NCBI GenBank assembly: GCA_011109175.1
Contig: RDEW01000078.1
Span: 9,239 to 73,238 of the forward strand
Direction of reading: 5' to 3'
DNA: 64,000 bases
From: Dicyema japonicum
Taxonomy: Eukaryota > Animalia > Dicyemida
A program made the translations under genes and the position numbers. Position 1 is the first letter of the stretch. Every line of letters begins with the position of its first letter. The notes under the pieces are model-generated. The model was not told the DNA's origin, ran no database searches, and saw nothing but the letters and a program-made list of their open reading frames with translations. This document shows positions 1-64,000 of this stretch, in pieces.

Positions 1-81
1 AGATTTTTCGATAGCTATTGTCAGAAGAAACAGTCTAGCAATCCAAAAACCTTAGATTTACTTTGTGGTATATTAAAGTCA

Positions 82-240
82 TTTATTAAAGTCACAAGTC
101 CGAAGAATATGTTCAAATTTAACTATTACGGATTATTCATATCACCAGAAACTATTCTCGATACGAAATCATGAATTAACTGACGGAATCGTAAACACAG
201 TTAACTTCACCTCAAAAGAAATAACCGACATTAAATATTC
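82..240 (+). pseudogene. Fragment of a third protocadherin-like paralog (end of EC5 and start of EC6), frameshifted
   Basis: Reads FIKVTSPKNMFKFNYYGLFISPETILDTK(fs)...DGIVNTVNFTSKEITDIKYS. It aligns base for base with about 38514-38673 of the second paralog (ttattaaagtca...ccagaaactat.ctcgatacgaaa...tgacggaatcgtaaacacagtta...aagaaataaccgacat.aaatattc). The flanks are not cadherin. Confidence 0.85.
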
Positions 241-242
241 AA

Positions 243-337
243 GACAAGAAGTTTACGATCAAATAGTGAATTAGCGAAATTCAACACACAGACCATTCTC
301 ATATAAATGGCAAACTCACAAGCTCTTATTCTTCCAT
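243..337. repeat. Dispersed repeat shared with 42129-42222
   Basis: gacaagaa.tttacgatca.atagtgaattag.gaa.ttcaacacacagacca...aaactcacaagctcttattcttccat is present at both loci. Origin unclear, possibly a LINE fragment. Confidence 0.85.
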
Positions 338-727
338 AAAGTATGTTTGTCAAAATTTCTCCAATTTTTGTACCTGATGAAATTCGACGCTTAAATTCCG
401 TTATTTCTAATATCCACAAAAGAAATGGGGTCCAAGAAGATTTATTTATCTAGAGGAGACCACTTAACCTTCGGGTCAATAAACCACATCGTTATCCGTT
501 ATTTAACATTAGAGACATAAGAATCTCGGTGGCTCAAGTAACTTCACTGTGAATTGAAGAAGTCAAAGAGCAGAAAGGAAATCTTTCGACCAGAAGGCAT
601 ATATTGTTGTTCCCTTGCGATGAGGGGAAAGAACTCACTGCAATAAGAGCTGCAAAAGACAGCACTACAACTAGGATATCTGCTACAGATTTTCTCAGAA
701 TTTCCAAATCAGCAGGTACAAAAGATT

Positions 728-3124
728 ATTGTACATGAATATCTAAAAGAATTCAGCGGTTTCACATTTCGTTAATTATTCGATCGATTATGCCCAACAA
801 AAAAAGTAAGCACTCCAGCGTTACCATAAGCACGTATATTGCCTAGGGTTTCGCTCACACACACTTTATTTATGTAAAGAAAAGTTATTATAACTAATCG
901 TAGAGGGAGAACCAAGGAATGCTCTTTACTTTGTTTTTTTTCTTGTGTGTATGTCTTTTTAGACCATCCAGTTCCGCAATGAATCTCCACTGATGACAGC
1001 GTCACTTATCAAGCTCTATTCACCATAGATGAGTGGAATTTTTCACCAGGTAAACAGCAGCGGACAGCAGCGAGAATTGAACCCGTGACCTAAGCCACTT
1101 TGCCCGACACTTAACCACAATGCCGAACAACAATGAAAAATGTTAAAAAGCAATATCAACCTTCATAGAAAATCAATGAACCATAAAATTTTGCAGTAAC
1201 TGACAAAACAAAAATCATAAAAAGCGATGTGTAGTTATAATAAAAAAAATCACCATTTCAATAAAAATATAAAATTATTCCAAAAACCATGGTAAAACCA
1301 AAATAACAACTCATTGATCCTGACGCGTTCCAGCGATCTCAAACTTGCCTCCAGGTAAGAAATTGTATCCGGTAGAAAAAATTGCAAATTCTTTTCAACG
1401 CTGGCCAGGCATTAGACGTCTCCTTCGTAAGGTGGATCCAATGACGCCATCAGAGGAAAGGAAGATAATTTTTAAACCAATTATCAACATTGAACGACAT
1501 GACGACACGTGGCTTTATGTTTTTCAACGAAATGCGTATTAAAAATGATTCAATAATAAAATATTGATTGAACTTACTTTTGCCCTTGGTCTTTGGATAA
1601 TTTTTATTTATTTATTTTTAAAAATTTAATATTAGTTTATTTTTAAAAATTATTTTATTTTATGGTAAACCTATTATTATAATAAAGGTTTTGCTGCCAC
1701 GTTGTACCACATTTAGTGGTCGAATTTTCTGTCTCATTGTTTTTTATTGTCTGCAGATGATCTTCATTTATTAATTTATCTTCAAATGTATTTAAATCAG
1801 CCTATAGTGTGGTGAGTTGTTATCAAGATGTTGGAAATATTTTGGTGACCACAAAATTAGATTTTTCTTTTCTGCACTATTTACTGATATGTTTGTATTT
1901 TTTTTATTGGAAAGAAAATATATTTTTCGAGGCATTTAATCACTGAAGATGAAGCTGTTGATACATCCGGCAAAATTTTTTTATTTTTTCATTTATTTTT
2001 TACAGTACGAAAACCTTGTTGGAATCCTTGTTTTATGGAGATACGGAGAAACGACCAAGTATACAAGTTTTTCAATAATTTTTTCATAGCGCACATGTTA
2101 TGGAGATTGCATATATGAAGATCCCCTCCCTTTTGTTTTCTATCCTTCGATATTGGTTTGATATGCGAGTTGATAATCTATAATCAAAATACTGTCTAAG
2201 CTTTCTTTCCTAAACCATTGTTTAATCTACGAATAACATCTGCGAATGATGGCTTTCAAATTCCTACAACTTCAAATCCAAGTATATATTAATTAATAAC
2301 AAACAACCTCAATTGTTGTATTCAATTTTTTCACCATTTGCTCTATCCAATCCTGTGACGCTTACTCTTATAGATCTTCTATGTCCAGACGGTCTTCTCT
2401 GTGGGATTACTACCAGGTTTGATATTTAATATCCTGCCTTGATTCCCTCTCGTAGATACCAACGATATATAATATAGACGACTTCTTTATTCAACTGAAT
2501 CATTTATTGTAGACTTATGTTATGTTTCAGTCGATATAGAATCTTTTATTTTAATTTATTCACAAGATATGGGATATGATGTTTAAGATTATTTACTCAG
2601 TGGTCTATTCATGATTCAATAATAGTGGACCGTCTCCTGATAGTCTCTCCAAAAAGTTCAAATATTCTTCATTGTCTTGTTTGAATTTCATTCAAAATAT
2701 ACTGTCCTGGTGAGAAAAAAATAATAAAATACCAGTATTGTACACACGTGGGTTAATGTGGATTAAAGCTTTGCCATTTCTTTTGAACATTTTCAACATG
2801 TTTACTGAAAGTCATGAGGAGTATGTGATACCGGTAATCTAAAAGAATACTATGGATGAGTAACATGTTGTTATGGAAATGTCTTTATTCAAGAACTTCT
2901 GTGGGGACTCACTGTTCATTAATAAGAATGGTATCTTGCACGACCAAGGATATGTTTTCTTTATTTGTCGATACACAATTCCTTTATTTTTAAATTTACA
3001 AATTCTTTTCCATTGTTAGTGTGTATAATCTCGGTCTTCCAGACATTTCATCAACCAGATTTATTTGGGGTAGTTACCTCGAAAGCCGATTTGGTTGTTA
3101 AAGGTATCGTTGACAAAACTTGGA
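728..3124. repeat. Segmental duplication, copy A (copy B is 43714-47656)
   Basis: Continuous alignable sequence, roughly 85-90% identity by eye. Copy A has a private SINE insertion (801-1119) and copy B has a private LINE patchwork (about 44212-46357). Confidence 0.92.
801..1119 (-). mobile_element. tRNA-derived SINE, family A, with target-site duplication
   Basis: The minus-strand head has an A-box-like TGTGGTTAAGTG and a B-box-like GGGTTCAATTCT. It is flanked by atgcccaacaa (790-800) and atgccgaacaa (1120-1130). The empty site atgccaaacaa is present in the duplicate near 43776-43786. Confidence 0.85.
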
Positions 3125-3778
3125 TCTATTGGTTTGTGATTATCCATAATATCCCATAGAGTTCCAGGAGAAGTAAGTGATTTGGACTATTGTTCACAAT
3201 TTCTATTGAATCTTCGCTGAGAATAGAAGAATGAATATCATGAATAGTGGAATTAATAACAGCAGAGTGAATAGCGGAATTAATAACATTAGTGGAATTA
3301 TTGGCATTATTAGAGGACTTTTCAGTTTGGCTACGTGTTTGCACACAAATGTTTTCTTTATTTTCCTTTTCTGTTGTCTAAAAATTAATGATTTTATGGC
3401 CACATGGGAGTTATCCAAGAAATCCAGTCGGAAAGTGCCCGGTCCTCTGTGGCTCATTCTCATAGATCCGTATTGGTCATAGTATTGTGAAACAATTGCG
3501 ATTTTAATTTCATTCATATTAGAATTCACTGTAATTAATATAGTCTTGTTCTCTGAATGATCGGATTTCATTAGTTCATCCGTATATTTAGATATATCCT
3601 TGGGATCGTATTTTGTAATGGCATTCGGTGGTTTAACAAATTCAGCCTTATGAGGAGTCTTGTTCTCTGGAGAGAATGATTCAGCAGTAGCACTTCCCGG
3701 AGGACGAGAAGAGCTCTTCACTTTAGTGCTTTTTACTGGTTTTAATACAAGTATTTTGGTGTTTGTTTTCTTAACCAT
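2150..3778 (-). mobile_element. Stand-alone DDE integrase element A (Ginger/KRBA2-SCAND3/Polinton-like integrase), degenerate
   Basis: ATG at 3778, a 125-codon exon, a 26-nt GT-AG intron (3403-3378), then an in-frame exon leading into integrase remnants: W-I-I-T-N..D..SKFC, IPLTTKSAFEV, EIIHTNNGKEFVNLKIKELC, ILGRARYHS, and a C-terminal (G)DL-RVSVTGLDRAN motif near 2380. The core has multiple stops and frameshifts. Confidence 0.7.
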
Positions 3779-3873
3779 TTATTCTGTAGAACTCGAAAAT
3801 TGAAAAAAAATTGAAAAAAATGAAAATTAAAAAGAAAAATGAAAATTTTTTTTGACTTCTTATATTGAGGGGG

Positions 3874-3881
3874 TATTTATA
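3874..3881 (-). promoter_or_regulatory. TATA box candidate for integrase element A
   Basis: TATAAATA on the minus strand about 96 nt upstream of the ATG at 3778, with an AGTCA initiator-like sequence about 20-25 nt downstream. Confidence 0.45.
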
Positions 3882-5306
3882 GTGGGAAACGAGAATAATA
3901 TAAAATGAATGCCGGCGTTATCCATATCTCTTTTCGGGATAAGGTGAGCATCGTTCCATGTGACTTTCCTGGGTGAGACTTTTAGGCGGTTATCAAGAAC
4001 CAAAGACACAGATTTAATGTCTTTTGTGCGGACCGCCTCCTCGAATCTAAGATATTTTCCTCAATCATTAGCGTACGACGAAAAATTGAATTTTGGGTAA
4101 ATGGACAGAGGAGATCATCGATAAACACGTTAAATATTGTTAAAGATTCTAACAGACGATCTCCTTAGTTCTTTTAATTTTAGGCTGGACAAGATCCTAC
4201 GTTATCAAACACATCCTCTGTTCTAAACATCAGGTTTCCAATGTCTCTCAAGTCGTTACCCCGTCATCTTCACAAGAAGAAAAAAATCTTTCATTCCTCA
4301 TAAAGCTAAGCAGACAGTTCTTGCAATAATGACTTAACCACCTGAACTTCAAGTAAATTAACCACGTGGCTACATTATTAGAATTTTCCTATAAATTATA
4401 AATCCATACCACATAAAAACAAACTTGCTTGCTGATCAAATTACGATAGCAGTTCTCTTACATTATTATTGCCTTATAGTGGGCATAACCTTTCGTTCTT
4501 TGGTCTTCTAAGATAAACTAAATGATGGACCATTGGATACGCGAAAGGTGACTTGATCTATACTTGAGAAATCCGTTACATCTCTATTTACCGAGGACAA
4601 GAAAATGTCAATTCAAGTAAATTAGAAAACATTACGATTTAAGATTGACAAAAAATCCCTTGAGTGATTTCTGATACACATATGTGTGTCTCGTGGTATG
4701 TTGGAAATATGCTAAAGTAATGTGAGAAAAAATCAATCTGAAAAGCCTAACGGGGCGGGAACCATCTCGTTCTAAAAGCGATTACAAAAAAGGCTTTTGG
4801 AGTGACATTGAAGTGTCTACGGACAAAAAGATCATTATGTCGACATCATAATCAGAATGAATAACAGAGGAGGCTGATACAACGTGAACTTGACTACAAT
4901 GTGCTTTTGTAGGATCGAGGGAGGAACAGTCAGCCAAGATGAGAGCCTGGATTAAATTTGTGGGATTATGGCGACGTCACTAGTCAAGCCAAAGCATCAA
5001 CGAGATTTGAACTATGAGCCATCAGACCTTGTGTCCGGCACTCGTTACACAGCTCTGGTGATCAATCTATTATATATCTTTACTTTATTATTTAAAAAAA
5101 ACGGAATTACGATAAAAAAAACATGGTCATCTGCGGTGATCTGACAGTAAACACTCACATTGGCTCAGAACGTATAATGCAGACGGCCGAGGAGAATTCA
5201 TTTAAAGTTTCTTGGTAACCTGATCATCCCAAACAACCCAGATTCCATATAAGGATATCTCAAAAATACTGACAAACCCACATCCCCTGATATTAATTTA
5301 TGTTCA

Positions 5307-5495
5307 AAGAAGTACACATGCCTCGGCGAGCAGTACACATTTGAACCAGTCGCAGTCGAAACTTCGGGAGTCATAGGAAGCAGGTCGTTAGCCTTGCTCA
5401 ACAAAATTGGATCGTTAGTCGCGATAAAAGGAGGAGGGATGTCAGAGAGAAGGGCTGGCTCATTGAGCGTATCTCCTTACAGATCGTAAGGGGAT
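5307..5495 (+). mobile_element. CRE-like non-LTR retrotransposon, 3' restriction-like endonuclease fragment
   Basis: KKYTCLGEQYTFEPVAVETSGVIG...WLIERISLQIVRG matches the C-terminus of RLE-type elements and the copies at 30.6, 49.3 and 49.8 kb. Confidence 0.75.
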
Positions 5496-6960
5496 GTTTA
5501 AAAAAATTATGTTACCTCATTAATGGAATTATCCACTTTTAATATCCGTTTTGGTTTTTTTTGGTGACCGCAACCCAATTATTCCTTAAATGTCAGACTT
5601 GTGCGTACCTCCAAACGGGGAAATTCAAAAATTTTGCGAAACAAATTTCGTGATTTCATTAAGTACGTGGATTCTCAGCTTTCTGGGATGCAGATGACAG
5701 ATATAATGGTTGATAAAGCACCAAATATGCTTGACCAACTTTAAAACGGATGTTGTAGCTTCCCCTCCAATGCATGATAAACATAAACTCGCTAACAAGT
5801 TTATCAATTTTTTGTATCGATAAGTTACAAAAATTAGTCTTTTAGTATCAATTCTCTTCCTATTAATGCCAATATTCTTCACTGCCAAACAACTGCCTCG
5901 ATGGAGTATCTTCAAGTCATCTGAGGTACGTGTGGCCACAGTTTGATATTTACGAACATAAAACTCCTATATACAGTGTGTACACTCTACTTAACATCGA
6001 AGAATTATCATTATTATTTTAAAAATCAACTAAAAAGTTATCTCCTCGTCGCTTCTGCAACACCGTGAACCATCCTTCGTGTCCGATTCCTCACGCTTTC
6101 TTGAGAAGCCAATTTTTCAAAGACATGTTGGCGTGTGCATTTTCGAGTTTCAAATTTATTAATAATCAATATTTTGATTATGCAAATCATTTCATTGATT
6201 TTCAAATTCTTTCATTGTTCACACAAGACATTCCACAGTCCCTAAAGTCCGGGCCCAGAAACAGAAATCTGTGTTTTTCATAGTCATCATAAGTTCGTCG
6301 GATACTTAGTTTCCTGAAAGAATAATAGACACTTTTGCTTTCCCGGTGTGTGTAAATGAACATTCGAGAAATTACCTCCAAATTAAGCATCAATTTTAGA
6401 GAAAAGTCTGTCATTTTTTCCTGAGGTAAAGGTTTGATTTTCGAAGGTTGGTTAATATGTCGCGAGCGCTGAGAGTGATCGAGCGCAGTGGTTAATATAT
6501 AGTAAATTGGGTGTCAAATGGGGTATTAGATTAAAATAGTAGAAGGATCGGGAGGTGGTTGAAGATATTGTATGGTCGCATTTCTAAGTGATTTCCCAAC
6601 TACAGAATCTTCGTCTGTAAGTGGTCAATCGAGGTTTAAAAATCTCGATATACTTATCAAAGGTAAGTTTGACGTTCGAAGTGTAAATTTAAAAGCATTT
6701 TATCTTCTAAGTAAAGTTCGCTAATGTTGATTACAGAAGGGAGAGGGTTCTTTACGAATGCCTTTAACACCGTTTAAATTGCGCTTCAATCTATGGAGAA
6801 TTTTTCGGGGACATGCCTGGACTGACCCGAAGTCTCATCGTGAATAAAGTAACTTTCGATTTGGAGTCGGACACTGATAGCTGGTTGCCGCATAAGAAAA
6901 AACGATTGAAGTATATTTAAATATCTACAATGGTAGTTTCTACTAAATGGAGAATGATGT

Positions 6961-7286
6961 TAATAATAATAAAGCCTTTTCACGAGAGCCATAGTATTTA
7001 TAGCTCCGCATCGGCAGGACACACACTTTATTTAAGTAAAGAACAGTTAATTTTAACTAATCGTAGAACCAAGGAATGATCTTCACTTCTTTTTTTCTTT
7101 TTCTTGTGTGAGTGTCCTTTCTAGACAATCCAGTTCCGCACTGAGTATCCAGTGATGACGACTTCACTCGTCAAACCCTTTCTGCATCGTAGATACGTGG
7201 AACCTTCCACCAGGTGAACAGCAGCGAGATTCGAATCCGTAGCATAAGCCACTTAAGCCCTGTCACCTAACCACTAAGCCACCCGG
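6961..7286 (-). mobile_element. tRNA-derived SINE, family A
   Basis: Head with A box TGGCTTAGTGG and B-box-like GGATTCGAATCT. The body is shared with 801-1119 (cagttccgca...ccaggtgaacagcagcgaga). The 3' end is a (TTA)n tail. Confidence 0.85.
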
Positions 7287-8129
7287 CTGATGATAGTTAC
7301 CACCAAAAAAGCATAGATTGAGATCCACCCCTACAGTAATAGTTACATCCTCTCCATATTGTAAGAATAATATTTTACAATCATCGGTTATAGAAAAATG
7401 CATAAATAAGTCATTAGTATAGGGACAGTAAAGAGATTGTGGAATTCCATTTGGTACTAGTCAAAATCTTAACATTTTCTATAGTGAAATTTGAAGGCAC
7501 TGATTAATGCTTCCCCCGTATAAATCTGTCGTATAAACTTTTGTTAAAAGAACGCTCTAGATGAAGTAAAGGCCTTGTGCATGTTTATTGGAATTTTAGC
7601 GTTTTTTTCGAGATACAGAGCTGTAAGCAATTCTTCACTTCTAAAGACTAAGGTCATTGAGATTTCTGTCAGTCATTGCAACAATAGCCAGTATTTCCCA
7701 CCCATAAGGTCACGTGGTCAGTCAATCGTTAAGATATTAGCCATCACCTTCAAAAAGTGTTATCTGGAAAGCCGTGATCCATATTTGACTACTTTCACAA
7801 TCTACACTTAGTGAGAGTTCAGTAAAACGTTGCGTCAATAGTCAGTATTGCGCATGAGTGGGGTCACGTCGTCCAGTCAAGTCGTAATCAATTCCTCACT
7901 ACTTCCAGTAACGAAACTTTATGATACTCCAGTAAAGGTTGAGTCAATAGCAAGTTTTGCCGACGAGTAATTAGTCCACCTAATTCCATTCAAGGAAATA
8001 GAAAAGCATCAGATAAATTGGAAATAAATGAACTAATTTTGAAATGAGCTATGTTGTGGATAAATTAGAGTTTGAGAGGCTTAAGAGAGACTAATTCCAT
8101 ATACCTGACGTTACAAGCACTCCTGTTTA

Positions 8130-8390
8130 TAAATAAACCTCCTATTCCTATTCAACTTAAATGGTGTCATGTGATCAACTCATCTCAGGTGAGTACCAGG
8201 TTAGCATTTAAAAGGATCATTTTCTATCACCCACTCTATTGGAGGGGTTCCCACAGTTGCAAAGAATGGACATCTACCTTTTTTGACGGTTCCTGTGGAC
8301 TTTTATGTCATTGAGAGGACTCTGTTTATGTGACCGTAGGAACTGGATATATTAGTTGTTATTTGTTAACTTTTTTCTGTCTATCCAGAG
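8130..8390 (+). mobile_element. SINE family B (core gtcatgtgatc...aaaaggatc...actgga)
   Basis: Shares its core with the copies at 15835, 17040, 25990, 27420, 36000, 39175 and 40160. Confidence 0.65.
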
Positions 8391-8399
8391 TTAATAATA

Positions 8400-8530
8400 A
8401 TATATCCGTCATTGTGAGAACTTCTCCATTGATAGGAACTGGGAGACTCCTGAGGCAGACAGATCACATGACGCTTCTTATGAATTGTAGAATGCAGTTA
8501 TCGGAACAGAATCCTTCGACCAGGTTAATT
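8400..8530 (-). mobile_element. SINE family B partial copy, inverted relative to 8130-8390
   Basis: Reverse complement reads gcgtcatgtgatctgtctgcctcaggagtctccc, matching the 36000-36297 copy (gtcgtcatgtgatctcccagtctcaggagagac). Confidence 0.6.
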
Positions 8531-8599
8531 AACTCTTAACTTCTTTCTGGTATATCTGAGGTACTTAAATAAATAAAGTAAGGAATTTTAATATTGTTA

Positions 8600-9650
8600 C
8601 CTTATAAAGACCTTATAAAGACTTCCACCGACTTAACTGAGCCTTTCAAATTATGTCTCCATGAGCCTTGTGAACAATTTTTGTTATCAAATACAAGAAT
8701 GTTATCTGGTGTGGTAAGATCTACTGGTGAAAGAGATAGAGGCTTTTTAGTTCCATGTAATGAACACTATTAGCTATAAGAGATGATCTACACTGAAAAG
8801 CCTGTACATACCAATTTGGGTCCTCAAATATTTCAAGGTCATCCGTCACAACCTCACAAAACTTCTAATAAATTAATAAAGAACTTTGCTTATTGTAAAG
8901 ACTCTCAAATTCTAAGAGTTATAATTAATCAATCTTCTCCCTCCAAGATGTGTCCGGTTAAGGTTTTGAAAGCAGAAGGTAATACCCTGGAACGTTGATG
9001 ATTAGTTTTCCTATTAAGGAGTCTCAGCATGCTTCCTGGGATGTTGAGGAGAGTCAGAGTTATTAAAGACAGCCCTCTTGAATCTGCTGGTTGTAATCTT
9101 TAATCAAGCACAGTGTTTGGTGTTGAAGTCTTCCACAGAATCATGTTTTCGTGGTTTTTTTAAATTGAATAAGTTTAGCACAAATCCTTTTTAGGATAAT
9201 AATTGTGGATAGACGTAGATACTTTAATGTTGAGAGCTCCAAATCAGCTCGTAGTGGAAATTCAGGATATTTCTGTAGTCTTGTAGTATATTAATGATTG
9301 CAGTTTTGCGGAGATGTCAGTAAATCGAATATTATTCCTAATAATGATGATGAGACCCTTAACACAGCGGTTCGAGCAATCCATATAGATGAAGTGGTAT
9401 TCTGAAAAATTCTGGGTAGACGAGAATTGAGTAAGTATGTTTTTTTGGGATAAAATCAGGTCAATGTTCCGTTTGTTCAAGGAATTTTCTTTTGATTCTG
9501 TTGATATTTAAGAGACTGGATTAGAATCTATGAGAATTATTGGAATCCCATTCAGCCAACGAGGACTGAGAAGGGGAAGAGGCCATCGTCCAAAGAGTCT
9601 TTTTTCGGATAGCTGTTATCTAATGGTCTTTTTTCGCCGTGCATTACATG
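8600..9650 (-). mobile_element. LINE remnant, apurinic endonuclease region
   Basis: ORF 9262-9480 (NIDLILSQKN..TQF...Y...DC...KGLIIIIRNNIRF) resembles the APE N-terminus. Downstream sequence is decayed. Confidence 0.55.
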
Positions 9651-9823
9651 CAACCTAGGCTCCTCCTGAATTTTCACACATACTTAATTTATGATTTATT
9701 TTGATAGTTTATATTTAATTTTAATTTAATAAAAAAATTTAAATTACCAGATCTATGTGTAGTTATTCTTATTCATCCAATAATTCAACTTTTCACGTTA
9801 TACTATATGTTTGAGAAATTCTA

Positions 9824-12800
9824 AAATCTGTCAGCGGAAATTTTCAATATTAATTTGTAGAAAAAAAGAAAATAAAGTCTATCCATGTTCGAAGAGTTAA
9901 ATTCATCATAAAATTTCCAATAAACGAAGTAGTCGTCCTTTTAAAAATTAATTTGTAGCTTTTCAAATATAAATTTCACATACTCGCGAATATTTGTCCT
10001 TGAATATCAACACAGCTCCTTNAAATCTGTCAGCGGAAATTGTCAATATTAATTTGTAGAAAAAAAAGAAAATAAAGTCTATCCATCTTCGAAGAGTTAA
10101 ATTCATCATAAAATTTCCAATAAACGAAGTAATCGTCCTTTCAAAAATTAATTTGTAGATTTTCAAATATAAATTTCCTATACTCGCGAATATTCGACCT
10201 TGAATATCAACACAGCTCCTTAATTGTTGAAAATAACAAAGTTCGTTAACCATTGTTAAAATTCAACTCAAATATTACCTTTGTGATAATGTGACCAGGT
10301 TTAAGCTGGAATCTGCTTATAGGGATCAAACTATCAGTTCTCTTGTCTCCCAACTTTAGAAAAGCAGAATTCTTATAGAGAAAGTCAGAATGCTCTACAA
10401 CTAACTTCAGTTAGGAAAACTCAAGATAATCTGGCATAAATGGAGAATTTGAGGATTAAGTTCCCTCATTTTCCTTATTGTATGACAAAATGATCAAATC
10501 CACGTGTAGGAAGGAATTACTTGATACACAAGCAGATAAATGATGTTTGAGGTTTTTTTGGTTGTTATTGAAGAAGTGTGATTGTTAGTCCAAATTGGTG
10601 AATCCTGGATATACTGCATGTATTGGTTATTTGTCTGATAAATATTTGCAAGGGTCAGTCTCGATGGCAATGCTTTTGGCGGCGCATATTTTCTCGATTT
10701 ATTAAATGAGTGAAAAAGTTTAGATTTTTTGATTTAACTTGTTTATTTCGNATGTTTTTGGCGGCGCATATTTTCTCGATTTATTAAATGAGTGAAAAAG
10801 TTTAGGTATTTTTGATTTAACTTGTTTATTTCGTTTTGTATGAATATAGTAATATTCGTTGCTCTTTTTTTGTTTTTTTACTGGTCGTTGGGTCACGGAT
10901 TTTTAATAACTCAGGAATTACCTGATTGAAGTTTTATCCAAGTATTCCGGTAGGAGAGATTGTATCCTTTCCAAACATCTATTCAAAGTATACGAGAACC
11001 ACTGCAATGGAGTAGATGGAAAGGAATCTTTTTTGGATGCCTACCAAACATTGGAGTCTCCTGGGTAAAGTAGATTCAACAACGCCTCCTTTGATCAAGT
11101 AAATAGCACGTGGGAATCTAAGCCACAGTTAATTGCGATGATAGCGACAACATAACAGTAATCAATTTTCTCGAGGTCGAACGGCCGCTTTTTAGGAATT
11201 TATGGAAGCCTCATGTAATTAAAATTTTAACATAAAAACCGACGGTCGCTCACTTTTTATTAAATGTGAGATAACTTCATCGATATTGTTTTACTAAATG
11301 AACTTATCATAGTAAAATATTGGATTTTAGAAAATATTAAGAATTTCAGAGGGATCAACATAATGTAGAAGCATATAAAGTAATATTTCCACACATGCGA
11401 CACTTGAAACGGTTCTTTTACAATCCTTCCATAAAAGCTTTAAAAAACAGTTATTTCATTTATAAAAATTATTAATTAAGAATGAGAATAAAAATGTTTA
11501 TAACAACTAATTTATTAGCGACGCCAGAATTCCTGAGTTGTCTAGGAGATCGGGTTTTTCCACTAGCAGGAAATCCTAGTGATCACTGCTGGCTATTTTA
11601 GTGGATCCTACTCCCCATCCTTAGAGGGAATAGCCACGCAGTCATGGCAGCCGCCATATGTTTGTTTCTTTATTTTTTTTGTTTGAACAATAAAAATTTA
11701 TTTATCAAATTTATTAATTTAATAAAAATTCAAATGTCAGAAGTATTTATGTTGCGCAGAAAATTGTTAACATTGAATCCAAAACAGTCTTTAAAGCAAA
11801 GAAAAGAAGACAGTTTAGACAATTTTGGTTATCCAGAANTATGTTTGTTTCTTTATTTTTTTGTTTTAACAATAAAAATTTATTTAGCAAATTTATTAAT
11901 TTAATAAAAATTCAAATGTCAAAAGTATTTATGTTGAGCAGAAAATTGTTAACAATGAATCCAAAACAGTTTTTAAAGCAAAAAAAAGAAGACAGTTTAG
12001 ACAATTTTGGTTATCCAGAACGTTAATTAGGTAGGACTTTGGCCAGAAGATTACAGCCAAGAAATGATCTACGTATGGAATGTTGTTCGATCCCTCCTTT
12101 CCTGAGGATTTCGAGAGTCATAGAAAGTCGCATAATGCTCGATAGAGAGTTCTCCAATTTATTCTGGTACCATTTTAACTTAAGACTAGTCAAAATACGT
12201 GGAAAGTCAACTCAAAGTAATAGTCGGCTTCGTGGATGGTCATTTTGCAANTTTAACTTAAGACTAGTCAAAATACGTGAAAAGTCAACTCAAAGTAATC
12301 GTCGGCTTCGTGGATCGGTTCATTATGCAAATTGACAAGACCAGCACCAAAAGTCTCCACAACAAAGTATTCACTTAGGCATACGCAGTTAAAATCAGTC
12401 CTACAAGTATTGACTCAGAATTAGGTGATTTTTCACTCCAATCACAAATACTATATAAGTCATTGCTATTTATCACGTGCTCTGATGAATTGGCTGGATT
12501 ATGCTTCTTGGAATATGTAGCCCAGGTCTTTTTTTTATTTATTACAGGTAGAGTAGGTCGTGAGTTCGTCGGAGATGACTACAGAGTCGTGAAACTGTCT
12601 ACTAGTGTCCCTGTGAAGTTTATGATAAGCAGAATATGGGTAGGTCAGGACTACAGGAGGAAGATGATTGGGACAAGGCTGCTAGATTGTGCTAAGGCTG
12701 TGGAANATGAATTGGCTGGATTATGCCTCTTGGAATATGTAGCCCAGGTCTTTCCTTTATATATTACAGGTAGAGTAGGTCATTGAGTTCGTCGGAGATG

Positions 12801-12928
12801 ACTACAGAGTCGTGAAACTGTCTACTACTGTCCCTGTGAAGTTTATGATAAGCAGAATATGGGTAGGTCAGGACTACAGGAGGAAGAAGATTGGGATGAG
12901 GCTGCTAGATTGTGCTAAGGCTGTGGAA
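9824..12928. repeat. Five short tandem duplications, each joined by a single N
   Basis: 9824-10021/10023-10221, 10670-10750/10752-10833, 11657-11838/11840-12020, 12174-12250/12252-12330 and 12485-12705/12707-12928. N lies at 10022, 10751, 11839, 12251 and 12706. The copies differ by a few substitutions, typical of overlapping haplotype contig ends. Confidence 0.9.
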
Positions 12929-12980
12929 TCTGCTAGTAAAAGTGAGATCATCTTCACTGACCCGACTGATTGATTAGGTC
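12035..12980 (+). pseudogene. ESCO: ESCO/Eco1 cohesin N-acetyltransferase pseudogene
   Basis: DFGQKITAKK*STYGMLFDPSFPEDFESHRKSH (zinc-finger region, both Cys lost: TGA 12065, TAT 12074; TAG 12143). Then FVD..IMQIDK..LHNK|LKSVLQV(fs)IDSELG..KSLLFITCSDELAGLCFLE and ISRIWVGQDYRRKMIGTRLLDC...SKSEIIFTDPTD*LG, which match the ESCO1/2 motifs VDNELG, LLFIS, ISRIWV and FSDPT. A 22-nt intron lies at 12367-12388. Confidence 0.85.
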
Positions 12981-14289
12981 ATATATGGAGAATGAGTCCA
13001 TTTATGTTAAAAATATTTAACTTTTTGTAAATTTAATTTTTATTTTTGTATTCAGAGTGCCTTGTCCAGTAGCGCAGAGCAACAAGTGCCGGGGAAAGGC
13101 CTGGTGGTTTGAATCTGACTGTTGTACATTCCACGCATCTACGATGCTTTGCATTGACGAGTGACGGAAATATGCCGACTTACCCAATGGAATGCAGTTT
13201 ATTCCCCTCCTTTTGGAGACTTTCGATACCATAGGATCCTCGACAGTGGAACTTATGACTTGGGAGTCAGATGGAAGATCTTCGTGAACACCTCTGCATA
13301 TTCGAGCGAGTTTCGCTCTCTACTGTAAAGAAAAAGCCATGCGGTGTGGGCTTCCTTTGAACTTGCTCTCAAAGCACTATCGAAAGAGACGATTATTACT
13401 TCAAATCTCACTGAGTAAACGCGGCACGGAAAACAAATTGCGTTAGAAGTAAAGGAGATAGCCATCCCTCGATAGGAGTGATCACTGAAAGTCATTACCT
13501 TGATGCACGGAAAGTCGTAATAGACCAAGACTAGGAAAACTACTTCAGGATCTTCTACCTATATTCCTGTAGGGGCAATCAGAACCAGAAATTGCATTGA
13601 TGACTAATGTCGGTCACTGAATCAATGACTAATTTTTCTTTAATCCTTAAAATCTTTGTTATGAAGAGGGAATGAAGACCCAAAATCTTTGATTATGTCT
13701 GTATTCATATTTTTACGGACAATCTTTATGATCCATTACCCCTTATCGTCAATTCTCAGTCCAATTGGGAATTTATTCAGCATCTGGAAAACTACATGTT
13801 TCCACAGGAAGTGTTGAAAATGAAAAAAATTAAAAAAAAAGTTTGTTTTTATTCTTAAAAATTTAGTGACGCTATTTGTCGGGAAACCGTACAAGTATGA
13901 TTGGTTGATGATTAATTCGTTCAAAAATTGCAAATATCGAGCGAACAAATGTCAAATCATATATTTCTCGTGATAATCCTAGAAGAGGCCTAAGTTCTTT
14001 TATGAGCCAGAAAATGCTTTTGGAACTTTTTTTACTTAGAAAACAGAAGTATGGCATGCACAGAAGTGACGCAATTCTCCATGCCGACATTTGATTACAA
14101 TTGAATAATATTTACGATGTAAATACATGCATGTTCCTCTATTGAAGTGGATATTAACTACAACTTGAGTTACTCCTATATTGAATAAATAAGAAGAATC
14201 TGCGTTCTCTTATACAAAATTTTGGCTGAGGGATATTATCAACTCGTCTCATTGACTCTTAAAAGGGAATAATCCTCAATGCTCTGAAG

Positions 14290-14700
14290 CCTTATATCGT
14301 CTATTCAGGACATAATTTGTTATTTGCAGTATGTGAGGTCTGCAAAAATTTGAAGAGGACTGATGACTAGTGTTCTCCGCAGTAACGAGGTGGACGTATT
14401 TTTTGACGATCTAAATAGAATTCTGAGACATCGATTTTGTAATATCTCCAGCTTGCTCTGTGCCGATATTGATAAGGGGGCAATCCATGCAGCACAGGTG
14501 TACTCGATACTAAATAGGACAAATTGTTTGTATAGTAGCTCTAACGATGGGCGGAAAGATACTGGAAAGTGAGTGAAGGCCTTGAGAAATCCAATTTTCT
14601 TTTCGATCCTCGCGGTTACTAGGTCCACTTGATGGATAAATGAGAGTTGGGGATCCAGAATGACTCCAAAGATTGAAAGGGGGAAGCGTGGAGGCATACA
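14290..14700 (-). mobile_element. LINE (Jockey/I-like) RT C-terminal fragment
   Basis: ORF 14320-14697: IFGVILDPQLSF..V..V.....KKIGFLK...LYKQFV...IEY..AAW...KLEILQNRCLR. Confidence 0.8.
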
Positions 14701-14934
14701 ATGTTATTCGTGGTGTTGTTCGTAATTCTTTTCGTGTTGAGGCAATCGTCATTACATATGACTTTCCTGGTGATATATTCAGACGGTTCTTCAGGAATCA
14801 AAGATTCATGTCTACTTTCGTAGCTGTCACTTTAGTTCTAAAGGTAAATTATTATTTTTTTAAATTAAACTAATTTTATTAAATATTTTTGGATAAATAT
14901 TCGCTTAATTTTAAACCAAAATCTCAAAAGATAC

Positions 14935-15165
14935 CGGGTGTCACAGTGTAACGAGTGCCAGGCAAGAGGCATAGTTTGAATCCAGCTGATTTATATTTGG
15001 TTTAAGGATCTACGCTTTATAGACAATCCAGTTCCGCAGTGAGTATCCACTGATAACAGCACTCGTTAAACCGTTTTAGCATCGTAGATGCGTGGAACCT
15101 TCCACCAGGTGAACAGCAGCGAAAATCGAACTCGCAACCTAAGTCACTTTAGCCCGACACCTTCA
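14935..15165. mobile_element. tRNA-like SINE head (+, 14935-14995) facing a partial family A SINE (-, 15017-15165)
   Basis: gggtgtcacagtgtaacg...tagtttgaatccagctg resembles the head at 57821. agacaatccagttccgcagtgagtatccac...ccaggtgaacagcagcgaaaatcgaac matches the family A body. Confidence 0.7.
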
Positions 15166-15279
15166 TTAGACAATCTGAACTGCTGGCCCGTTAAGAACAT
15201 TCTACAGACAAGTTCCGAAAAGTCTTATACAACAATTTTTACAACAAACCAGAAGATTGACAAACTCTGCTCCATGTGT

Positions 15280-15800
15280 AACCATAAATGGAAACTCAAT
15301 CCTAACTCGGTCAAGATACTGGGCGTAACATACGACCCACTCTTGACCTTCAGCAAACACATCGACAACGTCATCTCCTCGGCACAACGAAAGCTAAATT
15401 TTGTTAAAACACTCCTTGGACAATATAATGGGTGTTTCAACTCAAATTTGGACTCGCTCTACGTGCAGTATATTCAACCATCTCTAACTTATGGGTGTGC
15501 TACATGGGGAACCATACTATCAAACGCGAATATGAAAAAATAATACATTCAAAAAAATCGCCAGTAAGGCTCTGCAAAGGTTTTCCCAGACACCATTAAA
15601 CCCTACACAATTTGAGGAATTAATGAGGAAAACCGGAGTTTTACTACCATTCCAAAAAGTAAGAACCCACGCCCAATCAGGAAATGCGTTGGAACCCGGG
15701 AGGAACACCGAGCAAGAATGAGATGGCTATTCGAGGCGGCCGGAATCACCTGACGGCTATTAGTCATTTAATTAGTCGGTGATTTTGGGTTTTTAATAAT
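15280..15800 (+). mobile_element. LINE RT C-terminal fragment with (AAT)n tail
   Basis: SVKILGVTYDPLLTFSKHIDNVISSAQRKLNFVK...LYVQYIQPSLTYGCATWG. Confidence 0.8.
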
Positions 15801-15834
15801 AATAACAGTTGTCTTAGATGATAAATACATTCCT

Positions 15835-16125
15835 ATTATCAGTGGTTAGTACTTTCACTCCTGGGTTCGATTCCCGTAACGCTATCAAACTGGTCGAACG
15901 ATTTCTTACTGTTCTATGTCATCTTAGAGCTTCGTGAGATTTACCTGTCTCGGGAAACCCAAAGCCTTTGCCTTGCATCCAAAAAGGATCCATCTTTTCC
16001 CCACTACGCCCAAGTGGTCCCAAGATATGGACAAATTCGTATCCTGAAAAAGAAGTGTCTTATTCCTGCCACGTGAACTGGATATACCCTAATTAGATAT
16101 TAACTAACTCTGAACCTATTTTCTG
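15835..16125 (+). mobile_element. tRNA-derived SINE, family B
   Basis: Head AGTGGTTAG...GGGTTCGATTCCC, then gaacgatttcttactg and the core caaaaaggatcc...gaactggatataccctaattaga. Confidence 0.75.
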
Positions 16126-17039
16126 TATATACTGGGTCATCGAATAAATAAATAATTCCCATCAAAAGGCAAAGCTATCACTCTTCCTCACTCACACATT
16201 CCCTAGCAGCACAACCATTAAGAAGTCGACTTTCAGGAATCATTTTTCTTACCAAGAAAAAGATCCGTTACACGACCGCCCTTAGTTACGATAATCTCAC
16301 ATAACTCGTGGAATGTCATAGAATCTCAATATCGCTAAACATTGAAAAATTGTGTTTCATATCAAAACTTAGCCAACTGAAAACCTTAGTGTGCTTGATC
16401 TACTTCAAGATGATTTCGATTCTTTTTTCAGAATAATCTTGATAAGAATGATTCCCGGACACTTTCAAACGATGCCATGAAAATTGTCTTAGCAAATGAA
16501 AAGTCTCCACAATCTTTTGCGAATCCGTCTTGAAATTCCCATTTAACAGCTTGTCACGAGGATTTTTTGTCACCGTCATTTTTAATCTGTTTTTACATGG
16601 CCTATTGGCTGGCTCACACGAACTAGTTACTGCTATCTTTTACAACATTTTTTTAATCGACTAAACATAATATTGAAATCGAATTTTGAAACCGCGGACA
16701 ATATTAATTACCTCCAATAGTGGATTGATTATCTCTGTCCTGGACAGGTTCTGATGGTCAATAAATTTCATAGATGAAACAGTAAAATATTCGATTCTCA
16801 TTTGATTCTAAAGACTTTTGGGAGACCTAATTAATTTCAGCCCCTTGTCTTAAAAAAACTAAATTTCGTTCAAAAAAAATTTCTGAAAAAATACATAGGC
16901 ATATGAGGCTAAATTGAAACCCCTCTTTTAAACACTAATTGCTCTCCTTGAAAAGTTGGACCCCAGAATTATTTGAGGAATTTATTAATTTTTTCAATTT
17001 ATTAACTCGGGATACACCGGAAAGAAGCTAACAGTAAAC

Positions 17040-17330
17040 AACTAGTTAAGTTTAGTTTCCACTTTACAGAAACAGAGTCCTTTAACGTCACACAAATCCA
17101 TTCGGAACTAGCATAAAAGGTAGAGGACATCAATTCCTTGCAGATGAGGAAACATCTCCAGTGGAGTGAAGAGAGTAAACGATCTTTTTGAATGCCAACC
17201 TGTCACTGGATGCTACCTGGTGGATCACAGGACGCCATAATAGTGGGAAGGAAAAGAAAAGAAACAGACAAAACAAACAAAAATCTTGAGGAATTTATGA
17301 ATGCTGAATTCAATCTACGTTGGAAGTTTT
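17040..17330 (-). mobile_element. SINE family B
   Basis: Reverse complement (tggcgtcctgtgatccacc...ggcattcaaaaagatcg...tccactggag) aligns with 40190-40400. Confidence 0.7.
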
Positions 17331-18399
17331 TGATGATCTGTGGTATTTATTCACCTGTTAAAAATAAATATATAAAGAAAACTATTTATCTTTTAGTTTT
17401 ATTTAAAATTCAATGATCCGCTTAAGATCTTGTACTTGCAACGTGTGTTAGACAGGAGATCTGAGAAAGGTAAAGAAAGCAATGCGACTTGTCACCATCC
17501 TCTCTCATTAAGTTTCTTCATTACTACCTCTCCATTATTTAAAGTAATGCAATTATTACTACAACACTAACATTATTATCATCATTTTACATTTCTCACT
17601 ACAAACAAAACCATCATTTAAAAAATTAATATTTTATTAATTTTTTATTTTATAAATTTATTATGATTAGGACTAAACCACAATAATGCATCTCCAAACT
17701 GGACTCAATGTATATCACTTTAGATTTTTGGAAGCGCTCAGCGGGCACTTAATGCGCCTCGAAAAAGAACCAATAGCTTCTTTCCTCCGGGGAGGTTTCT
17801 AGCTCTCCGGCGACACACTCCTAGCAAGGCTTCAGTTTTACGGAATAACTCAACAGCTTAGAGAAAGAGCAGATCGACTACTGCGCTACAATTAAACATT
17901 AATGGAATAAGAGGAAATATCCTGGAACTACTCTCTATTATATAAACATAATATTAATATTGTACTTATCCAAAAGACCAAACTCATTACAAATAGTCAT
18001 TCCCCGGAAATAAACATATAAATTATATTCAACGAAATGCTCTAAACACATTTTCTTGACCTCTTGGTGCACAAACCCGGAAAACCCAAGCGATAATATT
18101 ATTGAAGTCTTCAGAATACTCTCAAATGTTATCCTAAAGAGAATTAGACAGAAATACTTTTATGTGAGTCCGAACAGCTTCAGAAGTGAAGAATCGACTT
18201 CAAATGTTGTCTGAGTCATCGAAGACCAATATGTGATGTATTAATATACAAAGACAAAAATTGGTTTAGATCTCCCCCTGTATTTGAGTTCTAAATAAAG
18301 GAAGACTAATTGATGTTTACGAGATTTTTTTATACGAAAACCGTGAGTCATCGGAATACTATTGTGAAAAAGGCCTGCATGTTTAGGTTCATGGAAATT

Positions 18400-19000
18400 C
18401 ATGACACATGTTGTAGATAAGGTGATTTCCTATCCGACGTGAAGAAATTTAATCAAATAACATATTGTCGAATACATTATTCCGAAAAAAAACATAAATG
18501 AGATTTTTAGAACACCGCTTTACTATTCTACTCATAGCTTGGCCAATATGGTATAAATACAATTGGGGAAATAAGTATCCCACAAACTAATTTTCGATTA
18601 TTAAAAAGAGAGGTCTTATACGAGTGAATTAAAACCTCGTTTATTTTAGAAACAGTGTTAAAATGGTTTTTGTCTAAAAATTCATCCCAAAACGTATAAA
18701 TAAACATAAGGTTTACTAAGATTTTGAATTCGATTCTCGTCTGATTGAATCCTGAAGGAAACCGATTATCAGCGGAATTCAAATGAAAATAGAAACAATT
18801 TGGAAGAGGGTCGTCTGTTATTTCCGTCAAATTTGATATTTTTCTTTCTTTTATTTACCCCCCAGTACTTTCAAGTAAAAAAAGCAGTGGTTAAAAGGAA
18901 AGTAATAGCCGGAAGCGGGCGGTATCGATAGATAAGATGACTCACTTTTTTGGTCATTAAGGATCCTCTTCCTTGTCAATCCGGGATCACTTTTTCCTTT
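18400..19000 (+). mobile_element. BEL/Pao LTR retrotransposon remnant
   Basis: Decayed FYLP....AVVK..SNSRK.RAV.D resembles the BEL RT motif YLPHH.V.K...TTK.R.V.DAS. Confidence 0.4.
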
Positions 19001-21252
19001 TAATACAGTCATCCCGTGGAAATAAATACTCCATTTAAGAATGTTAGTAAATTAAATCTAAGAATCTCAGAGGTTTCAGCTCCAACGGACTTGAACATTA
19101 GGTGATTTATTGTATAGAAGTTTCTTTAGTAAAAAAGGATTCCGAACCACATGTAGAACATAGTTCTACAATTGTGGGGTTAGAAAGAATTGAATTCAAT
19201 CATCAACGATCGTTTGCAACTTCTCTTAAGTCTCCAAATGTTCTCCGCATTTATTCAGATGTGTGACTCGTGGGCGTCTACTGATCTCATTTGTTGATCA
19301 ATTTTAAATAACATATGTCATTTTATTAATTTTCGTGTTTTGGAATTTTTTAATTTTAACAATATCTTGGTTTTTTATTGCGTGGTCATATGAGTGGAAG
19401 ATATGTTCGCAGTGGAAGATAAGTTTGAAAAGTTTAATTCAGTGATAGATCGGGTTTTGGAAGTGGAAATCATGTGTGAAAATGCTTAAAAGCCGTTTGC
19501 GCTTTCAAATTTTAATGTAAAGCTTACAAAAATTATCAGTCAGTAATCAAAAACCACAGTTCTAATTAAGAGAACCTTAACTCAAACATTAATTAAAGTC
19601 AAAAAGAAGACAGAAAAAACCAGCAAATTAATTGATGAGTTTGCAGTAAGGCTGGCAGAGTCAACTTAGACACCACATCCAACTTTTACCTATGAAATAA
19701 CTTTTTAATTGGCCAATAGTCCTTATACCACTCTCAAATTTAGATAGTATTTTTAGAGCTCGATTACAATTTATATGATAATTAAATGAAATATTTTCTT
19801 GTTCTTTTAAATTCATCGAATTTCAGTACCTCTTCGTATTCAAATGAAAATGTAAGAGTGATTTTAACATCAAAGTAGTTTTCTTAATCCGTTGTTAATA
19901 GGATCTTTGAATGATCACTTTTGATCGATACACACTCTATTAGATGTTCAAAGGCCTTGGTTTCACCCCGGATTTCTTGATGATTTTGAAAATCTAAAAG
20001 ACAAAACATTTTCACAAAATTATCTTTCAGCACGGCACCATTTTTTAATGTTCCCAGCATGATTCAAAAATCTTCACTTTTCTGTTAAGAATAAGGCAGA
20101 GTAATCATCCTTATATTAAAGTATAGTGACATATAGGACTTCCTCTTAGTGGTCAATGAGTTTGATTTTCCAGATTCTTTGTAATCTGCTGAATTGGGTC
20201 AACAGATAATTAAAATTAATATCAGAGCTCTTAAAAATATGTTGAAATAACTAAATTAAATAGATAATCTATATTAAAGATCTCTATTGCCCAAGATAAT
20301 AAGGACACAGCGTGGAAGTAAAGATTCTTGGATGATATATGCTTATAACTAAAATCTGAGTTAAATTCCACAAAATAATTAACTAAAATGAGGGATATTT
20401 TGTACTAAGTCATTGGGGATAAACAATTAGAACTTCATATTCTAAAATTTGAATTTATTAAATAATTTTTATAAAAAATATTCAATGATTGACTATTTGA
20501 AGATTTGTAAGAAGTACATTAGAGTTTAGTTAGTTACTATTAACATATGGTAGTCAAACAACTAGTCCTACTCCTGTGCACTTCCACAAACTTCTCAGAG
20601 TGAGCAGAGGACGTAAACAAGTGGGAATCTTTAATGAAGAGATATATTTATGCGAGTAGTTCATGAGTCAGAGTATGTTTGCAGTTAGAAATATGCTGGG
20701 AGACTGTGAAAGAAACTGCGCAATTTTATTCCAAGAGTGGCTTACACTGCTTGAATAACATTTAATAAAATGCTGAATTACAATAAAGTCAAATATTAAA
20801 AAAAATTGAGAATCAGGCAATTTATCATTTGTTAGAATAATATAAGGAAATATTTTATGTAAAATTATCAATTTAATTAAATTCTTTCCGATATTGCATT
20901 ACACAACCAGTTGCGATAAGTGTTTGAAATTAATTCAAAAAATTACATTATTTCAATTTAACGTGACATTTGCTTTTCTTTAATATGACTAAATACAAAA
21001 AACTACTGCATGTTTAAAGACCAGCAAAAATGTGACTATACAATGCCTTCACACTAACCATAGTGCTCTATAACTCGGGAACGTGAAGACTAACTAAAAA
21101 CTACTCAAGAAATTTATTTCGAATTTATATACTACAATAAACTTAAAATAGTCTTTTTAAGTATCTTATATATGAAAAAGGTTATCTTTCAAAAACACGC
21201 TACTTTCACTATATAAGCAATCCACATATAAGATGAAACAAAAAGATAACAA

Positions 21253-23584
21253 ATGGTTTCCTGTTAGCAATTATTTAGAATATACTTATTTGTGTAATAT
21301 GGATGACCAAAATATATTCACATGCAGTGAATTACACGATTGAAGAGGAATTACCTATTGGACATGTAATTGGTAATTTCTGTAGGGATTTAATGATTAA
21401 TTGTTCTGACTATGATGTCTCTCTACAGTGTTATTATTTCTCACTAGACAAGTCTGGTGATATAAGAGTAAGGGTGAATGACATATTTAGATTAAAGAAA
21501 GGATTGATTATGATTCTGTATTCATGAAATTGCAAAACTATGAATTCAGGTATAAAATATATCTTTCAGGCGAATCGGGAAATTTAATTGTGGATTTAGT
21601 AGTGAAAGTATTATTTTAATTTAGAAATAATTAGGTCGTCGATATAAATGATAATAAACCGATATTTGATAGTCGAGTAATATATTTTAATGTCACTGAA
21701 TTAAAAATTGGGACAAATTTAACATTCCCGAAAGCCAAAGATGCAGACAGAAATGATATAATTAGATATGCATTGCTTGGAAACCAGGATTTTGAATTAA
21801 TTGAGGATTTCACAAACTTAACTTTAAAATGTCTTAAAAATTTCAATGCCAGTACTATGACGTCACTCAGAATTATTGCCGTCGACAATTATACATTGGA
21901 ACATTTAGAATATATTGATATTAAAATTAACCATCACACTCCTAAATACAACATAACTGCTTCTGAAGATGATATATTATTATCATGGAAGGCGGAATCC
22001 AACGTTTTTGTTGTTAATAAGACCACTTCATTGCTGGGTACTTTAACTGCTACAACTAATGATACAATTTCATGTATTGCAAACTCACGTGCAATTAGTT
22101 TGAGTTTATCAGTAAAGAATGAATATAATGTGTATGTGAATGACTATAATAGTGTGATTCCTGTCACAACTATTAATATTACATGTATTAAATTAACTGA
22201 TGATGGCTGTCCTTATTCATGGGATAGAGGACAAGATGTTTACATAACAAACTTGACAGTATTTTATTAATATTATTGTTAGATTATTTCTGAAAATATT
22301 TCTAATACTGCCATGTATTTGAAGATATATGAAAATATGCCAATTGAAACTGCAGTTGATATTGGAATTAGCGAAAATTGGGATATTAAAGGCTCAACTA
22401 ATTTTGTTGTATCAAGGTTTTCATTGTACCCAGTATCAAACCGAGTTTTTGACTATGAAAAAGAAAAAAATATAAATATTACTGTAAAATTTAAAAATGA
22501 TACATATTTAACTAAAACAATTAATATACTTGATGCGAATGATAATTCTCCATTATTTATAAATTCAACCTGTGGATATTATATAATGATAAACTCTCCA
22601 TCAAATCAATCACTATTCAATATAAAAGCACAGGACAATGACTCAGCCGAAAACTCCCAAGTAAAATATAGAATACATGCAATCAATGATTTGAGTATTA
22701 TTGACTGTCCTTCAAAGAATAACACTGACAATTTATTCAAAATAGATTCAAATACAGGAATAGTTTATACAAATAAGAGAATAACCAAAGAAACAATATA
22801 TAATGTTATCATTGAGGCTTATGACTCGGGACCACAACAACTATTCACTCAAACAAATTGCTTTATTAAAGTCATTAACCTCACCAATATGTTTAAATAC
22901 AACTATTTTGGATATTTTTTAAAACCACGAAGTACACTTAATAGCACTAAATTGAATACTGGAAATGTTATCATGAATACTGCTATTTTTGTCTCTGAAG
23001 AAATTACCGACATGAAATATTTAATTTCCAATGAATCCTTAGGATACTTTATAATTGATCCCCAAACTGGATCTCTCACAATAATCAAAGTACCAATGGA
23101 TTATTCACTTAATATTGAGTTTTCATCACAAAAATACTCGACTTTTAAATATAATTTTGTCATCCAATTTGAATGGAAAAAATCAAAAATAACTCCGAAA
23201 CTGAACGAAACAGACAAGAAATCAATGGTTATTATATGGACAATGTCCTTCATTTTAATTTTTGTAGTCACAATATCCTTCGGAATCACTGTAATGATTA
23301 AAAAACGAAAATTAAAGAATACTAATGAATTTGAATGGAAAAAATCAAAAATAACTCCGAAACTGAACGAAACAGACAAGAAATCAATGGTTATTATATG
23401 GACAATGTCCTTCATTTTAATTTTTGTAGTCACAATATCCTTCGGAATCACTGTAATGATTAGAAAACGAAAATTAAAGAAAACTAATGGGAAAACATTT
23501 TATCGTAAAATGAATGGTAAAAATCCTGTTGATCCTTCTGTAAGCTTTGAGGGTGTTTGGGAGAATGACAATCAATTTAATTAG
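21253..23584 (+). CDS. Protocadherin-like adhesion protein, 744 aa, five exons: 21253-21255, 21279-21467, 21491-21607, 21635-22258, 22283-23584
   Basis: Four phase-0 GT-AG introns (23, 23, 27, 24 nt) join the ORF pieces into one open frame. It has a signal peptide MNILICVIWMTKIYSHA, a protocadherin-type EC1 (YTIEEELPIGHVIGNFCRDL, RIDYD, DINDNKPIF), DAD, FDYE, DANDNSPLF, QDND and AYDSGPQQL motifs, about six EC repeats, a duplicated TM segment and a short tail. Confidence 0.9.
23166..23489 (+). repeat. In-frame 162-bp tandem duplication (54 aa) covering the juxtamembrane and TM segment
   Basis: FEWKKSKITPKLNETDKKSMVIIWTMSFILIFVVTISFGITVMI(K/R)KRKLK(N/K)TN(E/G) occurs twice. There is no N at the junction and differences are confined to the 3' end. 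Confidence 0.95.
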
Positions 23585-25989
23585 TGATTTCTTATTTTTT
23601 CGTTAATCTATTGGCTTTCTTTAATTCAGTGAGTCAGAGTAAATAGCTTTCCTGACATCTCAAGTCACTTTTTAAATAAAAAATTCCAAACTGAGTAACG
23701 ACAAACTAACAAATAGCGACACGTTGTAGCAGGAATGAATGGGAGATAGTATTCAGATAGAGTAAAGTGACATGATGCACCTAAACATATTAATACTTAA
23801 ATAAAGTTAACCATTTTTGAAATTTATTTCAAATTTATTAGAAAGAGTGAAAAATGGCAAGAACAATTTATGACATTTTAATAAAAAAATGTTATTCGAC
23901 ATTTACTAAGAAGTTACATGAATAGTCAGAGATCACTAGTCGTCATTATCCGTGAGACTGACAAGTCAGTTACTCTTTTTTTCTAATACGGTATGCTAAT
24001 ATGGAAGAAATTCTATTGAAGCTAAGTTTTTTTTCAAAACTAACTATCGAGAATCCAAAAACAATGATTATCTTCTTAAAATTCATCACTTCTGATTGGT
24101 GATCGTACCAGATGACATTGAATTGTATTAATTCAATCATGACTAATTAAAAAGTGATTCAGTAATTACAGATTTCCATAAATTATTGCAAATTTAAAAT
24201 ATTTCCTATACTTTCTTAATCCAATAATACAGTCCCTTTGATTTTTTGCAGTTACATTTTACTGTTAAAGACATTTCTTACTTTTTGGAATTCTAAGGAC
24301 ACAACAGCAAAAATTATAATTCCTTAATATCGCTCTCAGCACTCATGGAGTGCCATACCTGTAGTACAATGGGAATTAATTTACTTTATTAAATAAACGC
24401 AGCAATAATCAATAATATAAAACCCATCTAATTTGTCAAGCAATTTCCCTTGTCGACAACGCTGACTCGGGGCAGCTCATCAGAGAAATTTCGTTCAGTT
24501 TGTAGTTCGTAGATGACTAAAGTGATGGCAAAAAATGAACATTGCCATCCTTGTTTGTTTGACCGAAACATCGACTGATATTAATAATATTCTAAAAAAT
24601 CAGGTTAAAAGCATCGTTTATACAGTATGAGCTAGAGATAATCTTCAGCTTAGAAAATACAGTAACTGTGACTCTAACAACGTCTTTTAGAGTTCATAAT
24701 TTGACACTGATCATCATAGTCAGTTAAAAGTAGGTTTCTTTCTCAAATATTAAAGTTAATATATGAAAGTATTAATATTTTATCAAAAAGTTTATTTGAG
24801 TATAATATTTCAGTCCTGAAATGTTAATCACAACCTTTTTCTTTAGAGTCTCTACGGTAAACCTAGAAGACTATGAAGCTTAAATTTTTTGAGATTTATC
24901 GTAAAGACATAGACAGAATTTCACTTTGATCACAATAATATTTGAAGACTAAAACTCTTTACGAATTTCATTTAGCAGCAAATGATCTTGGACATAGGAT
25001 TTATGTAGTGATTAAACCTTTGTGAGGCTTGAGAGAATTCCAGATTAATTTATCATTCACAATGAAATTATATAATTCGAGAGGTCCGTTTATCTCTCTA
25101 TGTCAAACTCAAAAAGCTCCAGGGGCCGACTGAGATAATTTGAGTATACAAGCGGGCCACACTAAGTAATCTGAAAACACCGAAATGTTATTGAAGTGTA
25201 TTTAATAATTAGCAAGTCTACTTCATCGGTTATATTACGATAACACTTCACAATGCCAAATATAACAATTGTAATCATTTTTTGAAGATTATCATTTTCC
25301 ATTTTCAGTCTTTGTTTTGTCCTTGGGTGCCTCATTTTCATGACAGTTTTTCGTATATCTGAAATGTTTAGCAGTTCCGAACTGATCATGGATGACAAGT
25401 GAGCCTCAGTAAGCCTTGTTCTCTAAAACGATTTTGTTGATTTTACAAAGAAAAACAACTGTTACACATAGGTGGAACCGAAAACTGCCATAATAATCGT
25501 TGAAAACTATAAAGTTTGTAAACTTTTCCGGAAGTATGAATATAAGCCAGATATTCCTACTTCGAGGTATTTTTCTCTGAATGTAAAATCAGACTGCATT
25601 CCTAATAGTTCCATCGTAAGCACCAAGTGCTCCGCCAAACACGTTGAAGCACCCACCTTGTAAGACAGTACATCGTTGTTCTGGGAACGTTCGTATTAAA
25701 GGGGAACGTAAAGTGTAGGCCTGTGAACGTCTTCTAACCACGTAGAACCCCATAACCGCGGCCTGTCAATTTAAAGCCATTGACAGAAATGCACTGTTTT
25801 TCTTTTGTATCTCATTTCAATGATACGGTCAGCCCAATATCGTCGACTTTATAACAATCCTTTGTGCTGGCTGGTGTTTGACATAGCTGATCTATACATG
25901 TTCATATGTAAGACTTATTACTACTTCGGGTACCAAAAACCAGGATTCTTAATTTAAATACATGGTTTTAGCCGTTTGCTATTATGTGA

Positions 25990-26130
25990 CTACTTGATTT
26001 GAGATTTCTCTTCTTTTTGGTGGAGTCATGGATCCACCTTATTTAAATAGATGTTTCATTCCTTGCCGGCATTCAAAAGGATCCATATCTTCATTCCACC
26101 AGAAGACTATTTAGCTCCCTGGCAAAGTTC
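25990..26130 (+). mobile_element. SINE family B partial
   Basis: ggagtcatggatccacc...ggcattcaaaaggatccatatcttcattccacc core. Confidence 0.5.
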
Positions 26131-27419
26131 TGACATCGACCTCAGCTTTTAACAATGTTCTCTTATCTTTGTGCTTGGATGAGTGTTCTACTAAAATCAT
26201 CAGATCTCGAGATTAGTTAGTTCGGTTTTACCCTTGATCTTTGGAATAATTTAATGGTGTATGGATGACTTTTATAATAGTAATTTATGCAATTAGAGAA
26301 ATGATCATTTTGTTAGTAAAGAAAAATTGTGTAGATACTCTCATTTTGGTCGATTTTACTATAATTGCAATAAACTTTTTCGGATACTGAATTTATTTAA
26401 GAGAGAAATTTGTGGTGGTTGGATTTATGTCTGCAAAGTATCTGTGGATGCTCATTTGGATACTGTTTCAAGTGTTCAGGATTGATAGAATAAAAGGATA
26501 AGCTACCCGAGATGTTGTATGATGATTAGTGTGAAATTGACGGAGAGAGATGACTAATGAGCTTTTAGGTCACATATGACAAATCCATTACTCATATTAG
26601 CGATTATGTTCCACTGTCGGTGTACTTAAAGGAAAAGTATACTATCCGAGTATTGGATGAATAAAAATGAATTACTGTGATTTCCACGCATTCAAAGAGA
26701 TTCAGGAGATTGTATTTGGATGACAAATCACTTTAGAGTAATGAGTTGACCACCAGCGGTATTGATTGGTTCAATGGCAACTTTGTGGATGATTTTAAAC
26801 ATACAATATGATAATCTTTGACAAATTCGAATATGACACACAAGATGAGACCAGCGGCAATTAAATGGGACGCTCCAAATGATGGTCGGTTACATAAATC
26901 GGTATTTTAATATCACTGAAAATACCCGAAAATTAATTTATAAAAATATAAATGTTTATTTTATTTTAATTATAGATTATAAATAATCCGAATTCGTATT
27001 ATTGTGAGCGCAAGTGTTTATGAACGTTCGTGGTTGGACGGCTAGGTGACTGTGGAATTGTCGGCCTACTAATTTAGTGGTTAACATATTTGTTGACAAT
27101 GTTAGGTACCAACTGCAACCCTGTAAGAAGGTGATTCTACCGAAGAAGAGGACACAAGAAAGCGTAGAGTTTTAGCGAAAAATTATACAGGGCAAGGCAA
27201 CTGGACCATTGAAGTGGTAGCGGTTAGATTATCTAAAATATCTTAGTAGAACGAGAAGCTGGCTGATGACAATATCGATAGCTTGAGATTTTTTATGACC
27301 TTGCAAGGATTCCAGAGATTGTGATGAAAATGGGTATTTCATTATATTGACAGAATCCTAAATATGGAATATATATGGGACCGAGTACATATATGAACTA
27401 TGCCACCCCCGCAACGTTA

Positions 27420-27660
27420 GTGTGGTGCTGGTGGCTACTTGAATTGAAGATTTTTTGTTTGTTTCTTCTGTTCTTCCTCTTTCCTTTGGTTCCAGGGAGC
27501 TTGAATTGTTGGCATACTTTATGTGGCTCACCATTTCTGGTGGTGCAAGATATAATCCTAAATTATAACCAAAAAGGACCATTAGTCAAGCACCAAGTCC
27601 AAGCATGCCAAGACTATTGATGGAGGCCGGAATCAGCTGAATATTTTACATTCTGGCTAT
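27420..27660 (+). mobile_element. SINE family B-related copy
   Basis: gtgtggtgctggtggctacttgaattgaagattttttgtt matches the start of the 40160 copy, followed by the aaaaaggacc core. Confidence 0.5.
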
Positions 27661-27999
27661 GACGGTTTTCTGGTTCAATAAATTTAATTTATATTATTTT
27701 TGTCTCGTCTTACGACAGATTTACCAGTTATTCAGTGGCTTTGTTCTTTCTTTGGAAGCGAATGGTCACGTGGATATATTATTAAGCCAAGAAATCACCA
27801 GAAAGTTAGTTTTCAACGAGGGTTATGGCTGAGACAAAAGATTGGAATGGTCATACTCCGAGCGAACTCGTTCGCAATTCACGCAGCCGGTTTCCTCAAC
27901 TGACATTTGTTTCTTTGTTAAAAAATTATTTTATTTAAAAAAATACAACACACTATGTACATTGTGCCGATGATTTCCCACTTTAGATGGACGTGGTGC

Positions 28000-28300
28000 T
28001 CGACCTTCTTAAAAGGTTTTTGAAAAGGGTAGTCTGTGTAATAACTAGGGCAGTTTTTCTTAAGATGCCAGGATTGGCGAAGACTTTCCTACTGATATCC
28101 GCCATTTCTAGCCTCAACCAAAGTTCTTCGAGGGGCTCACATCACTTTGAAGCAAGCCTTCATCCGATATTGGATCCTCCACATATTTCTTTACTTCCGC
28201 TGGACCCTCAACAAAATCCAAATATTTCATCCCTTTATATGCTTTGCAAATATTTTCTGCTGCGACTATGAGCAACTGATCTAATAGTTCAAAACTATTG
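28000..28300 (-). mobile_element. Possible mariner-like transposase N-terminal remnant
   Basis: AAENICKAYKG...EDPISDE resembles the mariner HTH region. Heavily decayed. Confidence 0.3.
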
Positions 28301-28619
28301 TTAATTCCCTCACATTCAAAAGAACTAATTATATACGACTTCGGAAATTTCGATTCTTTGTTGTAGCACTTTTAAATTTATTTTAAAGGAGCTGGCTCAC
28401 TGATCGCATTTCCTTACAGATCATCAGGCGAAATGAGTTCTCGATTCTGAAAAAAACCAGCAGCTGTTAACTGTTAGTTTTTAATTTATTTTTGTCTTTT
28501 TAAAAAAATTAATTGATGAATAGTAAAGACTACATTTAAGATTTGTTATATATTGATTTAGTGTCCTTTGACATTACAGTAAATCACCACGTTTATGTTA
28601 ATTAATTGATTTTTTATAA

Positions 28620-30850
28620 TTTGCGCCAGATACTTGATCTCAAACCTGACACAAACACAAAGACTCCTGATCAGGATCCCCAAAGCTGCCCGTATATCCT
28701 TCGCGGACTGCCTATGTGAGTGTATTGAAAGGGCAGTCTTTCGGACGACTATGAGGATTTATTATTTTGCTTCGCTCCATTCACACTATGCATACCCCAT
28801 AGGAGGGGGAAAGAAGAGAAATCACTTACGTCATTAGTAAAGGAGAATGTCCACATACTCTCAAGGAACCTATTGGCAGACTCCAAAAAGCTCACCTACA
28901 AATCCCAAAACCATGAGAAGCCAACACCGACTATCTCGGACACTCAGAGATTAAGAAGTGCGATCCGTCGAAAACTTTCGGAAGTGGAATCCGTGCTGCC
29001 TTGAGGATCCTTGCAGATCAACACCGTATAATTCAGCCGTCTGAACAGTCCTACGCTGAGCGACACCAAGTACCTCCCAACGACCACCGGATTCCTCCTT
29101 GCCTAGGACAATTAACTAATTTACTTGTCTCTGAAGAGGACGTAAAAGATGGGATTCTCTTTTGTCTCGAGCAGCAGTGGAGGACTAGATGGCTCTGTCC
29201 GGGCACCTCAAAACCTCATTGCTCATAACACGGGCAACTCTGGGTCCGGCAATCACCAAACCAATGAACAGGATGCTATCAGGGACACTACCAGAAACAA
29301 TTCGACACGTAATGTTCTCCACCAAGTTAATCGCATTCAACAAGAGGTGAGGGGGAATATGCCTATTACTGCGGCTTGGTTTTTGTTGGTTGGCCTCAAA
29401 GCTTGTATGCAGAGCAATCCTGCCTACGCTGATAACACAGCTACAAAACCAAATAGGGGTCACTCGGGGGTTGTGAAGCGGCAGTTCACGCTGTCCGAAA
29501 ATTCCTCACGTAATCGTCAAAATTGACATAAAAATGCTGTCAATTCGATACGACGTGATACAATTCTGGATGATTGCTTCACATCAACCCATTAGTGTAC
29601 AGCTATATTCATAGCTCGCACGGAAAAGTATCCAATCTGGTACACGACCAATATTACATTCCATATTTTTCTGGAGTCCAACAAGGTGACCCACTGTGTT
29701 CTGCCTTGTTCAGCCTGGGAATTGCCCGTATCACAGGATATTGAAAATAATTAGATGGTCACTTACTGATACTGGAATCAGTAACACTCTAAGAACAAAA
29801 GAACAACAACTAAAAACAACATTCAGACTTCGGAGATGCTGGACACATATACCTCCTTATTCCTGCTGAGAACGTTTTTTCAGCACAGAAACTAAACTAC
29901 GTTTTTCGGGGCACTCTGCTATATGAAAATGCAACAGCTCGATGCTATCGATTCCCTCTTCCGGACCACTATTGAACGTATCACCAATGTGAAATTTGAC
30001 GACCGAGGGTGGGACCAAGCAACCCTACCCGTTAGCTTGGTGGACTGGGAATCCCTTCACTGAAAGATCTGGCTTGTCCCGAGTATCTGTTCTCTTTGGT
30101 CTCTAGCCACTGCTGATCAGGATGATTCTCCAACTCTAAACAGAATCATTTGACATCACAGATATGGAGCATTTGAAATGGATGATGCCTGAGCAGAAAG
30201 ACCGTTGCAGGACCATCTGCTAGGATAAATATGAGACCCTTCTGAATTAATCAAACCAACACAGATGCGAATCGAGTAGCATTTGGATCAATGCACTTTC
30301 CGTTGGTAGTGACGGGACCCACCTTGACGACGATACTGTCCGCATCGGCATTTCCACCAGACTTGAACTGGAGATTTCCGGACTCACAAATGCCGGTGTG
30401 GCGCCACCGTCGATTGTTATGAACACCATGCCCTCTCATGTCAAAGAAATCCAGAACGATTCCCAAGACACAAGGCGATCAACGGAATTGTCAAGCGGGA
30501 TACCCTGCTATACTTGAACTGCTGGCCTGGACAGAGGGGACAGATAACGTCCTGACGGAATCACAATTTTCCCATTTAAAAAAGGAAACCTTTGATCTTG
30601 GGTGCTACTTTTGTCGACCTACTTTGCCCATCCAACATTTTCGGAAGCGCGGTAGACACACTGTATGCCGCAAAAGAACCGACGATGGAAGCAAAGGAGA
30701 AGAAATACGGAGCGCTACGTGTCCGATTCGCGTTCTATCCTACTGTGGTCGAGGGAACCAGACGTCTCAAAAGCGAGTGGAACAAAAAAACTATTGACAA
30801 GCCGGCGTACTTGGCTCTTTTCAACCTCTTGGCCAATTAAGCGGAAGAGA
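28620..30850 (+). mobile_element. CRE-clade non-LTR retrotransposon (RT, CCHC, restriction-like endonuclease), degenerate
   Basis: RLLIRIPKAAR N-terminus, SSGGLDG, GVQQGDPLCSALF, WDQATLPV..GGLGI, zinc knuckle HKCRCGATVD..EHHALSC..RFPRH..IN, RPDGIT.FPF.KG...WDATFVD, KEKKY. Confidence 0.85.
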
Positions 30851-31029
30851 AAACCATTTTTTAATGTATGAATAAACATGGCTGTTCTATTTGGTGGTAT
30901 TTACATATGGTCCGATTTTTCCAAACAATTAAATATCCTTTTTCAGGGTTTTATCTAACATGATATATCTCTGGTTGCTTACCTGAGAAAAAGGAATATT
31001 TTAGTTATATTAGTTTTTTTAATTCGGCT

Positions 31030-31330
31030 TAGTTAGTTAAAGCACATTCGCGTTACCAGTAAACACTGTTTATGGTTTCGCTTGTAGCATGCTTTTCGAT
31101 TATCATTTCCGTTAGTCTTCTCCATCCTTTTCGCTGTCGTGCTCGTTTCCTGATTTCATCCAGATCGTCTGCATCCATCAGTCGGCCCCCGATCACTGGG
31201 TAATCCTCCTCAAGTGTCCTTGGAAGACAACTTCTTTGACGTCCTCTGAATGCAGGAGATACAGTATGGTCAAAAAATTCTTCCATGGCGACATTGCATG
31301 GTGTCTGTTCATCCATCCGTGTTAGATTCC
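31030..31330 (-). mobile_element. RTE-like LINE 3' fragment
   Basis: ORF 31053-31316 (FRGRQRSCLP..L..D...GRL.DADDLD.IR..A..RKGWRRL) is homologous to the C-terminus at about 45200-45400 (FRGKPRITLPEVLHKDL...DDLDTL..A.NR.AWRKL). Confidence 0.75.
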
Positions 31331-31449
31331 ACTTGAAATTTAAATTTGAAAAAACGTGTTCTTGTGGTACCGTGTGGTACTAATGAATCTTCAAATATTC
31401 AGCTTTATAATTGTTTTCAAGAGTTTATAATTATGAATTAATATCTAAA

Positions 31450-34030
31450 AATCATTGTTAAATAATCTCCGCCCTTTAAATAATTTAACCTCGGAATTTT
31501 CGGAGTTTATGTGGTTCATCGATTCTGTAATTTTTGGTAACGCCCAGAGGGCATTTAATGATCCTCCAAAGAAAACCATTAAACATCTACCTCCGAGAAA
31601 ACTGTCTTCTCGGCTCACTCTCTATCATCCTCATTTACCCGGAAGGAACCCCTAGCCCACCGCAAGAAACGGACCACGGTTCTGCAACTGAAAATCAATG
31701 GAGTAAGAGGCAAGATATTGGAACTCCGCTCTCTCCTGGCGGACCTGAAGATCGACATGGGTTTAATTCAAGAGACGAAACTGCCTGCGAACAGTCCTAC
31801 CCCGATGTTCCCTGGATACGAGTAAATACGGACTGACCGAAAAAGGAAGCGGGGTGGTGGCCTCCTCATTTTATATCGGAAAGACCTTAAATGTGTGAAC
31901 ATTATTTCAGTGGTGAAGAACATCTTGCGAGACGACGATGTTACTTAAGTCAATGCAGTCTCACTAGAAACAACAAATGGAAAAATTATTTTTGTAAACG
32001 TCTATGCTCCCCTACCTGGTTCTTGTCCGAAGCACTACAATATTCCCATTTATCTACTTTGGCTTTTTTGAAAGAGTGATCATTGCCGGGGATATCAACG
32101 CAAAACACCCTATGTGGCTGGCAAGTCAACCGTCCGACTCAAGAGGAAAAGTACTATTTTCGCAGACAGAACCTTTCACAATCATGAATGATCAGTCAAA
32201 ACATACGGGAACCTCCTTCAGACCAACTAACTTCTCCAGACATCACGCTTTGTTCTTCCGCTCTGGCGGCAATATCGACTCGGTCAGTCACCTTACAACT
32301 CAAGAAGCGACCATAATTCTATCCTCTTGGAGATCAAAAGAGAAACGTCAACTTGGAGGAGATCCCCAGAACAATTCAACTACAAACGCGCAGATTATAG
32401 ACTTTACCGTACATTTACTGACAATCTACTGCATCACCTGAATGGTATTTTTTTCATGGACAAAGTAGTCGTTTAAGAAAACCGCACTATCTTGAATGCG
32501 AGATAACTATCTGTACCTAAACAACGTTTTAACTACACCAAGGGATTCTGGCCGATTAATACTGAGGATAAATTTAGACTCAAGGCTTTGAACAATGAAC
32601 TAAAACAGGGAAATAAGAGCACAAATATCAAAATGAAAGCATGTGTTCTCCTCGTTGAATAGAAATAGACTTAAATTTGGAAGACCATCCGAGACGCCTC
32701 GAGAGGGGATGAAAGATCGTCCGAGTGGACCACAGCCAAAAGGACTTGACCAACCTTATAAATTACTATGTGAAAATATCCATAAAGACCATAAGAAGTC
32801 GGATGTACCCCCGAAATATCTCAGTAAACCGATAAAGGAACTGGATACGATTCACTTCACTGAAAACGACATTAGATATACATCGAAAGTCACTACAACG
32901 ACCTATCATAACGGACCAGATAAGATTCCAATGATCCTCCTAAAGAATTTGGGAGACTATGGAATTGCTGCATTAACTAAGATATTCAACCAATCTATTA
33001 ACAAAATTGTACTCCAGCCTTATGGAAGTTTGCCCACTACGTCCAATTTTGAAATCCGGTAAAGTGAAATAGGACCCAGCTTCATACAGACCGGTCGCGT
33101 TATTGTGTTCGGTGTCTAAAATTCTGGAAAGGCTGGTTCTTGTGAAAATCAAAAAATTTCCTCCCGGATTTGTCATTTCAACATGGTTTTAAATAGAGAC
33201 TTCGACCCACTTATCTGCATTGACTAACTTTATACGATATGATTTTTCGCACATGCCGGGACACATGAAGACTGTACTTTGCTCCATAGACGTCCACAAA
33301 GCTTTCGAATCTGTGTCAAGGATTCTTACTCGGAAAATTTACTAAACAAAGATCCCTGGAAAGCTCAAACTCTGGCTAACTAACTCCCTTAGTGGTTGGA
33401 GAGAACGCGTCTGCATTGGCCAGTCAAGGTCTATTTTCACGGCTTCTTCCAATGGGGTTCCCCAAGGATCCTTTGTCTCCAGTTTTATTCAACCTATACA
33501 TGGCGGACCTCCCACTCCAGACTCCGAAAATAATATTATTCTAACTTTTGCCGACGACATCGTCATTGCGTCACGCGATCAGATTGCCACTTCGAAATTG
33601 CAAAAAATCCGGACCGTCTTGACAAATGGCTATCGAAGTATCGCCTAACTATTAGCAGTGAATAGTCAGTCACAACCATATTTACTTAGACAAGAGACTG
33701 GAAGACGGACAGTCGAACTGAAGGCAAACAATGAATGTGGTATATGGAATCCACTCATCTCTTAGACGAATGTCTTGAAGATCGAGGCTAGCGGAGAAGA
33801 GCCTCCAAAATCACGGAACGCTGGATTCCTGGAGAACTCCAGCCACCAATGCCTCTTGAAGCCTTGGTAAGAATGAACCACGGAATGCGCCGTCGTGACT
33901 GCGAAGGTCCAGTCACTCGACCAATACGTGCTTGTGTGGAGACGAAGGAAAAGCTAGAGCGTGCAGGGATCACATAATTAGTTATTTGTGTAACCGTGGT
34001 CTCTGGTGTTATTATTTATTATTTATCTCT
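31450..34030 (+). mobile_element. Jockey/I-like LINE ORF2 (APE and RT), degenerate, with 3' tail
   Basis: RKGGGLLILYRKDL, IIAGDINAKHPMW, GPDKIPMILLKNL, DPASYRPVALLCSVSKILERLV, QHGF, LDVHKAFESV, GVPQGS, FADDIVI. Ends in a (TTA)-rich tail near 34010. Confidence 0.9.
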
Positions 34031-35999
34031 CTGAAAATTCAGTTTTTTATCTGGTCTGCCATATTACATATTTAGAACTAAATCCTGAAAATTTACATAT
34101 AGTGCAATAGAAATTTTAGTCATTTTAAATTTTACAAAAAGTGTGTAGAATTTAATTGAAAAAAGCTTTTCTAGTGGACCACGCTAGATTTATAAATTTA
34201 ATAAAAATAGCTTTTTGTAAGCAGATCTATTAAAATAAATACATAAAAATAATAGTATTTAATTCTACGTCGATTTTATAAAAAATCTTTAATATCCATT
34301 TAAATTAGGAAAAAAGATCCTCAGCTAGTTCTCTGGGTTTTTACACACAAACTTCTTTAACTTTTTAATAGAACTTCTCCCCTTCATTGACTCGAACAGT
34401 AACTTAGCCTTTATCTTCCATCTGCATTGTGGGTGTATAAGCTGGACAAATTGACCCCTCTGTGTGACGGATCTCACTAATAAAGCAATTGATCCCACAA
34501 AAAATTATCAAATGTGTTTCTTTAGTAAAGTTAAAAAATTTCGCATATTAGATTTAGCCAAGATTGTTTTAATATAAAAATGAATTCTGAACCATTTCAA
34601 ACGTTCATATATCTCCCGCTTGTTGGGTCCAATCTCCCAAAGATTCAAAAATATTTTTCTTTTAAGTATATACTTCTCCGAAAAAATTACTCGATACGTC
34701 CTAAGGAAACCTCAAAACAATTTCGATTATTTGACATGGATCATTGATTATGTAAGCAAGTTACTAAAGATTTTGGAGGTCCTGGACTGACTAAAGATTA
34801 CTTAAAATCTTTATAAAGCTAATTAAGTTTATTTAAATTATTTAAAACACTGTATAGCTTATTAAACACCTCAGAATGCATGGATTTGTCAGTTACTCCA
34901 TAAAAAATCACATTTTTCAACCAAACATCTTCTAGAAGTAACGATTGTAACCAGACTGTACCCTTAGTATTACTTACAATTATAATGAATTTTAGTTATA
35001 TTATATCTCACTTTTGAAAAAGTTTTTTGACCACGTGCTTTTAGCTTTTTGTGGGACAATTTTATTTTGACTTAAAGTGCTTAGGAGACTTGAAATAAGT
35101 ATTTTATTATTGCATTTTAGAAGGAGAGTGTTTAAATAAGCAGTTTAATAAATCAAGTTTTGATTTTTTACCCACGTGGGCTATCTCCCATCTCCACTAT
35201 AGATGACTTCTCTGTACTCTTGGTCATTCAATTAATGTTCAGTCATTTAGCCGGTCAACCATATGTGCAAGCTGTCACTTTCCACAAGTTTTTTTTTCAT
35301 GCAAGGAAATAACTCTTTGAAAAGTTAATGAATTCGACAAGTAATTGGTTGGTCGACATTCTCACAATCGTGATCTAGATCAGTTTGAGTAGCCACTTGA
35401 TTCTGTAAACGTCATGCTTTGTCTTTGACTGAGTCAAAAAACTGTAAGAGAATGTCAGATAAGATAAACATAGATTTGTGCAAAAAATCATAGCTACACT
35501 GACAAAATCAAAATATGACTCTTAGATTATATACTTGAGGATCAGGCTATTAAAAAGGTGAATAACATTTTTAGAGATATAAGACAAAGCATGTTAGTGA
35601 GATAAGAAACACTAAAACTCCTCGAGAAGTTTACTTATCATGCGACTGTAATGGAGACATTTGAGGGATAAGTAGGATGAATTTTTGATGTAAGCCAACA
35701 CTCATAAGTCATGACGGTCGCGAAACCCACTTGCTTATTAGTATCTCAACATCACGTCAGTTAACTAGGATTAAGATTTAAAAACATGGCAATCGAAAGA
35801 GCTATCTTATCAATAAATTTTACCTGAAAGCTATTTCCAGTCACTCTCTTTTCTACGATGTCTTACTTTTCTGTCACTCGCATGTCTCGTATTTAGCAAA
35901 TTTTAATTTTACAATAATATGACTCACAGATTAATGATAGTCTTTCGCGTCAATATCCACTGTCTTTTGGCAGTTGGAGCTTGATTTATTTAATAATCC

Positions 36000-36297
36000 C
36001 AAATATATCAGATAAAGGCCTAAGGTCTAATTAAGGTATATCCAGTTTACAAGTCCTTTCCAAGCATCACCTCCATGTCTGGCATTGTGAAAACCCACCC
36101 AGTAGAGCAGCCAAGATATCCTTTTTGGATATCGGCTAGGCACAAGTCTCTCCTGAGACTGGGAGATCACATGACGACTCCTAGGAATAGAAGAATGCAC
36201 AGATCAGTAAGAAATCATTCAACCATACAGGTAGCAGTGTAGGAATTGAATCCAGGCTAACCACTACGCGATAACACTAACCACTACGCTACCTGGA
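36000..36297 (-). mobile_element. tRNA-derived SINE, family B
   Basis: Head GGTAGCGTAGTGGTTAG...GGATTCAATTCC, body gaatgatttcttactg...gtcgtcatgtgatc...caaaaggatatc...aactggatataccttaattaga. Confidence 0.8.
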
Positions 36298-36910
36298 GAA
36301 CGTGATTTGTTAATAATGTCTTGTTTATTAATAATAAGAAATTTAATATTTCAAATTACATACATAATTCTAATTATTATTCTAACTATTTGCTTCTTAC
36401 AACACCGACGGAGATCAACGGAGGAGCCACTGGGCTTTGAATGCAAACAGTTTCATGAAAAAAGACAGTGATTTCCCGCTTATGCCTCCAGTTGTCTCAA
36501 TAACAACAACGCGTTATTTAGTCCAGGAGATTATAAAGATTAAGAATAAGATTAATATGCAATACAAAATTATTTTTTTGGATGACATAAATCATGATTG
36601 ACCCCTCAAAGACACCAGTAACCATTAAGGTTATAATTTGTGTAAATTTGGTTGAATTGAGGGTCTGAATCTTAATATTGGAGTTAATCAGATCATCCCC
36701 TATAATGTTATCATCTTCATTTACATATCGTCATTCCAGTAAAATAGTTATTTTAATATAAATTGAATTATTAAAAACTTGGAACAAATGTCCTGATTGT
36801 GAATATAACGTTAGAACTATTGATTATAGGAATAACCAAGATAATGTTGCGGTTTTATCGTTGTATTTAATATTGTTTGCGACTTTATGGGATATAATTA
36901 CATAGAAGGA

Positions 36911-39086
36911 ATGGTTTGTTATTATCTGTAATAACGTAGAATGCATTAATGCTGATGATATGGATGCCCCTAATATATTCATACCAAATTCATTACACCA
37001 TCAAGGAGGAGTTACCCATTGGATATACTATTGGCAATTTCTGCAATGATCTGGCCATTAATTGCTCTGGTAGCAAGATTATATTAGACGCTGTATATTT
37101 TTTAGTAGACACTCAGGAAACATCAAGGTAACTGTCCAATTGTATTGCTTAAGATAAAATCGAGAATTGACTATGATTCTAAGCTTCCAAAATTTAAAGA
37201 TGATGAATTTCGATATGAAATAGATCTCTTTAAAGGATCTGAGACTATAATAGTAAACTTAATAGTGAAGGTATAATGGTCTTAATATAAAATAGGTCTT
37301 AACTATAAAATAGGTCTTGGATATAAATGATAATAGACCGAGGTTTAATAGTCGAGTAATATATTGGAATGTTAGTGACTTGAATATTGGACAACTTTAT
37401 CAATCCCTAAAGCCACAGATGCTGACAAATATGATACTATTCATTATATATTATTTGGAAACAATAATTTTATATTAATTGAAGATAATACAAACTTAAC
37501 TTTAAAATCACTTATAAATTTCAAACCCAACACTAAGATATCACTCAGAATTATTGCCATTGACAATTATACATTGGAACATCTCAATTACGTTGATATT
37601 AAAATTAACTACCCAATCCCCAAATACAACAATGTGACTGCAAAGGGAGATGTAGTATTCTCATGGAAGGGCAAATCCAATACTTTTGTTGTTAATAAGA
37701 CCACTTCATTACTGGGGACTTTAATTGCTACGACCAATGATACAATTTCATGTATTGCAAACTCACGTGCAATTAGTTTGAGTTTATCAGTAAAGAATGA
37801 ATATAATGTGTATGTGAATGACTATAATAGTGTGATTCCTGTCACAACTATTAATATTACATGTATTAAATTAACTGATGATGGCTGTCCTTATTCATGG
37901 GATAGAGGACAAGATGTTTACACAACAAACTTGACAGTATATTATTAATATTATTGTTAGATTATTTCTGAAAACATTTATAATACTGCCATGTATTTGA
38001 AGATATATGAAAATATGCCAATAAAAACATCCGTTGATATTGGAATTAATGAAATTGGGATATTGATACAATAATTTTATTTCAGGTTTTCATTGTATCA
38101 TATCAAAGAGTTTTTGACTATGAAAAAAAAAATCTATAAATATAATGTAGTATTTCAAAAAATACGCATTTACAAACAATTAATATACTTGATGCAAATA
38201 TACACCAATATTTACAAATCAACTATGGATATTATTTAATGATAAATTCTCCACCAGAACAACAATTATTCATATAAAGCAAAGATATTGATTCTGAAAT
38301 AAACTCCCAAGTCAAATATAGAATACATGCAATCAATGATTTGAGTATTATTGACTGTCCTTCAAAGAATAACACTGACAATTTATTCAAAATAGATTCA
38401 AACACAGGAATAGTTTATACAAATAAGAGAATAACCAAAGAAACAATATATAATGTTATCATTGAGGCTTATGACTCGGGACCACAACAACTATTCACTC
38501 AAACAAATTGTTTTATTAAAGTCATAAGTCTGAAGAAAATGTTTAAATATAACTATTTCGGATCGTTCGTAACTCCAGAAACTATCCTCGATACGAAAAT
38601 TATGAAGAATTCTGACGGAATCGTAAACACAGTTAGCTTCATCTCCAAAGAAATAACCGACATGAAATATTCCATTTCTACTGAATCTCAGAAATACTTT
38701 AAAATTGATCCCAACACCGGCTCTCTCTCGATTATTAAACTACCACTAAATTATGAACTTGAGATTCAGTTTTCGTCACAAAAATACCCAACATTTAAAT
38801 ATAACTTTATCATACGTTTTCAACCAACGAACTTATCCATCCAAAAACAACAAAACAAATAATTCCTCCCCAACACTGAAACTAATCCCTATGTTACAAA
38901 ATGGGGATATATTTGATTGTATTTTTCAGTGTGTCAATTGCTTTCGTAATGGTTGTTGTTATGAGAAATTATTGCAAAAAGTCAGATAAAATAAAAAATC
39001 AAACAATATATGAAAATAATTCAGCCTATGTTTCTTACGTAAACTACGAAAATATGGCTGTGGATTCGTCAAACGCTAATTTATAG
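36911..39086 (+). pseudogene. Second protocadherin-like paralog, frameshifted (pseudogene or consensus errors)
   Basis: Same four intron positions as 21253-23584: 36914-36939, 37128-37153, 37271-37313, 37937-37960. Exon 3 is 117 nt in both. Single-base deletions occur near 37113 and 37390, many deletions at about 38040-38290, and shifts before the TM (GIYLIVFFSVSIAFVMVVVM). Confidence 0.85.
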
Positions 39087-39174
39087 ATTTATTCACTGCT
39101 TTAACATTTATTTTTATTGATATCTATTAGTTATCTCAAAACTCATGCATCAGACTAAATAAAAATAGTATATA

Positions 39175-39480
39175 GATGGTTGGTAGTTATGATGTCTTGT
39201 CATTAACAACGTTCGATTCCCCAAATTGACGACTTTTTTGGTGATTTTCTTTCCTCTCCTTGCTCTACTAGAGTGTAGTTATGTAATATATCGATCTTTG
39301 ATGCCGTTCACTCCAGAATGGCACGAAAAAAGGATCATTTTATCTCCCTATCTACTCAGTGTTTTTTCACAACTGTAATGACTGACGTTATCTTTTTTTT
39401 CTGATGGTTGTATAATAGTGGTCTTTGATTCTGCGACTGTGGAAACTGGTTGAATTTAATTAGTTGAAACTATTAATTTT
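39175..39480 (+). mobile_element. tRNA-derived SINE, family B
   Basis: B-box-like GTTCGATTCCCC, then ggcacgaaaaaaggatcatttt...gaaactggttgaatttaattag. Confidence 0.65.
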
Positions 39481-39549
39481 TCTCGGTGTATCCAGGATTT
39501 TTTTAAATTATAAAGGAACTATTAAATAATATTAAAAGACTGTCTAACC

Positions 39550-40902
39550 CAGTGGTTCCCAACCTTTTTGAGAGCACGGAACCCTATCGACATTTTTTAT
39601 TTTATACGGAACCCTTATATATTTTTTCTAACAATTATCAGTATTTCACTAATATAAAAAAATAAAATGCTAGTTAGTGAGATGGTTAATGTCGCTTGCA
39701 TAGCTTTGTAATCTTTGGCCTCGTCCTTGACAGGGTTAAACGTAGGTCTTCCTCCACATACAGTGAGTTCGCGTGTTTTTTATGCTTATATTTGTTAATG
39801 CAGATAAATCCACTTTCACAGAGATAAGTCGTTGAAAACTGGACCAATACTCTTAAAGCTTTGTTTGCCAGAATAGGATATTCTTTTTTTACAATCAGCC
39901 AAAACGAATCAATATCAAGCTGTACATATTCCATTTTTAACGTTCTGTCACTTGAAACAAACGCAAGTTCTTCCTTTTTAATGATAGCTCGTTTCCAAGT
40001 TATTTCGTACTCAGCAATAGGATTCCACACTCAACTAAAATGGGTGGAAAATAATTATTCGTACATGAAAAAACCAATGCGTGTGAATAATGTTCGGATT
40101 CTTATTTTTCGCAATAGAAACAAAGCCTTTAAATTGCCATTTGAAAATAGCGGCGTGACGCCATGTGGTGCTTCGTGGCTAATTGATTGAAGTTTTTGTT
40201 TTGTTCGTCTGTTCCTCCTCTTTCTTCCTATTAGAGTGGCGTCATGTGATCCACCTGTCTAGGTGGCGCCCAGTGCCAGGCCGGCACAAAAAAAGGATCA
40301 TTTGCTCACCCCCATTCCACTGGAGGGGTTTCCACAACTGCAACTATGGACGTCGTTTACCCTTTATGTTGATTCCGGATAGACTTTTTCTGTAGAAGTG
40401 GACTGGAACATTTAATTAGTTGTTTACTTTAACTTCTTTCTCGGTTAATAAATTAAATTTAAATTGCCAGTCATTGCTGGAACACCATCAGTACAGATAC
40501 CCACACATGCATTCCAATCAATCTTTATATCCTCAAAATATGAATTTATAAGATTGAAAATGTCTTCGAGCAACTCTTTGCAGCAAAAAAATCTTCAACA
40601 ATGAATTCATCGTTCATTTATCGAACGAAAACAAGGAGTTGCATTCTTTCTGTAATATTTGAGCTTTCATCCACTTGAAGCGCAAAAAACACAGATTTTT
40701 TTATTCGCCGAACCAAAGTGGCTTCAATGTAATTAGACATATCCTTGATGCGTCTGCTCACAGAATTATTAGAAATAGGAATTAAGTCGAGCTCAGCGGC
40801 GGCAAAATAATTCGTTTTGAAAAATCATTCTTTGAAAAAAGAATTAAAAAAATTTTAACTTCGCGGAACCTAGAACTTCGCGGAACCAGGTTGGGAACTC
40901 TG
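39550..40902 (-). mobile_element. hAT transposon (Buster/Charlie type), internally deleted, with intact ends
   Basis: TIRs CAGTGGTTCCCAACCT and AGGTTGGGAACTCTG, with a perfect 8-bp TSD gtctaacc (39542-39549 and 40903-40910; central TA). Transposase remnants: ISNNSVSRRI, FALQVDES, GICTDGVPAMTG, FW..VK.EYP.LA..AL..L..FSTTYLCESGF. Confidence 0.92.
40160..40450 (+). mobile_element. SINE family B nested inside the hAT element
   Basis: Interrupts the transposase remnants. Core gcgtcatgtgatccacc...caaaaaaaggatcattt...ggaggggtttccacaactgcaa. Confidence 0.7.
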
Positions 40903-40910
40903 GTCTAACC

Positions 40911-41200
40911 CTTCTCTCGAGGGAAACACTTGACTTGGGATGGGGCCTGTACCGACACCTTTTCCCAGTCGAGACTTGCTGGTTCCGCGTTCAGAGCTGG
41001 TGAGGCTGTTCGGACTTTCGAGAATTTCAAGATAAAAAAATATGACAGAGATACCACGTTCAGCCCATTGTTGTCGAGACGAGTTAATCATCCTGCCATG
41101 ACCCTTTCTTTTTAATATCGCTTTGGTCAATGATTTCGAAAGTTAGTAATGGCGTTGGGAAACCGAATGGTCGTTCCAAAAGATTTCTCTGTTAAAAAGA
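40911..41200 (+). mobile_element. CRE-like RLE fragment
   Basis: PFSRGKHLTWDGACTDTFSQS...KIKKY...ETEWSFQKISL. Confidence 0.7.
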
Positions 41201-42224
41201 TGTCAGGGGAAAAGCCGTCGCATTTTATCAGCTAAATTATTTTAATTGTCTTGTTTCGTAATAAATTGTTTTCTCCCTTAAACTATTAAAAGATATACAG
41301 AATGAGTATTTAGTTGAATAGTTAAAACAAAATTAGTTTAAATCCAGTTTTTTTCAGTTATTGAACTGGCCCTATATAAATTATAAAACTTTAAAAACAA
41401 TGCGAATTAGTAGATGGTACCTACAATCTTAGAAACTTTCGAGAGTTAAGAATTCTACTTACGGAAGTCACTTAGCTTTTTTTCGCTTATCAAATTAAGC
41501 CTGAGTTGGTTGAAAGGGACCAGAAAATTTTTTAATGAAAAATTAAATCATTCTTAGACCGATTGAACTTAGTTTATTAAAATAAAATTAACGAGTTCAA
41601 ATTATCAAGTGCTCAAAAAATGACACTAAAGTTAGTGCGAACCTCTTTATTTCTTTTTAATTCTTGTTGACGGACATATAAAATGAAAGAAGCCTTTTTC
41701 ATGTATTCTATTACATTACGATAATTTTTGAGACATGGTAATGTTTTAGTTAAGATCTGAGATAATACTTTCTCCATTATTAAATTCAATTCAGTCATTC
41801 GTGAAATACTATCAAGCAGAAATACAACTTTTAGTCATCAATATCAGATACCAACAGATCAGATGTTCATTTATAATATCGACTTTACATGCAACCGGAA
41901 AGAAGCAAATAGTTTACGACTAATTAAGTGTATACAGTTCCCAATGTTATAGTCACAAATACACAACTCCCTTAGGAGCCACATTTGTGTGAACCCCTCC
42001 AGAGATGACCAAGTTAAATGGGAAGAGAAGAGTGATCTCTTTCGATGCCTGAAGTCCTAAAACTGAGTGCTTCTCGACACTGGTGGAATTATGAGGCGAC
42101 GCTAATGAAGTGAAGAAACTGAAAATATGACAAGAATTTACGATCACATAGTGAATTAGAGAATTTCAACACACAGACCATAGTCATATGAATAGAAAAC
42201 TCACAAGCTCTTATTCTTCCATCT

Positions 42225-42720
42225 CCAGAAGGACTCTGGAGTAGGTTGCAAAAGGCAAACGTGTCGGTGCAGGTGATGTCCCAGACAAGGGTGTAGGCTA
42301 GATGACACTAGCAAATCTTCGAAAGAATTCCAGCAATAGCATTGTCCAGGGCTCACTGAGAACGAGGAATGCAGGGAAAGCTAATAACCACGGCTCTAGA
42401 CTTCACGAGCATGGCCGCCGTCTTTGTCAACAGAGAATTCAGGTAGAAGTGTAGAATCCTCTTAACAGGATGTTACAGGACATTGGCGACGATAGCTATG
42501 CAGGGAGAGAAAAGTCTACTGGGTTGCGAATTTCAAGCCCTCCGAGTCTTACTGGCAGCGTGGTTTGCTTCCATGAGTAATCCTTGAACCAGACGTTGAA
42601 GATATGCTCCGCTGTCGTACGAATGATCCCGTTATCTGTGCGACTTGGTCACACAGGGTGAAATAGAGAGTAGTCTTCAAGACATATGCAAGCCTCTGTA
42701 CTTTTATAAACACCACTTGA
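42225..42720 (-). mobile_element. CRE-like RT C-terminal fragment
   Basis: SWKQTTLPVRLGGLEIRN..D.SLPA and LVWDITCTDTFA. Confidence 0.7.
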
Positions 42721-44211
42721 GCCACTTAAATTTGGAATGCTTTGTAGGAGTTAACATGCAGGCGGTAACAATCAAAAAACGATGGAAAGCGTTTCGAACG
42801 GTCACATTTGCATGTCGGAGTACAAGTCGAAATGAAAGTGGAATTTGATGTTAACTAACGATTAACTATTGTTGTTAGTTTACAAATAAAATTTGATTGT
42901 GTGAAAGAATTACATTATTGATTGTATTTCATAATAAAATTTTAAATTAATTTACTTAAAATTACTTTGATGTGGTTGATAAATTCTCAATGATTTATGA
43001 CAATAATTAACTATAGGTTCTTATCAATCGATGTGTCAATACGAACGTACATTCAGTAGTTGTTCTAACGGAAGAGAATTGAGAGAATCCTCGTTGGGCA
43101 CAGACATGACATCGAAACTTGGGAAATTTACTCTCTGCAACTAACTGAAATATTAATCTGAGAGAAATCAAAGAAGACTTTTATATAAAAAAGAGATCAC
43201 AACAATGCAAATCGGGAGATTAAAAGACCCTAGTATACTTTATCAGCGGATGGAGAGGAAGGATATTCCGAAGATCGATGGAAACTTTCGAACAAACTGT
43301 GTCTTGACCCTATAACTCCAGTGAATTTTTCAATGTAATGTATTTAAAGGAAGAATCCACGAAATTCCGAGGAAGGCTAAGAATAACCTTTCTGGGTGTT
43401 CTCAACGCCAACCTAACAAAAATCATTGGTATCTCATCACAGAAGAAGGTAAACAACTAATTAAGTGTATCTTGACTAAATTCGTGGAAATACAAGTATT
43501 CCCAAACACAGTCAATTCAGATCACAGCTGCGGGAATCACTGAATTTTCCAGTGAAGTGGAGAGTAACCTTTTTGATGCTGTCCGATCACTGGAAATATA
43601 GATATAATCATATTAACTATCATAACATACATCATATTAACTATTATGTCAGATGATCCCCCTAGTTTTTAGAATTTCATTGGATCTTATTTTATCGGAC
43701 ACTTCAATCGTACATTGTACATGAATATCTGAAAAAATTCAGCGGTTTCAGATATCGTTAATTATTCAATCAATTATGCCAAACAACAATGAAAAATATT
43801 AAAAAGCATTATCAACCTTCATAGAAAATCAATTAACCATAAAATTTTACAGTAACTGACAAAACAAAAATCATAAAAAGCGATATGTGGTTATTATAAT
43901 AAAAAAATTCATTTCAATAAAAAATAAAATTATTCCAAAAACCAGGGTAAAATCAAAATAACAACTCATTGATCCTGAAGCGATCCAACAATCTCAGAAC
44001 TTGCCTCCAGGCAACGAAATTATTTCCGGTGGAAAGAATTGCTAGTACTTTTCAATGCTGGCCATGCATTAGACGTCTCATTCGTAAGGTGGATCCAATG
44101 ACGCCATCAGAGAAAAGGAAGATAATTTTTAAATTAATTATCCACATAGGACAACATGACGGCACGTGGCTTTATGTTTTCCAATGAAATGCGTATTAAA
44201 AATGATTCAAT

Positions 44212-45150
44212 AATTATTATTATTATTTAAGCCAAAGAAACACCGTCTTAACTAATAACTAATATTCAAGAGAATTCGGTTGTTTGTGCTTTTCGTGATA
44301 AGAATGTTTAGTGACCTGATTCGATTACTGACCTCTCGTGAACGATGTATCATTCTCTTAAGGTTGTTTCTTTCCATAATTATTTTTTTTTTGAATCGTA
44401 TTTCAATTTTTCGTTTTTTGTATATGCTTTTCTGATAAAAATATTTATCGCGTCAATGATTGTTTTGTTGAAATAGTATACAGCTTTGTTTATGGAGGAG
44501 AAATTTTCTGGGTGGAAATGTTGCAGTTTTGAATCAACGAAATTTGTAAAGCCAGTCCAATTTGCATTTATGTAAACATAGAAATGAATAGGTTTCGGTA
44601 CAAAGCGTGGCTCGCAGTTCAGCTTCATTATCAATAAATGGTGGTCGCTCCGAGGTCATAAGGGACCATCCAATTAATGATCGGGGAAAAACGAGGTGAG
44701 CAGACGGATAAGTCCGGAGATGTCACAATGTCCACATATTGTATGGTGTCCTAGTGTTCTTTTTCGGGTTGTTGATGATTATTAAGTTTCGCATTTAGGA
44801 TAATAGCAGGTTTTCTCTGTTATCAGCTTGACTCCAAGGACAGTGGGGGACCTTGTCATTGGGATCCGAGTGGGACCAATAAAGATACTCGGTTCATCCT
44901 TAGAACGACGGTCCGAAGTGAAAGTGAAACAGATTTACTTGGTTGCAGAAATTGTAAGTCGATTTCCAACAATCCAATCGTGGAGAGTGTTCAATTTTGC
45001 CTGAGTTTTAAAGGATGCGACTTGTGTCGAGCGGTTCCGTATTGCAATGACTACATCGTCTGCGTAGGATAATAGCAGGGAATTTTCGTCTCCATTATTA
45101 GGTAGGTCGTGTAGGAATAGGTGAATAGAACTGGTGAAAGTTATAATATT
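44212..45150 (-). mobile_element. Jockey/I-like LINE fragments (RT piece and endonuclease C-terminus/linker)
   Basis: LFLHDLPNNGDENSLLLSYADDVVIA (about 45140-44810), DL.SDHHLLIMK and ANWTGF...I..AINIFI (ORF 44380-44634). A (TAA)n tail lies at about 44212-44228. Confidence 0.75.
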
Positions 45151-45179
45151 ATTATTAATAGCACTTTCGAAAAACCAAA

Positions 45180-46350
45180 AATGTAATTTATTTATTTAAG
45201 GTTCCGCTTGTGCCGTTTTTTCTTCAGGTTATTTTATCTTCCACAATTCTCTTGACTAACTTCCTCCATGCTCCGCGGTTACAGGCAGTTATTCCGAGCG
45301 TATCCAGATCATCTCCAGTTTTCAGCTTTCGTCCTACATTGGTCAGGTCCTTGTGTAGAACCTCTGGCAAAGTTATGCGAGGTTTTCCACGGAACGAGGT
45401 ACTATACTTCTGGGCAGAAATAGTTATCCATTGCTATTTTAGCAGGCGTCATCTGGCTCATTCGAAGGATGTGACCAAACAGACGCCATCTTGATTCCAG
45501 GATATCCAGACTCAATGGTCTTGTATTACATACTTTGTATAGATTCTTGATGTATTTTTTTGGCCAGTTGATGCCAAGCAACAGTCGGAGTTGTTTACGA
45601 TGGAAGGCATCTAGTTTGTCCATTACCGCTTCTGAGACACCCCAGGTTGCAGCGTTGTACATTAGGACTGGTTTCACGAAGGCATTGTATAGTCTCACAC
45701 GTAATTGTGTGCTAATTTGTTTACGATTATTCCAGACTACTCCCATTTTTCTAAAGGCCGCGACGGCCAACATCTTCCTGTTAGTGATATCCTCAGCGTC
45801 TCCGAGCAACGACCCCAATTTTTTACAGTATCTCCATTTTTCATCAGTTCGGGTAGTTCACGGCGTATGGTAGTTGTCTCTGTCTTTTCCGTATTGATTT
45901 TGATGAACCATTTTTCTACGACATCTGGCATCTTTGTCCGTATATAGTTTAATGTTTTCTCGTTGCTGGATATATAGTCGATATCATCTGCATAAATCAC
46001 TTCAGTTTGAGGTAGATCGCCAATTAATAGTCTGAAGTCTCTGAGTGCCGCCTCCAGATATGTCACAAAAAGTACCGATGACAAGGAATCTCCCTGCGGT
46101 ACCCCGAACGTTGTCTCGAATGGGACAGACTCCAAATTTCCAAAACGTACACTTAGATGCGTTGTTCCAAGTAATAGGCGGATCATTCTGACACTGTCCT
46201 CGTCAACCAACTTCTCCAAGATATTCAAAAGTCTCCCTCTGTGTATAGAGTCAAAGGTGAAAGATCCCGCTAATAGTGAAAGATCCCGAAGAAAAGCACG
46301 AAAAAGACATGTGTGCAATAGAGCCACGTCACCAGCTCAACCAAAATGTT
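45180..46350 (-). mobile_element. RTE-like LINE, 5'-truncated RT with 3' end
   Basis: GVPQGDSLSSVLF, YADD, RLYNAFVKPVLMY...W, RWRLFGHILRM (ORFs 45737-46327 and 45402-45818). Confidence 0.9.
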
Positions 46351-46899
46351 ATAATGTAATAATAAAAATATTGATTGAACTTATTTTTGCCCTTGGTCTT
46401 TGGAATAATTTTTATTTATTTATTTTAAAAATTATTTTATTTTATGGTCAACATATTATTATAATAAAAGTTTTTGCTGCCACGTTGTACCACATTCTAG
46501 TGGTCGAAATTTCTCTATTACATTGTTTTCTATTGACTGCAGATGTTCTTCATTTATTAATTTATCTTCAAATGTATTTAAATCAGCCTATAGTGTGGTG
46601 AGCTGTTATCAAGATGTTGGAAATATTTTGGTGACCACAAATAAGATTTTTCTTTTCTGCACTATTGACTGATTTGATTATTATTTCTTTATTGGAAGAG
46701 AAAATATATTTCTCGAGGCATTTACTCACTGAAGATGAAGCCTGTTGATTCATCCGGCAAAAAAATTTTATTTTTTCATTTATTTTTACAGTACGAAAAC
46801 CTTGTTGGAATCCTTGTTTGATGGAGATACGATTAAACGATCAAGTTCACAAGTTCTTTAATAATTTTTTATAGCGTACATGTGATGGAGATAGCATAT

Positions 46900-48030
46900 A
46901 TGAAGAGGATCCCTTCTGTTTTTTATCCTTCAATATTGGTTTGTTATGCGAGTTGCTAATCTATAATCAAAATAATGGCTAACCTCCCAAATCATTGTTT
47001 GATCTACGAATAGCATCTGTGAATGACGGCTTTTAAATTCCTACAATATCAAATCCACGTATATACTAATTAATAACAAATAACCTCAATTGTTGTATTC
47101 AATTTTTTCACAATTTGCTCTATCCAATCCTGTAACCCTTACTCTTATAGATCTTCTATGTCCAGACGGTTCTCTCTGGGATTACTACAACGTTTACGAT
47201 ATTTAATATCCTGCCTTGATTCCCTCTCGTAGATACCAACGATATAAACACAGACGATCTTTTATTGTAGAGTTATGCTATGTTTTAGTCGATATAGAAT
47301 CTTTTATTTGAATTTATTTACAAGATATGGGGATAGGATGTTCAGAATATTATTTACTCAGTGGTCTATTCATGATTCAATAATATTGGACCATCTCTTG
47401 GGAGTCTCCTGCAAAAGCCCACATATTGTTGGATCGCCCTGTTTGAACTTCTTTCAATAATTACTGTCCTAGTGAGAATAGTAAAAACTAGGAAAATGCC
47501 AGATTCCTTCCGATTGTCAATGTGTATTCACAAATTCTTTTCTATTGTTATTGTGTATAAACCTCTGTCTTCCAGACATTTCATCCACCAGATTTAATTG
47601 GACCAGATAATTCGAAATCCGATTTGGTTATTAAAGGTATCGTTAACAAAACTTGGAGAATGAATCAAGTCCAACCAAACGCCAGGCATGTTTCTCATTC
47701 TCGTCAGCATAATGACGCTTAGCGAACGTACGCAACTAAATCCCGGATGATTTAAAAAATAAAATATCAGACTTCTATTCTGAAAATCAAAATATGTTGC
47801 CAACCTTGAAAAATTCCATATATTCTTAGTGTCAGGTATAACACCACCCATCTGAGTTAAAGAAGGCTTGTATAAATCCGATATTATGAACCTGATATTC
47901 TATATTTTTTAATAAAGATGGTTATTGATTTTTCTAAATTGATGAACTTTCCCCAAATCATTAAACTAATTTCGGAAGTTATGGGAAATTCTTCAGGGAG
48001 AAAAGTAATTTGTGAATCAAGCTCCTGCAT
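46900..48030 (-). mobile_element. Stand-alone integrase element B, degenerate
   Basis: YADENEKHAWRLVGLDSFSKFC..PL.TKS, paralogous to element A from the integrase core downstream but with a different 5' region. Confidence 0.65.
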
Positions 48031-48345
48031 TTACCAAACAATCTTTTATTGTTTATTAGTCAGAATGTGACAATAATAAGAATGAAACTAATTTCGGAAG
48101 GAATGGGAAATTCTTCGGGAAGTAAAGTAATGCATATGAATCAAGCTCCTGCAGAAATTCTCCGGGAAGAAAAGTAATTCATATGAATCAAGCTCCTGCA
48201 GAATTTGTCCTGGAAGTAAAGTAATGCATATGAATCAACCTCCAGAAGAAATTCTTTGAAAAGAAAAGTAATGTATGTGAATCAAGCTCCTGCAGTTAGC
48301 AAAACAATTTTATATTGTTTATTATTAAGAATGTGACAATAATTA
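47965..48345. repeat. Approximately 121-bp duplication whose second copy contains a 47-bp minisatellite (about 4 units, 48120-48295)
   Basis: gaatcaa(g/c)ctcc starts at 48138, 48185, 48232 and 48279 (period 47), with one copy at 48014. aaactaatttcggaag and aagaatgtgacaataat-like flanks are each present twice. Confidence 0.9.
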
Positions 48346-48399
48346 GTTATTAATAAAGTTAGTTGTTATTACATGTTTTATGGCTTTCTCATGCAATTG

Positions 48400-48900
48400 G
48401 TGTTACATATCATCATCGCATCCCAATGTTCTGTAAGAGACGTCGTGGTACTTTTTCCTTTTAGAATCTTTAGCAGTTTCCTCTCCGGAACCCGGGTACA
48501 ACATTTACTTGACCAAATTCGAGAAAGATGCCGTGCACATACAATCTCAAGATCCACCTTCCTTGGCTTTTTGCAAGGCTACGCTCTTGTCATCTCTTCT
48601 GTCAAGACCACTGGTTCCAGAAGGCAAGTAACGTCTTCGATAGCCCTCCATCGATTTTAACATGACGAAGGAATCTTTCTTCACTGCGTCTGTATGAATA
48701 AGAATGTACTCGTTTCCTATGAACTATCTCACCGCATCGGTGACGGTGTTTAAAGCAGAATTCAAGGCTAGCCGAAGAGCAAATTCGACGCGGATTGTAT
48801 TCCCATCACAGCACTAATTCCACGTAAGGATAAGGCATTGAGCTAGGACACGAATTCTGAGAAAACGCCGCATTTAGACATTTGCTACGATGGGTATCTA
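48400..48900 (-). mobile_element. CRE-like CCHC/RLE fragment
   Basis: ERFLRHVKI...CLLEPVVL....SKRKKYHD, frameshifted. Confidence 0.55.
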
Positions 48901-49189
48901 CAAATCTTCCACAAGATTGAGTTGGTCAAGGCAAGGGATGACAGGTAGCATGGAATGGGCAAATCGACAGAAGACATAAAACCATTACCCCAAACCTTAT
49001 CAGGAGATTTCCGGCCAAAATAGTGTGTGATCCCCAAATGTGAGATTTAGTACCTATTCCAGGTCTAAGTGCTGTTTTTATTATTAATCAAAATTTATTG
49101 TTGAATTATTAAATTTGTTTCAATCAATATTTATTTACTTTTAAATTGCATAGCTTTAAGTGCCATCCAAATCTGAATTAACGGTAAGA

Positions 49190-49570
49190 GGAGACGGAAA
49201 ACGACCAGACGGAATGAAATTTTTGCCATTCGAGGAGGGGAAGTCTTTGTTATGTGATGCTACGTGCTTCGACATCTTTGCTTATCCAACATCGAAGGGA
49301 GCGTGGTAGACACACTGTATGCCGTGTAATAAACAATTAGAGCAAGGGAGGAAACATACAAAGCGTTGAACAATTGGTTCACGTTCTGTCCCATTGTAGT
49401 TGAGACAACAGGAGGAATAAAAGAGAAATCGCTTAGTTTCCTATAGAAACTGGGACGCCTAGTTACACTAAAAAGCCACGACGCAGCGGAGACTCGGTGG
49501 CTTTTTCAGTTGATCTCTGCTGCGACCGTGAGAGACAACACAACGTCGATTATGTCAGTGGGGATTATTT
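49190..49570 (+). mobile_element. CRE-like RLE 3' fragment
   Basis: [28 protein letters not shown]...FCPIVVETTG...RWLFQLISAATVRDN. Confidence 0.8.
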
Positions 49571-49762
49571 TTGATTGATTTTTGTTTTTGATAAATAAAT
49601 TCATATTTCAATTATAAAAAATTAATTGTAATAATAGAAAGATGAATTCTGATTTTAAAGTCGATGACTGTCAATCAATCGACGCTATTAATGAGTAAGA
49701 ATTGTTTATAACAGTGAGTAAGATTTTTTTAAAACAAATTTATTATTAGGAAACATGAGTAG

Positions 49763-49960
49763 TTAATTACTGAGTCCAGCGGATATGATCGAGTGGCTGT
49801 TACCTCTGACTACTGCCAGGGATATCCTTCGGAAAAGCCACTCGGTTTCCCGACGCTCCCTCGAGGCTTTGGTCAATAGACACCCAAGTGCTCCAAGGAA
49901 AGAGACTGTCTTGGGGCCAAAGACTCCGCTCGTCTCGACGACCACTGGCTGTATATGGTA
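49763..49960 (-). mobile_element. CRE-like RLE 3' fragment
   Basis: VVETSGVFGPKTVSFL...ETEWLFRRISLAVVRGNSHSI. Confidence 0.8.
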
Positions 49961-50059
49961 ACAGTTTAGGAGGCTGCTGTATTTTTTTATTTTTGAGTTT
50001 TCATAAGTAAGATTTTATATCTCAGTGATACATTTACAACAGCGAATTTTGAAGCTACA

Positions 50060-50430
50060 AAGTAGAAGATCAGAATTAATCACCTGTGCATAGAAAATAA
50101 AAGGTTATAATGGGAAATTGAAATTTTGGAAAAAACAGTTTGAGAATAACAATCTGGCATCACTGTCATCATTTGAATATTTTAACAACAATAACCGTAA
50201 ATCGGAGTTCATTGGTGCATGCACTGCTCATCCTGATGGTCTTATTGTAGACTTTGAGAAAAGATTCAATCACTTTTTAAATATGGATTATCCACTCTGG
50301 TTTGCAGACCTAAAATTATGAACCAGAAATAAAAATCTTGAGTAGTTTGAAATGCTGTTAGATTTGAAAGAAAACGTAAAACTAAGAACAAGAGTTGATA
50401 AAGGTGTCCAGAGTAATCTAACACTTGTTA
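50060..50430 (+). mobile_element. hAT (Buster-like) transposase internal fragment
   Basis: LKFWKKQFENNNL..L...H.DGLIVDFEKRF..F...DYPLWF.D. Confidence 0.5.
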
Positions 50431-51349
50431 AAGCTCAATGTTGTATGTATATGGCACCATAACTCGCGGATAAATGTACGGATTTTAATTTAAAAAAAAG
50501 TTATAAACAAATAAAAACAATGTCGAAAAAGTGAGTTGACCAGATATATTTTGATCAATATTAACCTGTCAAAAAGCGTGACCTTCAATGCTAATTTTAA
50601 AAACTCCACTTTAATCATTTCTGGGCACTAATACAAGATCTCAAAGATCGGGAGATAGGTGATAATGAGAGACAGCTCATGTGGTTAAAACAATCAAATC
50701 TTAATATTTTAAACTGCTAATTTAAACACTTTTTTTACATATGGAATATTAAAATACTTATTTAAAATCACCTTAGCACTTAAAATCAAACTAGACACCT
50801 GAGTTATCGTATCACATATTTACGTACTACGTTGAGTTTTAATAAGTATACAAATCCTGGCTGTGGAGGTCTCAGGATAGACTTCAGCGTCGTTTGTCAA
50901 ATAATCGAAGCTCGCGGCAGACCCTAGACCACATACACGCGGAACGTGCGCAGGTGTTTTTGCACCCACCTTTGAGACGTCTATTTTCTTTTGCGCGACG
51001 CTGGGATTCTAGGGAATCTGATTTCTACACGATCAGGAGACCTTTGTGAGCGCAGCTGGTTATGTGAGCGAATCTCGCTCGCCACGCAGAAAGGGAGGCC
51101 GTTATATGACCATTTTTTCACTTTTATCAAAATAAATTGATTTATCTCTTTGAACTTATCTAGTATTGAAAGTACTGAAGGAGAATGGACAGCGAGTAAT
51201 TTTAACATTATACGTTTAATATTGGAAGATTATCAAATAGTTATAATTAAATAAATATAATTTAAAAATAATATTAATTGGTGGTGTTGATGGCAACAAT
51301 CTATGTAGGTTTTTGATAAGACAATTCCCAGTCACAGAGAGCCTATCGT

Positions 51350-51680
51350 TTTACAAAAGTGAGTGAGAACACGAGTGATGAAAATATTGATAACTTTTGG
51401 AAAATAGAATGTTCCCCAAGTTTTGGGAAAGTAAACACAATTTTAAAACATTCATAGAGAATCTATCATTAAATTTATGGTCGCACGTAGTCACCGGAAC
51501 CTTAATGAAGCGTTTAGGATAAAATGTTGTCAGAGATGTCCTTAGTCTCTCTTTGACCACAAAGAAGATTTTGTACAAAATCTCAAAAAAATTGAACTCC
51601 GTTTCCAATTTTTTATCTGAATACCATAGTAGTACTATACATGCTGACATTGCTCTATCTCTTTTGACAATTTAAGGTAA
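51350..51680 (+). mobile_element. BEL/Pao retrotransposon remnant
   Basis: ENIDNFWKIE...YGR.VV...KISKKLN...LSEY resembles the BEL pre-RT region. Confidence 0.45.
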
Positions 51681-52499
51681 ATTAAAATAAATATAAAAAT
51701 TGACTATTTCAAAATAGAATAACCAACAAACGGAAAGATATACATCCCCCGTTTTTTAAGTTATGGACTCTACATTTGGTTTGTATTATTGCTTCTAAGA
51801 ACTGCGACGAATTGCAAATACGTGTCTTTTGAAAGGTCTTGATAAACTATAAAATATGAACCACAAAGTAAGCCTTGTCTGCAAAAAAGAAGGGACTATT
51901 AAATATGCAATTTTTATTGTCTGGCCACTTTTTCAAAAAAATTAGAAGATTTATATTTCTCACTAATATCGTTATTACTGTGTATAGAATGGTCAACTGG
52001 TGACACTACAAACTAGAATGTATGTTGGGGGAGGTGTAGAAAAAGGTTAAAAAGCAATGATCGTTGGAGATAGTGTTCTGGTATGAATGTACTATCATCA
52101 GAAAGTATAAATGTGAAACATTATCTAACCCTCTATTGCAAAGAGAACTTGAGTAAAATAGGTGACAAACCATCATTGCATTAATATTATTGGATAGGGG
52201 CTTGTGAAAGAAATGCGAGAATTATTGGAAACAATCTGATGACTTGAGAATAAATATACGGACATATAGAAAATGTTGATCACATTGTATTAGATGTATC
52301 AATTGAGGACAATAAAGATTTGGGTTATGCAATAAAAGCAACTTCAAGCAGGTAGACCTACGCAAGTCAAAATCAAATAATCGAGGAGGAGAATAAATAA
52401 AACAGATCAGAGATGAAATATAAAAAGTTTTATATTGACATTGAGAGGTTAACCCGAATGGATGATATCCCACTAACGTTTATCGACTATATACGAAAT

Positions 52500-53620
52500 G
52501 GTCTGTGTTGAATAAAAATTCTAAAATTCTGAAATTGCTGGCATAATTTTTCACATAACAACAATTTGAAAAAAAAAATTGAAAGTTTAAGAAGAGAAGA
52601 ATTGGAACAGGGGCTGAGGAGAAAGTATTAACTAATGCCTTGGATAGTCAAAACTTTAATATTAAAAGTTCCTTCACAGAGTTTTGTCAAATGATTTTGT
52701 TGAAGAAGACTGCATCATAGGTGTTAGAACAAAGAGAGAGGATTAATGGAAGAGACAAGATATCAATCATTAACAACAACATATTTTGTTATCACCGAAA
52801 GATTAATTAAAGACAAATTCTTCCAATGTTCCCGACGATAACACGAACACTCTAATACAAAAGTCAATAAAAATGACTAAAGCTGTTCCAGGACATGTGA
52901 ATAACTTCCAAGACACTGTCACATACGCCTAAGTGGAACGACGGACAAAGGTGGAGATATCCCCCTTTTACCAGCTGTGGAATCTGAATTTGGTTTGGAT
53001 TATTGGTTCGTTCGAACACATGAGATTTTCGAAAGATGTCATATTACTAAGCGGATGCACCATTAGCGTATGAAATTGATGAAAATGATAAAATACATGA
53101 CAAATTCGATGACGTTTTTGCATGTTAAAAATAATCTTATTCTCAAAATGGAGTAAGGATTAAGGAAAGAGTAGTCACATACAGGAAGAGAAGATGACTA
53201 AAATAGATTTTAAAGCAAACGTGCTATTACGAGACCACCTAAAAAGTAAACGTTTAAAGAAGCTGGATGTCATGTTTTTTGTGCTACAGAAATTATCTGA
53301 TCAATTATATTGAGAATAATCCAAACTTGGGCTCTTAGAAATGACACCTCTGTAAACCCAACATCTTTGTGTGTTGTAAATCCAGGATTCGTCTTACAAA
53401 TTCGATTACCTAACTTATGAAACAATTTTTGTGTGGAGTATTTCCCAAAGTGTTCCACCTCGTCCTTTTCTCAGCCAATTTGATCGTCTTCGATATGATC
53501 TGAATTGATATTCAGTAACTTCTCCATTTGTCACAATTGTGATCATGAAAGACAGCTAAACGTCAATTATGTTGTCGAGATACAATTTTGATTAATTTTT
53601 GCTATTTTTACTCAAATTTG
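52500..53620 (-). mobile_element. Ty3/Gypsy pol remnant
   Basis: YLDNII, KL..KL...K..FT..EVSFL, YFLG (RT), then GDISTFVRR and P...L..FIDF (integrase). Confidence 0.55.
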
Positions 53621-53880
53621 AAACTAATTAAGTGCATCAAGTTCCCATTGTCACGGAAACAGAAGCATCACAAATAATAAATATCACCAAGAACCACCAT
53701 ATAGATGGAAGACATCCATTTGGTGTTTCAATGCATCACAATAAAAAATAATATTGATGACTCGAAGTGTAAAAAAAATTTAAAGTAAAAAAGATAAGAG
53801 TATTTTTTTTAATTCTGGATTTTTATATTAATTTTTTAATTTGGGTTTTATTAATTTTATATCAATAATTTTTGAACATA

Positions 53881-56275
53881 ATGCAAATTCCTTCATTGTA
53901 TGCACTTTGCATTAATGAATATCGAAAAATCATTAATATGAAGAAGTATGGCGGATTAAGCTCAAAGTCGAAGATGATGTTTGACAAAAAAATACATTAT
54001 GAAATAGAATATTTGAAAGCACAAAATTCACAAAAGATATTATCAGTTTTGCATGATTTCTCAATATTAAGCAAACTCACAGAAGTATATTACAACATTT
54101 TCCGCCTTGATTTGTCCAACAATCAAATTGATATTAAAGATTTATCAAATTTTTGCCAATATTTACCAAATTTAACGAATATTAAGTTGGCTAAAATATC
54201 ATCATCTGAGAATGTGCCTCATCTGCAGTATTTTCCAAATAATATCAATTCTTTCACTCTTTTGGATTATGATGACCCAGTTTTACTTCATTTGCTATTT
54301 AAAAGCGGATTCAGTGAAATTAGGTCACTAGAACTTTTATCAGATTCCTTTCTTGAGAGAAGTAGTCCAAATAAAATTTATTGTTGCACAATCAAACTGA
54401 TCAAAGAACTCGAAAGAATTAATTTTGACAATGTTCTGATATCCAATTTCGAAGAATTTTCCAAAAGTCTTACCAGTCCCAGATCTCTAAGGTTTTTATT
54501 TTGTTAGATTAAGATACTTTTCGTATACAAACAGTAAAAATGTGCATGAATTAAGCTGTGATTGTAGACCGTTATTAAATTTAGCCACTAATTTAGAATT
54601 TTTTGATTTGTCAGGATTCTCGATTGATTATGGTTTACTAAACCCGTATTTTACTAGTTAACATTTAGAGAACTGTCGAAACACAAGATTGACACATTTT
54701 GCTTCCAAAAATATCGCAATTTTTTAAAAATAATGACAATGTGATATTATTAATAATAATTGTAGATTGAATCAAATTTACTCATGTATAATTTGGTTAA
54801 TTCAATTTTTCACTTTGAGCATAAGGATGAGATGCTTTGTTCTACTTTACATTATATTAACAACTGCGACTCTGAAATTCGGCCTTCTCTTTATAAACGA
54901 TTTTTGAGGGTATTTGAAATATATTTTAGTTTATCTGCCGTTTGTTGAAAACATCACAAAATACTAAGGTTATTCGACAAATCATGTAATCGCGTATGTT
55001 GACTTGATAGGTATTATTTAAAAACCGAAATCGATGGAATGAACATATCTGAATCTTATCGATGATTTGAGTCCATGTTACCTTAGCCTTATTTATGAAG
55101 CTATCCTTGTTACTTTAAAAGCTATTGTTGTGATCATTCGGTAGTCACATTTTTATTTTTTTCAGTTCAGAAATTTATTTACACAGTTATAAGTTGCATA
55201 AAACCTTGGGAGTTACCAAATTTTGTAATTTTCTTGCTCATTTTGATTTTGTCTTTTTCATTTTTTACTCAAACATTCGTCAGGGATGTTCACATACACA
55301 TCGAGGAATACACGAATGATTATGATGTCATGTATCCCACAATGAAGAGTAAAAGTATAGATATTTTGTCATATTTTGGATTTTGCGGAACAATCGAGGT
55401 AATTAGTTATTTTAAATTTAGTTTATTGTGAATCATATTAAAAAGTTTAAGGAAGTAGTAGCTTTCCCGTATTGTAATGTGGCTTGGAGGAATTTGTGGT
55501 ATCTACTAGGTGATTTTCTTTTACTTTATGTGTTAGATGCAAACAAAAGAAATGCTACTTGTATGTTGAATTGGGAGGGATTAATCTTATTCTAGACTTT
55601 TTTATACAATTTCCTGAAAATGATATAATTTTAACTGATGACTTTATATATCCAGTTGTTAATGTTATTGAAAATCTTACTAAATTCGAGAATATTCGAC
55701 CTCTGGTTATTAATAGTGGACTGATTAATTATTTATTGTACGTTTTGAGTAATTTTGATAGGAAATATGTAAATTTAGATTATCGGGCTGACATTATTGT
55801 CGCCATCAGCAATTGTTTATCGAACATAATGAGTGACTCCACTGAAGATTTGGAGATTTGCGATTGTCATGTTACTAAAAATCAATGCTTGTCTGAAAAT
55901 ATACTCGATGCAATTGCTTCATGTTCAAATGATAATACGGGACATTCACCTTATGAGGCATACTATCGGTAAGATATCATTTATACAAAAGATCTATTGA
56001 TTCACTTGTAAACCTTTTAAATGAGGAATTAGACCAAAGACTATGGTTTTGGGCCATTTGGGAATTTTCACGAATGGTTTACTACAAACGTACTTTTTGT
56101 TGATTTAGTAGCCCAAATATTCATCCCAATGATGATGCCTAAAAATGTCTTCAGCAAAATTGAAACTTTGGCTTCGCTATCAAATATCAAGGATCTACAA
56201 GAATATGCCATTGTCGTTAAAGAATCTTATAATGTATTTTTCTTATTATTTTAGAATTATCTTTCGAATCACTAA
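53881..56275 (+). CDS. ZER1: ZER1/ZYG11-like CRL2 substrate receptor (VHL box, LRR, ARM), multi-exon, with several apparent 1-nt frameshifts
   Basis: N-terminal MQIPSLYALC (human ZER1 PESLMALC), LRRs, RLTHF (RLTHIP), AWRNLWYLLDAN..N...LGGINLILDFF.QFPEN (SWSALWNITDETPDN...NGMKLFLDCLKEFPEK) and YRS..LV.LL...FWAIW (YRSFEPILRLL...HWATW). Introns include 54492-54513, 54741-54765, 54910-54929, 55399-55421, 55510-55536, 55969-55991, 56090-56111 and 56234-56254. The middle exons are not fully resolved. Confidence 0.78.
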
Positions 56276-57820
56276 TATTAACGATATTTTCTTTAATATT
56301 TTTTGTTCTCATAATTAAAACTTATTGGAGACTTTAAGTTTAAAATAAAGAGATTAATCAAATTTAGTGGTAATTACTTTCGAACTTCTTATTCGAAGTT
56401 TAAAATCCACAGAAAAGTGTCTGGGCTTATCTTCAAGTTTACCATTTGTTTGATCGACTTCTTGGGGGGTATATAAAAAAAGGTATTTTCTAGGCCTGGT
56501 GAGAGAAGTGTTAGCTTCCCATGTTAAGGACAAGACCAACAAAACTTTTGATTTATAAAATATTATTGATTAAAAATTACATTTTTATATCTTTTAATTA
56601 ATTTTAAAGAACGTATGAATTTTTGAATTTAAAAAGTTTAGTTATTTAAGTTTATCAAGTAACCCTGGCATCATTAACTTTTGGAAGACCAGCGGCTATT
56701 AAGTATGATCCAGTAATGTCAGTCTTGCCTTGTAGAAAAACCGTCAATAAGATAAAGAAGAGACGAGAGATTATGAAGAAACTACATCCACAGTTATCCA
56801 AAATTATTTAAGCACATACCCTATTGATGCTGCTGTGAGCTACCAAAAAAAAAACCCTTGCACGTACTGAAAAATTATCTTTTTATTTTTAAAATCAATG
56901 CTGTTCATCCTGATTTTATCGATACTGAAGAAAATTGGAAATTTTTTTAACAAGTAGAGTATTTTTTGATTTAGAATTTTATACCGATGGAAAAATTCTT
57001 TTTAATTGGAGACATGTAGTTCATATTTTTAAGGTTATTCAAAATAAGGTTATTCAACGTCGAAACTTAACATTGATAATGTGACAGGACTAAAACTTAT
57101 TTATCAAAGTCTGTTTATCAGCTGAGCTAGCTAGCTTAGATTTTATATTACTACATTTATAACCAACTGCATCATCAAAAATTTAAAAAATGGAAAAACA
57201 CAGTTGAAGTCAACGACATTCAAAAACTATAGAGGTTTTATTGATTTATTTTAGATTATTTAGATTTCGAAATGTTATTCTACTCCAATATATGTTATGC
57301 TGGTTCGCCTAAATTATTAATTTTTCGAGTTGGATTATTTAACATAATTATGTAATCTTACTCAATACGAGGAAAGTTTCGAAAATGTCAGAATTATTCT
57401 GTAAATTATTAATTTTTCGGATTTTTCTATGGTATTTTTATTTTTAATAACTTGATTAATTTTGGAGAGGCAGGTAGTAATTCATTTATATCAAAATAGT
57501 GTTTTAACTGCCTCTAGATGGCTTATACGATGTATTCATTTTTTCAATTGTAGATGACAATACATGTGGTTTCAAATTATTGCGAAATTTGTAGTTTAAA
57601 TATTTTAGGTATAATAGATCGCGTTCGCTTTGAAATCATATTTGTTTGTATCAATAGATGATGCTATTTGCGATGAAATTATATTTAATATGAAAGAAAG
57701 TAAATTTTGAATATTTATGTTAGAAATTTTAAATTTAATTAAATCCAAAGATAGAAAATTGACTTAATAATCTACTAATTCCAAATGCGAACTGATTCTC
57801 TTAATAATCTAATAAAATGT

Positions 57821-58058
57821 CCAGGTGGTGCAGTGTAACGGATTCAGGGAAAGAAGCCTGGCCCGTAGTTCGAATCACGCTGCTATACATTTTGGACGAA
57901 GCTTCCACGAATCCACGATTTTTTGCCTTGACGAGTGATACCAGTGAACATTTCATTGCGGAACCGGATCGTCTATAAAGGACATACACACAATAAAAAG
58001 AATATAGAAATGAAGAGCATTCCTTAATTCTCCCAGTCGATTAGTTATAATAATAATA
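57821..58058 (+). mobile_element. tRNA-derived SINE, family A
   Basis: Head GGTGGTGCAGTG...GTTCGAATC, body cattgcggaaccggatcgtcta..aggacatacacacaa...gagcattcctt..ttctccc..cgattagttataa matching the reverse complement of 890-990. Confidence 0.8.
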
Positions 58059-58212
58059 ACACAAAGACCACGGTTACACAAACTATCTAATCATATGATC
58101 CTATCACGCTCTAGCAGGGATCTCATTTTGGCCCGATGCTCCTTCCTCGACCGCCCACACAAGCACGTATCGGTCGAGTAATGGACCATCGAAGTCTCGA
58201 CGGCGCGTTCCA
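58050..58212 (-). mobile_element. 3' end of the Jockey-like LINE family seen at 33880-34015
   Basis: gaccacggttacacaaa...tcacgctctagc...cacacaagcacgtatcggtcgagt is the reverse complement of the 3' end at 33.9 kb. Confidence 0.8.
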
Positions 58213-59619
58213 TAATAATCTGTTCTTTATTTTAATAAATATTTTAAAAATAATATATCTTGATTATATTTCTAAAGTAATGTTGTTTTTTTATTTCAGG
58301 AATTGGTAAAACACATCAAAATTATTCCACCATTTTTATAGCGGTTACGTTTACTTCCTAAGCACAACAATATGTGAAGAAATGTGCATCGTATTGAATG
58401 GTTACAAAATAAACCCTTATGCTAGAAAAACAAAAATCTTTCGAATTCAATACAATTAATAAAAATGTAGATCTGATTTATGAGGATTTGCTTATAACTT
58501 CAATTTTTAATCGTACATGATTTTGTTTGTATCGAAAAATATATCCTAGCAGTTAGCCATTAATTGCTACACTTTTTATTAAAATAAGAGAATTTGAATT
58601 GTAGGTGTCTGTCATGTTAAAAATCTAAATCTACGTCTACATAACGATGGGAAAATGAAAAATTCTGACAGGAATGGACTAAGCATCATAAAAATTCTTA
58701 AACAACATTAGCAATAAATCACGTGAAGGTTGAGGTAATGTTTGGAATAACGGCGGCAAGAGTATCAATCATTCGATTAGTAGTGATTTCATTAATAATC
58801 AAAAAATGGAAAGGTAATCATCCAGGCCTTGGTTTTCCTCTTTATCTGTGACAGAGAAAAAGATTTATGTAGCGACATAGCGTCAAACAAGGACAGATGG
58901 TTCATGGTTTAGAAACAGAAATAGATACGTCTCAGTATTACACAATTTCTTCCAGAATTTAAAAATTAAACATTAAGTCATTATGCATCCTTATTAACAT
59001 ATAAAACACATTTGAAAGAAGAATTTTCATTCCTGACTAATTGAAAATCTTAAATAAGTTTAACTCTACACAGCATTTGCCCTTCGACTTTAAGACTTTT
59101 TCAAGTAAATGAATGGACATGTATGTTATAGCTGTACACTACTTTCTATTTTATCAAACAACTTATTTCATTGTTATGCCAGCATTTTTGACAGCTTTCT
59201 CATTATCGTTTTATTGAATCTATCGATTATTCCTTTCTCGAAGATTGTTGGCCTTCAGTGAATATGTTTGATGTTTGAATTAAATGCAAAGTTTTGTTAT
59301 TTCTTGATTTCTGAGTTCAGAGACATTGTCCGACAGAAAAAAATTTTCATGGCCAGCTATAATAAGTTTTCTCTCACTTTTTTTCCAGACTAATTAGAAA
59401 GTAGTCTGACAAATACGAATATATAAAAAAATGTTTTGAAAAGCCAACCTACTATATATGTCAATTACCGTCAAATGCATTTGAAAATTTGATTTACCGT
59501 GAAAAAATTTTTAAGATCTTTAAATTCTATCTGAAACGATTATTCGGACAAGAAGCAAACACTTGGTGATTTATATCTTCAATCTACTATTAAAAAAATC
59601 TTAAACTTTTAAGGGAGGC

Positions 59620-61100
59620 GGAAATTTGCAAACTTCACAATTATGAATTACTTTTCTGATATCTTAATCTCGACAATGATGATCTTTATCTACATTCATA
59701 GTCAATTTTATTTACTTCTCCGAGTGAAATCTCTGTAATACGCCACGAGCTCCATTTCGGAGTCAAATCCAGAGATATGACTTGCTTGGGATCAGTGCAT
59801 TTAAGATACAGTCCATACATTTATTGCACATCTACAATAACTTTCTCTATCTTCTGAAGAGGCCTATATTTTCGGTGCCTCAGAAAATTTTCGGGAATTT
59901 ATATCCAAAGCATCTTTTAAAATTTCATATTCCACTCAATCTTTTAAAAACCCATTACACAAAACAGCCTTCCACCCTAGATATCACACTACGAAACTTA
60001 TGTTTGCCGCTATAAAAAAATTAAATATTTGCTTCAGTAAAATAATAAAAAATAATCTGAATATAATCACGATAGAAATCGTAGGTAAAAAATTAAATGT
60101 CGGATAATCAGAGGAATTTTTCAAGGCCAGAAAATGTAACGAGCAGCCCATGTCTCATAATAAACCCCCGAAAATTGAGAACAATTCATTATCCATCATT
60201 CCCTGATAAAGAAGTACAACCAACAAAATAGCAGATCTTTTAACGTCACGAGAAGAGTCTGACGTGATTAACTTCTTCTATAACCATCTACTAATCCAAA
60301 TCATTACCTAATCCTAACCATTTCCTAACCCTACCACTACCTTAATTCAATCTATTGAGCTCTATTAACATAGGAGTTTAACCTCACTTTATAGATTATT
60401 TAACCTTACAATTGAGGGGTTGCCTTATTTTTGAATTTTTATGAAAAAAAGTAAACACAACATGATGACAAAATTACAAAGCAGAATGGCATAAAAATTT
60501 TTAACTCGAGATTATTTAATTTGTGACATCAACACAAATAACAGTTGCTTCTTTTGAGACGATACTCTGCAAAACAAAATTTGTAATATACGTCAATAAT
60601 ATTAAATATATATTTAAAGTCATCATTGGCCTGGGACCATTTACTTAAATCCACCAAGTCCATTTGAAATCTTTCTCGAGGAAACTTTGCTTTAATGTGA
60701 ATCAAATGGAATTTGAGCTTTTAACGGTTGGCTTTGTGAACATGCTGTGGATCAGGAACATAAATCACGTATAATGGATCTTTTGATGGTGAAATAATAA
60801 TTGTCGCATAATTATTTCAGTTTATTGATTCCATAATGAGTGGTCAAATGCTGTTTCATGCATTCTATCTTCATAGTTTGAATATCGTCTTGAGCCATAA
60901 TATTGTTTATGAGCCTCATCATTTGTATAGAGTTTAGAATATTCCAACAACCAAAAATTGGCTTTCTTAATAAACCGAAATTTTTGCATTCGTGTAAAAT
61001 TTTGGTTGATGATCTTGCATTGTAGACATGTAACAATATCATCGTATTCTTGGTAGTCCTGATCATACTTTTAATATGCATTTTTCTAACACGGATAGTA
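59620..61100 (-). mobile_element. Stand-alone integrase element C, degenerate
   Basis: HLTTHYGINK...IIRDLCS..TAC (H2C2 finger remnant), KAKFPRERFQMDLVDLSKWSQANDDFKYIFNIIDVYYKFCF, and downstream LDLTPKW..W.ITEI. Confidence 0.7.
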
Positions 61101-62154
61101 AACTGATGGTGAACGAGGTCGTCTATTTTCCGATAAATAGCTATCTAGAGCGTTATCGGATACATCCATCTGTTTCGCCGGCATCAAGTACACCTTAGTA
61201 AACCAAACCAGATACTAAGTCTCAGCTTCAACGACAAAAATCTAAATTTCTTACTTTAGGGTACAACCTGTTTAAAAATCCGTGAAAAAAACAACGGAAG
61301 TTGAGTTGATGGAACAGACACTAGGTGATGATTCTTCCTGCTATCCACGTGGTTATAAAAGGTACTGGCAGAACATAAATGCGTACTCATCTTCAAAAAT
61401 CCGTTGGGCAGAGAAATCATTTTGTGTAAAACAGGTGAAATTTACAGAATTTGATGAATCCAGAAGGGTATTGAATTAACTCTTTTTTGGGAATAAAGTT
61501 GAGTTATCACGATTTTGCAAAATATCAGTATTTTTTACATTCTTAAGCACTAAAGAATCAAATAAGCAGTAAACGAGGTCGGATTTATTCATAACGCCGT
61601 TAATTTGACACAAAGCAGTGACATAAAATCTAAAAATTACAAGCATCACTTTAATAAAATAAGTCGGCGTTTTCTAAATGAAGAAACTCAGGAGAAGGTC
61701 AAAAAGCCTGCAATTCACGCATTTGACAAAATAAACATGTAAAAGTAAATCCATGTGTCGCACATAATAAATTAGACAAAGTATTTGCAGAATTTTATCG
61801 GTTTCCTTAAATAGATTATTGAGACATATAATCATGAGGGCAATCAGTTTGGAACTGTTAGAAAATTGTGTGAAATGAGGGATTTTTTAAAGTCCTTGTA
61901 ATCTTAATAGTTTTCGAACAGGTAATTGGAAGTGTGGTTTCGTCGATTATAATTTCTTTTAGGTGTATTATTCAACTTTGAGGTAACTTTCAGGGAAAAC
62001 AATACTTAACAAGATCACAGCTAATTTAAATTTATTAATTAATTAATAAAATTTACAAAACAATACTAATGAAAAGTAAAAAAAATTAATAATCATTAAT
62101 CCCAATGCCTACATTTATAGCAGACAGATTTAAACATTCTTCTTTACTTGCAAC

Positions 62155-63480
62155 CAGGGTTGTTAGATTTAAATCATTTGATTTAATCAACAAAAAATCA
62201 ATGATTTAAATCATTTAAATTTTTTTAAAGTCTGGAAGAAAGCGTGATGCCTTGTGGGTTCACTTCGATAAACGTATTATTCCTGGAAAGACCGGGAGTC
62301 GAGCCAGATTCCGTAATTGCGGGAAGGATGTACAAGGCCTTTTATCTCGGATGAGGCAGCATAATTTGTTATGTTATGTCGAACTAATTTTGATATCTCT
62401 GATAATCCGTCGAAACCTGAAAGTGAATTGATCAGCGAATTCCTCCCAAGGATGAGGAACGCTTTAATCAATTTCGTTACTACGACGACGTCTGATTTGC
62501 AACTCGGTAGATACATATATTCCAGTAACACTCCTTTTGCTGCTGTAGAACATCCGGAATTTGTCAAATTCGTCCAAATGCTTCTTCCTGGGTATCATTT
62601 ACCATCTCGTAATCAATTTGGTAATCTATTATTCGATCGTGTGTAAGACCAAATACATGAAGACTGTCGGCAAAGACTCCAGGACAAGACAGTGTCTATG
62701 ATGTTGGACGGGTGGAGCAACATTCATAATGAACCTGCTATTTGTGTGCCAGTTGTAACATCGGATGGGGAAAGCTCTAATTGACACTGAGGCTGATTAA
62801 ACCAATAGCTGTCGCTTTAAACAAAATTCAAAATGATTCTACGACGATTAGTCATGCTGTAGATATTTGGATTGAACTTGAACAGACTTATATTGATTAT
62901 TAATGTACGACTATTTTAGAAAATGTGAAAACTCGAGCAGATAAGGCATTAACACCTTTTCACCTACTTGCGAATCTAATGGATCCAACACGAAGTGGAA
63001 GATCTCTTTCAACTGCTAGATTGACATCGACTTGGTGTATTGTGCTGAACATTATGAATATGCTCTTCCGACTCTGATTAATTTCAGAGCAAAAGGTGTT
63101 ACATATAAACTATAGATGTGCGCTCCGAATTTATTGAGCAAAATATCACCTATAGCTTGGTGGGAGTAAAAGTCTAACCATTTATCTTCTGAAATAATTT
63201 CACTCTGCAAAAAATTCTTGAAGCAGCTTCCATAGGTAAAATAGAACGAATTTTTTAGACTTTTGGATTCTTACATTCAAATGTACGAATTAGGCTGGAA
63301 ATTAAAAAGCAGCCAAACTTGTCGTGTTTACAATTTTTTAAATAAATATGATTTCGATTGTTTTTATTTTTATTTTACTTTGTCTCCGAAAAAATCATCT
63401 AATTCAAAAAATCTGATTTAAATAAAAAATCAGATTTTTTCGAATTTTTTCATAAAAATCATGATTTTTAACAACTTCTG
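62155..63480 (+). mobile_element. hAT transposon, internally deleted, with intact ends
   Basis: Imperfect TIRs CAGGGTTGTTA and TAACAACTTCTG, 8-bp TSD cttgcaac (62147-62154) and cctgcaac (63481-63488), and GATTTAAATC subterminal repeats. BED finger remnant KRDALWVHF...FRNC...H...C, plus SNTPF..VEHPEF, MMLDGWSN and LANLMDP. Confidence 0.9.
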
Positions 63481-64000
63481 CCTGCAACTAACAATCAAAT
63501 AATCCTATAATCATTAATATGCAATAAGTAGAGATTCCAATAATCTTTTTCATAAAGAATAATCATTAATCTTAGAACTTTTACCCTTAATTATGTTATC
63601 TCAAGGTGGGCTTCATACGTATCTCAAAATACACTTCCCCATCCACGATAATAGAAATCATAGAATCTTCGATTTACTTCAAGTGATAATCGCTAAAATG
63701 ATAAAATAAGCCTGTTCCTCATGAAGGTTTGTATTTTCCTTTTGACAACTTTAGATTATTATTTATATTTTAAAAGTATGGACAGCCTAGACATCAAAAT
63801 GACAGCCCGAGTTGGTCCTAATATCAACTTCCGATTAATATAGTGGTGATGTATTTTACACTTCCTGTCTATTTCTTTTTCATGTGCTTCAAATTACTAC
63901 TTCATAACTGAGATCTTACATAACTTTTCTAATAACTCGTTCGATAAGGCTACATCGAAAGTTCGGACAATGTGAGAGATTAGGTTTTGACTTTCCCGTG

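Follow-up and report, generated by a model that had tools for sequence, protein, structure and literature searches.

We found that two cadherin-repeat paralogues in a 64,000-nt stretch of Dicyema japonicum DNA (hereafter designated the window; coordinates without a scaffold name are positions in it) are near-identical over two short internal tracts and divergent elsewhere, and that the same tracts recur in copies on other scaffolds, pseudogenes among them. The pattern is best explained, with a probability of about two in three in our estimate, by non-allelic (ectopic) gene conversion that recurs within a lineage-specific cadherin-repeat family and is limited to islands of identity. Such conversion would be of the ordinary kind, acting among about seven scattered family members, and not a purpose-built recognition code.

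Identity mosaic between two paralogous copies

The two copies, designated c1 and c2, and the other elements of the window considered here are as follows.

21253-23584, + strand: c1, an apparently intact cadherin-repeat gene (three-frame translation, splice landmarks, PF00028, and PDB cadherin matches)
21253-21255 (ATG only), 21279-21467, 21491-21607, 21635-22258, and 22283-23584, + strand: exons of c1
22006-22344, + strand: tract 1 (T1) in c1, at 97% identity with c2 across 339 nt, with a perfect core (22058-22244) and intron 4 (22259-22282) inside
22651-22875, + strand: tract 2 (T2) in c1, most of the sole Pfam-significant cadherin domain (exon-5 residues 104-197)
23166-23489, + strand: 162-nt tandem duplication with 2 mismatches, through which c1 has its juxtamembrane and TM segment twice
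36911-39086, + strand: c2, a pseudogene with intron positions as in c1; lesions are the loss of 1 nt at 37389, decay of the block 38023-38300, and a TAA stop at 38860-38862
37684-38022, + strand: T1 in c2, with the perfect core at 37736-37922 and intron 4 at 37937-37960
38023-38300, + strand: decayed stretch of c2 separating T1 from T2, with in-frame stops and 11 indel events, 9 of which shift the frame
38301-38525, + strand: T2 in c2, with 3 differences from c1, all synonymous
82-240, + strand: isolated fragment of about 160 nt (L013) of a c2-like last ectodomain domain, 86% identical to c2 over 161 nt
32004-32438, + strand: decayed LINE endonuclease piece between the copies, outside the gene family (PF14529, E = 2.5e-6)

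Global alignment with a mismatch list reproduced every tract identity given in an earlier note on this DNA, which had been made from the sequence alone. Thus, 22058-22244 and 37736-37922 are identical at 187 of 187 nt, the two versions of intron 4 differ at one of 24 nt (22263), and those of T2 differ at 3 of 225 nt (22663, 22753, and 22861), while the middle between T1 and T2 is indeed divergent, at 60–79% identity. The 5' edge of T1 is graded, with 5 c1/c2 differences in 22006-22057. The most divergent coding part of the pair is EC1, whose amino-acid identity, measured by BLASTP on the two exons separately, was 53/98 (54%), close to the earlier figure of about 59% (56/95). In terms of c1/c2 dS values, EC1 is saturated, followed along the gene by EC2 (0.44), T1 (0.00), segment D (0.40), T2 (0.09), and segment E (1.2). 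Moreover, 11 indel events fall within the 305 nt that separate the tracts in c2, and none was found in T1, in T2, or in the 289 nt after T2. The longest concordant run of polymorphic sites gave p = 0.0005 by permutation for c1/c2 and for eight other pairs, and the c1/c2 identity pattern is far beyond chance.

The introns of c1 (23, 23, 27, and 24 nt; 23–43 nt in the family) are all in phase 0 according to the splice landmarks. Their positions are common to both copies, as had been claimed for the exon–intron layout, but c2 is a dead copy, not a second gene: it is a pseudogene with a broken tail, in which there is a TAA at 38860-38862 and the TM-like ORF sits in another frame. Both the 1-nt deletion of c2 at 37389 and a +1 frameshift in L005 (see below) could be long-read consensus errors. 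The lesions of c2 had escaped the earlier note, as had the 162-nt duplication in c1 and the presence of the same tracts on three other scaffolds. The duplication is either real and recent or false, two haplotypes having been placed side by side where contigs were joined; similar false-looking duplications lie beside single-N joins at 10022, 11839, and 12706 and beside an N gap in L003. The third fragment noticed earlier at 82-240 is real, and from 252 onward the sequence is collinear with 42137-47657. We rejected the idea that L013 belongs to a third complete copy lying upstream of the window, since no gene sequence precedes the fragment.

Domain organisation of the encoded protein

Protein searches were performed with single exons as queries, exons 2 and 3 separately. 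The family is predicted to encode a single-pass cadherin-repeat membrane protein with a short tail, probably comprising about six Ig-like/cadherin domains and two canonical Ca-binding linkers. PF00028 matched exon-5 residues 104–197 (57.2 bits against a cut-off of 28.8), and 102 PDB cadherin chains were matched at E ≤ 0.01. The translation contains DINDNKP at the exon 3/4 junction, whereas DANDNSP and QDNDSAEN belong to exon 5; the three remaining linkers are degenerate. After the ectodomain comes a hydrophobic stretch of 25 residues in c1 (where it is doubled), L003, L005, and the C348 copy; each copy has its own stop 40–60 codons past the putative TM segment, and the tails are unalignable between lineages. 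The best match among solved structures was to CELSR1 repeats, followed by protocadherins, and in a large protein collection, which yielded no dicyemid relative, the best matches were protocadherins at about 30% identity.

T1 falls roughly in the third and T2 roughly in the fifth of the about six domains. For the third domain, holding T1, no family was detected and no confident model was obtained; AlphaFold, run on exon 4 with three paralogues, yielded a pLDDT near 30 across residues 100–208, and the ESM Atlas returned only 0.82-level leads for this domain. The membrane-proximal domain (22877-23165; dS 1.2) is among the most divergent, and its variability, like that of domain 4, equals that of EC1. 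Therefore, the proposed layout of variable tips and homogenised membrane-proximal cores fails.

A family dispersed over the genome

The paralogue search called for earlier was run beyond the window over the 67.5-Mb assembly (377 scaffolds) and revealed about seven copies plus fragments. Six EC1-bearing copies, every one with five exons and four mini-introns, lie on four scaffolds: c1 and c2 on C352, C101a (L002) and C101b (L006) on C101, and one each on C361 (L003) and C367 (L005). The seventh, on C348, lies mostly within an assembly gap (1672-N, 1.67 kb), and a "712-aa open frame" at that locus was rejected as a product of the N run. Further family fragments were found on C350, C312, C333, C124, and C201. 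The family is spread over at least five scaffolds, and the description of the copies as a cluster or array does not hold. Besides c2, L002 and L006 are pseudogenes, and only about three copies look intact.

T1 and T2 are near-identical in five copies, regardless of scaffold or coding state. In a sliding window, mean pairwise identity peaked at 92–97% in the two tracts, in contrast to 55–80% elsewhere. Copies on other scaffolds differ from c1 at 0–3 sites per tract, and c1 and c2 are no more alike than that. Exchange specific to c1 and c2 was rejected: they have the T at 22126 in common, but c1 matches L006 at 22245, indicating that the two neighbours have no privileged relation. Longer pair-specific tracts join c1 to C101a (21350-22330) and c2 to C101b (21253-21340 and 21650-22240). 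Variants common to several copies show all four gametes within the tracts, and other variants are private, such as a 2-nt deletion in L002 at 22726 and four L006-specific substitutions. The pseudogenes c2, L002, and L006 retain the tracts at 97–100%, a retention not attributable to protein-level selection, which cannot act on dead copies.

A control copy, divergence rates, and conflicting trees

The copy on C367 (L005) is a member outside the exchange pool, and it shows that T1 is free to diverge. Thus, dS in T1 was 0.00–0.07 among the five copies but 0.46–0.56 to L005 (dN, 0.13–0.14), and in T2 the corresponding values were 0.02–0.12 and 0.26–0.33. L005 differs from c1 at 38 of 222 T1 sites, as compared with 2 of 225 for c2 (Fisher p = 1e-9), and the same contrast in T2 gave p = 0.002; in the pooled variable segments, the comparisons of L005 and c2 with c1 were equal (345 vs 331). 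The short fragments L009 and L011 show an identity of only 84–88% in T2. Since T2 is more conserved also in L005 (92%; dN/dS 0.13–0.2), part of its conservation is protein constraint.

The segment trees are in conflict: c2 and L006 group together with 96–100% bootstrap in four segments, L005 and L006 with 100% in segment D, and for T1 and T2 the trees are reduced to stars. A PHI-like neighbour-compatibility test gave p = 0.001, and the run tests described above were at p = 0.0005 in nine pairs. A single concordant history explained by constraint alone was not seen, the segment trees conflicting at 100% bootstrap. Taken together, the collapse of c1/c2 dS to 0.00 in T1 and 0.09 in T2 against flanks at 0.40–1.2 or saturation, the divergence of L005, and the tree conflict support the region-restricted gene conversion that had been proposed for this cadherin-repeat family.

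Positive selection on the variable parts was rejected, because pairwise dN/dS was below 1 in EC1, EC2, D, and E, exceeding 1 only in a 27-codon piece before T1 with about 1–2 synonymous differences. The ratios of 0.1–0.4 in EC1 and 0.3–0.7 in the other variable segments give no sign of selected diversification, and the divergence of EC1 looks like age. No rise of GC or GC3 was found in the tracts (GC3, 0.19–0.27, vs 0.15–0.39 in the flanks). Such a rise is common in converted tracts, although not obligatory.

Proposed mechanism and alternative explanations

Three old lineages would make up the family: A, comprising c1, C101a (L002), and C361 (L003); B, comprising c2, C101b (L006), and probably C348; and C, represented by C367 (L005). 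DNA-level duplication would have spread these lineages into DNA rich in repeats, and about half of the members are pseudogenes today. Ectopic conversion would repeatedly copy short stretches between members, dead copies included, and its need for near-perfect homology would confine it to two islands of about 340 and 225 nt. The islands would thus stay homogenised and hence convertible, and the flanks, below the homology threshold, would drift or decay, so that the confinement may reinforce itself. The intact copies may function in adhesion.

Among the other readings, an assembly artefact is unlikely but has concrete points in its favour. The paralogues would then be similar without being near-identical, with bubble-merging, gap closing, or multi-mapping polishing writing one consensus into several loci, and the segments between the tracts may be misjoined. 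The assembly is a Platanus and Falcon merge produced with SSPACE, GapCloser, and HaploMerger from a genome of 1.24% heterozygosity and 49% repeats (PMC6736024); such a hybrid pipeline at high heterozygosity (PMC6736024) could, through a consensus smoothed over wherever paralogues are near-identical or through wrong phasing between T1 and T2, sharpen or partly create the mosaic. Signs of trouble are at hand in the N gap of L003 with its overlapping 97% duplicate, the family copy swallowed by the 1672-N gap on C348, the three single-N joins of the window (10022, 11839, and 12706), each beside a 145–165-nt direct repeat of 95–97% identity, and the 162-nt duplication in c1. However, no N lies within 8 kb of either c1 or c2, the 5' edge of T1 is graded instead of being a sharp paste, and the private variants and indels that each locus keeps inside or next to its tracts, for example in L002 and L006, indicate that the loci are not one pasted contig. 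Moreover, such an artefact merges only sequences already about 95% or more alike, and the contrast with the 55–80% flanks and with L005 would stay. Less probable is a functional constraint at the nucleotide level, that is, a DNA or RNA element (e.g., a splicing enhancer, small RNA, or regulatory site) kept in the tracts of every copy independently of coding. It would fit the conservation of synonymous sites and intron 4, its persistence in pseudogenes, and the coincidence of the T2 boundaries across all copies, but L005 diverges normally in T1, the L009 and L011 fragments have diverged by 12–16% in T2, and it is difficult to see why dead gene copies would need such an element. Searches for such an element were all empty: there was no Rfam match at E ≤ 1 in 20500-24500, the tracts folded no better as RNA than shuffles did (z = −0.72 and +0.22), and no overlapping or antisense ORF was found at the tracts on either strand, the longest alternative frame having 41 codons. 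An embedded RNA element was rejected on the Rfam result and these shuffle-level z-scores.

The earlier note had proposed a small recognition-code array built independently of vertebrates, in which N-terminal domains are selected for binding specificity and conversion maintains the uniformity of the core. In its favour, EC1 diverges most among the coding parts, conversion islands exist, the best matches in the large collection are protocadherins at about 30%, and exon 2 has a weak PF08266 match; we nevertheless consider this reading quite improbable. The PF08266 match, obtained with exons 2 and 3 queried separately, lies below its cut-off (14.9 vs 23 bits; E = 0.024), and the best solved relative is CELSR1. 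Three copies (c2, L002, and L006) are dead, leaving about three intact genes for a code; the membrane-proximal domain and domain 4 vary as much as EC1, and the ectodomains are encoded by several exons. With no tandem array of these dispersed copies, no constant exons in common, and dN/dS values of 0.1–0.7 (0.1–0.4 in EC1) lacking selected diversification, a recognition code is unsupported. As improbable as constraint by an embedded element is a cassette exchange, in which pseudogenes and fragments form a silent donor archive and the tracts act as homology anchors for swapping the block between them, perhaps also EC1, into a few expressed genes. A layout of conserved flank, variable block, and conserved flank is common to genes and pseudogenes, segment D has a history differing from its flanks at 100% bootstrap, and the organism is a parasite attaching to host epithelium (general knowledge; PMC6736024). 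If this reading were true, a 30-cell parasite could vary the surface adhesin used against that epithelium, providing an animal analogue of pseudogene-templated surface variation. On the other hand, no recent transfer from a pseudogene to an intact copy was seen, the D segments of intact copies being at dS ≥ 0.3 from all pseudogene D segments; the D block of c2 is too decayed for a useful donor; and homology-limited conversion gives the same pattern passively.

Relation to known systems and significance

Regional conversion has a precedent among cadherin families in the vertebrate clustered protocadherins of fugu, zebrafish, and human (PMC1852091), which cites Noonan et al. 2004 (PMC353213) for such conversion. 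The Dicyema family resembles these genes in being composed of cadherin-repeat paralogues with divergent N-terminal parts and with internal stretches of > 99% nucleotide identity, synonymous sites included, ascribed to repeated conversion. The clustered protocadherins have one 3' homogenised block (EC4-EC6), neighbours in a tandem array, single large exons splicing to constant exons, and raised GC3. The Dicyema family, in contrast, has five exons and two short islands midway along the gene, lies on at least four scaffolds, is half pseudogenes, and shows a divergent membrane-proximal domain and no constant exons, and its tracts lack the GC3 rise of fugu protocadherins (PMC1852091). Having neither single large variable exons nor common constant exons, it is not of the clustered-protocadherin type.

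Interlocus conversion between a gene and a pseudogene, as in CYP21A2/CYP21A1P, involves tandem duplicates separated by a few tens of kb. In Dicyema too, a dead paralogue with frameshifts elsewhere would be kept locally near-identical to the live gene by patchy conversion, but the Dicyema exchange pool takes in copies on other scaffolds. As to the protein, exon-5 residues of about 70–200, with a DxNDN linker and a DxDxGxN-like motif, align to the canonical EC repeats of CELSR/Flamingo and delta-protocadherins (PDB 8vy2, 7sz8, and 6vg4); the likeness is only about 30% identity over one or two repeats, with no GPCR or EGF/laminin part and no conserved cytoplasmic motif.

Dicyema is a tiny octopus parasite; the dicyemid genome has been little explored, and the life cycle in this group is largely clonal. 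For practical purposes, c2 should not carry a gene annotation, trees of the family must avoid T1 and T2, and the family's loci show where the public assembly is weak. The finding does not establish that a recognition code of the protocadherin type evolved independently here. Collectively, it would provide a clean and quantifiable example, from a dicyemid, of dispersed paralogues, and pseudogenes among them, exchanging sequence by non-allelic gene conversion, in which a built-in control copy separates conversion from constraint.

Gene structure of copy 1 and decay of copy 2

The cadherin-like paralogues lie at 21253-23584 (copy 1) and 36911-39086 (copy 2), both on the + strand, and copy 1 is composed of five exons.

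Exons of copy 1
21253-21255, +, exon 1 (ATG only)
21279-21467, +, exon 2
21491-21607, +, exon 3
21635-22258, +, exon 4
22283-23584, +, exon 5

The introns of copy 1 are of phase 0 throughout, and the intron lengths seen in the family, 23-43 nt, are in keeping with dicyemid genes (PMC6543705); the intron straight after the ATG (21253-21278; 23-26 nt), which separates the start codon from the remaining signal peptide, is kept in all six copies. Protein searches used single exons as queries. In exon 5 a cadherin domain scores significantly (PF00028, 57 bits), with residues ~70-200 matching CELSR1 and many protocadherin structures, and a cadherin linker and repeat are found at the start of exon 4. 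From spacing and motifs, we infer a product of about six domains, a transmembrane (TM) segment, and a tail of ~40 residues.

Copy 2 is a pseudogene. Compared with copy 1, it carries a 1-nt deletion within exon 4 (37389) and, at 38023-38300, 11 indel events of 1–8 nt (mostly deletions, 9 of 11 frameshifting), together with in-frame stops. The ectodomain frame is closed by TAA at 38860, upstream of which no usable splice donor was found, and the TM-like ORF taken by the earlier note as the tail actually lies in a different frame. The multi-base deletions do not resemble long-read consensus errors.

A dispersed family with about three intact genes

The window corresponds to C352:9239-73238 of the genome (G000; 67,542,437 bases in 377 pieces), and a DNA search of this genome revealed four further near-full copies.

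Near-full copies outside the window
C101:742466, L002, 89% to copy 1
C361:87471, L003
C367:1430687, L005, 76%
C101:537627, L006, 84% to copy 2

Exon 2 is present at exactly six loci in the genome, and family fragments occur on C350, C312, C333, C124, and C201 and at 82-240 of the window. In a seventh copy, on C348 (L014, G000:C348:96500-103500; 3161-3301), an in-frame last ectodomain domain and TM segment are visible, being 96% identical to the tail and flank of L006, with the remainder inside a 1672-N gap; this copy may be an intact twin of the pseudogene L006 (eight frameshifts and three stops) or an unmerged haplotig. L003 is open throughout except for a 31-N gap (1470-1500) flanked by a 300-nt overlap of 97% identity (9 differences), which probably represents two unmerged alleles and makes an intact gene likely. 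A single +1 frameshift is present in L005, and exon 5 of L002 carries four frameshifts; only about three genes of the family are intact. Intron positions are common to all copies, so the copies are products of DNA duplication rather than retroposition. Decayed LINE pieces, along with further repeats, surround them.

In the surrounding sequence, a collinear duplicated block (252-3124 and 42137-47657; 84–94% identity, the second with 0.8 and 2.1 kb insertions) includes an ORF for reverse transcriptase (45737-46324 on the minus strand, PF00078), and its sequences also flank cadherin fragments on C312. The relatively GC-rich region between copies 1 and 2 (28000-34000; 41–43%) includes a decayed LINE endonuclease piece (32004-32438, PF14529), and parts of it recur beside family copies on C101, C350, C333, and C367. 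A tandem repeat with a 47-nt unit is found at 48107-48341 (about four to five copies, 61–88% identity). No part of the window looks to be of human or octopus origin.

Conserved tracts and their origin

Global alignment with a mismatch list reproduced the identities between copies 1 and 2 given in the earlier note, that is, 187/187 for 22058-22244 and 37736-37922, one difference in the 24 nt of intron 4, and three differences, all synonymous, for 22651-22875 and 38301-38525 (tract 2), as well as the return of divergence between the tracts (segment D; 60–79% identity). The first island is wider (tract 1, 22006-22344 and 37684-38022; 9 differences in 339 nt). Identity is 50–75% in the first ectodomain domain (EC1) and the last one, and 53 of 98 EC1 amino acids are identical when exons are compared separately. 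These tracts are not special to the neighbouring pair but family-wide: mean pairwise identity of the six copies is 92–97% in both tracts versus 55–80% elsewhere, and in each tract 0–3 substitutions separate copy 1 from its relatives on other scaffolds, a distance equal to that from copy 2. Neither tract was found outside the family in the genome search.

The dS values between copies 1 and 2 are saturated in EC1, 0.44 in EC2, 0.00 in tract 1, 0.40 in segment D, 0.09 in tract 2, and 1.2 in the last domain. Conversion can be told apart from constraint with L005, which serves as a natural control. In the variable segments, copy 1 is equally distant from copy 2 and L005 (345 and 331 substitutions), whereas the counts are 2 versus 38 in tract 1 (Fisher p = 1e-9) and 3 versus 17 in tract 2 (p = 0.002). 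Since L005 diverges in tract 1 as in any other segment (dS 0.46–0.56, dN 0.13–0.14), this tract is not a cold spot for mutation, nor is its constraint unusual. Protein constraint is stronger in tract 2, the core of a canonical cadherin repeat (dN/dS 0.13–0.2 to L005), and probably kept it similar enough to stay convertible; L009 and L011, both short fragments, are just 84–88% identical there. The tracts stay intact in pseudogenes: in copy 2, all 11 indel events of this region fall in the 305 nt that separate the tracts, and none lies inside a tract. No Rfam match, excess RNA structure, or alternative ORF was found for the tracts. Nor was any rise in GC or GC3 found in them, by which one classical corroboration of conversion is lost, although conversion is not contradicted.

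Bootstrapped trees conflict between segments: support for (copy 2, L006) is 96–100% in four segments and for (L005, L006) 100% in segment D, while the tract trees are near-stars, with the deep branch between lineages A (copy 1, L002, and L003) and B (copy 2, L006, and probably the C348 copy) reduced from 0.2–0.4 to ~0.01. Long pair-specific blocks join copy 1 with L002 (92–100% identity, 21343-22330) and copy 2 with L006 (97–99% over 21253-21340 and 21658-22240; 53–61% between them). A PHI-like test (p = 0.001) and longest-run permutation tests (p = 0.0005 in nine pairs) were significant, and all four gametes are seen among the few variants common to copies within tracts.

The assembly itself may contribute to this mosaic. 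It was made by merging Platanus and Falcon, followed by SSPACE, GapCloser, and HaploMerger, from a genome with introns averaging 38 nt, a repeat content of 49%, and a heterozygosity of 1.24% (PMC6736024), and the assembler was visibly strained by the cadherin family (the L003 and C348 gaps and single-N joins). However, each locus has private variants and indels, the edge of tract 1 is graded, and no Ns occur near copy 1 or 2, all of which speaks for a largely real mosaic. Three direct repeats in the window (9861-10221, 11674-12020, and 12561-12928; 145–165 nt, 95–97% identity), each with a single N one base past the first repeat copy (10022, 11839, and 12706), look like false tandem duplications of haplotype overlaps left uncollapsed at contig joins. 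Because similar 95–97% duplicates flank these joins and the L003 gap, the 162-nt tandem duplication of copy 1 that doubles the TM segment (23166-23489, 2 mismatches) may likewise be false, the product of two haplotypes.

The best reading of the tracts is homology-limited, recurrent, non-allelic gene conversion. The conversion proposed by the earlier note is thus upheld and extended to the whole family, and the regional conversion of vertebrate protocadherin clusters, with which the note compared it, is a fitting parallel at the level of mechanism (PMC1852091). The proposed recognition-code array is unsupported, since dN/dS is 0.1–0.7 across all variable segments, the neighbouring copy 2 is dead, the intact genes are so few, the membrane-proximal domain, taken by the earlier note as homogenised, is in fact variable, and the genomic architecture defining clustered protocadherins is absent. 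Conversion limited by homology would act recurrently across a dispersed family that comprises three old lineages (A, B, and C, the last being L005) and has many dead members.
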